Positions 1 to 32,000 of a stretch of DNA of 32,000 nucleotides are shown here, piece after piece. Position 1 is the first letter of the stretch; every line of letters begins with the position of its first letter. Made by a program: the position numbers and the translations under genes. Under the pieces are notes generated by a model. The model made no database searches. It was given only the letters and a program-made list of their open reading frames with translations, and was not told where the DNA came from. Location: NCBI GenBank assembly GCA_039809905.1, contig JBDHVY010000001.1:120001-152000 (forward strand), read 5' to 3'. The stretch is from Candidatus Babelota bacterium. GTDB taxonomy: Bacteria > Babelota > Babeliae > Babelales > Vermiphilaceae.

Positions 1-337
1 AGAATCAAAAAAGAAAGTACATGCAACATTACAAGAAATTGGCGCTGATGAAAATTTGCTCGCTGACGCCCAAAAAAATGGCTTGTATGCTCTACTCAAT
101 AAAATTGATATTCATGAAGAAATTACTCGTCTGAATAGTCATTTAGAAAATTTCGTAACTATTTTGCAGCAATCTGATATGGAAAAAGGCAAACGCCTTG
201 ACTTTACCTTACAAGAATTAGGACGTGAAATTAATACGATTACGGCAAAATGCTCTGATTCAACAATTAGCACCCATGCGATTAACGTCAAAGTTGAAAT
301 TGAGAAAATGCGTGAGCAGATTCAGAATATTGTATAA
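1..337 (+). CDS. yicC: YicC-family protein, C-terminal part (5' end lies left of the window)
   Basis: Frame is open from the window edge (codons phased from nt 2) to TAA 335-337. The sequence ...IHEEITRLNSHLENF...GKRLDFTLQELGREINTITAKC...EIEKMREQIQNIV matches the conserved YicC/DUF1732 C-terminal signature as I recall it. Confidence 0.85.
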   Translation, partial: ESKKKVHATLQEIGADENLLADAQKNGLYALLNKIDIHEEITRLNSHLENFVTILQQSDMEKGKRLDFTLQELGREINTITAKCSDSTISTHAINVKVEIEKMREQIQNIV

Positions 338-404
338 GTTGCTCACGCATTTTTAGATCAAATATTAATTGCTAACCTTGATTGTTCAATCACTAAAAAT
401 ATTT

Positions 405-1217
405 TTAGTAAGAAAACCACCTTTGCCAAAAAGATTTTTTAGCTTCTTCTTGTCTGCGCGTTGCAGACTTTAAGTGCAGCTTTGGATATAATGCAGCATC
501 ATTTAATTCTTCTTTTATATTTTTCATACTTTCTTGAAAAAAACTGGCGGGCAATTTGCTTTGCTTAATAAAAGCAACTTTATCTAAAAGAGTTTCTATT
601 TTTTCTCTATAACTTTCAGCATCAAATGTAAGAATATCTCGTGGTTCATAGTCTTTAGGCTCCGAGAACAACCGTATCTCGTCTCCTAATTTCCTCAGCT
701 CTGACATGATAGAGTTTACCTTATCTGCTAATAATCCAAACAAGCATTTGTTTAAATCGATTTTAATAAGTAATTTATCGGCATAAATATAAACTTTTAC
801 TAGCTCTTCTAACGATGAATCAGTTATTTTTATATTGTTTTTGCATTTATTTATTATTTCAACAATTTTCTTAAATGTTTCAATATCCGACAGACCAATA
901 AGGGGATCCGCTGTATCCGCTAAAGCACTTCTTATAGCTTCACTCCAGTCAACATCGTCCTGAGAAAAAATTTGACCGTGCTCGATGTTATTTATTTCAT
1001 AAATATAAACTTGATTTTCCTTTAATTCTGATCGAATTTTATTTTTTTTATAGTTAAGTATCGCACTTGATCTCTTGCTTAAATCCATACGAGACATGGG
1101 TCTTTGCAGTCTAGGAACCGTACTCATTCCATAAATATCGCAGGTAATACACATCATCAAGAATAATACCTTTATAGATATGACAACCTTATTTTTATTG
1201 TAATTATTCATTTTCAT
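405..1217 (-). CDS. Hypothetical secreted protein (no recognisable domain)
   Basis: 270-codon ORF with an ATG start preceded by AGGGA. N-terminus is K-rich then hydrophobic (VVISIKVLFLMMCITCDIYG), which is signal-peptide-like. It lies between the two yicC 3' copies. Confidence 0.6.
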   Translation of the reverse strand: MKMNNYNKNKVVISIKVLFLMMCITCDIYGMSTVPRLQRPMSRMDLSKRSSAILNYKKNKIRSELKENQVYIYEINNIEHGQIFSQDDVDWSEAIRSALADTADPLIGLSDIETFKKIVEIINKCKNNIKITDSSLEELVKVYIYADKLLIKIDLNKCLFGLLADKVNSIMSELRKLGDEIRLFSEPKDYEPRDILTFDAESYREKIETLLDKVAFIKQSKLPASFFQESMKNIKEELNDAALYPKLHLKSATRRQEEAKKSFWQRWFSY

Positions 1218-1341
1218 ACAAAATCCCTACTTTTTATCGACATTATTAAATTTTATTAATATCACTAATACTATATCATTGTTTATTTTATATTTGCAAC
1301 AATTAACCTAAGGGCACTATTGATATAATATCAATAAAGAA

Positions 1342-1699
1342 ATGGTTATCATTGCTGAAAGAGCTCATGTATTTGTTGAAGAATCAAAAAAGAAAGTACA
1401 TGCAACATTACAAGAAATTGGCGCGGATGAAAATTTGCTCGCGCATTTACTCCATGCTCAATAAAATTGATATTCATGAAGAAATTACTCGTCTGAATAG
1501 TCATTTAGAAAATTTCGTAACTATTTTGCAGTAATCTGATATGGAAAAAGGCAAACGCCTTGACTTTACCTTGCAAGAATTAGGGCGTGAAATTAATACT
1601 ATTACGGCAAAATGCTCGGATTCAACCATTAGTTCTCATGCAATCAATGTTAAAGTTGAGATCGAGAAAATGCGCGAGCAAATTCAAAACATTGTATAA
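1342..1699 (+). pseudogene. Decayed second copy of the yicC 3' end
   Basis: nt 1380-1699 align base-for-base with nt 1-337. A 35-nt block in copy 1 is replaced by 18 nt in copy 2, giving a frameshift. CAA (170-172) is TAA in copy 2 (1532-1534). The 5' boundary is uncertain because copy 1 is cut by the window edge. Confidence 0.85.
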
Positions 1700-1719
1700 T
1701 TCTATTCGTTTCTGTAAAT

Positions 1720-1832
1720 GGGGACCTCTTCCTTCGACCCGTCCTTCGCCAAGGCTTCGAAGGGCAAGCAAGCGTTTACTACTGAGCATGGTCGAAGTAT
1801 CAGGACGAGTGGGAATTTACGGAGTTGGGGTA
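1720..1832. repeat. GC-rich hairpin-forming island (element A of a three-member family)
   Basis: Sharp GC-rich island in AT-rich intergenic DNA. CTTCGACC (1732-1739) is complementary to GGTCGAAG (1790-1797). There is also an inner CCTTCG...CGAAGG pair. It shares the TCCTTCGAC core with the element at 9629-9718. Confidence 0.5.
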
Positions 1833-1960
1833 AAGCACATTCAAAATATTATCTAAAATTCCTTTTTCTTTCAGCATAATCAGACTATTCAACCTCATTG
1901 ACCTATGAACAAAAAAACCTTATTCTTTTTGTATACCCTGTTACATAATTAAAGGATATC

Positions 1961-3736
1961 ATGAAGTTTTTTTCAACTATTAGCTCATTACCAGTTATTT
2001 ATCTCCTTATCTCAACAACCCCATTTTACGGTGAAATTAACCGAGATTTGGATCTTGATGCCGTATTTACTGCTATTAACTATACCCGTAGCAACCAGGG
2101 CGAGCGTGTCCTGCGCGCACTTCTTGCACGCCCAGTAGCAGACCTCAAGCTGCTTGAAGGACGACAAACGATCATTTCTCATATTGCTGATAATAAAGCT
2201 CTTAACAATAAGCTCACAGCGTTATTAAAGGCTTTTGCTCAACAAGAAAATAATTTTGAACGAATGCTGCAATCCGCAAGCGATGTTGAAAATGTAGCAC
2301 TCAGTGAATTTTACTTTTCAAATTCCTACTTACGCGAGTGGAATTATAGTCCACGGCATCTTGAATTGGGTTATGCTGCCCATCTTGGCAACTTATGCAG
2401 CTCAATGGTGCAACATGCTCTTGCTTTTGCAATCTTCACCTGGGGACTTGATGAAGAACATGTATGCCCAAGCCATCCCGCAAAAAATCATGGCGGCAAA
2501 CACAAAAAACATTCTCATAAACATAAACATGATCATGCTCACCATGATGGATGCACTCATGATCATTCCCATGATAATGCATTGATAAGCAGCATAAAAG
2601 CTTTGGCTAAATCAAAAGAATTTAAATACGGATTTCAGCTATGGCATGGAATTGCGCAAATACAAGAATTATATAGCATCCAAGCAATAGTTCGAAATGA
2701 TATACAATGCTTTAAAAAATTACAAACACAACTAATGGGCATTGCACGCGGTCTGCGCATTATGAATCAAATCCATATAACAGTTAAAAATCATCCAGAA
2801 ATTACCAGCAATTTAGTTCACTATCAAGATCTTGAAAATATATTTACCTCAAACAACATTTCAGAAAAACTCACCCTTTTATTGAACCTGCTCAATAGCG
2901 CTACCTTTAAAGGTCAACCTTCCGTATTTTCACGTATAGGAATTATTTTAGCTGCTTACAAACTTATACAAGAAATTGGCCATGAACTACAACCGGCACT
3001 TACTGCTGTTGGAGAAATTGATGCCTATGTCAGCTGTACTGAATTAATCAAAAAACATCAATCAGGATCTTTGTCCTATAGCTTTGCCCAGTATCTAACA
3101 GATTCAAACACTCCGCAGCTTATTGCCCATAATTTCTGGCATCCATTATCAACAGCAGAATCAATAGAATTAAATAGTATTGATTTAGGCTATGATAACC
3201 ACCCACGCAATATCATTGTTACCGGACAAAATGCTTCAGGAAAATCAACAAGCTTAAAGGCTATTACACTATGCGCATATCTTGCACAAACACTCACTAT
3301 TGTACCAGCACAGAAATATAGTCACAGCATATATAAAGAAATATATTCTTCTATTGTAGTGACTGATAATATATCTGAAAATATGTCTTTATTTGTTGCT
3401 GAATTGCACAATGCGCAAGAGCTATTAACTCGCATCGAAAACCTACAGGAAGCTGAATATATGCTCGTTGTACTTGATGAGCTCTTTAAAAGCACCTCTC
3501 ATGAAAAAGGAAAAGACGTTGCATATAGATTGCTACAGCATTTATACTCATCAAAAAATGTGATAACACTCGTTTCAACACATTTTGATAATTTAGCTGT
3601 TTTAGCAGACACACCTGAAAACAACTGTATCAATTATACTTTACATAATTTTAAACTTATTCCTGGCATTGGTTCACATGATGAAAATGCTTTTGACGCA
3701 ATAAAAAAACAAACAAAAAGTCGCTTGCTGATTTAA
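1961..3736 (+). CDS. MutS-family ATPase (core plus ATPase domains only; no mismatch-binding or Smr domain) with N-terminal leader and His-rich insert
   Basis: ATG with AAAGGA RBS. Walker A is GQNASGKST, Walker B is MLVVLDELFKSTS, and STHF is present. The N-terminal region GERVLRALLARPVADLKLLEGRQTII resembles the start of the MutS core domain. Leader is SSLPVIYLLISTTPFYG. His/Lys-rich tract HPAKNHGGKHKKHSHKHKHDHAHHDGCTHDHSHD is encoded at about nt 2474-2578. Confidence 0.8.
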   Translation: MKFFSTISSLPVIYLLISTTPFYGEINRDLDLDAVFTAINYTRSNQGERVLRALLARPVADLKLLEGRQTIISHIADNKALNNKLTALLKAFAQQENNFERMLQSASDVENVALSEFYFSNSYLREWNYSPRHLELGYAAHLGNLCSSMVQHALAFAIFTWGLDEEHVCPSHPAKNHGGKHKKHSHKHKHDHAHHDGCTHDHSHDNALISSIKALAKSKEFKYGFQLWHGIAQIQELYSIQAIVRNDIQCFKKLQTQLMGIARGLRIMNQIHITVKNHPEITSNLVHYQDLENIFTSNNISEKLTLLLNLLNSATFKGQPSVFSRIGIILAAYKLIQEIGHELQPALTAVGEIDAYVSCTELIKKHQSGSLSYSFAQYLTDSNTPQLIAHNFWHPLSTAESIELNSIDLGYDNHPRNIIVTGQNASGKSTSLKAITLCAYLAQTLTIVPAQKYSHSIYKEIYSSIVVTDNISENMSLFVAELHNAQELLTRIENLQEAEYMLVVLDELFKSTSHEKGKDVAYRLLQHLYSSKNVITLVSTHFDNLAVLADTPENNCINYTLHNFKLIPGIGSHDENAFDAIKKQTKSRLLI

Positions 3737-3759
3737 GCAAGCGACTTACATAATTTTTT
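3719..3759 (+). terminator. Putative intrinsic terminator overlapping the stop codon of the MutS-like gene
   Basis: 10-bp perfect stem AGTCGCTTGC (3719-3728) / GCAAGCGACT (3737-3746), 8-nt loop containing the TAA. A T-run (3754-3759) follows after a 7-nt gap, which is not ideal spacing. Confidence 0.4.
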
Positions 3760-3872
3760 CTAAAAAAGACCTTTTTGACCTTTTTTGTAAACAATTCTCA
3801 ACATTTTTCAAAATATCCCCTATTCTTATACACATTATCACATAAGATACTTATTGGGGACAATCAAAAAAT

Positions 3873-6800
3873 ATGTCGCAACATTTTACTCACTTACATC
3901 TTCATTCTGAATATTCATTGCTAGATGGAGCGATATCGCTTGATAAACTTATAGCATTTGGTAAAGAAAACAATTATAAAGCCCTTGCCATAACTGATCA
4001 TGGTAATATTTTTGGTGCAGTAAAATTTTTCCAAAAATGCAAAAAGGCTGGAATAAAGCCCATTTTAGGAATGGAAGCATATTTTACCGAAGATGCAAAA
4101 GTAAAAAACGCTGATAACAAGTATTATCATTTGATTATTTTGGTGCAAAATGCAACCGGATACAAAAATCTTTGCAAACTTATTTCATATTCTTATCAAG
4201 AAGGTTTTTATTTTAAACCGAGAGTTGATTACAACATCCTTGAAAAATATTCTGAGGGCCTTATCGTAACAAGCGCATGCCTTGGTGGACATATTCCTAA
4301 ATTATTAATGTCTAACAATCTTAAAGAAGCTAACGAGCGCGTTGAGTGGTTTTTGCGCGTATTTGGACGTGATCGTTTTTTTCTTGAAGTTCAGCCTGAA
4401 GACCAAGAAGAACAAAAAATATTAAATCAAAAGCTCTATACACTATCAGCAGAAAAAAATATTAAACTCGTTGCCGCGGGTGATTGCCATTATGTTTCAC
4501 TGCATGACCATGAAGCTCACGAAATTATGCTCTCCATCCAAACACAAAACAAAATTGATGATCCTGGTCGATTTTCGTTTGGTGATTGCCGCGCATATAT
4601 GCGGACTACCGATGAGATGCTCGCAGAATTTAAAGGACATGAAGAAGCAGTATGGAATGCGGGTCTTATTGCCGATATGTGTAATTTTGATTTTGAAACA
4701 GATAAACTCTTTTTCCCACAATTTATTATCCCGCAAGATCATACACAAGAAACATATTTTGCCCATCTATGCCGTATTGGTTTACAACGATTGAAAGATG
4801 AGCAATTAATCGAAAAATCACAGTGGCAAACATACGATGCACGCCTTGAACTAGAAGTTGATTTGATTACGCGCATGGGATTTGTCGGCTACTTTTTAGT
4901 AGTGAGTGATTTTATTCAATGGGCCTATCGGCAAGGTATTCCTGTTGGGCCTGGGCGTGGTTCTGCAGCAGGATCACTTGTTGCATGGGCATTACAAATT
5001 ACCAATATTGATCCGTTAAAGTACAATCTTCTTTTTGAACGTTTTTTGAATCCTGAACGTATAAGCATGCCTGATATCGATATCGATTTTTGCATTGAAG
5101 GTCGTGATAAAGTTATTAATTACGTACGTGATAAGTACGGTCACGATAAAGTATGCAGTATTATCACCTTTGGTACTATGATGGCAAAAGGTGTAATTAA
5201 AGATGTTGCACGTGTACTTGGTGTTCCTTTTGAAGATTCAAATGCATTAACAAACCTTATTCCAGAACAACTTAAAATTACTCTCAGTGAAGCAATTGAA
5301 CAAGAGCCACGACTACAAGAATTGATTGATAATAATCCACGAATAAAACATGTGTTTGATATTGCTTTCAGATTAGAAGGCCTTACACGCCATGCATCAA
5401 AACATGCTGCCGGCATTGTGATTTCACCAGAACCAGTTGATGAAGTACTTCCTGTATATATTCCGCCCAAATCAAATGAATTAGTAGCTCAATACGCAAT
5501 GACAGAGCTGGAAAGTATTGGCTTTTTAAAAATTGATTTTTTGGGTCTTAAAAATCTTACGCTGATAGACCGCGTACTGCAACTGGTAAAAAATATTCAT
5601 AACGTTTCTTTAGATATGAATAAACTCCCTCTTGATGATCCAAAAACATTTGAACTTATTTGCAATGGCTTAACATCTGGCGTATTCCAGCTTGAATCAA
5701 GCGGACTAAAAGAGGTATTACGTAAATTAAAACCAGATAAATTTGAAGATATTATTGCCGTCAACGCACTCTATCGACCAGGACCTCTTGGATCTGGCAT
5801 GGTTGATGATTTTATTGAACGCAGACATGGCAGACAACAAATTAAATATCTATTTCCTGAATTGGAACCGATTTTAGCTGAAACATTTGGCGTCATTGTC
5901 TATCAAGAGCAGGTAATGAAAATTGCTTCTGCAATCGGCGGATACTCTTTAGGAGAAGCAGATATTTTACGCCGCGCAATGGGTAAGAAAAAAGCAGAAG
6001 TTATGGCAGAACAAAGTGCCATATTTGTTGAAAAATCATCTGCTCGTGGATTTGATGGCAAAAAAGCACAAGAATTATTTGATCTTTTGGCCTACTTTGC
6101 TGGCTATGGTTTCAATAAATCACATTCAGCAGCATATGCATTAATTGCCTATCAAACAGCGTACCTTAAAGCAAATTATTTACCGGAATTTTTAGCATGT
6201 CTTATTTCTCTTGAAGCAACACACCCAGAAAAAATGTCATTTTATCTGCAAGAAGCAAAAGATCTGGGAATTATGCTATTACCTCCGGATATTAATCGCT
6301 CAGATATCCATTTTTCCGTTGTAGATGGTAATATTTTATTTGGTCTACAAGGAATTAAAAACGTTGGTCTTGCAGCATTAGAAAATATTATTGAAGAACG
6401 AAGCAAAAAAGGTATTTTTAAAGATCTGCTCGATTTTTGTAAACGAGTAGATTTACGCACAGCAAATAAACGTGTTATTGAAAGTCTTATTTGCGCAGGA
6501 GCATTTGATACATTACCGGGAAACCGTGCTCAAAAATATCATGAAGTTGAGCATTTAATTGATCTTGCGACTGCACATAAAAAAAATGCCCTTACTGGGC
6601 AGATGGATCTTTTTTCACTCAATAAAAAAAATAGCCAAGGCGATGATTTTTATTCCTTTGAGCTTCGATCAGAATGGACAGACAAAGAAAAACTAGAAAA
6701 AGAACGTGATGCAATAGGCTTTTATATTAGTTCTCATCCTATTGAAACATATAGAAAACAGCTTGGATGGTTTACTATAGAATCATTTGAAACAGCATTA

Positions 6801-7313
6801 GAAAAAGCACAAACAACAAAAGGCGAATATTCAACTATTGGCTGCGGATTATTGAAAACACGCAAAGATATTGTGACTAAAAAAGGCGATCGTATGGCAT
6901 TCTTACAATTTGAAGATATGTCAGGATCTGCTGAAGTTATCGCATTTCCTAAAACATTTGCACGCGCAGAAAAATGGCTAGGCTCTCATAATGTTTTTAT
7001 CATTAAAGGAATTGTTGATGTTGTTGAAGGAAATCCTTGCAAAATAAAAGCTCAAGACATTGTTCCCGTAGAATTGGTTCTCAGCGAGTGGCCACATATT
7101 GAACACATTACCCTAACATTGCCTGATTCGATAACAGAAGAAGTTATTGTTACTGTTAAAGAAAACATAGCCAAGGGCACTGCACCTTTATCGATTATTT
7201 TTTATGAAAATCAAAAAAAATTGCGCCTGAGGGTAAAAGATAGAGTTCTTCTTAATACCGAAAGCGCACAATTATTAGAACAACAAGATATAAAAATAGA
7301 ATGTTGTTTATAA
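3873..7313 (+). CDS. dnaE: DNA polymerase III alpha subunit
   Basis: 1146 aa. N-terminal PHP motif HLHLHSEYSLLDGA, then GFVGYFLVVSDFIQWA, PGRGSAAGSLVAWAL.ITNIDP, MPDIDIDF, RHASKHAAGIVIS, LYRPGP and GYGFNKSHSAAYA. Colinear with DnaE throughout. Confidence 0.97.
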   Translation: MSQHFTHLHLHSEYSLLDGAISLDKLIAFGKENNYKALAITDHGNIFGAVKFFQKCKKAGIKPILGMEAYFTEDAKVKNADNKYYHLIILVQNATGYKNLCKLISYSYQEGFYFKPRVDYNILEKYSEGLIVTSACLGGHIPKLLMSNNLKEANERVEWFLRVFGRDRFFLEVQPEDQEEQKILNQKLYTLSAEKNIKLVAAGDCHYVSLHDHEAHEIMLSIQTQNKIDDPGRFSFGDCRAYMRTTDEMLAEFKGHEEAVWNAGLIADMCNFDFETDKLFFPQFIIPQDHTQETYFAHLCRIGLQRLKDEQLIEKSQWQTYDARLELEVDLITRMGFVGYFLVVSDFIQWAYRQGIPVGPGRGSAAGSLVAWALQITNIDPLKYNLLFERFLNPERISMPDIDIDFCIEGRDKVINYVRDKYGHDKVCSIITFGTMMAKGVIKDVARVLGVPFEDSNALTNLIPEQLKITLSEAIEQEPRLQELIDNNPRIKHVFDIAFRLEGLTRHASKHAAGIVISPEPVDEVLPVYIPPKSNELVAQYAMTELESIGFLKIDFLGLKNLTLIDRVLQLVKNIHNVSLDMNKLPLDDPKTFELICNGLTSGVFQLESSGLKEVLRKLKPDKFEDIIAVNALYRPGPLGSGMVDDFIERRHGRQQIKYLFPELEPILAETFGVIVYQEQVMKIASAIGGYSLGEADILRRAMGKKKAEVMAEQSAIFVEKSSARGFDGKKAQELFDLLAYFAGYGFNKSHSAAYALIAYQTAYLKANYLPEFLACLISLEATHPEKMSFYLQEAKDLGIMLLPPDINRSDIHFSVVDGNILFGLQGIKNVGLAALENIIEERSKKGIFKDLLDFCKRVDLRTANKRVIESLICAGAFDTLPGNRAQKYHEVEHLIDLATAHKKNALTGQMDLFSLNKKNSQGDDFYSFELRSEWTDKEKLEKERDAIGFYISSHPIETYRKQLGWFTIESFETALEKAQTTKGEYSTIGCGLLKTRKDIVTKKGDRMAFLQFEDMSGSAEVIAFPKTFARAEKWLGSHNVFIIKGIVDVVEGNPCKIKAQDIVPVELVLSEWPHIEHITLTLPDSITEEVIVTVKENIAKGTAPLSIIFYENQKKLRLRVKDRVLLNTESAQLLEQQDIKIECCL

Positions 7314-7322
7314 AAATTAAGT

Positions 7323-8651
7323 CTATTGGCTCAATACACCTAATTTTTCATAAACATTATTTATAAAACCATCTCTTCTGCAGATAATCTTCTGTTTTTG
7401 TATTTCAAATGATTCTAAACAAGTACCACATTCATATGATAGAGCTTCGGTGACATCTAACTTACTCATTTGACAAGCTAATGCCTTTATTTTTGGCAAA
7501 TTATTATAATTTTTATCATTCAAATAACGATCTACATAAGATTTTTTGGCTAATAATGTTTTATAATCACTATCATATTTTTTAATTAAATAGTCTGCAA
7601 AAAATGAATTTATTTTTTTAGGACTATTATCAGCGGACATTCTGATTTTATAAAGAAGTTCTTTCCTTTTAACATCTTCAAACATTTCTTTAAGATCAGA
7701 TTGATTCATGTTTTCGGTTAGGCAAGCAAGTTGATCAGAAAAATTACATGTATCAGATCCTAAATTTTTAGATTGAGACCATAGATGATTTATAATCTTT
7801 TTACGCATATCTTGATCAGGATAGCCAATAGTTATATGTTCACCAAACCTACCAGAACGCTTCAATGCCGTATCAAGATTTTCAAAATTATTAGTCGCTG
7901 CAATCACTACCACATCACAATCTTTAGGCGTATTTAATCCATCCATTTCAGTCAAGAATTGAGTAATGATCTCCTTGCCAACACTATCCTCAGAATTACG
8001 AGATGGAAAGCAATCAATCTCATCAATAAAAATAATCGATATCCCTCTCCTTTGTATTTTTTTACCATATTCTATTGCTTGATTTCTTGCTTGCTCAAAG
8101 AGTTCCCGAATCATGGCTTTTGACTCTCCAAAATACTTTTGAGAAAACTCAGAACCCACACAAGAAATGAAAGGAATGCCTAATTCACCCGCAATAGCCT
8201 TGGCAAGAAACGTCTTACCTGTTCCAGGATCACCTAAAAAGAGAAGACCTCGTGGTAAAGAAGTGCTTAATGCTTGATCACAATGCTTGACCAACTCAAC
8301 AAAATCTATCGCTTCTTGAGGAACCCCAACATAATCGGTAAATCTTGTTTCATTATCATCAGGATTGAGTACGATAAAACTATGCGTAGTTGTAATAGCA
8401 CGTTTATACAAGATAAGGGCTACTGTCATTAACGCACCAACCGTAAAGATAGTAGCACAGCTCCTTACCAATTCTTTTACTATGAGATCTTTATAATTCA
8501 ACTCATAGGAAACATCTAAATCAGAGCAATGCGATAGAGAATAATTCATCAATAAAAAGCACAAGATAAATGACTTTAATTTCTTTTTTGTTATCAGAAG
8601 CATCTGTATTCTCGCATATAAAAATATAAAAAATGTTTTTTTATTATACAT
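7323..8651 (-). CDS. Membrane-anchored FtsH-like AAA+ ATPase lacking the M41 protease domain
   Basis: Walker A GDPGTGKTFLAKAIA, Walker B IIFIDEIDC, second region of homology AATNNFENLDTALKRSGRFGEHI. No HEXXH anywhere. The roughly 100 aa after the AAA lid are unrecognisable. Hydrophobic segments lie near the N-terminus. The start is uncertain: the longest ORF begins with TTG at 8660, and ATGs occur at 8651 and 8603. Confidence 0.85.
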   Translation of the reverse strand: MYNKKTFFIFLYARIQMLLITKKKLKSFILCFLLMNYSLSHCSDLDVSYELNYKDLIVKELVRSCATIFTVGALMTVALILYKRAITTTHSFIVLNPDDNETRFTDYVGVPQEAIDFVELVKHCDQALSTSLPRGLLFLGDPGTGKTFLAKAIAGELGIPFISCVGSEFSQKYFGESKAMIRELFEQARNQAIEYGKKIQRRGISIIFIDEIDCFPSRNSEDSVGKEIITQFLTEMDGLNTPKDCDVVVIAATNNFENLDTALKRSGRFGEHITIGYPDQDMRKKIINHLWSQSKNLGSDTCNFSDQLACLTENMNQSDLKEMFEDVKRKELLYKIRMSADNSPKKINSFFADYLIKKYDSDYKTLLAKKSYVDRYLNDKNYNNLPKIKALACQMSKLDVTEALSYECGTCLESFEIQKQKIICRRDGFINNVYEKLGVLSQ

Positions 8652-8683
8652 TAAAAACAATTTTTATATAGCAAGAAACAGAC

Positions 8684-9169
8684 TTATTTCTCTTTTATAT
8701 ACATTACTGCATAGTCATAGAGTTCGGTAGAATATCCGTGCAACGAAGATAAAAATTCTTGGACATGATGATCTTCACTACTCAGAATCAAAATATCAAT
8801 TACCTTTTTGATATGTTCATGCATTCTTGAGACATTGCCCAACACGTAGTGCAATTTTATTGCTTCACGCCGCAAAGCTATATCAACAGAATTCATTATA
8901 ATTAGGTGTTCGCATATAGCGACGGCTTCAAGATATCGTTGTGACTTTTGATATAATTCCATGGCTTGTACATAAAGCTGAATTGCCAATTCTTGTTCGT
9001 TAAAAGAAAAATAAATATCAGCTTCAAGTTGCCGTGCTACAGCAGGATCATTAAATGAATGGGAAAGAAGACGATACACACCCAAAGCACGCTCTTTTTC
9101 TCCACGAGACACACAATCAGCAATTTTAAACCATGCTATTGTGTGCTTATCACATTGGGTCTGCTTCAT
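8684..9169 (-). CDS. Hypothetical all-helical (TPR-like?) protein, probably co-transcribed with the AAA ATPase
   Basis: 161-codon ORF, ATG preceded by AAAGGG. Helix-pair-like sequence (ELAIQLYVQAMELYQKSQRYLEAVAICEHL). Ends about 23 nt upstream of the AAA ORF on the same strand. Confidence 0.5.
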   Translation of the reverse strand: MKQTQCDKHTIAWFKIADCVSRGEKERALGVYRLLSHSFNDPAVARQLEADIYFSFNEQELAIQLYVQAMELYQKSQRYLEAVAICEHLIIMNSVDIALRREAIKLHYVLGNVSRMHEHIKKVIDILILSSEDHHVQEFLSSLHGYSTELYDYAVMYIKEK

Positions 9170-9250
9170 AAGGCCCTTTCAACATTCTCAACAAAAATTT
9201 CATCTCTTTTTTTACTACTCTAGTACAATCGAAAGAAAAATGAAAATGTC

Positions 9251-9499
9251 TTATTTATTTTCAGGCGAATTGAGGCTATTTTGCCTTTTAAATTCTACCT
9301 CATTTTTTTGCCGAGCTTTTATTATGGCTTTAGGAGAACAATCCCAACGCGGACTTGTCTTGTATACAGTGTTTCTATCGCTAGCACCACTTGAAGATGC
9401 ATCTTCTTTTTTTATCGGCAATCTAGCTACTTTTTCAGACGCAAAAACTCCTGAGAAAAAAGATAAACCAATGATTGTTATTCCCATTACATTTTTCAT
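9251..9499 (-). CDS. Small secreted protein (hypothetical)
   Basis: 82 codons, AAGGAAAA RBS before the ATG, typical signal peptide MKNVMGITIIGLSFFSGVFA. Preferred over the overlapping plus-strand ORF 9141-9539. Confidence 0.45.
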   Translation of the reverse strand: MKNVMGITIIGLSFFSGVFASEKVARLPIKKEDASSSGASDRNTVYKTSPRWDCSPKAIIKARQKNEVEFKRQNSLNSPENK

Positions 9500-9628
9500 G
9501 GGGTTTTCCTTTTTTTGTTTAAAACACTTTTTATTTTGATAGCTTTATCAAGGTTAACAGTATAGAAAAAAAAAATACAAGAGACGAGAGTTTTAAAAAA
9601 AGATAAGCTTTGTGGTCAATTAAAAACA

Positions 9629-9718
9629 TGGCCGTGCCAACTGTCCTTCGACAAGCCAGTATGAGCGGTTGCTTTCTTCTTATGGGTGCCCGACCGTAGC
9701 ATTAGCGAAGGTTGGGCT
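9629..9718. repeat. GC-rich hairpin-forming island (element B), directly 3' of tRNA-Phe
   Basis: CCAACTGTCCTTCG (9637-9650) pairs with CGAAGGTTGG (9706-9715), leaving a 4-nt bulge. The segment CCTTCGACAAGCCAGTATGAGCG resembles CCTTCAACAAGTTCAGGGCGAGCG of the gatC-gatA element (about 17 of 24 positions by eye). Confidence 0.5.
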
Positions 9719-9725
9719 AAAAGTT

Positions 9726-9800
9726 TGGTGCCGGGGGTCGGAATTGAACCAACGACGCGAAGCTCTTCAGGCTTCCGCTCTACCACTGAGCTACCCCGGC
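9726..9800 (-). tRNA. tRNA-Phe (anticodon GAA), CCA encoded
   Basis: The reverse complement folds as a cloverleaf: GCCGGGG TA GCTC AGTGGTA GAGC G GAAGC CTGAAGA GCTTC GCGTC GTTGG TTCAATT CCGAC CCCCGGC A CCA. It has a 7-bp acceptor stem, TTCAA T-loop and anticodon GAA. Confidence 0.95.
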
Positions 9801-9896
9801 AATGAAAAGAGTTTTCAATTTTCAGAAGTGTAACATGAGAATATATACACTGTATGGTACCTGTTTATAGATTTTTGTCAATAAAAATGCATATTT

Positions 9897-10727
9897 TTAT
9901 TGGCTACAACATAATGGCTTTGCTCTTCCCGCTTCCATTGCCTCAGGAACTGGAATCAAATCACCCGTAATAACATCAAAAATAAAGCCATAAACCGGAA
10001 TATTTGAAGGAATAAGAGGATGATTTCTTATTTTTTTGACATCCTCAAGAACGGATTCAAATAATCCATTATTAATCGTTAACCAGTCAATAGGATCATA
10101 ATCAATATTTTCTTTTTTACCGCAACAGGTTCCCGCACTTTGCCATTGACACGAAGAATTTTTCTCTAGAACATCAAGCGTTACATTGCAATTTTTAACT
10201 AAAGTAGCCTTCAATGAGTTTTCTTGTAATAATTCTCCCATAACTTCTGGCGTAAATTTTTGCATACCACAATCAGTATGTTGGATCAAAAATATTTCTT
10301 CTACGCCCAACAATTTATAGAGAATAACCAATGATCTAATCCAATCATCGTTAACTCGTGCTCCCGCATTACGCATTATATAGGTACCTTTGGCAACCGC
10401 AGCTAAAAAACCGTTAAGGCGATGATCCATACAAGTTACAATAGCTGCTCTTGTTGGCGCAATCATATCTGGCTGGGGAACATAGGTACGCTCAAAAATC
10501 TTATCTGCTGCTATGATAGCCGCGCAAAGAGGACTATTATTTAAATTGGGAACATTTTCATGCGCATTGCCCGATTCTAGTCCATGGTCTTTTTTGCAGT
10601 TACACTCTTTGCTCATCTTCTTTTCCACCACTATTTTTTTACTATTTATTTTTGCTATCACCTGTTTGGCCAGAAATGGTATTATAAGGCAAAATACAAG
10701 TAAAATACAGAATGATTCTCTTTTCAT
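9897..10727 (-). CDS. Exported beta-class carbonic anhydrase (Cab-like)
   Basis: Zinc-ligand motifs CMDHR and HTDCG sit in the context VTCMDHRL...IMRNAGARVNDDWIRSLVILYKLLGVEEIFLIQHTDCGM...VYGFIFDVITGDL. ATG at 10727 is preceded by AGGGGA; the longer ORF to 10781 starts with TTG. Leader is MKRESFCILLVFCLIIPFLAKQVIA. Confidence 0.85.
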   Translation of the reverse strand: MKRESFCILLVFCLIIPFLAKQVIAKINSKKIVVEKKMSKECNCKKDHGLESGNAHENVPNLNNSPLCAAIIAADKIFERTYVPQPDMIAPTRAAIVTCMDHRLNGFLAAVAKGTYIMRNAGARVNDDWIRSLVILYKLLGVEEIFLIQHTDCGMQKFTPEVMGELLQENSLKATLVKNCNVTLDVLEKNSSCQWQSAGTCCGKKENIDYDPIDWLTINNGLFESVLEDVKKIRNHPLIPSNIPVYGFIFDVITGDLIPVPEAMEAGRAKPLCCSQ

Positions 10728-10887
10728 AGCAAGTTCCCCTATAATTATACGATTAGTATTATCCCGACAAAGAATATGCAAAACAGATATGAAAACACAA
10801 GGTTGATAGCCTCAAATTGCCAACAGAGCTATTCTTTGCTATCTTTACAACTATCCTAGTTCTCTGAAAAACAAACCGGAAATAGAT

Positions 10888-11925
10888 ATGAAAAGCCTCT
10901 CACAATCAATTGATATCACCAAACAAGAACTTATATCCGCGCTTACAGCAATTACTGATGAAAATGCTCTTGAATCAGTACGCGTTGCTTTTTTGGGCAG
11001 AAAAGGCAAAATTGCTGACCTCATGGAACAACTTAAAAATCTATCCATTGAAGAAAAAAAAATAGTTGGCCCTCTACTTAATCAACTCAAAACATTCGCG
11101 CAGGAACAGATCGATCAACATGCAAGCCAATTACAACAGGAAAAATCTCACCATATAAAAGCTCTTCAAAAAGACTTTGATGTTTCTGCCTATACATATA
11201 ACGAACTTAAAGGAACATCTCATATTTATACGCGAATTATTAATGATCTAGAAGATATCTTTATATCTATGGGATATGATATTGCCGATGGACCTGAAAT
11301 AGAAAATGAATATTACAATTTTGAATCTCTCAATATTGCCGCTGATCATCCTGCTCGAGAAGCAGAAGATTCATTTTTTTTACATCAAAAAGGAATGCTT
11401 TTGCGTACGCAATGCTCTACCATCCAGGCACGCATGATGGAGAACAGTATTCCACCTATAGCAATATTTTCTCCCGGTCGAGTTTATCGTAAAGAAGCAA
11501 CAGACCAAACACATGATTTCTTATTTACGCAGGCAGAAATACTTTTAGTTGATAAAAATATTTCGGTAAGTAACTTACTTGCAACTGCACATAGCTTTTT
11601 ACGTAAAATTTTTGATAATGAAGCGTTAGAAATTCGCGTACGCCCTGGATTTTTCCCGTTTGTTGAACCGGGATTAGAAATTGATGCTTCTTGCACCTTT
11701 TGTTCGCAAAAGGGATGTTCCGTATGCAAATATACTGGCTGGATAGAATTACTGGGAACAGGGATGGTACATCCAAATGTATTGCGTACTAGTGGCATTG
11801 ATCCCACTATTTATTCTGGGTTTGCCTTTGGTATGGGAATTGAGCGAATTGCAATGATAAAATATGGAATCTATGATATACGCTTGTTTCACTCAAGTAA
11901 AATAAAATTCCTTGATCAATTTTAA
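10888..11925 (+). CDS. pheS: Phenylalanine--tRNA ligase alpha subunit
   Basis: 345 aa. LGRKGKI, HPAR, LLRTQCS, SPGRVYR, FTQAE, RPGFFPFVEPG, GWIELLG.GMVHPNVL and FGMGIERIAM are class II PheS motifs in the canonical order. Confidence 0.95.
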   Translation: MKSLSQSIDITKQELISALTAITDENALESVRVAFLGRKGKIADLMEQLKNLSIEEKKIVGPLLNQLKTFAQEQIDQHASQLQQEKSHHIKALQKDFDVSAYTYNELKGTSHIYTRIINDLEDIFISMGYDIADGPEIENEYYNFESLNIAADHPAREAEDSFFLHQKGMLLRTQCSTIQARMMENSIPPIAIFSPGRVYRKEATDQTHDFLFTQAEILLVDKNISVSNLLATAHSFLRKIFDNEALEIRVRPGFFPFVEPGLEIDASCTFCSQKGCSVCKYTGWIELLGTGMVHPNVLRTSGIDPTIYSGFAFGMGIERIAMIKYGIYDIRLFHSSKIKFLDQF

Positions 11926-11965
11926 AGCATCATGCTAAAATTCAAACATAAAAAAGGGGGTTATT

Positions 11966-12907
11966 ATGTTTGGTACTATTTTGGCCTATGCACTTTTAGT
12001 AATTTATATACCTGAAATTATGAGTTCACCTATGAAAATAACTAAAGCTGTTATTCCTGCTGCAGGTCTTGGCACACGGTTTTTGCCTTATACAAAAGCA
12101 GTCCCCAAAGAGATGTTGCCAATTTTAGAAAAACCATCAATTCAATTAATTGTAGAAGAAGGTCTTAAATCAGGTATCACTCAATTCACTATTATCGCCA
12201 ATGATGATAAGCCTGAATTGTACAATCACTTTTCTCACCTGCCACAATTAGAAAATCTGCTTGAAAGCAGAGGTAAATCAGCCCTTTTAGATAACATTAA
12301 TGCCATTATTGATACTGCACAATTTAGTTTTATCCCACAACCAGTACCATTGGGATTAGGCCATGCCGTTTTACAAGCAAAAGAGACCGTTGGCAATGAA
12401 TATTTTGGTATCTTTTTGCCTGATGAAATTATGATCAGCAACGTTGCTGCACTTGCACAACTTATTGCCGTTGCAGAAAAATATAATGCTTCTGTCATTG
12501 GTGTCCAAAAAGTACCTCGTGAAAAAGTTTCATCTTATGGCATTATTGCAATCAAAGAACAATTAGAAGATGGCATCTTTGATATTGATTACTTAGTTGA
12601 AAAACCATCGATTGATCAAGCACCATCGGATTACGCTCTTGCAGGGCGCTATGTACTATCTCCTGATGTTTTTGCAGCATTAGAAATCACACAGCCTGGC
12701 GCTGGCAATGAAATTCAACTCACCGATGGTATTGCACACATGATGAATAATGGCGAACGGGTTATTGCATGCGTTTTAAACACATCTCGATATGATGTAG
12801 GCAACCCTCTAGGATGGATCCAAGCAAATATCGAAATTGCCTTTAATCATCCAACATTTGGACCAATTGTAAAAAGCTTCTGCCAAAAACTATTGGAACA
12901 AAAATAA
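11966..12907 (+). CDS. galU: UTP--glucose-1-phosphate uridylyltransferase with a short hydrophobic N-terminal extension
   Basis: KAVIPAAGLGTRFLPYTKAVPKEMLPI, GLGHAV, VEKP and GRYVLSPDVF. A strong RBS (AAGGGGG) precedes the ATG at 11966. An internal ATG at 12032 (MKITKAVIPAAG) is the alternative start. Confidence 0.9.
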   Translation: MFGTILAYALLVIYIPEIMSSPMKITKAVIPAAGLGTRFLPYTKAVPKEMLPILEKPSIQLIVEEGLKSGITQFTIIANDDKPELYNHFSHLPQLENLLESRGKSALLDNINAIIDTAQFSFIPQPVPLGLGHAVLQAKETVGNEYFGIFLPDEIMISNVAALAQLIAVAEKYNASVIGVQKVPREKVSSYGIIAIKEQLEDGIFDIDYLVEKPSIDQAPSDYALAGRYVLSPDVFAALEITQPGAGNEIQLTDGIAHMMNNGERVIACVLNTSRYDVGNPLGWIQANIEIAFNHPTFGPIVKSFCQKLLEQK

Positions 12908-12910
12908 ATC

Positions 12911-14083
12911 TCAGAATGTTTGAGGAACATGAGACTTTAATAATAGTTTTACAAGTTTTCTATCATTACCAACTTCGTCATACTTCCATAAGTAATTAAC
13001 ATAATCAATTGGCTTTTTATTTTTTTTATTTTTCTTTTCGATATCGATAGTCCCAACTTTGAGTAATCTCTGAATAGTTTTTACATGCAAATGTTTGCAC
13101 GCATAATGTAAAACAGTCATACCCTTATCATCAGCTATATTTACATCTGCTCCGAGTCTAATGAGAGCATCCAGCATTTCTTGAGGATCACTACAACGAC
13201 CTTTGAAAAATAAATCAGACTGACAACCACATTTATAATTAAGAAGATGCAATACTGTTTTACCAGATGTAGATCGTACATTAACATCTAAATATCCATT
13301 CGTAATAAGTCCTTGCATTAGAGTAAATTTATTAAAATAAAACAAATAATCAATCATTTCTGCTTGATATTGAGCAAAATATTTGCCTGCCAACAAAACT
13401 AATTCTTGTTCTTTATAAGCATTTCTACATAACAAATAAAGCAACTCTTTATCGTTCTTGTGAGGAAATAATCCAGAAATATTTATGCCTTGATCATGCA
13501 AATGTGATAATTCAGCGCATCCATGTTTCAATCTGATTTTTAAATCATTTATCTCTTGGTAATTTTTTCTTACTTGTTTGTCTGATGCATCTTGCCTTAT
13601 TTTTAATATCTCTTTTTCTTCTTTATCTTTTTGTTTTATTATCGCTTGGTTTTTACGCTCTTTGGCTTTTCTTATAGCCTCATATTCTTTCGCATAAATA
13701 TGCATATAATTATTTATCGAAAGTTCAGTCAAATTGTATGGAGAAAAATCAAATACCTCTTTTTTCCTTTGTTCTGCATGAAAAGACCATAAAAAACTAA
13801 AAACAGGAAATTTATTTTGTTGAGCAAAATAAATGAGACCTTTAGTACATCTATTATAGCCACGAGCAATATCAGTAAAACAAATACTTCCTGGAGCAAT
13901 ACGTTGATATACATTAACAAAAGAACATGTTTGCAATTTTTTAGATACACTTGAGAAACGACCTATAGATTGTAAATCCAGATCCATACTTAGAACTATT
14001 TCCTTTTCCATACAATAATTCGAGATGCAAAAAAACAGAGCAATTTTAGCAAAAAAAATATTTTTAAAATGATAGTGCTTCAT
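12911..14083 (-). CDS. Leader + F-box-like + ankyrin-repeat protein (subfamily 1)
   Basis: Hydrophobic N-terminus (IFFAKIALFFCISNYC). F-box-like segment LSMDLDLQSIGRFSSVSKKL. Shared module C..GYNRCTKGL...FSFLWSFHAEQR. C-terminal ANK repeats (GKTVLHLL..., LIRLGADVNIADDKGMTVLHYACKHLHVKTIQRLLKVG). Confidence 0.8.
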   Translation of the reverse strand: MKHYHFKNIFFAKIALFFCISNYCMEKEIVLSMDLDLQSIGRFSSVSKKLQTCSFVNVYQRIAPGSICFTDIARGYNRCTKGLIYFAQQNKFPVFSFLWSFHAEQRKKEVFDFSPYNLTELSINNYMHIYAKEYEAIRKAKERKNQAIIKQKDKEEKEILKIRQDASDKQVRKNYQEINDLKIRLKHGCAELSHLHDQGINISGLFPHKNDKELLYLLCRNAYKEQELVLLAGKYFAQYQAEMIDYLFYFNKFTLMQGLITNGYLDVNVRSTSGKTVLHLLNYKCGCQSDLFFKGRCSDPQEMLDALIRLGADVNIADDKGMTVLHYACKHLHVKTIQRLLKVGTIDIEKKNKKNKKPIDYVNYLWKYDEVGNDRKLVKLLLKSHVPQTF

Positions 14084-14105
14084 TATCTTACAGCCTTTAT
14101 GGTTG

Positions 14106-15209
14106 TTATTTTAAAGTTTTATATTTTTTTCCAGAATTTCGTTGTGCATTGCTATTATCACGTTGTTGAGCATGTTGTTTGAGCATATTGCGAATTAATA
14201 TAATTCGATTTTTTTCTTCTGAACTATACATTTGAGATAACATTCTTCTTTTTGAAACATAAAAGCTTGCTTTTTTCTTCCTCATATTGCGCGCTTTGGT
14301 ATTGATATCAGGATGAGTAAGTAATTCAATTACCGAATCACAATAGTGCCGTTCTACTGCATAATGCAATGGCGTCTCTAGTTTTTTATTGCGGACATTC
14401 ACATATATTCCCTTTTTTAACAATACTGGAATAATATCACCACGCTCAAAAGCAACTGCTGAATGAAGCAATGTATTATTAAATTTATCAACAATGTTGA
14501 TGTCTAATATTCCTACATCAATCAATCTTTCAATTAAACAAGGAGATATATCAGGCATCATAAAGACTATATCCTCAATAGAGATAACCCCAAAGCATAC
14601 ATCATTGACAAATGATAGCTTATTGTCTTGAGATGCCTTGTGCATTATTGTTTTTAATTCTGGCAAAAAAGATGATCCTATTATATCTACATTACTACCA
14701 GACAAAATAATCCCTAAATCTTTATCATTTTTAATATGCAACAACCATGAGACATGAGAAATAATATCCTGTTTAATCCTTTCCGGCGTATCATAAAATC
14801 GACGATATTCAACCATATGTTCTGCCAGTGTTCCTTTGTCTGGGTCTCTGTGACGAGCATGGAGCTGCCATAAGTAAGCAAACATTCTTTCATCTTTAAT
14901 ACATGCATAATGTCCCAACGCTTTACTGCATGCATAATAATTAGCAGCTAATCGCTGACATCCATAGGTTGTATGGCACCTTTTAGAACAAGATAAGCAC
15001 ATATTTTCTGTATCATATAATGTATTACAACTGGTAGAACATTGCTTCAAGCGTCCAATACATTGATAAGAAATAAGTGGCTGTATTTCTCTCTGTATAA
15101 TATCAGAAGATAACAATATCATTGCACACCTATTTTCCTGATAATTCATAGCATGAATAGATAGGCCGTAAAGCAATAATAAATATATATATCGCACGTA
15201 ACAATTCAT
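14106..15209 (-). CDS. Leader + F-box-like + ankyrin-repeat protein (subfamily 1)
   Basis: Leader IYLLLLYGLSIHA. F-box-like segment LLSSDIIQREIQPLISYQCIGRLKQCS. Shared module YYACSKALGHYA...FAYLWQLHARHR. ANK repeats NNTLLHSAVAFERGDIIPVLLKKGIYVNVRNKKLETPLHYAVERHYCDSVIELL. Sits 22 nt upstream of the next ANK gene, which has an AAAGG RBS. Confidence 0.8.
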   Translation of the reverse strand: MNCYVRYIYLLLLYGLSIHAMNYQENRCAMILLSSDIIQREIQPLISYQCIGRLKQCSTSCNTLYDTENMCLSCSKRCHTTYGCQRLAANYYACSKALGHYACIKDERMFAYLWQLHARHRDPDKGTLAEHMVEYRRFYDTPERIKQDIISHVSWLLHIKNDKDLGIILSGSNVDIIGSSFLPELKTIMHKASQDNKLSFVNDVCFGVISIEDIVFMMPDISPCLIERLIDVGILDINIVDKFNNTLLHSAVAFERGDIIPVLLKKGIYVNVRNKKLETPLHYAVERHYCDSVIELLTHPDINTKARNMRKKKASFYVSKRRMLSQMYSSEEKNRIILIRNMLKQHAQQRDNSNAQRNSGKKYKTLK

Positions 15210-15302
15210 GATGCAGAGCTCACTCTTGTTTTATTTTATTAAAAAGTTATACACTCAGACTACACGGCTTCTCTATTATAGGGTCAAAAAACTGGGATTG
15301 CT

Positions 15303-16214
15303 ATGAATTTGGCACAGAAAATAACCTATTTTTTTTTAATAAGTGGCAGTATTGTTCTCTGCAATGAAATCCCAACAAAAATGAGCTATACGCAGCGCCG
15401 CAGCAAATTTGCTCGTGAAAAAAAAGAAAAACTTGCACAAAACCGCGCAGCTCGTAATCACCGCCCTTGGTTCCGTAACCGACCACCACATAAACACCGC
15501 ATAACTCATATGTTGGGAGAATTTGCCGAAGATGTGATAAAAATTAATTTAGGTCTTTTTTCATGGGATTCTCTAAAAGTTTTTGTCATCACCGCACCAT
15601 TTTTTGCAGGAGCACGTATGATTGATGAAAAATTACACAACTGTTTTTTTGATCATAAAAATAAAAAAAACAGGAATGAACCTGCTCAATGGTGCAAAGA
15701 AGTTGCGCGCTTGAGCATAGGTATTCCTATTGCTCTTTTAGGAACTCAAGCTTTTTTTAGCCGAGATGATGATATGCAAACGACGAGCCAGGTTTTTTTG
15801 ACCGGTATGCCATTTGTATTACTCGCAAAAGATATTTTTAAGGAACAGCTCAATTTTGATCTCTGTAAACGCCCATATCACCAAGTTTTTGCCAAAGAAC
15901 AACGTAAATTTGGCGGGTTTCCTTCAGGTCACCTCGCTGAAGCTACCTATATGGCAGTACTTTATGGCATGCGCTTTGGACCTAACTATGCAATACCTCT
16001 TGGTACCGTTGCAACTTTCGTTACCATTGTATTTTTATCAAGCAATCGCCATTATCTCTCTCAAATGATTGCAGGAGCTGGATTTGGTGCTATGTATGCC
16101 CTATCTGCAAACAGATTGATAGATTCAAAATTAGCAAAAAAACATGATTTAAAAATCGGTTTATCTGCAGGAGATCATGGAGAACCAGTCATGAAATTAT
16201 CGATGAAGTTTTAG
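15303..16214 (+). CDS. PAP2-like (type 2 phosphatidic acid phosphatase superfamily) membrane protein, third catalytic motif degenerate
   Basis: Several hydrophobic segments. K..(6)..RP-like CKRPYHQ, then PSGH (FPSGHLAEAT). The third motif reads SSNRHYLSQMIAGAG, where the family normally has SR.....H...D, so the SR is absent and D is replaced by Q. The 3' end overlaps the convergent gene by 26 nt. Confidence 0.55.
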   Translation: MNLAQKITYFFLISGSIVLCNEIPTKMSYTQRRSKFAREKKEKLAQNRAARNHRPWFRNRPPHKHRITHMLGEFAEDVIKINLGLFSWDSLKVFVITAPFFAGARMIDEKLHNCFFDHKNKKNRNEPAQWCKEVARLSIGIPIALLGTQAFFSRDDDMQTTSQVFLTGMPFVLLAKDIFKEQLNFDLCKRPYHQVFAKEQRKFGGFPSGHLAEATYMAVLYGMRFGPNYAIPLGTVATFVTIVFLSSNRHYLSQMIAGAGFGAMYALSANRLIDSKLAKKHDLKIGLSAGDHGEPVMKLSMKF

Positions 16215-17061
16215 TCTGAAACTGGTTATTTTTTTCTACAAGATGTTCTAATAAGAATTTTGCTAATTCTTCATTTTCAAATTTATCACGAACAATTTCA
16301 AGCGCCGTTAAACCTTTTTTTCCTATTTTGGTATCAATTCCACGCTCAGGAACTGAGAGATAATTGAGCAGAATAGGACCATTTCCAAGAAAACATAATG
16401 ATTTAAGAAAATCGTTTTCATAGTTTGTGAATTGCAAATATTGATTGAGCACTACTCGTACTCGTTTATTATTACCATTTAATATCGCAACCCATGCATC
16501 TTGATAAGCAGCTTGATTATCATGCTCTTGCTTAATCTGTACGGGTAATTCTCCATAATAAAAAGCGATTCTACGTTCATCATTTAATTCCAGTATAGAA
16601 CCCTCAAACAATGTATCATAATCATAAGGTACTTTATGATCCATTCCATAAATCATATTAAAGTTTTTTTTGATCCTAGCATCAATCAACTTAGAATGAG
16701 TATTTACTACGCGCAACAATATTTTCGAAAGTTTTTCTACTTCGCCATTATATTTTTGAGAAAATATATGTTCTACCGGTGATACCATTGGAGCATGAAA
16801 ATACAAAAAATTTTCAACTGATTCAAAATCAGCATAGCAAGGATTGCTCATAATAAGGGGAATATCTGTTGTTTTATTAAAATCATGACTCGTTCTTTTA
16901 AGTCTCGATAAAGATACACTATTCAAACGCAAATCAATTTCAGTTTTGGCATCTTTTGGTAATAACGCTAAATGGTTTTGATCTTGCACTTGAAGCATTC
17001 CTGATACAGAATAAAAAATAGACAACACACAACAAAACAACCATTTTGTATAATTTCTCAT
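16189..17061 (-). CDS. Leader + F-box-like + C-terminal ANK-like protein (subfamily 2)
   Basis: ATG at 17061 is preceded by AAGGA; the longer ORF to 17079 starts with TTG. Leader WLFCCVLSIFYSVSG. F-box-like segment LLPKDAKTEIDLRLNSVSLSRLKRTSHDF. C-terminus GLTALEIVRDKFENEELAKFLLEH. Colinear paralog of 19844-20680. Confidence 0.75.
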   Translation of the reverse strand: MRNYTKWLFCCVLSIFYSVSGMLQVQDQNHLALLPKDAKTEIDLRLNSVSLSRLKRTSHDFNKTTDIPLIMSNPCYADFESVENFLYFHAPMVSPVEHIFSQKYNGEVEKLSKILLRVVNTHSKLIDARIKKNFNMIYGMDHKVPYDYDTLFEGSILELNDERRIAFYYGELPVQIKQEHDNQAAYQDAWVAILNGNNKRVRVVLNQYLQFTNYENDFLKSLCFLGNGPILLNYLSVPERGIDTKIGKKGLTALEIVRDKFENEELAKFLLEHLVEKNNQFQTKTSSIIS

Positions 17062-17112
17062 TGATACATATCCTTGCAATAACTTATTTTTATAACGATT
17101 ATTTTATTTTAC

Positions 17113-17246
17113 ATTAATTTCTATTGAAAACAACGCTTACATTGTCTTGCATCATCAATAAAATCAGTAATACTAAAAAATATGTATCTTAATTAAAAAA
17201 GGATCTGTATGAAAAAAATATTATCCACGCAATAAAAATGAGTAAA
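17113..17246 (+). pseudogene. Decapitated duplicate of the MIOX promoter region, RBS, start codon and an internal MIOX fragment
   Basis: 17113-17211 aligns with 20733-20830 (about three quarters identical by eye), including AAAAGGATCTGTATG. After the ATG (17209), the sequence AAAAAAATATTATCCACGCAATAAAAA matches MIOX nt 21010-21036. This implies an internal deletion of roughly 175 bp. The remaining ORF is 8 codons. Confidence 0.8.
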
Positions 17247-17321
17247 AAAACATGAATGCAGCTTAGATTGAGTGTTGGTGATCACGGAGAATTAGTCATG
17301 AAATTATCAATGAAGTTTTAA
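17244..17321 (+). pseudogene. Remnant copy 2 of the PAP2-like gene 3' end
   Basis: ...LSVGDHGELVMKLSMKF* compares with the intact gene tail GLSAGDHGEPVMKLSMKF* (16158-16214). No upstream PAP2 coding sequence is present. Stop is 30 nt from the stop of the convergent 763-aa ANK gene. Confidence 0.8.
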
Positions 17322-17350
17322 AAAATCATTAAGCAATATCATAATTTTAA

Positions 17351-19642
17351 TCAGAAGGACCATCTCACAGCTAATTTTTCATGCAATTTTACCGCAAGAA
17401 AACAAACCATTGCAGCAGAAAAAGTCATCATTCCAATTTTTCTTAGGGAAATAAAATGCGATATATTTGCCATCTTATCAACTGAATTTATTGTTGGCAC
17501 ATCTGGTTCATTACTCAATAAATTTGTTTTTGATTGAGACATTTTTTTTGTAATCCCATCCAAAACTTTGTTGAATCCTGAATTTTTCGATATTATTTTA
17601 GTCATTACATCCGACAAACAAAAAAATGGATTTTGTGCTTTAATATATTCCTTGGCTAATTCAATATCCGCTCCAGCCTTTATCAAATTTTCTGCAATGT
17701 CAGGAAAAATTGTATTCCGTAAGAATACTTGACCAAGAGGTGTAATATCATAATCACAAAATTTATAAACAATGTTGGGATCTGCTCCATAAGCTAACAA
17801 AATCTCTGTTGCTGTTCCAAATTCACCATCAATCGCATAAACAAGTGCGGATTTTCCATCTTTATTCTTAGCATTGATATTAATGCCTTTTTTGATGAGC
17901 TTTTCTACTATGAGAGATTTATTAGAAATGTACCAATATATATGATGCAAAATAGTGTTGCCTTTATCATCAACAGTGTCTATCTTTGCATCTGAATCAA
18001 TCAGCAAATATATTAATTTCTTTTTTGATAACAAATGATTACTCAATATTCTGGGCACTAATGTTGATATATCAACATTATGCCCGAATTGACCCTTATC
18101 TAAAAGTAATTTCATTACCCGATCTAATTTTCCATCACCATCAGTTTGCTCAGCTATAGTTTCTACAGCCAAATTTCCATTATTATCGCGAATATTTACG
18201 TCAATATTTAATTGGAGTAATGTTTCTATTGCTTCAGTGCGCAACAACCTACATGCTACATGAAGAACAGTTTCTCCTCTTTCATTCTTAATACTTGGAT
18301 CAACTCCTCTTGAAAACATTTTCTTTATCACACTAGATTTTGGATTATTAAATTTTCTTACATAATAATGCAAAATAGTTTCACCATCATGATACATTGC
18401 ATCTACTTTAATTCCGCTATCAAGAAACATTTCTATAATTTTATCTAGATCATCATCTCTACTTCCTTGAAAAAATCTGCTTTTGCGAAGAACTACACTT
18501 AAAAGATCTTTTTGTTTATATTGTTCATTCTCACTAACAAGATTCACTTCTGCCCCTTTATCTAACAAAAAGCGTACAAGCGAAGCTTCAGGATATTTAA
18601 GAGCAAAATATAGTAAAGATGCTCCATCTTTATCCACCGCATTTATATCATTAAAAAATAAATTTTCTAATATTTCATAAATGAGATCTTTACCAAATAA
18701 ATTTGGCATATCCCAATAATCCAATGATCTCTCCCACAAACAAAATCTATAATCTCTGATAAGATCTTTATATTTTTTAATCAAATTAATAGTTAATTCT
18801 TTTCTACCAGAAGACATTGCCTTAGCAACAATCTTATATATATATTCAGAAAAATTGTATTTTTTTTGGCTTTTGTACAATGCTTGAACATTTTTGATAT
18901 CATTCAAAAAAACTCCAATTGCCAACACATCATCCTCATCGAATGTTTGATGAGAAAGCAACATTGTTTTTATACCAATCCTATTTTTATCTTTCAAAAA
19001 CTTTTTTAACTTTTGAGAGTTGCAATTTTGAATATCTTTCTTACTAGTACAATTTCCGGCATACACACCTAAACAATCATCTAAGGTAGGATCTGAAATC
19101 CCGATAACCTGTGCTACTCCATCTATTCTTTCACATGCGTGATGTTGCCACAAATGCTCAAACATAATCTTATTAGTATCGTTTTTTTCCTTTTTATATC
19201 TTATTGCATGAAAGGCCAAAATCTTGGTACATGCATCAAAATCATTTTTAAAAATAGAACATCCAAAAGAGCTACACAGGCTATTCTGAGGCTCTTTACA
19301 AACTATAATATCACGATAACAGTCGTTATAATGATGACATGTTCTACCAAAACGACCTATTGATTGGTAATCAAAAAAATGAATCATCATATTTCCTGCT
19401 ATATCTTTTGGAAGCGGAATAACAACAGCACCTAATGATATGATCTTCTTTTCTTGAGATTTAGTTTGAGTTTTGTCTTGTTGCTCCATCAGATATCCGG
19501 CTTTCCAAAAAAGACAAACTTGTTTTTTTGACTCCATTCCACATGAATACATAAAAGAAAATAAAAAAACCAAGACACTGAGAGTTTGCTTGCTCATAAT
19601 TACATGATTTCGTAGAAAAAACTTATATATTTTATCGAACAT
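17351..19642 (-). CDS. Large leader + F-box-like + multi-ankyrin protein with C-terminal hydrophobic tail (subfamily 1)
   Basis: 763 aa. Leader LSVLVFLFSFMYSCG; an alternative ATG at 19597 would start at MSKQTL. F-box-like segment IPLPKDIAGNMMIHFFDYQSIGRFGRTCHHY. Shared module FDACTKILAFHA...FEHLWQHHACER. At least 8 ANK repeats (e.g. GETVLHVACRLLRTEAIETLLQLNIDVNIRDNNGN, GKSALVYAIDGEFGTATEILLAYGADPN). C-terminal hydrophobic segment IGMMTFSAAMVCFLAV. Confidence 0.85.
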   Translation of the reverse strand: MFDKIYKFFLRNHVIMSKQTLSVLVFLFSFMYSCGMESKKQVCLFWKAGYLMEQQDKTQTKSQEKKIISLGAVVIPLPKDIAGNMMIHFFDYQSIGRFGRTCHHYNDCYRDIIVCKEPQNSLCSSFGCSIFKNDFDACTKILAFHAIRYKKEKNDTNKIMFEHLWQHHACERIDGVAQVIGISDPTLDDCLGVYAGNCTSKKDIQNCNSQKLKKFLKDKNRIGIKTMLLSHQTFDEDDVLAIGVFLNDIKNVQALYKSQKKYNFSEYIYKIVAKAMSSGRKELTINLIKKYKDLIRDYRFCLWERSLDYWDMPNLFGKDLIYEILENLFFNDINAVDKDGASLLYFALKYPEASLVRFLLDKGAEVNLVSENEQYKQKDLLSVVLRKSRFFQGSRDDDLDKIIEMFLDSGIKVDAMYHDGETILHYYVRKFNNPKSSVIKKMFSRGVDPSIKNERGETVLHVACRLLRTEAIETLLQLNIDVNIRDNNGNLAVETIAEQTDGDGKLDRVMKLLLDKGQFGHNVDISTLVPRILSNHLLSKKKLIYLLIDSDAKIDTVDDKGNTILHHIYWYISNKSLIVEKLIKKGININAKNKDGKSALVYAIDGEFGTATEILLAYGADPNIVYKFCDYDITPLGQVFLRNTIFPDIAENLIKAGADIELAKEYIKAQNPFFCLSDVMTKIISKNSGFNKVLDGITKKMSQSKTNLLSNEPDVPTINSVDKMANISHFISLRKIGMMTFSAAMVCFLAVKLHEKLAVRWSF

Positions 19643-19704
19643 AAATATATCTTAATTGCAGATAAACAAAATAAATAAATAGTCATCGTTACTTCTTTTT
19701 TTCT

Positions 19705-19821
19705 TTGCATACTGAAAACAGGTTAATTGATTCCACATTAACAAAAAAACAGGAAATGCAATTCGGGCTTTCTGCTGGTAATAGCAGAGAGCCCGTTATG
19801 AAATTATCAGTGAAATTTTAA
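19705..19821 (+). pseudogene. Remnant copy 3 of the PAP2-like gene 3' end
   Basis: 19712-19821 aligns with about 16105-16214 of the intact gene (by eye about three quarters identical). Tail is GLSAGNSREPVMKLSVKF*. A 1-nt indel near 19763 breaks the frame. Stop is 23 nt from the stop of the convergent gene 19844-20680. Confidence 0.75.
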
Positions 19822-19843
19822 TTGTTTTATTCTAAAAAAAATT

Positions 19844-20680
19844 TTATGCTCCATGTTCCAATAAAGCTTTCTCTAATTCCTTGTTTCCGTAGAGTATTGC
19901 AAGTTCAAGAGCTGTAAGAGATCCTACTTCTTCGGTATAATCAATACCACGTTTTGGAATTGATAAATAATCCAACAAAATAGTGCTATTTCCAAGTTTA
20001 CATAAAGGCTCAAGCAATGCATGAAAATCTGCAAATTGCTTGTAATGATTAAGTACTACTTTCAATCGTGCAATATTTCCATTTTTTGCTGCATATAATG
20101 CATCTTGATGAGCTGCATCGAGAATGCCATTGATAATAGAATCATTTTGAATAAAATCCAACTCTTCATCTAATTTGATTTGTCCTGGCAATTTTCCAAA
20201 ATAAAAGGCTATTCTATCATTTTCTGTTAGCTCTAACTTATCAACAAAATACGCCCCAAAACTGCCACATTTTATAGAAAAATATACTTGTATAATATTT
20301 GAATCAATTTTTTCCATATGATTATTAATTATAGCAGCACATCTCTTTCTTAATCCTTGAGCATCATTCATTCCCAATGCAGGTATGCGGGGAACCTGAT
20401 GATATAAAAACTTTTCCACCAATTTAAAATCATCATAAGAAGGATTTGTTAAGATAGGTCCTAAAATAGTCTCTATATTAGTTGCATCATTCAAGTATTG
20501 ACATACGCTTTTAATTCGTCCCAAAGTTTGAATATCAGAATGCAATTGAACACCAAGTAAAGAAGCGTGTGGCAAAAATTGCACTTGTGGCTTTGGTTTT
20601 GCTACAGACACTAGCATACACGATGTCTGAGAAAAAAGAGAAATTGTTATCGTGAAAAAATATAATGATATATTACTCAT
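19844..20680 (-). CDS. Leader + F-box-like + C-terminal ANK-like protein (subfamily 2)
   Basis: Leader ISLYFFTITISLFSQTSC. F-box-like segment FLPHASLLGVQLHSDIQTLGRIKSVCQYL. ANK-like segments DALYAAKNGNIARLKVVLNH and SLTALELAILYGNKELEKALLEHGA. Colinear with 16189-17061 (RIAFY.G.LP.QIK, LL.YLS.P.RGID). Confidence 0.75.
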   Translation of the reverse strand: MSNISLYFFTITISLFSQTSCMLVSVAKPKPQVQFLPHASLLGVQLHSDIQTLGRIKSVCQYLNDATNIETILGPILTNPSYDDFKLVEKFLYHQVPRIPALGMNDAQGLRKRCAAIINNHMEKIDSNIIQVYFSIKCGSFGAYFVDKLELTENDRIAFYFGKLPGQIKLDEELDFIQNDSIINGILDAAHQDALYAAKNGNIARLKVVLNHYKQFADFHALLEPLCKLGNSTILLDYLSIPKRGIDYTEEVGSLTALELAILYGNKELEKALLEHGA

Positions 20681-20732
20681 AGGAAAAATCTTTCATTGTT
20701 GTGCATAACTATAAAATCATCGATAAATATAT

Positions 20733-20827
20733 ATTAATTTCTATTAAAAACAACATGGCGATTTTTCTTGCATCACGAGTAAAATAAGCAATACTAAAAT
20801 ATATCTCATCTAAAAAAAAGGATCTGT
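20733..20827 (+). promoter_or_regulatory. Conserved MIOX upstream region (putative promoter plus RBS), duplicated at 17113-17208
   Basis: TTGCAT, 16 nt, AATACT is present in both copies with the same spacing, followed by AAAAGGATCTGT and the ATG. Conservation between the two copies is the main evidence. The promoter hexamers are only a moderate match to consensus. Confidence 0.4.
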
Positions 20828-21673
20828 ATGAAAAAAAATCTGTTTTTATATACATTGCTCACTACACTTAACATAGCTGCGATACAATCTTGCGATAATG
20901 CTAAACCTGAGCATGATTTTCGCGATTATGATAATGTTTCAGAAAAAGTCCTCAAATTTTATCGCTTGAACCACACACACCAAACACTTGATTTCGTTGT
21001 TGCTCAGAAGAAAAAATATTATCCACGCAATAAAAAAGTAATGAGTATTTGGGATGCTATGAAAATGCTTGATACTATTGTTGATGATAGTGATCCCGAT
21101 TTAAATAGCGCACAAACGGTACATGCATTTCAAACAGCAGAACAATTACGCAAAGATGGTCACCCTCGATGGCTTATTTTAACAGGCCTTATTCATGATC
21201 TTGGCAAAGTTCTTATTCTTTTTGGTGAACCTCAATGGGCAGTTGTTGGAGATACTTTTCCCGTAGGATGTGCATATTCAAACAAGATAGTTTTTTCAGA
21301 TTATTTTTCACTTAATGCTGATATACACAACAGGAAACTCAACCATAAATATGGAATCTATCAACCATGTTGTGGTCTTGATAATGTACATATGTCATGG
21401 GGACATGATGAATATTTGTATCAAGTAGTTAAACAATATCTACCTGATGAAGCATCATATATTATCAGGTATCATTCATTTTATGCAGCACACAAGCAAG
21501 GAGAATATGACTATTTAATGGATGACTATGATCGATCAATGATGAAATGGGTAACTTTATTCAGTCATTATGATTTGTATTCAAAAAGCCCAGAACCGGT
21601 GAACGTTTCTGAGCTTATCCCTTTTTATCAAGAATTAGTAGCGGAATTTTTTCCCGAAAACCTAAGATGGTGA
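20828..21673 (+). CDS. myo-Inositol oxygenase (MIOX, eukaryote-type HD-domain di-iron oxygenase) with an N-terminal leader
   Basis: Colinear with animal MIOX as I recall it: FRDY, YRLNHTHQTLDFV, VDDSDPD, HAFQTAE, LTGLIHDLGKV, GEPQWAVVGDTFPVGC, YQPCCGLDNVHMSWGHDEYLYQ, IRYHSFY, YDLYSKS, and it ends ...LRW. The N-terminus MKKNLFLYTLLTTLNIAAIQSC is leader-like. Confidence 0.92.
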   Translation: MKKNLFLYTLLTTLNIAAIQSCDNAKPEHDFRDYDNVSEKVLKFYRLNHTHQTLDFVVAQKKKYYPRNKKVMSIWDAMKMLDTIVDDSDPDLNSAQTVHAFQTAEQLRKDGHPRWLILTGLIHDLGKVLILFGEPQWAVVGDTFPVGCAYSNKIVFSDYFSLNADIHNRKLNHKYGIYQPCCGLDNVHMSWGHDEYLYQVVKQYLPDEASYIIRYHSFYAAHKQGEYDYLMDDYDRSMMKWVTLFSHYDLYSKSPEPVNVSELIPFYQELVAEFFPENLRW

Positions 21674-21705
21674 TACCTCATTTAAATTAAATCTTATAAT
21701 TGAAT

Positions 21706-21736
21706 ACCTGTTACGAAGCAAAGCGACGTAATAGGT
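21706..21736. terminator. Possible bidirectional hairpin between convergent MIOX and HPS/KGPDC-family genes
   Basis: ACCTGTTACG (21706-21715) pairs with CGTAATAGGT (21727-21736) at 9 of 10 positions, with an 11-nt loop. There is no strong U-tract on either side. Confidence 0.3.
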
Positions 21737-21750
21737 GTTTAGATAATATA

Positions 21751-22377
21751 TTAAAATCTGTCTACCAGTTCAGCAAAATATTGTGCTTCTTGCGCTGCAT
21801 CTTCTGCATCAGTAATACTAAGCCCAACAATAATTACATCTGGTCTGAGGGCTACAATTTTATCAACATTATTACGATTAATTTTTGCAGAAACAAAAAT
21901 AGGCAGATTTGTATTGCCTTTTATCATATCCCATTTATCAAGAAATACGAGTGATTCTGTTTCACTATATGGTTGGTGAAATAAAAGCGCATCTACTCCC
22001 AAATTTTTTGCTTCCAAAGCAGATTGACCTATTGATTGTGAGTCAATAAGGTCAATCATTACTTTAACATTTGCATTATGTGCAGCAGTTGTAGTTGCAT
22101 GAATCACATGATGAGATGTTCCTGCCATTACGGTAATCCAATCTACACCGGCATCGGCAAAAAGCTCTACTATTTCTTTCCCTCGGTCAACAATTTTTGT
22201 ATCAGCAAGAATAATTTTATCAGGAAATGCTTCTTTAAATCGTTTTACAGCAGTAATTCCATGATGATAAATAAGAATGGTTCCTATTTCAATAATATCG
22301 GCATATTGAGCAACTTCTAATCCAATGGCAATCGCTTTGTCCAAATCAATAAGATCGAATGAAATTTGTAACTTCAT
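21751..22377 (-). CDS. 3-hexulose-6-phosphate synthase / 3-keto-L-gulonate-6-phosphate decarboxylase family enzyme (OMP-decarboxylase suprafamily)
   Basis: MKLQISFDLIDLDKAI...DIIEIGT...AFPDKIILADTKIVDRG...VDWITVMAG is the HPS/KGPDC N-terminal pattern. ATG at 22377 is preceded by GGGAA; the longer ORF to 22446 starts with TTG. Confidence 0.8.
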   Translation of the reverse strand: MKLQISFDLIDLDKAIAIGLEVAQYADIIEIGTILIYHHGITAVKRFKEAFPDKIILADTKIVDRGKEIVELFADAGVDWITVMAGTSHHVIHATTTAAHNANVKVMIDLIDSQSIGQSALEAKNLGVDALLFHQPYSETESLVFLDKWDMIKGNTNLPIFVSAKINRNNVDKIVALRPDVIIVGLSITDAEDAAQEAQYFAELVDRF

Positions 22378-22500
22378 ATCACGTTTCCCAAAGAATGTGA
22401 TTACTATTTTGTAATAATCATTATTAAATTGATACAATACATACAAATGATGCTCGATTAGTATAGCACTATTTATGGTTTAAAAAAATGGTGCTCCTTT

Positions 22501-23196
22501 TTAATCGGTAATATCAGTTATAATCTTTAAAGGTTCACGATTTTCTTCCGTATGAATAGGTTTGAATAGATGACGAACGGTGAGCATATATAAACTATTT
22601 TCTATAACATTGATTCCCTTTTTTACATAGAAAGAAGGCAGCACAAGGTTTGCTGTTTCATGTGTCAATGCTTTTTCTAGATCTATTTGTACGTTTTTTG
22701 GTTTAGCAACAACAACGATTGTCGCCAAAGGGACTGTCATATTTTCTTCTAAAGGAACTTCTCGTGTTTGCCAATAATGGTAAGCTTTATCCTCATTATA
22801 TGATACTTCACATTCGTACATTGTTGCAGGAATCCCTGGAATTCGCCTCCAGTTCAAAATAGTGTTTTCAGATAAAGGTACAGGGACAATTTCGGGAGTT
22901 ATGAGAATATTCACTATACTTTTTTGATGCTTTCTTGGGAAACTCAACTCCCCATTATGATCAGATGCCGCCATATATCCACCATATACAGCAACAATCC
23001 CTTCGATAGGTGATGCTTTCATCATGCCTTTTGCCACATATTTTGCTAATTTTCCTGGTTTTTTGAGCTTCTGGCTTATTTTTTCAGCATCAGTTAATGG
23101 CGCCTGCTTAAAAAATAGCACTATCCTTGGCACTGCCTGAATAGAACAAGAAATAAGCAATAGAATCATCAGATGAATATAATGTTCTTTTTTCAT
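22501..23196 (-). CDS. Hypothetical secreted protein
   Basis: 231-codon ORF with an ATG start and the leader HLMILLLISCSIQA. No recognisable domain. Confidence 0.5.
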   Translation of the reverse strand: MKKEHYIHLMILLLISCSIQAVPRIVLFFKQAPLTDAEKISQKLKKPGKLAKYVAKGMMKASPIEGIVAVYGGYMAASDHNGELSFPRKHQKSIVNILITPEIVPVPLSENTILNWRRIPGIPATMYECEVSYNEDKAYHYWQTREVPLEENMTVPLATIVVVAKPKNVQIDLEKALTHETANLVLPSFYVKKGINVIENSLYMLTVRHLFKPIHTEENREPLKIITDITD

Positions 23197-23276
23197 AGGG
23201 GCACTTTACTGGTAATACAAATTGTATTTTACTCCTAATCATGGTACTATAAATAGAGAACAAAAAGATATATTTT

Positions 23277-23939
23277 ATGGGAACAAAAGTGGACAATCAT
23301 CATCTAGACAGTAATTTTGTATCAGCTCAATGGGTTAATTTCATCAATAAATATAACATAACTGAACAGCAAGCTACCCAATTTAAGCACTATCTTGACC
23401 TTTTAGTTGAGTGGAATAATAAGTTTAACCTTACCGCCATCACCCATGAGGACGAGATTATAAAGTATCATTTTGATGATTCGCTTGCCATAAGCAAGCA
23501 CCTTGATTTTCAAACGCTGCAAACAACAGCTGATATTGGTACCGGAGCTGGATTTCCAGGGCTTGCATTAAAAATCCTGTTTCCTCACCTACATATGATT
23601 CTTATTGAAGTAAACAATAAAAAAAGATCTTTTTTGGCTCATGTTGCACAAGAATTAGGGCTAGAAAACATCACTATATATGCGTATGATTGGCGAACTT
23701 TTTTACGAACATCAGATTATGAAATCGATTATTTTTTTGCTCGTGCTTCATTACAACCAGAGGAATTGATACGAGTATTTAAGCCTTCATGCATATACAA
23801 AGATGCTGTACTGGTTTACTGGGCATCCCAACAATGGAAACCTGAAAAACTAGAAGCTTGTTTTGTAGAAAAAGAAATAGTCTATACACTAGATACTATA
23901 CAAAGAAAACTTATCTTTTTTGCGCAAAAAAAAAATTAA
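23277..23939 (+). CDS. rsmG: 16S rRNA (guanine527-N7)-methyltransferase
   Basis: LLVEWNNKFNLTAI, HFDDSL and the SAM-binding DIGTGAGFPGLALKI, then IEVNNKKRSFL. This is the GidB/RsmG family pattern. Confidence 0.9.
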   Translation: MGTKVDNHHLDSNFVSAQWVNFINKYNITEQQATQFKHYLDLLVEWNNKFNLTAITHEDEIIKYHFDDSLAISKHLDFQTLQTTADIGTGAGFPGLALKILFPHLHMILIEVNNKKRSFLAHVAQELGLENITIYAYDWRTFLRTSDYEIDYFFARASLQPEELIRVFKPSCIYKDAVLVYWASQQWKPEKLEACFVEKEIVYTLDTIQRKLIFFAQKKN

Positions 23940-23958
23940 AAACAACAGAGGGAACATA

Positions 23959-25521
23959 ATGGTAAGAAGTTTTATTATTCGTTACATAGATGATATTTAT
24001 AATGGACAAAAAGGTGAGCGCTATAGCTCATTATTCCGTTATTTTATTCCAGAATTCATTACTAATTTTTTATTATATGCCATGCCGTTCTGGCTTGATG
24101 CTGCATTTATCGGATCTCTTGCATCCGTTAATACCTATGCAACATTGGGGGTAACTAATAGCTTTCTCCATTTAATCATTAAAGTTGGTGAAGCGATCTC
24201 TGTTGGAACAATTGTCTTGAGCGGTCAATTTAATGGAAAAAATTCATTTGAAAATGCTGGCAGAACTTTGCGCGATGCTTTTTGGCTCACGACAATACTT
24301 GGATTAACATTTGGGAGCATACTCTTTTTTGGAGCACATACCATTTATACATGGTACGGTGTTTCGGAAGAAATAATTGCGCTTGGAGTTCCATTTTTAC
24401 GATTACGTGCGGTTGGCGTTTTATGCATGTTCATTTATCTTGCATTGGTAGGATTTTTACGTGGTATTAAAAATTCTCGTGCTCCGATGAAAATTTTTAT
24501 TTTTGGATCAATTCTCTTTGTTTTTTTTGATTATGTACTTATTTTTGGTAAATTCGGATTTCCAGAAATGGGGCTGCAAGGATCTGCTCTGGCAACAGTT
24601 ATACAATACAGCAGTATGATGCTTATTGCCCTTGGATATGTATTATTCAATAAAAAAAATCATAAATATGGTATCAATTTTTTTTCTGCCCTTACTGATG
24701 TTTCTTATGTTAAGCATCTTCTGAAAATATCTTGGCCTGTTGTTCTTGATAAAGCCATCATGGCATGGGCATATGTATGGCTAGGAAAAATGATTGCAAC
24801 AATAGGAACTGGTGGTATTGCTGCATTCTGCGTGGTAAAAGATATGGAACGCTTTGCATTTTTACCCGCCATTGCCTTTGCTCAAATTATTACATTTTTA
24901 GCAAGTAATGATGTTGGGATTGCAAATTGGGAAAATATAAAAATAAATATTAAAAAAACTATTTTACTCTCATCTGGAATGGTGTCAGCAATTTTAGCTT
25001 TCTTCATTTATCATCGTGAATATATTATTAATATTTTCGATAAGAAAGGCGATTTTTCCGGAATTGCAATGAAAGCTTTTCCTATTTTGAGTATATTTAT
25101 CATCTTTGATTTGATACAATTGATCCTATCTGGTGCTCTACGCGGTGCTGGTAATGTACACATTGTAATGGTAGTAAGACTTGTTACCTGCTTCTGTTAT
25201 TTTGTTCCTGTTTCATACATGTTATCACAACTTCAACTTCAAAACGACACACTCAAACTTATTTTGCTTTATGGTTCATTTTACCTTGGTAATGCACTCA
25301 TGAGTATTTGGTACATCAAAAGATTCCGCAGTGAGTCATGGAAAACAAAATCGTTCTCTTCACAAAACCCAGAAAAAATTGAATCAGAACAATCTGAAAA
25401 AATAGAATCCGTAACACCTTCTACCAAAGTTATCTTCAAAGAAGAAAATCATCATTCATCATCAGAAAACATACATTCAATTCAGCATGAAGATAATAGA
25501 AAAAACGAACTGAACAAATAA
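23959..25521 (+). CDS. MATE-family efflux transporter with a polar C-terminal extension
   Basis: About 12 hydrophobic segments with MATE-like two-fold organisation. ATG at 23959 is preceded by AGAGGGA; the longer ORF from 23920 starts with TTG and overlaps rsmG. The last roughly 70 aa are low-complexity and polar. Confidence 0.8.
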   Translation: MVRSFIIRYIDDIYNGQKGERYSSLFRYFIPEFITNFLLYAMPFWLDAAFIGSLASVNTYATLGVTNSFLHLIIKVGEAISVGTIVLSGQFNGKNSFENAGRTLRDAFWLTTILGLTFGSILFFGAHTIYTWYGVSEEIIALGVPFLRLRAVGVLCMFIYLALVGFLRGIKNSRAPMKIFIFGSILFVFFDYVLIFGKFGFPEMGLQGSALATVIQYSSMMLIALGYVLFNKKNHKYGINFFSALTDVSYVKHLLKISWPVVLDKAIMAWAYVWLGKMIATIGTGGIAAFCVVKDMERFAFLPAIAFAQIITFLASNDVGIANWENIKINIKKTILLSSGMVSAILAFFIYHREYIINIFDKKGDFSGIAMKAFPILSIFIIFDLIQLILSGALRGAGNVHIVMVVRLVTCFCYFVPVSYMLSQLQLQNDTLKLILLYGSFYLGNALMSIWYIKRFRSESWKTKSFSSQNPEKIESEQSEKIESVTPSTKVIFKEENHHSSSENIHSIQHEDNRKNELNK

Positions 25522-25540
25522 AACAAAAGAAAGATATCCT

Positions 25541-25819
25541 ATGATCACCAAAGAAGAAGTTGAAAAAATTGCTCGTCTTTCCAATATAGAACTTTCTGAG
25601 TCAGAAATAATTAATGCACAAAAACATCTTGAAGCGGTTTTAAGCTATGCTGCTCGCGTACAAGATATTGCCCAAGATGTAGATATTGCAATTTTAAAAA
25701 ATGAAAATATTGAACGTGAAGACATTATAATAAAAACAGATTCACAAACTATTCTTGCACAAGCACCTGAACGTGAAGGTGATTTTTTTGTGGTACCAGC
25801 AATTATTGAAAATAACTAA
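25541..25819 (+). CDS. gatC: Asp/Glu-tRNA amidotransferase subunit C
   Basis: 92 aa. MITKEEVEKIARLSNIELSESE......L..VL.Y...V..I is the typical GatC N-terminus. It lies upstream of gatA. Confidence 0.9.
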   Translation: MITKEEVEKIARLSNIELSESEIINAQKHLEAVLSYAARVQDIAQDVDIAILKNENIEREDIIIKTDSQTILAQAPEREGDFFVVPAIIENN

Positions 25820-25865
25820 GCTCAAAAATTTGACAAAATGATATTGTATTAAAAATACTGTATCT

Positions 25866-25972
25866 GCGCTCATCCTGAACCTGTTGAAGGATTAAGCGCA
25901 TGCCTTGTAAATTGAATCTTCCAAAAAAAAGAGCGCTCGAAGAAAACCCTTCAACAAGTTCAGGGCGAGCGC
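25866..25972. repeat. GC-rich long inverted repeat (element C) inside the gatC-gatA spacer
   Basis: The left arm GCGCTCATCCTGAACCTGTTGAAGG (25866-25890) matches the reverse complement of the right arm CCCTTCAACAAGTTCAGGGCGAGCGC (25947-25972) at about 22 of 25 positions. The spacer is 56 nt. The arms share the CCTTCRACAAG...GAGCG pattern with element B. Confidence 0.6.
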
Positions 25973-26019
25973 AATAAGAATTTTTAAAAATAAAATTTGA
26001 ATATCGCTATAGGAACCCC

Positions 26020-27468
26020 ATGAGCATTCATCCATTTATAACAATCCGTGAATTAGAAGAAAAATTAGCCAAAAAAGAAATTACCCGCGAAGAAATTCTT
26101 GAATTTTATCTCGCAAGATTTGAATCATTTGATAAGAATATCGGCTCTGCACTTGAAATATTTGATAAAGAATCAATCCTGAATGCCAGCAATACACAAG
26201 ATGGTAATCTTTTTGGTATTCCCGGCCTTATTAAAGATAATATTTGTCAAAAGAACCGCACTACTTCATGCGCATCCAAAATATTAGAAAATTTTGTAAG
26301 CACTTATGATGCAACCGCAATTGAACGCTTGAAAAATGCTGGTGCATTGCTTATTGGTAGAGCCAATATGGATGAATTTGCAATGGGAAGCTCAACAGAA
26401 ACTTCTGCTTTTCAAAAAACACATAATCCATGGGATGTATCACGCATTCCTGGCGGTTCTAGTGGTGGATCGGCTGCTGCTGTTGCAGCTGGATTAGTAC
26501 CATGGGCACTCGGCTCTGATACGGGTGGATCAGTAAATCAGCCTGCTGCTTTATGTGGCATTGTTGGATTGAAACCAAGTTATGGTTTAGTTTCACGATA
26601 CGGATTAATTGCATATGGCTCATCAATTGATCAAATAGGGATCATGACTCGTAGTGTATATGATAATGCGCGAGTGCTTTCTGTTATTGCAGGTAAAGAT
26701 GATAAAGACGCATCAATGCAACAAACAGAGGCTAAAGATTACACCCGTAATTTAACGGGATCTTTGCCGCAAAATCTACGCATTGGTATAGTTGATAATG
26801 CTCTCCATGCGCAAGGAGTTGAAGCTGATATCGTTAATGCAATTGAAACAGCAATAAATGTATTTCAACAAAATGGTGCTAGCATCAAACGTCTACAATT
26901 GCCAACTCTTGATTATGCTGCAGCAACATACTTTATTTTAAGCCGCGCAGAAGCTGCATCTAATTTAGCTCGTTTTGATGGCGTACGGTATGGTCTGCGC
27001 AATAAAAAAGCTACTACCCTAACAAAAATGTATTCCAGTTCTCGTCATGATGGCTTTGGCCCTGAAGTACGTGCACGTATTTTGGTTGGAAATTATGTAC
27101 TTTCAGCTGGTCATGCAGGACAATTTTATAATAATGCACAAAAGGTACAACGTTTAATTAGACATGATTTTGCACAAGCATTTGCTGATGTAGATGTGCT
27201 TATTATTCCAACTCATCCGGCACCTGCATTCAAATTTGGCGCATTTGCTGATAATAAACTACAAATGGATTTGCAAGACTACTTTACCTGCGCAATGAAC
27301 TTGGCAGGAATTGCATCTCTTGGTATTCCGTGTGGCATGAGTAGTGATAACTTGCCAATTGGTCTTCAAATTGTTGGTCCAAGTTTGTCAGAAGAATTAT
27401 TATTCCAAGTAGGACATGCATATCAACAATATACAGATTGGCATAAAAAAACCCCAACCGAATACTAA
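26020..27468 (+). CDS. gatA: Asp/Glu-tRNA amidotransferase subunit A
   Basis: 482 aa. Amidase signature [14 protein letters not shown]...[23 protein letters not shown], plus IKDNI and [12 protein letters not shown]. Confidence 0.95.
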
Positions 27469-27487
27469 TAACATATAAGAACACACT

Positions 27488-28567
27488 ATGATTTATATAA
27501 ATATTATAATTTTTGTAACACTACTAGGGTATCATACAATGACATTTTTATCAGAAGAAAAGATTACTTCTATAGGGCTACAAGAACTTTTATTTGAAGA
27601 TGAACAAAGAATTTTCGACCAAAAAACAAGAATGATTGAAGTTGCTGTATGGTATCCAACACAACAAAAAACTCCTGGTGAAAAAATAGATTCTGATATA
27701 TGGATAATTAAAAATGCAATAAAAAATGCTCCTCTTGATTCTACTACAAAATTACCACTCATTATTTTCTCACATGGATATAGCGGCGACCAATGGGCAC
27801 ATACCTGGTTTGCAGAATATTTTGCGGAACATGGCTATATAGTAGCTATAGTTCGCCACTATGGAAACAGCTATCCCAATATGATTCCAGAAATATGCGT
27901 CAGACCTTGGAATAGACCACAAGATCTTAGTTTTGTTTTAGATCAATTATTAAAACATGAAGAATTTAAAGATAGCATTGATACGAATCGTATTGGAGCA
28001 GCAGGTTTTTCCCAAGGTGGTGTCGCATGTATGTGGCTAGCAGGAGTTAAAGCTCACCTTACTCGTGAAAACCTTAAACAACAAATCACTATGGTTCATG
28101 ATCCTGAATATAAACAGCTTCATTTTAAAAATATTCCATCAGATCGATTAGACAACGTTCTTGATAATTTCACAGAACAAGATTTTACACAGGCAAATCG
28201 CTCATATTATGACCAACGATTTAAAGCTGTTTTTGTCATGGCACCTGGAATTGATGAAGAAAATATTATGTTTAATCCAGACGGTTTATCACAATCAAAA
28301 ATACCTATGCATATAACAGTAGGGCAAATTGATGAAGGAACCGTCGAGCAATCAATCTTTTTTTCGCAACATATTCCCAATTGCACGCTCACTATTATTC
28401 CCGGTTATGTTACTCACTGGCCATTACTCAATGAAGGTACTCCAGAAGGTAAACTAAAAAGACCAATATATACTATTGATCATCCTTCAGTAGACAGAAA
28501 AAAAATACATTCGGATACAGCTGACCAAGCTTTGGAATTTTTTAACCTAAACTTTGCAAAAAATTAA
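27488..28567 (+). CDS. Alpha/beta hydrolase (dienelactone-hydrolase / PAF-acetylhydrolase-like)
   Basis: PLIIFSHGYSG...GYIVAIVRH and the nucleophile elbow GFSQGG. The hydrophobic N-terminus (IYINIIIFVTLLGY) belongs to the protein only if the ATG at 27488 is used; 27539 is the alternative. Confidence 0.7.
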   Translation: MIYINIIIFVTLLGYHTMTFLSEEKITSIGLQELLFEDEQRIFDQKTRMIEVAVWYPTQQKTPGEKIDSDIWIIKNAIKNAPLDSTTKLPLIIFSHGYSGDQWAHTWFAEYFAEHGYIVAIVRHYGNSYPNMIPEICVRPWNRPQDLSFVLDQLLKHEEFKDSIDTNRIGAAGFSQGGVACMWLAGVKAHLTRENLKQQITMVHDPEYKQLHFKNIPSDRLDNVLDNFTEQDFTQANRSYYDQRFKAVFVMAPGIDEENIMFNPDGLSQSKIPMHITVGQIDEGTVEQSIFFSQHIPNCTLTIIPGYVTHWPLLNEGTPEGKLKRPIYTIDHPSVDRKKIHSDTADQALEFFNLNFAKN

Positions 28568-28629
28568 ATGGAAAATAAAAATAACATTAAAACTACGAAG
28601 AGCTAGCTGATTACTAAAATTAATCACGC

Positions 28630-28659
28630 AAAAAGGAGGCTATAAAGCCTCCTTTTTTT
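28630..28659. terminator. Bidirectional intrinsic terminator
   Basis: A-run, GGAGGCT (28635-28641), loop ATAA, AGCCTCC (28646-28652), T-run (28653-28659). Located between the convergent hydrolase gene and gene 28714-28998. Confidence 0.8.
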
Positions 28660-28713
28660 ATATGCACTTTTCTTCAATACCTATTTTTCGTGCTTCTAAA
28701 GTCCAAAGCTTTT

Positions 28714-28998
28714 TTATAATTTTGGTAATGTTTTTTGCAAATCCAATCTTTGTTGCATCAGAGATTCATATCTATCATGTTCTTTTGTTAGTTCCCTTGA
28801 ATAGGCCATATAACTTTGTATCTTAGGATCCCAGCGAATAGAACCTTTCACCCGAATATCTGATCTTTCTTTATTAAGTCTATCAATATTAGCTTTACAC
28901 GCCACTATATCTTGATCCAATTTATCCATGCTCCATAATGTATTGCACATACCGAATGTCATCACTAAACACACGAATGATACTGATTTCATGATCAT
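28714..28998 (-). CDS. Small secreted coiled-coil protein
   Basis: 94 codons, AAGGA RBS, leader SVSFVCLVMTFGMC, remainder charged heptad-like sequence (NIDRLNKERSDI...). Flanked by direct repeats at 28651-28696 and 29002-29045. Confidence 0.55.
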   Translation of the reverse strand: MIMKSVSFVCLVMTFGMCNTLWSMDKLDQDIVACKANIDRLNKERSDIRVKGSIRWDPKIQSYMAYSRELTKEHDRYESLMQQRLDLQKTLPKL

Positions 28999-29001
28999 TA
29001 T

Positions 29002-29045
29002 CCTTTTTTATATGCACATTTTTCTATGCCTATTTTCTACATTCC
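29002..29045. repeat. Direct repeat of 28651-28696 bracketing the small secreted-protein gene
   Basis: CCTTTTTTATATGCACATTTTTCTATGCCTATTTTCTACATTCC compares with CCTTTTTTTATATGCACTTTTCTTCAATACCTATTTTTCGTGCTTC. About three quarters identical by eye, with small indels. Confidence 0.55.
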
Positions 29046-29093
29046 TCATCATATAGCAACAAATTGAGCAAAATATAAAAAAATATCAAAAAA

Positions 29094-29122
29094 AGAGGGA
29101 AAGAATCATTTCCTCTTTTTTT
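29094..29122. terminator. Terminator-like hairpin (second copy of the A-run / stem / T-run structure)
   Basis: AGAGGGAAA (29094-29102) pairs with TTTCCTCT (29109-29116) with one bulged G. Loop is GAATCA, and a T-run extends to 29122. No full-length gene lies next to it. Confidence 0.45.
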
Positions 29123-29546
29123 CCATAAAAAACTTTAATTTTTTTGCTCTAATGTATATAAACGATTATTCATATCCTCTATCATTCGCTGTTGTGATAC
29201 AAAATGCTTAATCTTCATAAAAAATCCCTTTTTTAAATTATAAATAATACCCATTCATAGTAAAAAAATAATTATTATGTCAATTAAAATTTTGGCTCCT
29301 AATCCTAACCTCATTAAAAAGACCAAGACATGCTAGATATTAGCAAAACTATGAAAAGATTCACCATTACGAGAAAAAAATAGACATACAAAATATCAAA
29401 ATAGTGATGAGCGGTATTGGTCTATATTATCACCGAAAAAAAACGAACTAGCATGCTCAGCAAGGATTGCTATTCTTTTTTTTGGTTTGTATACTTTAGG
29501 CCAACTATTTTTCAATCAAACCATTCAAGAACAAAAGGGAGTTGTA

Positions 29547-30533
29547 ATGTTTCGTATTTATTATCGATTACTAGCACTATTGGCACTCAATATATCTGCG
29601 CAGATCATATCAATGGATGCCCCAAATCAAGTAATTATCCAAGAAATCACCGCTATTAAAAAACCTCAAAGAATTGGGTTTATCAATTCATATTCCCTGA
29701 TGATTGCATCTAAAAAAGGTGCTTTTATAGTTAATTGGCCAGACAACGCAACAATCGAAACCATATATAAAAATAATGATATGTTTCCAGTATATTGTTT
29801 TCTTAATAGTAAAAAAAATGCTATAGTAACCTCCGATCCAGAGCAAGTAAATCTTTATGATTTAGAAGGCAAAATAACATGGAAATCAAATAAGCAAAAT
29901 GCATCAACCGTTTTCACTCCAAGTGATAAGCTCTATACACTCAGCGGTAGCACACTTGAATGTAATACTGGTAAAACATTTGAGGTTCCTGGCGATGCGC
30001 CTTTTTGGTATGGCATTATAAGCTCCCATCCGACCAAAGAAAAGATTTTTTACACTAACTACAAACCTCAATCAAACTCGATACTGTTCACCGTAAACCT
30101 TGATGAAGATCCAGTTATTACCACATCACAAGAGTTGCCAAATCCTTCAAATAAAAGCGATAACATGACTTTTGCTCAACTGCACAGCCCATGTGAAAAT
30201 ATCATTGCACTCTCTTATCCTTTGAATGAAACCTGGACTCTTTATAATCCTGAAAACAATACTTTTATCCTAGAAGATATTCAATGTCGCACTTTGGCTT
30301 TTCATCCTACAAAATCATTATTAGCCATGCTCACCAAAGATGGATATATTGAACTGTATGATTTTAAAATCAAAAAAACAATTTCAAAAACTACTGAATC
30401 TCTTGGACAAGTTCCAGCATGGGAATCAGTCAACGAACGCGTAATCGATTTCTCTGAAGAAGGAGACTTTTTAGCAGTTATTGTAGATAAAAAATGTTTT
30501 GTCATTTCAAACTTATATCCAAAAATTGATTAA
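29547..30533 (+). CDS. Secreted WD40-like / beta-propeller protein (hypothetical)
   Basis: ATG at 29547 is preceded by AAGGGAG; the longer ORF from 29487 starts with TTG. Leader YRLLALLALNISAQ. Recurrent WD-like strands include LAFHPTKSLLAMLTKDGYIELYDF, ISSHPTKEKIFYTN and IDFSEEGDFLAVIVDKKCFVIS. Confidence 0.55.
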   Translation: MFRIYYRLLALLALNISAQIISMDAPNQVIIQEITAIKKPQRIGFINSYSLMIASKKGAFIVNWPDNATIETIYKNNDMFPVYCFLNSKKNAIVTSDPEQVNLYDLEGKITWKSNKQNASTVFTPSDKLYTLSGSTLECNTGKTFEVPGDAPFWYGIISSHPTKEKIFYTNYKPQSNSILFTVNLDEDPVITTSQELPNPSNKSDNMTFAQLHSPCENIIALSYPLNETWTLYNPENNTFILEDIQCRTLAFHPTKSLLAMLTKDGYIELYDFKIKKTISKTTESLGQVPAWESVNERVIDFSEEGDFLAVIVDKKCFVISNLYPKID

Positions 30534-30586
30534 TCAAATGAACGCAACCTGTGGCGTTTTTATAGCACCAGGTTGCGTTTATTTGA
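30534..30586. terminator. 18-bp inverted repeat filling the gap between two convergent genes (probable bidirectional terminator)
   Basis: TCAAATGAACGCAACCTG (30534-30551) matches the reverse complement of CAGGTTGCGTTTATTTGA (30569-30586) at 17 of 18 positions, with a 17-nt loop. It starts 1 nt after one stop codon and ends 1 nt before the other. Confidence 0.6.
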
Positions 30587-30868
30587 TCATAATTTTGCTT
30601 GAGCAGAAATCTGCTTTATCAACTCATCTCTATTTTTCGTTAACCGATCAATCTCTACATTCATACCATTATTCAATAAATTCAATTCTTTTCGATCTTT
30701 TTCCAAACATTTTATATTTATAGAACGCAACAACTCTCTTTTATGATAAATCTTGTGATCAAGCTCAATTATTTCTTTTATTTTATCACTGTTATCCATA
30801 CAAAATGAGAGATTATAGAAAAAAATAAACAATATACAAAAGCTCGTTTTAAATAAAAATTCAATCAC
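30587..30868 (-). CDS. Small secreted coiled-coil protein
   Basis: 93 codons. GTG start preceded by a very strong RBS (AGAGGAGGGG). Leader FKTSFCILFIFFYNLSFC, then charged helical sequence with EIDRLTKNRDEL. Same size and architecture as 28714-28998. Confidence 0.55.
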   Translation of the reverse strand: MIEFLFKTSFCILFIFFYNLSFCMDNSDKIKEIIELDHKIYHKRELLRSINIKCLEKDRKELNLLNNGMNVEIDRLTKNRDELIKQISAQAKL

Positions 30869-31053
30869 AGCCCCTCCTCTTTTTTGTCAATTATCATTTT
30901 CATATCCATTGATTCTAAAAAAAATGATGTGAAAAAGTATATCTCTACTCATTTTTTCAGACATTTTCCTAAATAATATTGCTATTAGAAATTTATCAAG
31001 TGTATTATGGTAATGATACTCAAAGGTATCTCATGAAATGTAGGGGTATGATT

Positions 31054-31221
31054 ATGAAAAAATATTTATTTTCTTTTTTAGTTTTCACAAACATTGTTTG
31101 TGAGCTAAAAATTATTTCATGCCCCTATAGTTTTTCACCCGAAGATCAGCGACCATTTTTTGAACAATATGAAACGGAAAATAGTAATCAAGAAGCTAAA
31201 AAAACAGAGGAAAATTCATGA
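31054..31221 (+). CDS. Small secreted acidic protein (hypothetical)
   Basis: ATGs at 31048 and 31054 follow TAGGGG. Leader KKYLFSFLVFTNIVC. The stop overlaps the next start (ATGA at 31218-31221). Confidence 0.45.
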   Translation: MKKYLFSFLVFTNIVCELKIISCPYSFSPEDQRPFFEQYETENSNQEAKKTEENS

Positions 31222-31538
31222 AAAAGATACTACTTATCAGTCTTCTATATCTATCTTTTCCTCTTGCAGCAAGCATTAATTGCCTTGATAATTCAAAACA
31301 TCTAGAAGAAAGCTATGATGATAAAGAATGGCATTCTGTTGCATGCGATTGTTCCTGTGAAAAAGAAATAATCAAAGGTAATAAATGTACTGTATGCCAG
31401 CATTTACAAAACGCAAGCACGTATGTTGTAGTTTTACCAACAAAAATAGCTTTAAGCACGAGAAAAAAAGTATATACTCCACGCAATCCACAAACTGTTA
31501 TTAAAAACCTCGCGCTTAAATACATAGAAAAAAAATAA
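31218..31538 (+). CDS. Secreted Cys-cluster protein (hypothetical)
   Basis: 106 codons, leader KKILLISLLYLSFPLAAS, cluster HSVACDCSCEKEIIKGNKCTVCQH. Translationally coupled to the upstream small ORF. Confidence 0.55.
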   Translation: MKKILLISLLYLSFPLAASINCLDNSKHLEESYDDKEWHSVACDCSCEKEIIKGNKCTVCQHLQNASTYVVVLPTKIALSTRKKVYTPRNPQTVIKNLALKYIEKK

Positions 31539-31560
31539 TTTCTTTCTTAACTTTTTTTAA

Positions 31561-32000
31561 TCAGCGCATTAAAAACAGCATGACGCTATCAGGATTTAAT
31601 GAAAGCGAATCAATGCCATTTTTAATTAAAAAATCTGCAATCTCAGGATAATCAGATGGCGCTTGACCACAAATACCAATATATTTTCCTTTTTTATGCG
31701 CACCTTCTATTGCCATATGCATCATCTTTTTTACCGCTTCATCACGTTCATCAAATAATGATGTCAATATAGTAGAATCACGGTCCACTCCAAGAACTAA
31801 CTGCGTAAGGTCATTTGATCCAATAGAAAATCCATCAAAATAATCGCTGAATTCTTCAATCAATAGCACATTTGATGGAATTTCGCACATCATTACCAAT
31901 TCTAATCCATCTTCACCCTGCACCAAGCCATGAACTTTCATTTCTTCTATAACTTTTTGTGCCTCTTGAATAGTTCGTACAAAAGGAACCATTATTTTTA
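31561..32000 (-). CDS. ppsA: Phosphoenolpyruvate synthase, C-terminal PEP-utilising TIM-barrel part (5' end lies right of the window)
   Basis: ...MVPFVRT..EA..V.E......L..GE.GLELVMMCEIPSNVLL.EEF..YFDGFSIGSNDLTQL.LGVDRDS......FDERDEAVKKM....I..A.K.GKYIGICGQAPSDYPE.A.FL...GIDSLSLNPD is colinear with the PpsA C-terminus. The frame stays open to the window edge. Pyruvate phosphate dikinase is the alternative assignment. Confidence 0.88.
   Translation of the reverse strand, partial: KIMVPFVRTIQEAQKVIEEMKVHGLVQGEDGLELVMMCEIPSNVLLIEEFSDYFDGFSIGSNDLTQLVLGVDRDSTILTSLFDERDEAVKKMMHMAIEGAHKKGKYIGICGQAPSDYPEIADFLIKNGIDSLSLNPDSVMLFLMR

Follow-up and report, generated by a model that had tools for sequence, protein, structure and literature searches.

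A tandem array of leader-bearing genes with a divergent F-box-like domain in a Dependentiae bacterium: candidate adaptors of the host SCF ubiquitin ligase

Five genes and a conserved neighbour

The window analysed here, a 32,000-nt stretch of DNA, comes from a member of the Dependentiae (TM6), an obligate intracellular parasite of protists; parasites of this phylum are widespread and almost uncultured. It contains five minus-strand genes, encoding the proteins A390, B367, C296, D763 and E278, and among them a gene for a PAP2-superfamily membrane phosphatase, which has matches in four metagenome-assembled genomes of 1.2–1.5 Mb and in 'candidate division TM6 bacterium SOIL31'. All five open reading frames of a preliminary description of this DNA are present (C296 with its ATG at 17061), every peptide quoted there occurs in the translations, and a hydrophobic N-terminal leader is found in each of the five proteins. 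The features, in order along the window, are as follows.

12911–14083, minus: A390; leader aa 1–24 (nt 14012–14083), then Met25; shortened F-box-like segment aa 31–50 (nt 13934–13993); N-terminal family domain aa 27–149 (nt 13637–14005); ankyrin (ANK) repeats aa ~300–361
14106–15209, minus: B367; leader aa 1–20 (nt 15150–15209), then Met21; F-box-like segment aa 32–58 (nt 15036–15116); family domain aa 26–154 (nt 14748–15134); ANK repeats aa ~225–305
15303–16214, plus: PAP2-superfamily membrane phosphatase gene; not a family member, conserved anchor of the locus
16189–17061, minus: C296 (subfamily 2), from the ATG, the frame being open to a TTG at 17079; leader nt 16999–17061; F-box-like segment aa 39–67 (nt 16879–16965); no ANK match; 3′ end overlaps the PAP2 3′ end
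17110–17198: upstream region of C296, similar to that of E278
17235–17320, plus: relic 1 of the PAP2 3′ end, 77% over 87 nt, just 3′ of D763
17351–19642, minus: D763; leader nt 19538–19597, then Met36; F-box-like segment aa 75–105 (nt 19328–19420); family domain aa 74–214 (nt 19001–19423); large ANK array aa ~330–700; C-terminal hydrophobic tail aa 735–753 (nt 17384–17440)
19711–19820, plus: relic 2 of the PAP2 3′ end, 73% over 109 nt, just 3′ of E278
19844–20680, minus: E278 (subfamily 2); leader nt 20618–20680, then Met22; F-box-like segment aa 35–63 (nt 20492–20578); degenerate ANK-like C-terminus
20730–20819: upstream region of E278, resembling that of C296 and conserved at orthologous loci

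A390 and B367 are probably co-transcribed, because B367 lies only 22 nt upstream of A390. Translation of D763 probably starts at Met16 (nt 19597); the leader read from this residue, MSKQTLSVLVFLFSFMYSCG, matches the leaders of its counterparts in two relatives, L009 and L002. The F-box-like segment, initially placed within about 30 aa of the leader, is present in all five proteins, in D763 at a distance of about 40 aa.

Growth of the array

The PAP2 3′ end recurs in two decayed copies, each adjoining a family gene, from which we infer that the array grew by tandem segmental duplication. Relic 1 ends in GDHGELVMKLSMKF before a stop codon and also contains an internal stop; relic 2, which ends in GLSAGNSREPVMKLSVKF before a stop codon, occurs likewise in the relatives L002 and L009. 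The upstream region of C296 resembles that of E278 (17110–17134 versus 20730–20754, 92%; 17142–17198 versus 20763–20819, 75%) and thus belongs to the duplicated unit. This unit would have comprised the PAP2 3′ end, the convergent family gene and its promoter, repeatedly copied in tandem, with the copies diverging fast thereafter. Among relatives, the number of family genes at the same locus ranges from 1 to 7, and the genes flanking the array are 60–94% identical to those of L002 and L003 (most housekeeping genes 79–88%), compared with 20–69% for family genes. The family had been described as visibly expanding in situ: growth in place is borne out by the relics, but the paralogues, only 21–34% identical to each other, are old copies rather than recent ones.

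One family with a shared N-terminal domain

In the five window proteins, the segment after each leader reads LP.D...LQSIGR..[TV][CS]K, with A390 lacking most of the first F-box helix, including LP. A profile of the three subfamily-1 N-termini (A390, B367 and D763), run against metagenome cluster representatives (50% identity), matched 106 representatives at E ≤ 1e-3, of which 59 reach E ≤ 1e-10; P0077 proved to be a TPR-repeat false positive, leaving 105. C296 and E278 match the profile at about 1e-6, exactly in the F-box-like segment, and since neither was used in building it, the shared motif is not due to chance. These two proteins are 34% identical to each other (E 2e-41), and subfamily 2 aligns to subfamily 1 at 96.9% in hhalign (E 1.7e-10, 120 columns). 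By sequence comparison, then, both subfamilies are one family with a common N-terminal domain of ~140 residues, composed of the F-box-like segment and a helical module. Contrary to what had been proposed, their middle regions are therefore not different, subfamily 2 carrying a divergent copy of the same module.

The module was first noticed as common to subfamily 1, where it holds up well, with invariant C, K, L, A, F, LW, HA and R positions in A390, B367 and D763. It spans ~90 residues, often contains four cysteines and is usually reached through a four-cysteine loop. Sequence and structure searches returned no relative in the PDB or BFVD, and the description of the module as new and conserved is upheld for the family. 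A relation to the poxvirus F1L/Bcl-2-like fold was considered and rejected: the sequence match is weak (E 0.16–0.84), and Foldseek comparison of the confident model with the PDB returned no such fold. For subfamily 2, AlphaFold2 (AF2) gave a model of low quality (pLDDT 54.7).

F-box evidence

None of the five window proteins taken alone matches the Pfam F-box families PF00646 and PF12937 at E ≤ 1. Among 59 family members, however, PF12937 is matched by nine (best E 3.8e-5) and PF00646 by six, and no other Pfam family is matched by more than two. The family consensus matches F-box-like at E 3e-5 with 24.1 bits, against a gathering cut-off of 24.3, and LP falls in register at profile positions 2–3. 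As a statement about sequence profiles, the F-box match is statistically significant at the level of the family and lies just under the curated cut-offs. PDB sequence matches include three F-box proteins, Legionella AnkB (5k35_A, E 0.065), KDM2B (E 0.098) and FBXW8 (E 0.93), each aligned to the family profile at its own F-box, with AnkB the best match of solved structure. In hhalign, the family scored 96.9% against 14 manually entered F-box segments, compared with 0.1% for a reversed control. C296 aa 35–83 also match, weakly (E 0.055), a model of the F-box effector XopI at its F-box.

The family's conserved columns (L, P, D, I, L, Q, I, G, R, [TV], [CS] and K) line up in register with those of the F-box signature. 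Counted over 59 members, these columns hold L in 36, P in 29, D in 41 (plus E in 11), I in 31 (plus V in 14), L in 40, Q in 47, I in 34, G in 37, R in 46, T in 32 or V in 20, C in 25 or S in 25, and K in 30. At the position of the canonical third-helix Trp, most members have Tyr or Cys and a few have Trp. An AF2 model of D763 aa 60–227 (pLDDT 89.6) begins with short helices at 20–30, 33–42 and 44–54, which Foldseek superposes on the rice D3 F-box at 1.6–1.9 Å over 34–36 columns and on a Port-miou virus F-box protein at 1.8 Å over 41 columns. Low-rmsd local superpositions of this three-helix start involve F-box proteins only; the Foldseek E-values are not significant, because the matched stretches are short. 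With signature residues in register and a three-helix fold both present, together with the family-level Pfam matches and the match to AnkB, the profiles and models point to F-box homology of the family, and the preliminary F-box interpretation is supported, having withstood the refutation test proposed with it. For subfamily 2 the evidence is weaker and comes mainly from its homology to subfamily 1.

Ankyrin repeats and C-termini

Canonical ANK repeats, as first described for subfamily 1, exceed the Pfam gathering score in A390 (Ank_4, 38.5 bits), B367 (Ank_2, 43.2) and D763 (Ank_2, 107.1). The one or two ANK-like repeats ascribed to subfamily 2 fared less well: E278 has a sub-threshold Ank_3 match (E 0.0045; 17.8 bits versus a cut-off of 22.3), C296 has no Pfam ANK match, and in the subfamily as a whole such matches are weak and confined to four of ten members. 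Some relatives lack the repeats (the proteins of 289 aa in L002 and 291 aa in L003). The hydrophobic C-terminal tail attributed to D763 was found at aa 735–753, and nine of 21 long relatives have one as well. The C-termini of the five window proteins (...VPQTF, ...YKTLK, ...SSIIS, ...VRWSF and ...EHGA) carry no CaaX motif.

N-terminal leaders

Sec (SPase I) signal peptides have a basic n-region, an h-region of 7–15 residues, small residues at −3 and −1 and a length of ~18–30 aa. Leaders were called heuristically. In family representatives, their median length is 19 aa and their uncharged stretch has a median of 15 residues and a maximum of 20; K or R occurs in the n-region of 66 of 85, and C, G, S or A at position −1 in 65 of 82. 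On these heuristic grounds of length, n-region charge and small −1 residues, the Sec-type leaders of the preliminary description are supported, and the leaders appear to be signal peptides that would be cleaved. At position −3, 62 of 82 have L, I or V, and a Met directly after the leader is kept in about 90% of family members; both the aliphatic residues at −3 and the invariant Met at +1 are atypical for Sec (SPase I) signal peptides.

The same junction, leader-[C/G/S/A]-Met-[Glu/Asp], is found in unrelated open reading frames of this genome, a WD40-like one at 29487–30533 and another at 405–1217, which are putative effectors, and is absent from ordinary exported proteins. One speculative reading, which we think unlikely to be right as a whole, is that the junction has a function and marks a class of Dependentiae effectors which are Sec-exported and act in the host cytosol, with the helical module as a new SCF-adaptor linker. 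The retained Met may then give a eukaryote-like stabilizing N-terminus after cleavage, evading the host N-degron pathway, or it may act as a second start codon, yielding exported and non-exported isoforms; the four-cysteine helical module would possibly bind zinc.

Proposed function and alternatives

The reading we favour, with moderate confidence, is that the five proteins are Sec-exported F-box adaptors by which the bacterium hijacks the host SCF ligase, Skp1 binding being putative. Each would consist of a cleavable Sec-type signal peptide, a divergent F-box of three short helices (LP.D[IV] ... L.LQSIGR[LF]..[TV][CS]K), the helical module as a rigid linker and a variable C-terminus, formed by ANK repeats in A390, B367 and D763, by degenerate ankyrin-like helices in C296 and E278, and additionally by a membrane tail in D763. 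After export the proteins would reach the host side, where the F-box would dock on host Skp1 and turn the protein into a false substrate adaptor of the SCF ubiquitin ligase, with the ankyrin part picking host proteins for ubiquitination. The tail of D763 would fix the adaptor to a membrane, as farnesylation does for Legionella AnkB.

It is also conceivable, if rather unlikely, that the N-terminal domain derives from an F-box but no longer binds Skp1, serving instead as a lineage-specific scaffold or as a delivery or targeting domain ahead of variable cargo, the ANK repeats then binding host proteins without ubiquitination. Several features would suit such a loss: the F-box is very divergent, with no Pfam F-box match for any window protein, its Trp mostly replaced and its first helix missing from A390; it is fused with a unique helical module into one compact domain that has no PDB or BFVD relative; a conserved N-terminal domain with variable C-termini is also typical of export and targeting domains; and some members (those of 289 aa in L002 and 291 aa in L003) lack ANK repeats. 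Yet across some 100 diverged members no part of the domain is better conserved than the Skp1-facing LP.D[IV] and the three-helix hydrophobic pattern, which argues for retained F-box function, and an N-terminal F-box with a variable substrate-binding C-terminus is the canonical architecture.

A Sec leader alone brings a protein only to the periplasm, and no type III or IV signal or machinery was seen within the 32,000-nt window; D763, with its leader and C-terminal anchor, might sit in the inner membrane and face the periplasm. All five might then work in the bacterial envelope, in the periplasm or anchored to a membrane, as ANK proteins with a role such as self-protection, adhesion or surface display, and never meet the host ubiquitin system. 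A cleaved leader combined with the tail of D763 and nine of 21 long relatives does predict an inner-membrane anchor with the bulk of the protein in the periplasm, where the four conserved cysteines could make disulfides. We nevertheless regard this as quite improbable: bacteria are not known to contain a partner for an F-box; the family's copy number varies and its sequences change much faster than those of neighbouring genes, as is usual for genes that interact with a host; and publications on cultured Dependentiae read signal-peptide ANK proteins as being secreted into the host (PMC4378268, PMC6561590). Least probable of all, in our judgement, is that the leaders go untranslated, AT-rich upstream DNA merely mimicking a hydrophobic peptide and the junction Met being the real start. 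Gene callers did begin E278, P0002, P0005 and about a dozen representatives at that Met, neither Met has a clear Shine–Dalgarno sequence before it, the PheS reading frame of L002 shows that a spurious hydrophobic in-frame extension can arise, and in L002 one leader is interrupted by a frameshift. Against this, the leader is open, in frame and of typical length in 82 of 105 representatives, with a basic n-region and small −1 residues, and its peptide is conserved between orthologues only 39% identical overall; the L002 frameshift comes from a homopolymer indel in a contig with 6x long-read coverage.

To our knowledge, the many ANK proteins of Dependentiae have no assigned mechanism. If the family of 105 representatives carries a cryptic F-box, part of this repertoire becomes interpretable as SCF-ligase mimicry, and standard annotation would undercount the phylum's F-box proteins. 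The locus also illustrates cleanly how an effector array grows, each duplication being marked by the decayed end of a neighbouring gene. The leader–Met junction is a simple sequence feature by which further effectors could be found, and it suggests a testable idea of how Sec-exported proteins survive in the host cytosol.

Comparison with known systems

F-box mimicry is a known strategy (AnkB, chlamydial and Amoebophilus proteins), which the array would extend to a new family and export route; it neither overturns current views nor represents a new principle. A close parallel is AnkB (LegAU13/Lpg2144; 5K35 with Skp1) of the amoeba-associated intracellular bacterium Legionella pneumophila, which imitates an SCF adaptor of the host (PMC11323580). 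AnkB likewise has an N-terminal F-box followed by ANK repeats, an order noted from the outset and present in A390, B367 and D763 (the ANK match of E278 is sub-threshold and C296 has none), and it is anchored to the membrane at its C-terminus, as D763 would be. The similarity is confined to the F-box (E 0.065), and NCBIfam Legionella Ank models show no full-length resemblance, scoring 16–56 bits against cut-offs of 450–1400. Furthermore, AnkB is injected by Dot/Icm type IV secretion and lacks a signal peptide, whereas the array proteins have Sec-type leaders; its anchor is a farnesylated CaaX motif rather than a hydrophobic tail; and it has no helical or four-cysteine module between F-box and ANK repeats.

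Within the phylum, Babela massiliensis has 126 ANK proteins, 79 with signal peptides, and Chromulinavorax destructans has 98, 78% with signal peptides (PMC4378268, PMC6561590, PMC4776705); such proteins, most of which bear signal peptides, are described as probably secreted into the host (PMC4378268, PMC6561590). In TM6, F-box proteins have been reported (PMC4776705), one of them in Babela, and other ubiquitin-system proteins are on record as well (PMC4378268, PMC6561590, PMC4776705). These surveys counted domains visible to standard profiles, which the array family escapes; it is unnamed in all sources consulted, and neither the helical module nor the leader–Met junction is described in PMC4378268, PMC6561590 or PMC4776705. 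A partial parallel is offered by the poxvirus ANK/PRANC proteins, which, according to Sonnberg et al. 2008 (cited in PMC6561590), combine ANK repeats with a truncated, hard-to-detect Skp1-binding F-box. They are viral, leaderless and built in reverse order, with ANK repeats first and the F-box C-terminal, whereas the array proteins have the F-box first.

Expanded F-box/BTB families of environmental Chlamydiae were reportedly described by Domman et al. in 2014. Together with the F-box/U-box proteins of Candidatus Amoebophilus asiaticus, they are likewise large and fast-evolving, being lineage-specific expansions, within symbionts of amoebae, of eukaryote-like domains of ubiquitin-ligase adaptors (PMC11323580); they differ in phylum and secretion route, their partner domains are mostly LRR or others rather than ANK, and they are not known to share the helical module. 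Xanthomonas XopI, Ralstonia GALA and Agrobacterium VirF, which rely on type III or IV delivery, carry LRR or other C-termini and act in plant hosts, are likewise cases of bacterial F-box mimicry of host SCF adaptors.

The array genes and their domains

The array spans positions 12911-20680 and consists of five minus-strand ORFs, each named here by a letter and the length of its protein in residues; a PAP2-superfamily phosphatase gene, assigned by Pfam, lies inside it. G+C content is 29-33% in the array and 31-39% in the surroundings, and a promoter and terminator scan gave 37 promoter-like sites vs 46.7 expected.

Genes of the array
12911-14083 (-), A390, ORF
14106-15209 (-), B367, ORF
15303-16214 (+), PAP2-superfamily phosphatase gene, between B367 and C296
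16189-17079 (-), C296, ORF with a TTG start; first ATG at 17061
17351-19642 (-), D763, ORF
19844-20680 (-), E278, ORF

All peptides that the preliminary description had cited from these genes are found in the array proteins. Ankyrin (ANK) repeats score over the Pfam gathering threshold in A390, B367 and D763 (subfamily 1), as had been claimed; the few repeats ascribed to subfamily 2 (C296 and E278, 34% identity, E 2e-41) reduce to a sub-threshold Pfam match in E278 and none in C296. The module proposed to be shared within subfamily 1 proved real: the three proteins share an N-terminal region in which the C, K, L, A, F, LW, HA and R positions are invariant. D763, the largest protein, does end in a hydrophobic tail (aa 735-753).

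A family with one homologous N-terminal module

A word-indexed homologue search with the subfamily-1 N-termini (alignment A3) gave zero matches. Exhaustive HMMER searching of 1.84 billion cluster representatives returned 106 proteins at E <= 1e-3, of which 59 pass E <= 1e-10; P0077, a false positive with TPR repeats, was removed from the 106, leaving 105 real family members. Those that were looked up are all unnamed or 'hypothetical' in their sources. The family plan begins with a leader, followed by LP.D[IV]x8-10 L.LQSIGR[LF]..[TV][CS]K..N and a loop with up to four conserved cysteines; then come, in order, Y..CTKAL...A, F.HLW..H...R and M..Y...Y, and finally ANK repeats in highly variable number, sometimes zero. 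A C-terminal hydrophobic tail of the D763 type is present in 9 of 21 long members. Viral contigs scanned with the family patterns held no relative, and sharing with giant viruses is therefore unsupported.

Subfamily 2 had been described as having a different middle region, a distinction that has to be withdrawn. The profile of E278, C296 and eight homologues aligns with the family domain over 120 columns (profile-profile comparison, 96.9%, E 1.7e-10), and the middle regions of both subfamilies are therefore one homologous module. DF..VEKFLY of subfamily 2 corresponds to NY.ACTKAL, and RIAFYFG to M..YAG.Y; motifs of both subfamilies occur in one 542-residue protein of L002, a related locus from another member of the Dependentiae (TM6).

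Four cysteines lie in or around the loop between the F-box-like first segment and the helical module that follows (columns 71, 86, 91 and 109 of family alignment A4; aa 115, 123, 128 and 138 of D763). The full set occurs in 27 of 59 members and might bind zinc or make disulfides; subfamily 2 is without the loop. The helical module itself had been called new, and sequence searches together with Foldseek searches of the PDB and viral models detected no relative. A weak likeness to poxvirus F1L (E 0.16) was rejected, as the confident model shows no Bcl-2-like fold.

The first segment is very probably a divergent F-box

The F-box proposed for the five proteins has no Pfam match in any of them, even at E <= 1, and is undetectable by single-sequence Pfam searches. 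At the level of the family the proposal fares better, and we consider it very probable that the first segment after the leader is a divergent F-box. Nine of 59 members match Pfam F-box-like (best E 3.8e-5) and six match F-box; no other Pfam family is matched by more than two of the 59. The family consensus matches F-box-like with E 3e-5 and 24.1 bits (cut-off 24.3), placing LP at profile positions 2-3, and F-box with 19.1 bits (cut-off 20.5). Among solved structures, the best match of the family profile is the F-box of Legionella AnkB (5k35_A, E 0.065), with further matches to the F-boxes of KDM2B (0.098) and FBXW8 (0.93). In NCBIfam, C296 matches only the Xanthomonas effector XopI, at its F-box region (E 0.055). 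Using hhalign, the first 48 match columns of the family aligned in register with 14 F-box segments at 96.9% (reversed control, 0.1%; subfamily 2 alone, 48.6%), a result that is a lead and not a database test.

The AlphaFold model of D763 aa 60-227, made from the 59-sequence alignment (pLDDT 89.6, pTM 0.71), opens with three short helices, after which come the cysteine loop and five longer helices. With Foldseek, the whole domain has no significant match in the PDB or among viral models, and its low-rmsd local matches are F-box proteins only, namely rice D3 (34-36 columns at 1.6-1.9 A) and one from Port-miou virus (41 columns at 1.8 A). For E278 the AF2 model is too poor for use (pLDDT 54.7), and most of the first F-box helix is gone from A390.

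Leaders and the Met junction

Measured from the nearest upstream Met, family leaders have a median length of 19 residues and an uncharged stretch of median 15 and maximum 20; K or R stands near the start in 66 of 85. At position -1, 65 of 82 leaders have C, G, S or A; at position -3, 62 of 82 have L, I or V. The Sec-type leaders of the preliminary description are thus also predicted here, and by these features they fit cleavable Sec signal peptides better than membrane anchors. Lipidation of a Cys at the junction was rejected: G, S or A stand at -1 as often as C does, and the stretch before it does not match a lipobox.

In 82 of 105 representatives a Met directly follows the leader, with Glu or Asp next in 56 of the 82. 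About a dozen more start at ME or MD, at a Met chosen by the gene caller, and E278 likewise begins at the junction Met in its source assembly (24-kb contig, run SRR27308757, matching the window). Across ~190 kb of Dependentiae loci, the leader-Met junction occurs in 18/18 leader-bearing family genes vs 6/33 other leader-bearing ORFs (Fisher p = 5e-9); ordinary exported proteins in the same loci have A-A, A-E or A-N at the junction. By inspection, neither the first Met nor the junction Met is preceded by a clear Shine-Dalgarno signal.

The leaders could instead be untranslated read-through of AT-rich upstream DNA. The PheS ORF of L002 (15738-16832, -) offers a precedent: upstream it is extended in frame by a hydrophobic stretch (MPTSLFFVIFLIINFKYGLC-MKSLSQ) that the window lacks. 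It warns that AT-rich upstream DNA can mimic a leader, and that signal-peptide counts in such genomes may be inflated. When the E278 leader DNA of four orthologous loci is aligned, the non-coding DNA upstream is equally conserved, so the alignment speaks neither for nor against coding constraint. Against read-through, the leader peptide is conserved between orthologues of only 39% identity and the n/h/c organisation is kept across most of the family, and we regard read-through as highly improbable.

Several side observations concern the same junction. Two non-family ORFs of the window have it: a WD40-like beta-propeller ORF at 29487-30533 (+) (...LALLALNISAQIIS-MDAPNQ; ...AQIIS-MDAPNQ) and an ORF at 405-1217 (-) with no Pfam match (...MMCITCDIYG-MSTVPR). 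'MDAP' behind a leader recurs in several family members, and the junction may mark a wider effector class. A protein of L006 (3076-4047, +), outside the A4 and A6 family profiles, combines the junction with an F-box-looking start (...PTILG-MEEKNMPYYIDKLPIETKYLILAQFKPKDMRLVNKHLA) and may belong to a further cryptic F-box family. At ~9960-10000 of L002, one extra base in a T-run puts the E278 orthologue's leader out of frame, probably a sequencing error because the contig is a 6x long-read assembly; if real, it would be a leaderless allele.

Host lineage and origin of the array

E278 homologues and PAP2, a highly conserved neighbour, led to syntenic loci on metagenome contigs of 289-357 kb, in 'candidate division TM6 bacterium SOIL31' and on four MAG chromosomes or contigs, of which three measure 1.2-1.5 Mb. 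These matches place the organism in the Dependentiae (TM6), whose few cultured representatives live as obligate intracellular parasites in amoebae and flagellates.

Two decayed copies of the final 87-109 nt of PAP2 each lie directly 3' of a family gene, and the 3' end of C296 is overlapped by the intact PAP2 end.

PAP2 3' relics
17235-17320, by D763, 77% identity; reads GDHGELVMKLSMKF*, with an internal stop upstream
19711-19820, by E278, 73% identity

C296 and E278 resemble each other in their upstream DNA as well (92% over 25 nt, 75% over 57 nt). The relic beside the E278 orthologue is kept in L002 and L009; in L003 and L010 the orthologue abuts intact PAP2. Ancestrally, therefore, a single family gene lay convergent to PAP2, and the array grew as a unit of PAP2 tail, gene and promoter was duplicated in tandem. 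The growth in situ that had been described is supported by the relics, which still point to duplication in the window, but an old one: paralogues there are only 21-34% identical, ruling out recent tandem duplication. Compared with L002 and L003, family genes are 20-69% identical and flanking genes 60-94% (most housekeeping genes 79-88%): the family evolves far more rapidly than the genes around it.

On the other side of PAP2, relatives have one to seven family genes. The seven are in L007, in tandem between GalU and PAP2 (1249-9782, -); three have nearly identical leaders and N-termini at 46-50% identity overall. L007 records a recent duplication burst at the same hot spot.

Other genes in and near the window

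In the ORF for GalU (UTP-glucose-1-phosphate uridylyltransferase), a hydrophobic stretch extends the N-terminus ahead of the usual MKITKAVIPAAG start.

GalU ORFs with the extension
11966-12907 (+), window
14755-15696, L002
13074-14006, L003
2992-3951, L004
5464-6459, L005
289-1242, L007
18033-18962, L008

The L008 leader (MKKMILIAWSLFIVSNCCA-DFTQVIVPMAGLGTR) must be translated, since no internal Met follows it at the fusion. Export or membrane tethering would be unusual for GalU. Myo-inositol oxygenase (20828-21673, +; Pfam E 2.9e-102), an enzyme known mainly from eukaryotes, has a lipoprotein-like leader (LNIAAIQSC) and adjoins the array in all relatives. An AAA ATPase (7323-8660, -) has an N-terminal hydrophobic leader (MLLITKKKLKSFILCFLLMNYSLSHC...) and only 32% identity to its positional counterpart in L002, where other flanking genes reach 64-88%; an expanded family of signal-peptide AAA proteins is reported from Babela (PMC4378268). 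A single tRNA gene (9729-9800, -; 67.6 bits) is the sole Rfam match in the window.

Function and comparison with known systems

The analysis shows the homology of the array proteins, their domains, the features of their leaders, the taxon and the history of duplication. As to function, we lean towards reading the proteins as Sec-exported mimics of host F-box adaptors. Leader cleavage and export beyond the periplasm would bring the F-box to dock on host Skp1, the helical module would connect it to an ANK part that selects targets, ubiquitination would follow, and the D763 tail would fix one adaptor to a membrane. That a vestigial F-box serves as a scaffold or delivery domain seems unlikely to us, and that these are envelope proteins of the bacterium itself, improbable. 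For the adaptor reading, the D763 tail would have a role comparable to that of the AnkB farnesyl anchor (PMC11323580).

F-box and ANK mimicry by amoeba-associated bacteria is already established. Genome surveys of Dependentiae report very numerous ANK proteins (126 in Babela, 98 in Chromulinavorax), most with signal peptides and presumed to be secreted into the host, as well as F-box, WD40, LRR and TPR proteins (PMC4378268, PMC6561590, PMC4776705). The array is therefore not new in kind. What is new is an unannotated family in which a cryptic F-box is fused to a helical module without known relative, often with four cysteines; its predicted export by a Sec-type leader, not by injection; the conserved leader-Met-acidic junction; and the clear molecular fossils of its duplication steps.

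Follow-up and report, generated by a model that had tools for sequence, protein, structure and literature searches.

PAP2 and MIOX gene remnants point to probable stepwise, mosaic growth of an ankyrin-type gene array in a Babeliales bacterium

A Babeliales (TM6) bacterium carries an array of ankyrin-type genes between PAP2 and MIOX, two conserved enzyme genes, and pieces of these two genes recur inside the array. How did it grow? The initial annotation of this DNA proposed that one unit was tandemly amplified. We have analysed a stretch of 32,000 nucleotides, here called the window, and compared it with related loci (given by L numbers). The repeated gene fragments are genuine and were probably left by two or more old recombinations, through which secreted ankyrin-type genes accumulated; the history of the array appears more stepwise and mosaic than amplification in place. 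The features are collected in Table 1.

Table 1. Coordinates of the genes, gene remnants and intergenic regions of the array within the window
Feature	Position	Strand	Evidence or remark
Intact PAP2-family phosphatase gene	15303..16214	+	Pfam PAP2, E 2.9e-8
Tail 1, last ~70-87 nt of PAP2	16127-16214	+	Apparent ancestry unlike that of the PAP2 body
ANK2a, signal-peptide protein, ANK2 family	16189..17079	-	BLASTP against ANK2b, 34% identity, E 2e-39
Copy of the ANK2-MIOX divergent intergenic region	17080..17212		80% to 20730-20837
MIOX internal piece (MIOX nt ~184-220)	17213..17244	+	94% to 21011-21041; 26/26 exact
Tail 2, orphan PAP2 3' end (PAP2 nt ~825-912)	17235..17321	+	77% to tail 1
Big ANK, 763 aa, strong ankyrin repeats	17351..19642	-	Pfam Ank_2, E 7e-31
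Big ANK upstream region	19643..19711		Promoter-like block 19650-19674 resembles ANK2 promoter motif
Tail 3, decayed orphan copy of the PAP2 3' end (final ~36 codons)	19712..19821	+	Similarity to relatives' PAP2 tails
ANK2b	19844..20680	-	Orthologues in L056, L057, L058 and L059, 66-84% identical
Resident ANK2b-MIOX divergent intergenic region	20681..20827		20-nt motif at 20734-20753
Intact myo-inositol oxygenase (MIOX) gene	20828..21673	+	Pfam MIOX, E 2.9e-102; syntenic in relatives

Using self-BLASTN on the window, we recovered all the PAP2-tail and MIOX repeats that had been described, far above chance. The MIOX upstream region and start showed 80% identity over 111 nt (17110-17218 and 20730-20837, E 8.6e-20), the MIOX internal piece 94% over 33 nt (17213-17245 and 21011-21041, E 3.2e-6), and the first two PAP2 tails 77% over 87 nt (16127-16213 and 17235-17320, E 4.2e-11). 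A longer match linked 16105-16512 to 19712-20116 (64.6% over 415 nt, E 2.3e-14). A separate repeat search gave identical repeat families, including an exact 26-nt match of 17213-17238 to 21011-21036 (family D14, 26/26) and a 77% match of the promoter-like block of the big ANK gene to 20723-20753 (family D13). The tail peptides and the PAP2 and MIOX identities given by the initial annotation agreed with our translations and Pfam matches, and so did the spacing of the tails from the convergent stop codons, with a 26-nt overlap at tail 1, where the ANK2a C-terminus extends into PAP2, and gaps of 29 and 22 nt at tails 2 and 3. PAP2 had 179 homologues with E <= 0.001, and its C-terminus, ...GDHGEPVMKLSMKF, was conserved in the approximately 70 inspected. 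Comparison with homologues and relatives bore out that the fragments derive from the PAP2 3' coding sequence and from the MIOX promoter and 5' end. Both the repeats and their coding-sequence origin are established.

Regarding the second MIOX start, the copied intergenic region retains the ribosome-binding site of MIOX as well as an ATG (17209-17211), and its identity to the corresponding spacer of L017, L020, L044 and L056-L058 is 76-83%. Seven related loci carry the 20-nt motif TTAATTTCTATTAAAAACAA unchanged in their ANK2-MIOX spacers, as does the window at 20734-20753; the copy at 17114-17133 has one mismatch. This block had been taken for an orphan promoter, but it is not orphaned, because it is still the upstream region of ANK2a. 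As read from the sequence, a deletion between two GAAAAAA(A)T microhomologies joined the MIOX start to the internal piece, and the remnant reading frame has 8 codons (MKKILSTQ followed by a stop). The piece then passes into tail 2, which has a 1-nt deletion and an in-frame stop upstream, within an ambiguous 10 nt (17235-17244). MIOX nt ~220 is joined head-to-tail to PAP2 nt ~836 at 17235-17245, the form of a tandem-duplication junction.

The ancestry of the three tails appears to be mixed. Relative to its closest relative, L011, the window PAP2 differs at 8.5% of positions in the body and at 27.8% in the last 72 nt (Fisher p 5e-6), which points to a switch of ancestry within the resident gene over its last ~70 nt. 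Tail 2 is 85% identical to the tail of L011 and 84% to that of L014; by site pattern it is closer to L011 than to tail 1 (14 vs 5), a marginal affinity (p 0.06). Tail 3 shares 88% identity with the intact PAP2 tail of L044, 83% with the tails of L017 and L020, and 73% with tail 1; it falls with the PAP2 alleles of the three related loci rather than with tail 1, by 17 informative sites to 2 (p 0.0007). To judge from these patterns, the three tails are not one another's closest relatives. The tails are only 87-110 nt long in the window, and gene conversion can affect them: in L056 the 3' 100 nt of the two tails are identical and the 5' 63 nt are 75% identical, opposite to what simple displacement predicts, which shows that conversion acts between tails and therefore weakens ancestry inference from such short sequences. 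The many synonymous differences among the tails had been read as a sign that the lost copies were once functional; they are instead the differences between the functional PAP2 alleles of different lineages. Between tail 1 and the L044 tail, 10 codons differ synonymously and 5 non-synonymously. Relative to L044, the changes peculiar to tail 3 comprise 4 synonymous and 10 non-synonymous codons, and look like neutral decay.

We then considered the arrangement of the relatives. PAP2 adjoins MIOX directly in many distant lineages, and this adjacency is probably ancestral because it is so widespread. A single PAP2 / ANK2 / MIOX unit is found in L017, L020, L044, L058, L059 and L060, while L056 has the two-unit order PAP2 / ANKx / orphan tail / ANK2b / MIOX, and its 163-nt orphan tail shares 90% identity with the tail of its PAP2 gene (E 3e-58). 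L057 matches window positions 18321-21070, scar included, with 87.5% identity. These intermediate arrangements are established. Tail 3 sits in its original context, adjoining ANK2b: the PAP2 tail, ANK2 and MIOX of L058 are collinear with the tail 3 region (80.5% over 1523 nt). The tail 3 orphan is common to the window, L056 and L057, and is therefore older than their split from this genome. The upstream region of the big ANK gene abuts tail 3, and the same junction is found in L056 and L057; the junction at 19711/19712 is the older one. As to extra intact copies in relatives, which had been suggested as a check, one related contig carries two intact MIOX genes, so true local duplications do occur at this locus; two intact PAP2 genes were found at none of about 55 related loci. 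Scars of the same type are present in L025 (PAP2 tail, 93%) and L029 (MIOX tail, 98.9%, and an OMPdc fragment). The yicC tail of the window (1-337 and ~1335-1699) also shows two-part divergence, with 1/111 vs 18/132 mismatches (p 1.5e-4), and of the 17 codons that differ in the diverged part, 16 do so synonymously.

The ANK genes themselves are of more than one family. Among their N-termini we detected no F-box domain, so that the F-box-like label falls, and the ankyrin label holds poorly for the ANK2 proteins. Neither has a Pfam ankyrin match above threshold; ANK2a has none, and ANK2b has only sub-threshold ones (Ank_3, E 0.0045, 17.8 bits vs a cut-off of 22.3; Ank_2, E 0.056); in the structure model of ANK2b, confident for residues ~190-278 alone, the C-terminal ~90 aa look like weak ankyrin repeats. 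By BLASTP, the big ANK protein groups with the upstream ANKu genes and the L025 ANK genes and not with ANK2, contrary to the proposal that it is a diverged ANK2 copy. It has an orthologue in L057 (74% protein identity), and it shares a homologous 5' end and promoter with L056 ANKx (19553-19674 vs L056rc 9653-9774, 78%), which is paralogous to ANK2 across the N-terminal 278 aa (E 1e-10 to 1e-11). ANK2a is equally distant (33-37% aa) from every other ANK2 protein in a pairwise table, and a search of 5.8 billion proteins gave no homologue except itself. The PAP2-MIOX slot is a hypervariable site at which Babeliales lineages maintain different secreted, mostly ankyrin-type, genes.

We regard the mosaic ancestry of the locus as established; the sequence of events, the mechanism of recombination and the nature of the partner DNA are inferred. 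We consider it probable, though by no means certain, that two or more separate duplicative recombinations between PAP2 and MIOX left the three PAP2 tails and the additional MIOX promoter and start as their junction scars. PAP2 and MIOX would have been adjacent at first, and a convergent ANK2 gene would then have been placed between them. A second ANK gene would have been gained together with a new PAP2 3' end, stranding the former tail (tail 3) beside ANK2b and leaving the junction shared with L056 and L057. In this genome only, a block of tail 1, ANK2a, the intergenic region and MIOX nt 1-220 would have been added, with illegitimate recombination at 17235-17245 linking its right end to tail 2, the resident PAP2 tail of that time, and the microhomology deletion would later have taken out MIOX nt 13-183. 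Every event would have restored an intact PAP2 and shifted the previous 3' end downstream. Such 3'-end displacement would formally amount to tandem duplication via unequal or illegitimate recombination, and the direct tail repeats would permit units to be lost again by homologous recombination. Because tail ancestry appears mixed, the partner DNA, at least partly, may have been a diverged allele of a related strain and not a sister copy. As a counterpoint, ANK2a could be a fast-diverged local duplicate, because no donor lineage with a tail-1-type PAP2 end or an ANK2a-type gene was found despite dense sampling, and an ancient local triplication with losses differing between lineages can also give the tail groupings.

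One could argue that an ancestral unit of PAP2, convergent ANK and MIOX was tandemly amplified in this lineage, the spare PAP2 and MIOX copies being functional for a while before they were deleted and the ANK genes being retained and diverging. We hold this to be rather unlikely. The head-to-tail junction and the single-unit relatives speak for it, and these parts of the original proposal stand; ANK2a and ANK2b are paralogous, as is ANKx of L056, one relative has two MIOX genes, and ANK2a and tail 1 are without counterpart elsewhere, as local divergence would predict. Against the proposal stand the family of the big ANK gene and the affinity of tail 3 with other lineages' alleles. Moreover, similarity is far higher in the tails (73-89% nt) and in the intergenic copy (80%) than in the intervening ANK2a and ANK2b (34% aa), and in L056 the tails are 90% alike whereas the ANK genes share 24% aa. 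ANK2a lies outside all sampled ANK2 orthologues, though the ANK2b orthologue of the close relative L057 is 84% identical, the PAP2 tail seems to differ in ancestry from the body, and no locus has two intact PAP2 genes. A serial joining of strain variants of one locus during assembly is very improbable. The three-tail arrangement is known from this organism alone, whose genome is metagenome-derived, but the whole array is matched in a second assembly by a Logan short-read contig (L001, 0 mismatches over 15,146 nt), ANK2a is also present on a 1.23 Mb NCBI contig, and L056 and L057 independently confirm the right-hand part with its scar. In addition, an assembler would not be misled by junction microhomology as short as 6-10 nt, and the fragments are decayed, with a frameshift and stop codons.

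A hairpin in tail 3 raises two further readings. Tail 3 contains a 14-bp GC-rich hairpin at 19764-19795 (fold z-score -4.2), and a 12-14 bp GC-rich stem is retained both there and in the orthologous L057 orphan, where a 6-nt deletion falls in the loop and one stem position varies as C-G / U-G / U-A. Intact PAP2 tails also contain the stem in precisely the lineages where a convergent ANK2 lies immediately downstream (-21 to -26 kcal/mol, vs -4 to -18 elsewhere). That the copies arose or persist as a terminator or small RNA shared by the convergent ANK genes is nevertheless quite unlikely: they are clearly PAP2 coding sequence, tails 1 and 2 lack the structure (z -1.0 and +0.8), no Rfam family matched, no canonical terminator was found (the U-run is 16 nt from the stem), and stem covariation was no better than in shuffles. 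A function of this kind could at most account for the retention of tail 3, not for the origin of the copies. The hairpin, and direct repeats of a gene 3' end each adjoining a different cargo gene, would also fit attachment sites at which small islands or cassettes integrated into PAP2 in the manner of integrons or integrative elements. This reading is already disfavoured, and we give it hardly any weight. No integrase, transposase or other recombinase was present among the called genes within 10 kb either side of the array, in agreement with the earlier remark that no mobile element is visible; besides the missing hairpins, the repeats vary in length (87, 110 and 163 nt) and 5' boundary, and a MIOX promoter and 5' remnant at one junction is not predicted.

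Returning to successive duplicative recombination, the array can be compared with known systems. Like integron arrays and integrative islands, it has ordered cargo separated by target-gene 3'-end repeats, the older units having moved farther from the site of insertion; unlike them, it has no integrase, variable repeat boundaries and no attC-like site common to the repeats. Ankyrin-repeat genes have expanded in intracellular bacteria such as Wolbachia and Legionella, and in Wolbachia they are often linked to prophage or IS elements. Here, too, lineage-specific, fast-evolving secreted ANK proteins accumulate in a host-associated bacterium, but no mobile-element gene lies near the array, and its growth can be traced via the scars of flanking housekeeping genes. 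ANK genes are known from TM6/Dependentiae, with ankyrin repeats in all seven TM6 genomes analysed (PMC4776705). Classical tandem segmental duplication shares with this locus the head-to-tail repeats, the novel microhomology junction (MIOX nt ~220 / PAP2 nt ~836) and the erosion of redundant parts by deletion, as in the MIOX remnant. It differs in that the copies here seem not to be mutual closest relatives, the middle gene is from a different family, and the events would be separated in time, one being common to other genomes. [quoted passage not shown] 2009, cited in PMC5361080) suggest by analogy that a similar displacement may have operated here. In both cases the conserved portion of a resident gene would anchor the incoming DNA, and this gene regains a new 3' end and leaves the old one as an orphan downstream; orphans resemble the intact alleles of other strains, and the array is built by repeated events with no integrase. 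At this locus, an ordinary phosphatase gene with a conserved tail, PAP2, takes the place of a variable-tipped polymorphic toxin as anchor, a convergent gene of the secreted ANK type replaces the toxin tip and immunity gene as cargo, and one junction holds the promoter and 5' end of the downstream MIOX gene, as in classical tandem duplication. The growth of this array is clear, ordinary genome evolution, a known kind of process in a new setting.

Self-BLASTN of the window matched 17110-17218 with 20730-20837 (80% over 111 nt, E 8.6e-20), 16105-16512 with 19712-20116 (64.6% over 415 nt, E 2.3e-14), 16127-16213 with 17235-17320 (77% over 87 nt, E 4.2e-11) and 17213-17245 with 21011-21041 (94% over 33 nt, E 3.2e-6). 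A repeat search returned the same families, with one exact 26-nt match. The repeats described in the initial annotation were therefore recovered where it had placed them, and the distances it gave from each PAP2 tail to the convergent stop codon (23-30 nt, or a 26-nt overlap) were also correct. The three PAP2 tails share one orientation and, together with the two copies of the intergenic region carrying the MIOX start, form direct head-to-tail repeats. A short-read contig from Logan reproduces the array with 0 mismatches across 15,146 nt, and ANK2a is also present on a 1.23 Mb NCBI contig. We have hence rejected an assembly artefact, which these two observations make unlikely.

Features of the PAP2-MIOX array (window coordinates)
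Feature	Coordinates	Strand	Assignment
PAP2	15303-16214		Pfam
Tail 1 (3' end of the intact PAP2)	16127-16214		
ANK2a	16189-17079	-	
Tail 2 (orphan PAP2 3' end)	17235-17321		
Big ANK	17351-19642	-	Pfam, strong ankyrin repeats
Tail 3 (orphan PAP2 3' end)	19712-19821		
ANK2b	19844-20680	-	
MIOX	20828-21673		Pfam

Near-perfect short palindromes (28-53 nt, 83-93%) were also seen at 18048-18089, 7305-7356 and 28630-28657, one of them within the big ANK coding sequence. An Rfam scan of 15000-22000 at E <= 1 gave, as its sole match, a chance CRISPR-DR22 hit inside big ANK.

Named PAP2 homologues came from Candidatus Babeliales (Dependentiae/TM6), and the C-terminus ...LGLSxGDHGEPVMKLSMKF was kept across the ~70 homologues inspected. 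The tails thus derive from the coding sequence of PAP2, as had been proposed, and not from an unrelated element. Regarding the MIOX remnant, it reads ATG AAA AAA ATA TTA TCC ACG CAA TAA from 17209 and is composed of the MIOX start, MIOX nt ~184-220 and, from 17235-17245 on, PAP2 nt ~836-912. A deletion between two GAAAAAA(A)T microhomologies joins the start to nt ~184. The junction between MIOX nt ~220 and PAP2 nt ~836 is novel: a distal end meets a proximal end, with 6-10 nt of imperfect microhomology.

We retrieved ~60 related loci and mapped the proteins of the window onto them. The conserved backbone consists of PheS, NTP transferase, PAP2 and MIOX (both forward), an OMP-decarboxylase-like and a hypothetical gene (both reverse), and GidB and MatE (both forward). 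PAP2 and MIOX are adjacent, 12-100 nt apart, in many lineages of varied depth (L004, L008, L014, L021, L022, L026, L028/29, L042 and L045), and this is probably the ancestral state. The gap between them is a hypervariable site, occupied by an unrelated gene in L002 and by 1.2-2 kb inserts in L006, L007 and L016. A single unit, with PAP2 facing a convergent ANK2 that is followed by the intergenic region and MIOX, was found in L017, L020, L044, L058, L059 and L060. Two units are present in L056, in the order PAP2, ANKx (the ANK gene after PAP2), orphan PAP2 tail, ANK2b-type gene and MIOX; its orphan tail extends over 163 nt with 90% identity to the locus's own PAP2 tail (E 3e-58). L057 is 87.5% identical to window 18321-21070, a stretch in which it has the 5' half of big ANK, ANK2b (84% aa), the start of MIOX and, in decayed form, the tail 3 orthologue. 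Finally, a 25,289-nt contig from JGI sample 3300075153 (PAP2 86% aa) carries two intact MIOX genes (285 and 286 aa) ~3 kb apart, with a ~340-aa plus-strand gene before each of them; here MIOX was duplicated locally and has escaped erosion. Two intact PAP2 genes were found at no related locus examined.

The ancestry of the tails is mixed. Tail 3 shares 88% identity with the intact L044 tail, 83% with those of L017 and L020 and 73% with tail 1; 17 informative sites sided with L044 and 2 with tail 1 (p 0.0007). A collinear stretch of L058 (80.5% over 1523 nt) comprises an intact PAP2 tail, ANK2 and MIOX, and tail 3 therefore represents the original 3' end of PAP2, still in its native context. For tail 2, identity is 85% with the intact tail of L011 (the nearest relative, PAP2 96% aa) and 77% with tail 1, the sites dividing 14 versus 5 in favor of L011 (p 0.06). 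The intact PAP2 of the window has a 3' end of other ancestry than its body: divergence from L011 is 8.5% across nt 1-840 and 27.8% in the final 72 nt (Fisher p 5e-6). Fourteen of these changes fall within nt 846-870, including a TCT/AGT serine codon switch, a cluster that points to a replaced patch rather than to gradual change. Along MIOX, sliding identity rose only weakly towards L017/L020 at nt 151-300, which does not make a convincing mosaic signal.

Synonymous differences among the tails had been taken as a sign that the lost copies were once functional genes. Tail 1 and L044 differ at 10 synonymous and 5 non-synonymous codons, which is the divergence of two functional alleles and accounts for the synonymous differences, whereas L044 and tail 3 differ at 4 synonymous and 10 non-synonymous codons with no third-position bias, a pattern that looks like decay after orphaning. 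Similarity is much higher among the tails (73-89%) and between the intergenic copies (80%) than between the flanked ANK genes (34% aa for ANK2a/ANK2b), and likewise in L056, with tails 90% identical versus 24% aa for ANKx/ANK2. This is easily understood through long purifying selection on the former and fast evolution of the ANK genes: the tails and the intergenic region would have spent most of their history inside functional PAP2, MIOX and promoter, in this or other lineages. In the L056 tails (L056rc 7908-8070 and 9818-9978) the last 100 nt show no difference, but identity drops to 75%, with two indels, in the 63 nt before them, which indicates recent gene conversion or strong constraint on the hairpin-bearing part.

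That hairpin is formed by the PAP2 codons LGLSxGDxGEPV, which give a 10-14 bp GC-rich stem of -21 to -26 kcal/mol per 60 nt. The stem appears only in lineages with a convergent ANK2 directly downstream (tails of L017, L020, L044, L056, L058, L059 and L060), and it is kept in two orphans with a dead reading frame, namely tail 3 (19764-19795, 14 bp, z -4.2) and the L057 orphan, which has a 6-nt deletion within the loop. One stem position varies among the sequences (C-G, U-G, U-A). Other PAP2 tails range from -4 to -18; tails 1 (-10.6) and 2 (-6.7) are unstructured. Across eight sequences, 94% of cells were paired and only one pair changed on both sides, no better than shuffles, so that we take the hairpin as suggestive only. 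A terminator scan of the tails found none; on the sense strand of ANK2b a U-run starts 16 nt after the tail 3 stem. The tail 3 hairpin may plausibly be a 3'-end or terminator element for ANK2b. Such a function could explain why tail 3 was retained, not where it came from.

ANK2a and ANK2b are paralogues (34% aa, E 2e-39). ANK2a is equidistant (33-37%) from all ANK2 proteins, the others falling into two groups: ANK2b, L056, L057 and L058 (66-84%), and L017, L020 and L044 (43-48%). Big ANK is not an ANK2 paralogue; it resembles ANKu1 and ANKu2, the ANK genes upstream of PAP2, and both ANK genes of L025. ANKx is an ANK2 paralogue across its first 278 residues (E 1e-10 to 1e-11), followed by an added C-terminal part with ankyrin and hydrophobic segments, and its orthologue (68%) in L011 is the gene downstream of PAP2. 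Big ANK and ANKx have only the 5' end and the promoter in common (window 19553-19674 with L056rc 9653-9774, 78%), the body of the gene occupying this slot having apparently been replaced. At its 3' end (16189-16260), ANK2a lacks the usual ...LLEHGA* end of the family and runs ~17 codons further into the PAP2-tail antisense, giving the 26-nt overlap; its ancestral stop codon has apparently been lost. The proteins of big-ANK and ANKx type (big ANK, with its C-terminus at 17351-17450, and those of L011 (2278-), L025 and L056) all end in a hydrophobic stretch, e.g. IGMMTFSAAMVCFLAVKL, that looks like a C-terminal membrane anchor. A signal-peptide-like segment was seen at the start of every ANK gene here.

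The convergent genes had been labelled F-box-like/ANK. No F-box family was found by Pfam, even at E <= 10, in five ANK N-terminal regions, and we have dropped this part of the label. A LPxD...LGR..VC motif is conserved. The ankyrin part is strong in big ANK, ANKu1 and ANKu2, weak in ANK2b (Ank_2 E 0.056, and a helical-hairpin model at residues 190-278) and not detected in ANK2a. The structure of ANK2b was predicted from a 10-sequence alignment with a mean pLDDT of 50, confident only for residues ~190-278 and below 50 for the N-terminal 180 residues; the C-terminal ~90 residues are predicted to form helical hairpins, in line with the weak ankyrin matches. Ankyrin repeats occur in 7/7 TM6 genomes analysed and have been discussed as likely mediators of host interaction (PMC4776705). 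The ANK proteins of the window are putative effectors.

The ANK2-MIOX spacers of seven related loci (L017, L020, L044 and L056-L059) share, without any change, the 20-nt motif TTAATTTCTATTAAAAACAA. In the window it is identical at 20734-20753 and has one mismatch at 17114-17133, the remaining spacer being ~80% conserved. On the ANK strand it shows a TTGTTT -35-like box, then an AT-rich -10-like box at 16-17 nt, and a similar block lies upstream of big ANK (19650-19674). The motif is probably a promoter or operator common to the ANK genes. The block described as a 'decapitated', orphan MIOX promoter carries these boxes on the ANK strand and is therefore still the upstream region of ANK2a. A promoter scan gave fewer promoter-like sites than in shuffles. 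The stretch 19643-19711 matches the upstream region of ANKx in L056; as a remnant of the ANKu2-PAP2 spacer it was rejected, BLASTN with 15200-15310 as query giving no match there.

Similar scars were found elsewhere. L025 has an independent PAP2-tail duplicate (5308-5381 and 7023-7095, 93% over 74 nt), located between two big-ANK-like genes whose nucleotide identity to each other is no more than 72-75%. A very young scar of this kind is present in L029 at the next gene junction, where the end of MIOX and the flank downstream of it occur twice (8385-8571 and 9389-9576, 98.9% over 188 nt) around a C-terminal OMP-decarboxylase fragment (8630-8692) and a 132-aa signal-peptide gene (8788-9186). In the window itself, a yicC-like gene has its intact 3' end at 1-337, and an orphan copy of this end, decayed by a 17-nt deletion and a CAA>TAA stop, is found at ~1335-1699; a convergent 270-aa signal-peptide gene (405-1217, minus strand) lies in between. 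These copies differ at 1/111 positions and then at 18/132, in 17 codons of which 16 are synonymous (p 1.5e-4). Such two-part divergence is expected from allele replacement, and uniform decay of a local duplicate would not give it; the pattern suggests that the yicC-like gene received a new 3' end from a diverged functional allele, with the resident end pushed downstream.

A series of duplicative recombinations at the PAP2 3' end is the best-supported account of the array. The older event would have created the junction between an ANK promoter and a PAP2 3' fragment at 19711/19712, common to L056 and L057, and the younger one the MIOX-PAP2 junction at 17235-17245, known only from this genome. 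Every event would restore PAP2 and displace the previous tail, which is formally a tandem duplication. The mixed ancestry of the tails suggests a diverged allele as partner in at least some of these events. The initial annotation had instead proposed that one PAP2-ANK-MIOX unit was amplified in tandem, with later deletion of the redundant PAP2 and MIOX and retention of the ANK genes. The head-to-tail repeats and the novel distal-proximal junction agree with tandem segmental duplication; however, this expects the copies to be mutual closest relatives, which they are not, and big ANK comes from another family, so that the proposal stands in part.

The main weakness of the displacement account is that no donor was found for ANK2a or tail 1: among 5.8 billion sequences there was no ANK2a-like protein besides this genome's own, and the tail-1 peptide HDLKIGLSAG was in no other PAP2 homologue inspected. 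The array could instead have arisen by local duplication with fast divergence or by ancient triplication with differential loss. Nevertheless, tail 3 groups with L044, L017 and L020, tail 2 leans towards L011, ANK2a lies outside all ANK2 orthologues and big ANK is from another family, and we consider such an origin rather unlikely. Site-specific integration was rejected. No recombinase is among the genes called <=10 kb either side (PheS, NTP transferase, ANK genes, PAP2, MIOX, OMP-decarboxylase-like, GidB, MatE and GatC), and while an integron or integrative element has fixed repeat boundaries, the repeats here span 87, 110 and, in L056, 163 nt. Among tails 1-3, the hairpin is restricted to tail 3.

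This locus is a well-preserved case of a known process, in which segmental duplication and the displacement of 3' ends take place at a hotspot of gene gain; illegitimate recombination and pseudogene erosion are, like segmental duplication, familiar phenomena. It represents no new category and overturns no current view. The initial observation was confirmed and its interpretation partly supported; in the literature searched, we found no description of such a process in this phylum. Its value lies in the stepwise view of how a small-genome host-associated bacterium enlarges its secreted ankyrin-type set without phage, IS elements or integrases, with intermediates surviving in related genomes and junctions that are still readable.

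One could go further and propose that Babeliales gain, stack, lose and exchange secreted-effector genes by a cassette-like, recombinase-free process, which we hold to be unlikely. The conserved 3' ends of PAP2, MIOX, yicC and the OMP-decarboxylase-like gene would act as portable homology anchors, and in ANK2 lineages the PAP2-tail hairpin would serve the convergent effector gene as its 3' end or terminator. Co-infecting strains would recombine in a shared host cell, inserting a unit and displacing the old gene tail, and the resulting direct repeats would allow the unit's excision. If true, orphan gene tails would be a genome-wide record of effector traffic in the phylum.

[quoted passage not shown] As in 3'-end displacement, the downstream orphans here resemble intact alleles of other strains (tail 3 that of L058, tail 2 that of L011). 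If displacement is correct, orphan gene tails would be usable as markers of effector gain and inter-strain recombination, and a process of polymorphic toxins (Rhs, CDI, T6SS) would extend to an ordinary enzyme and to the host-interaction genes of Dependentiae.
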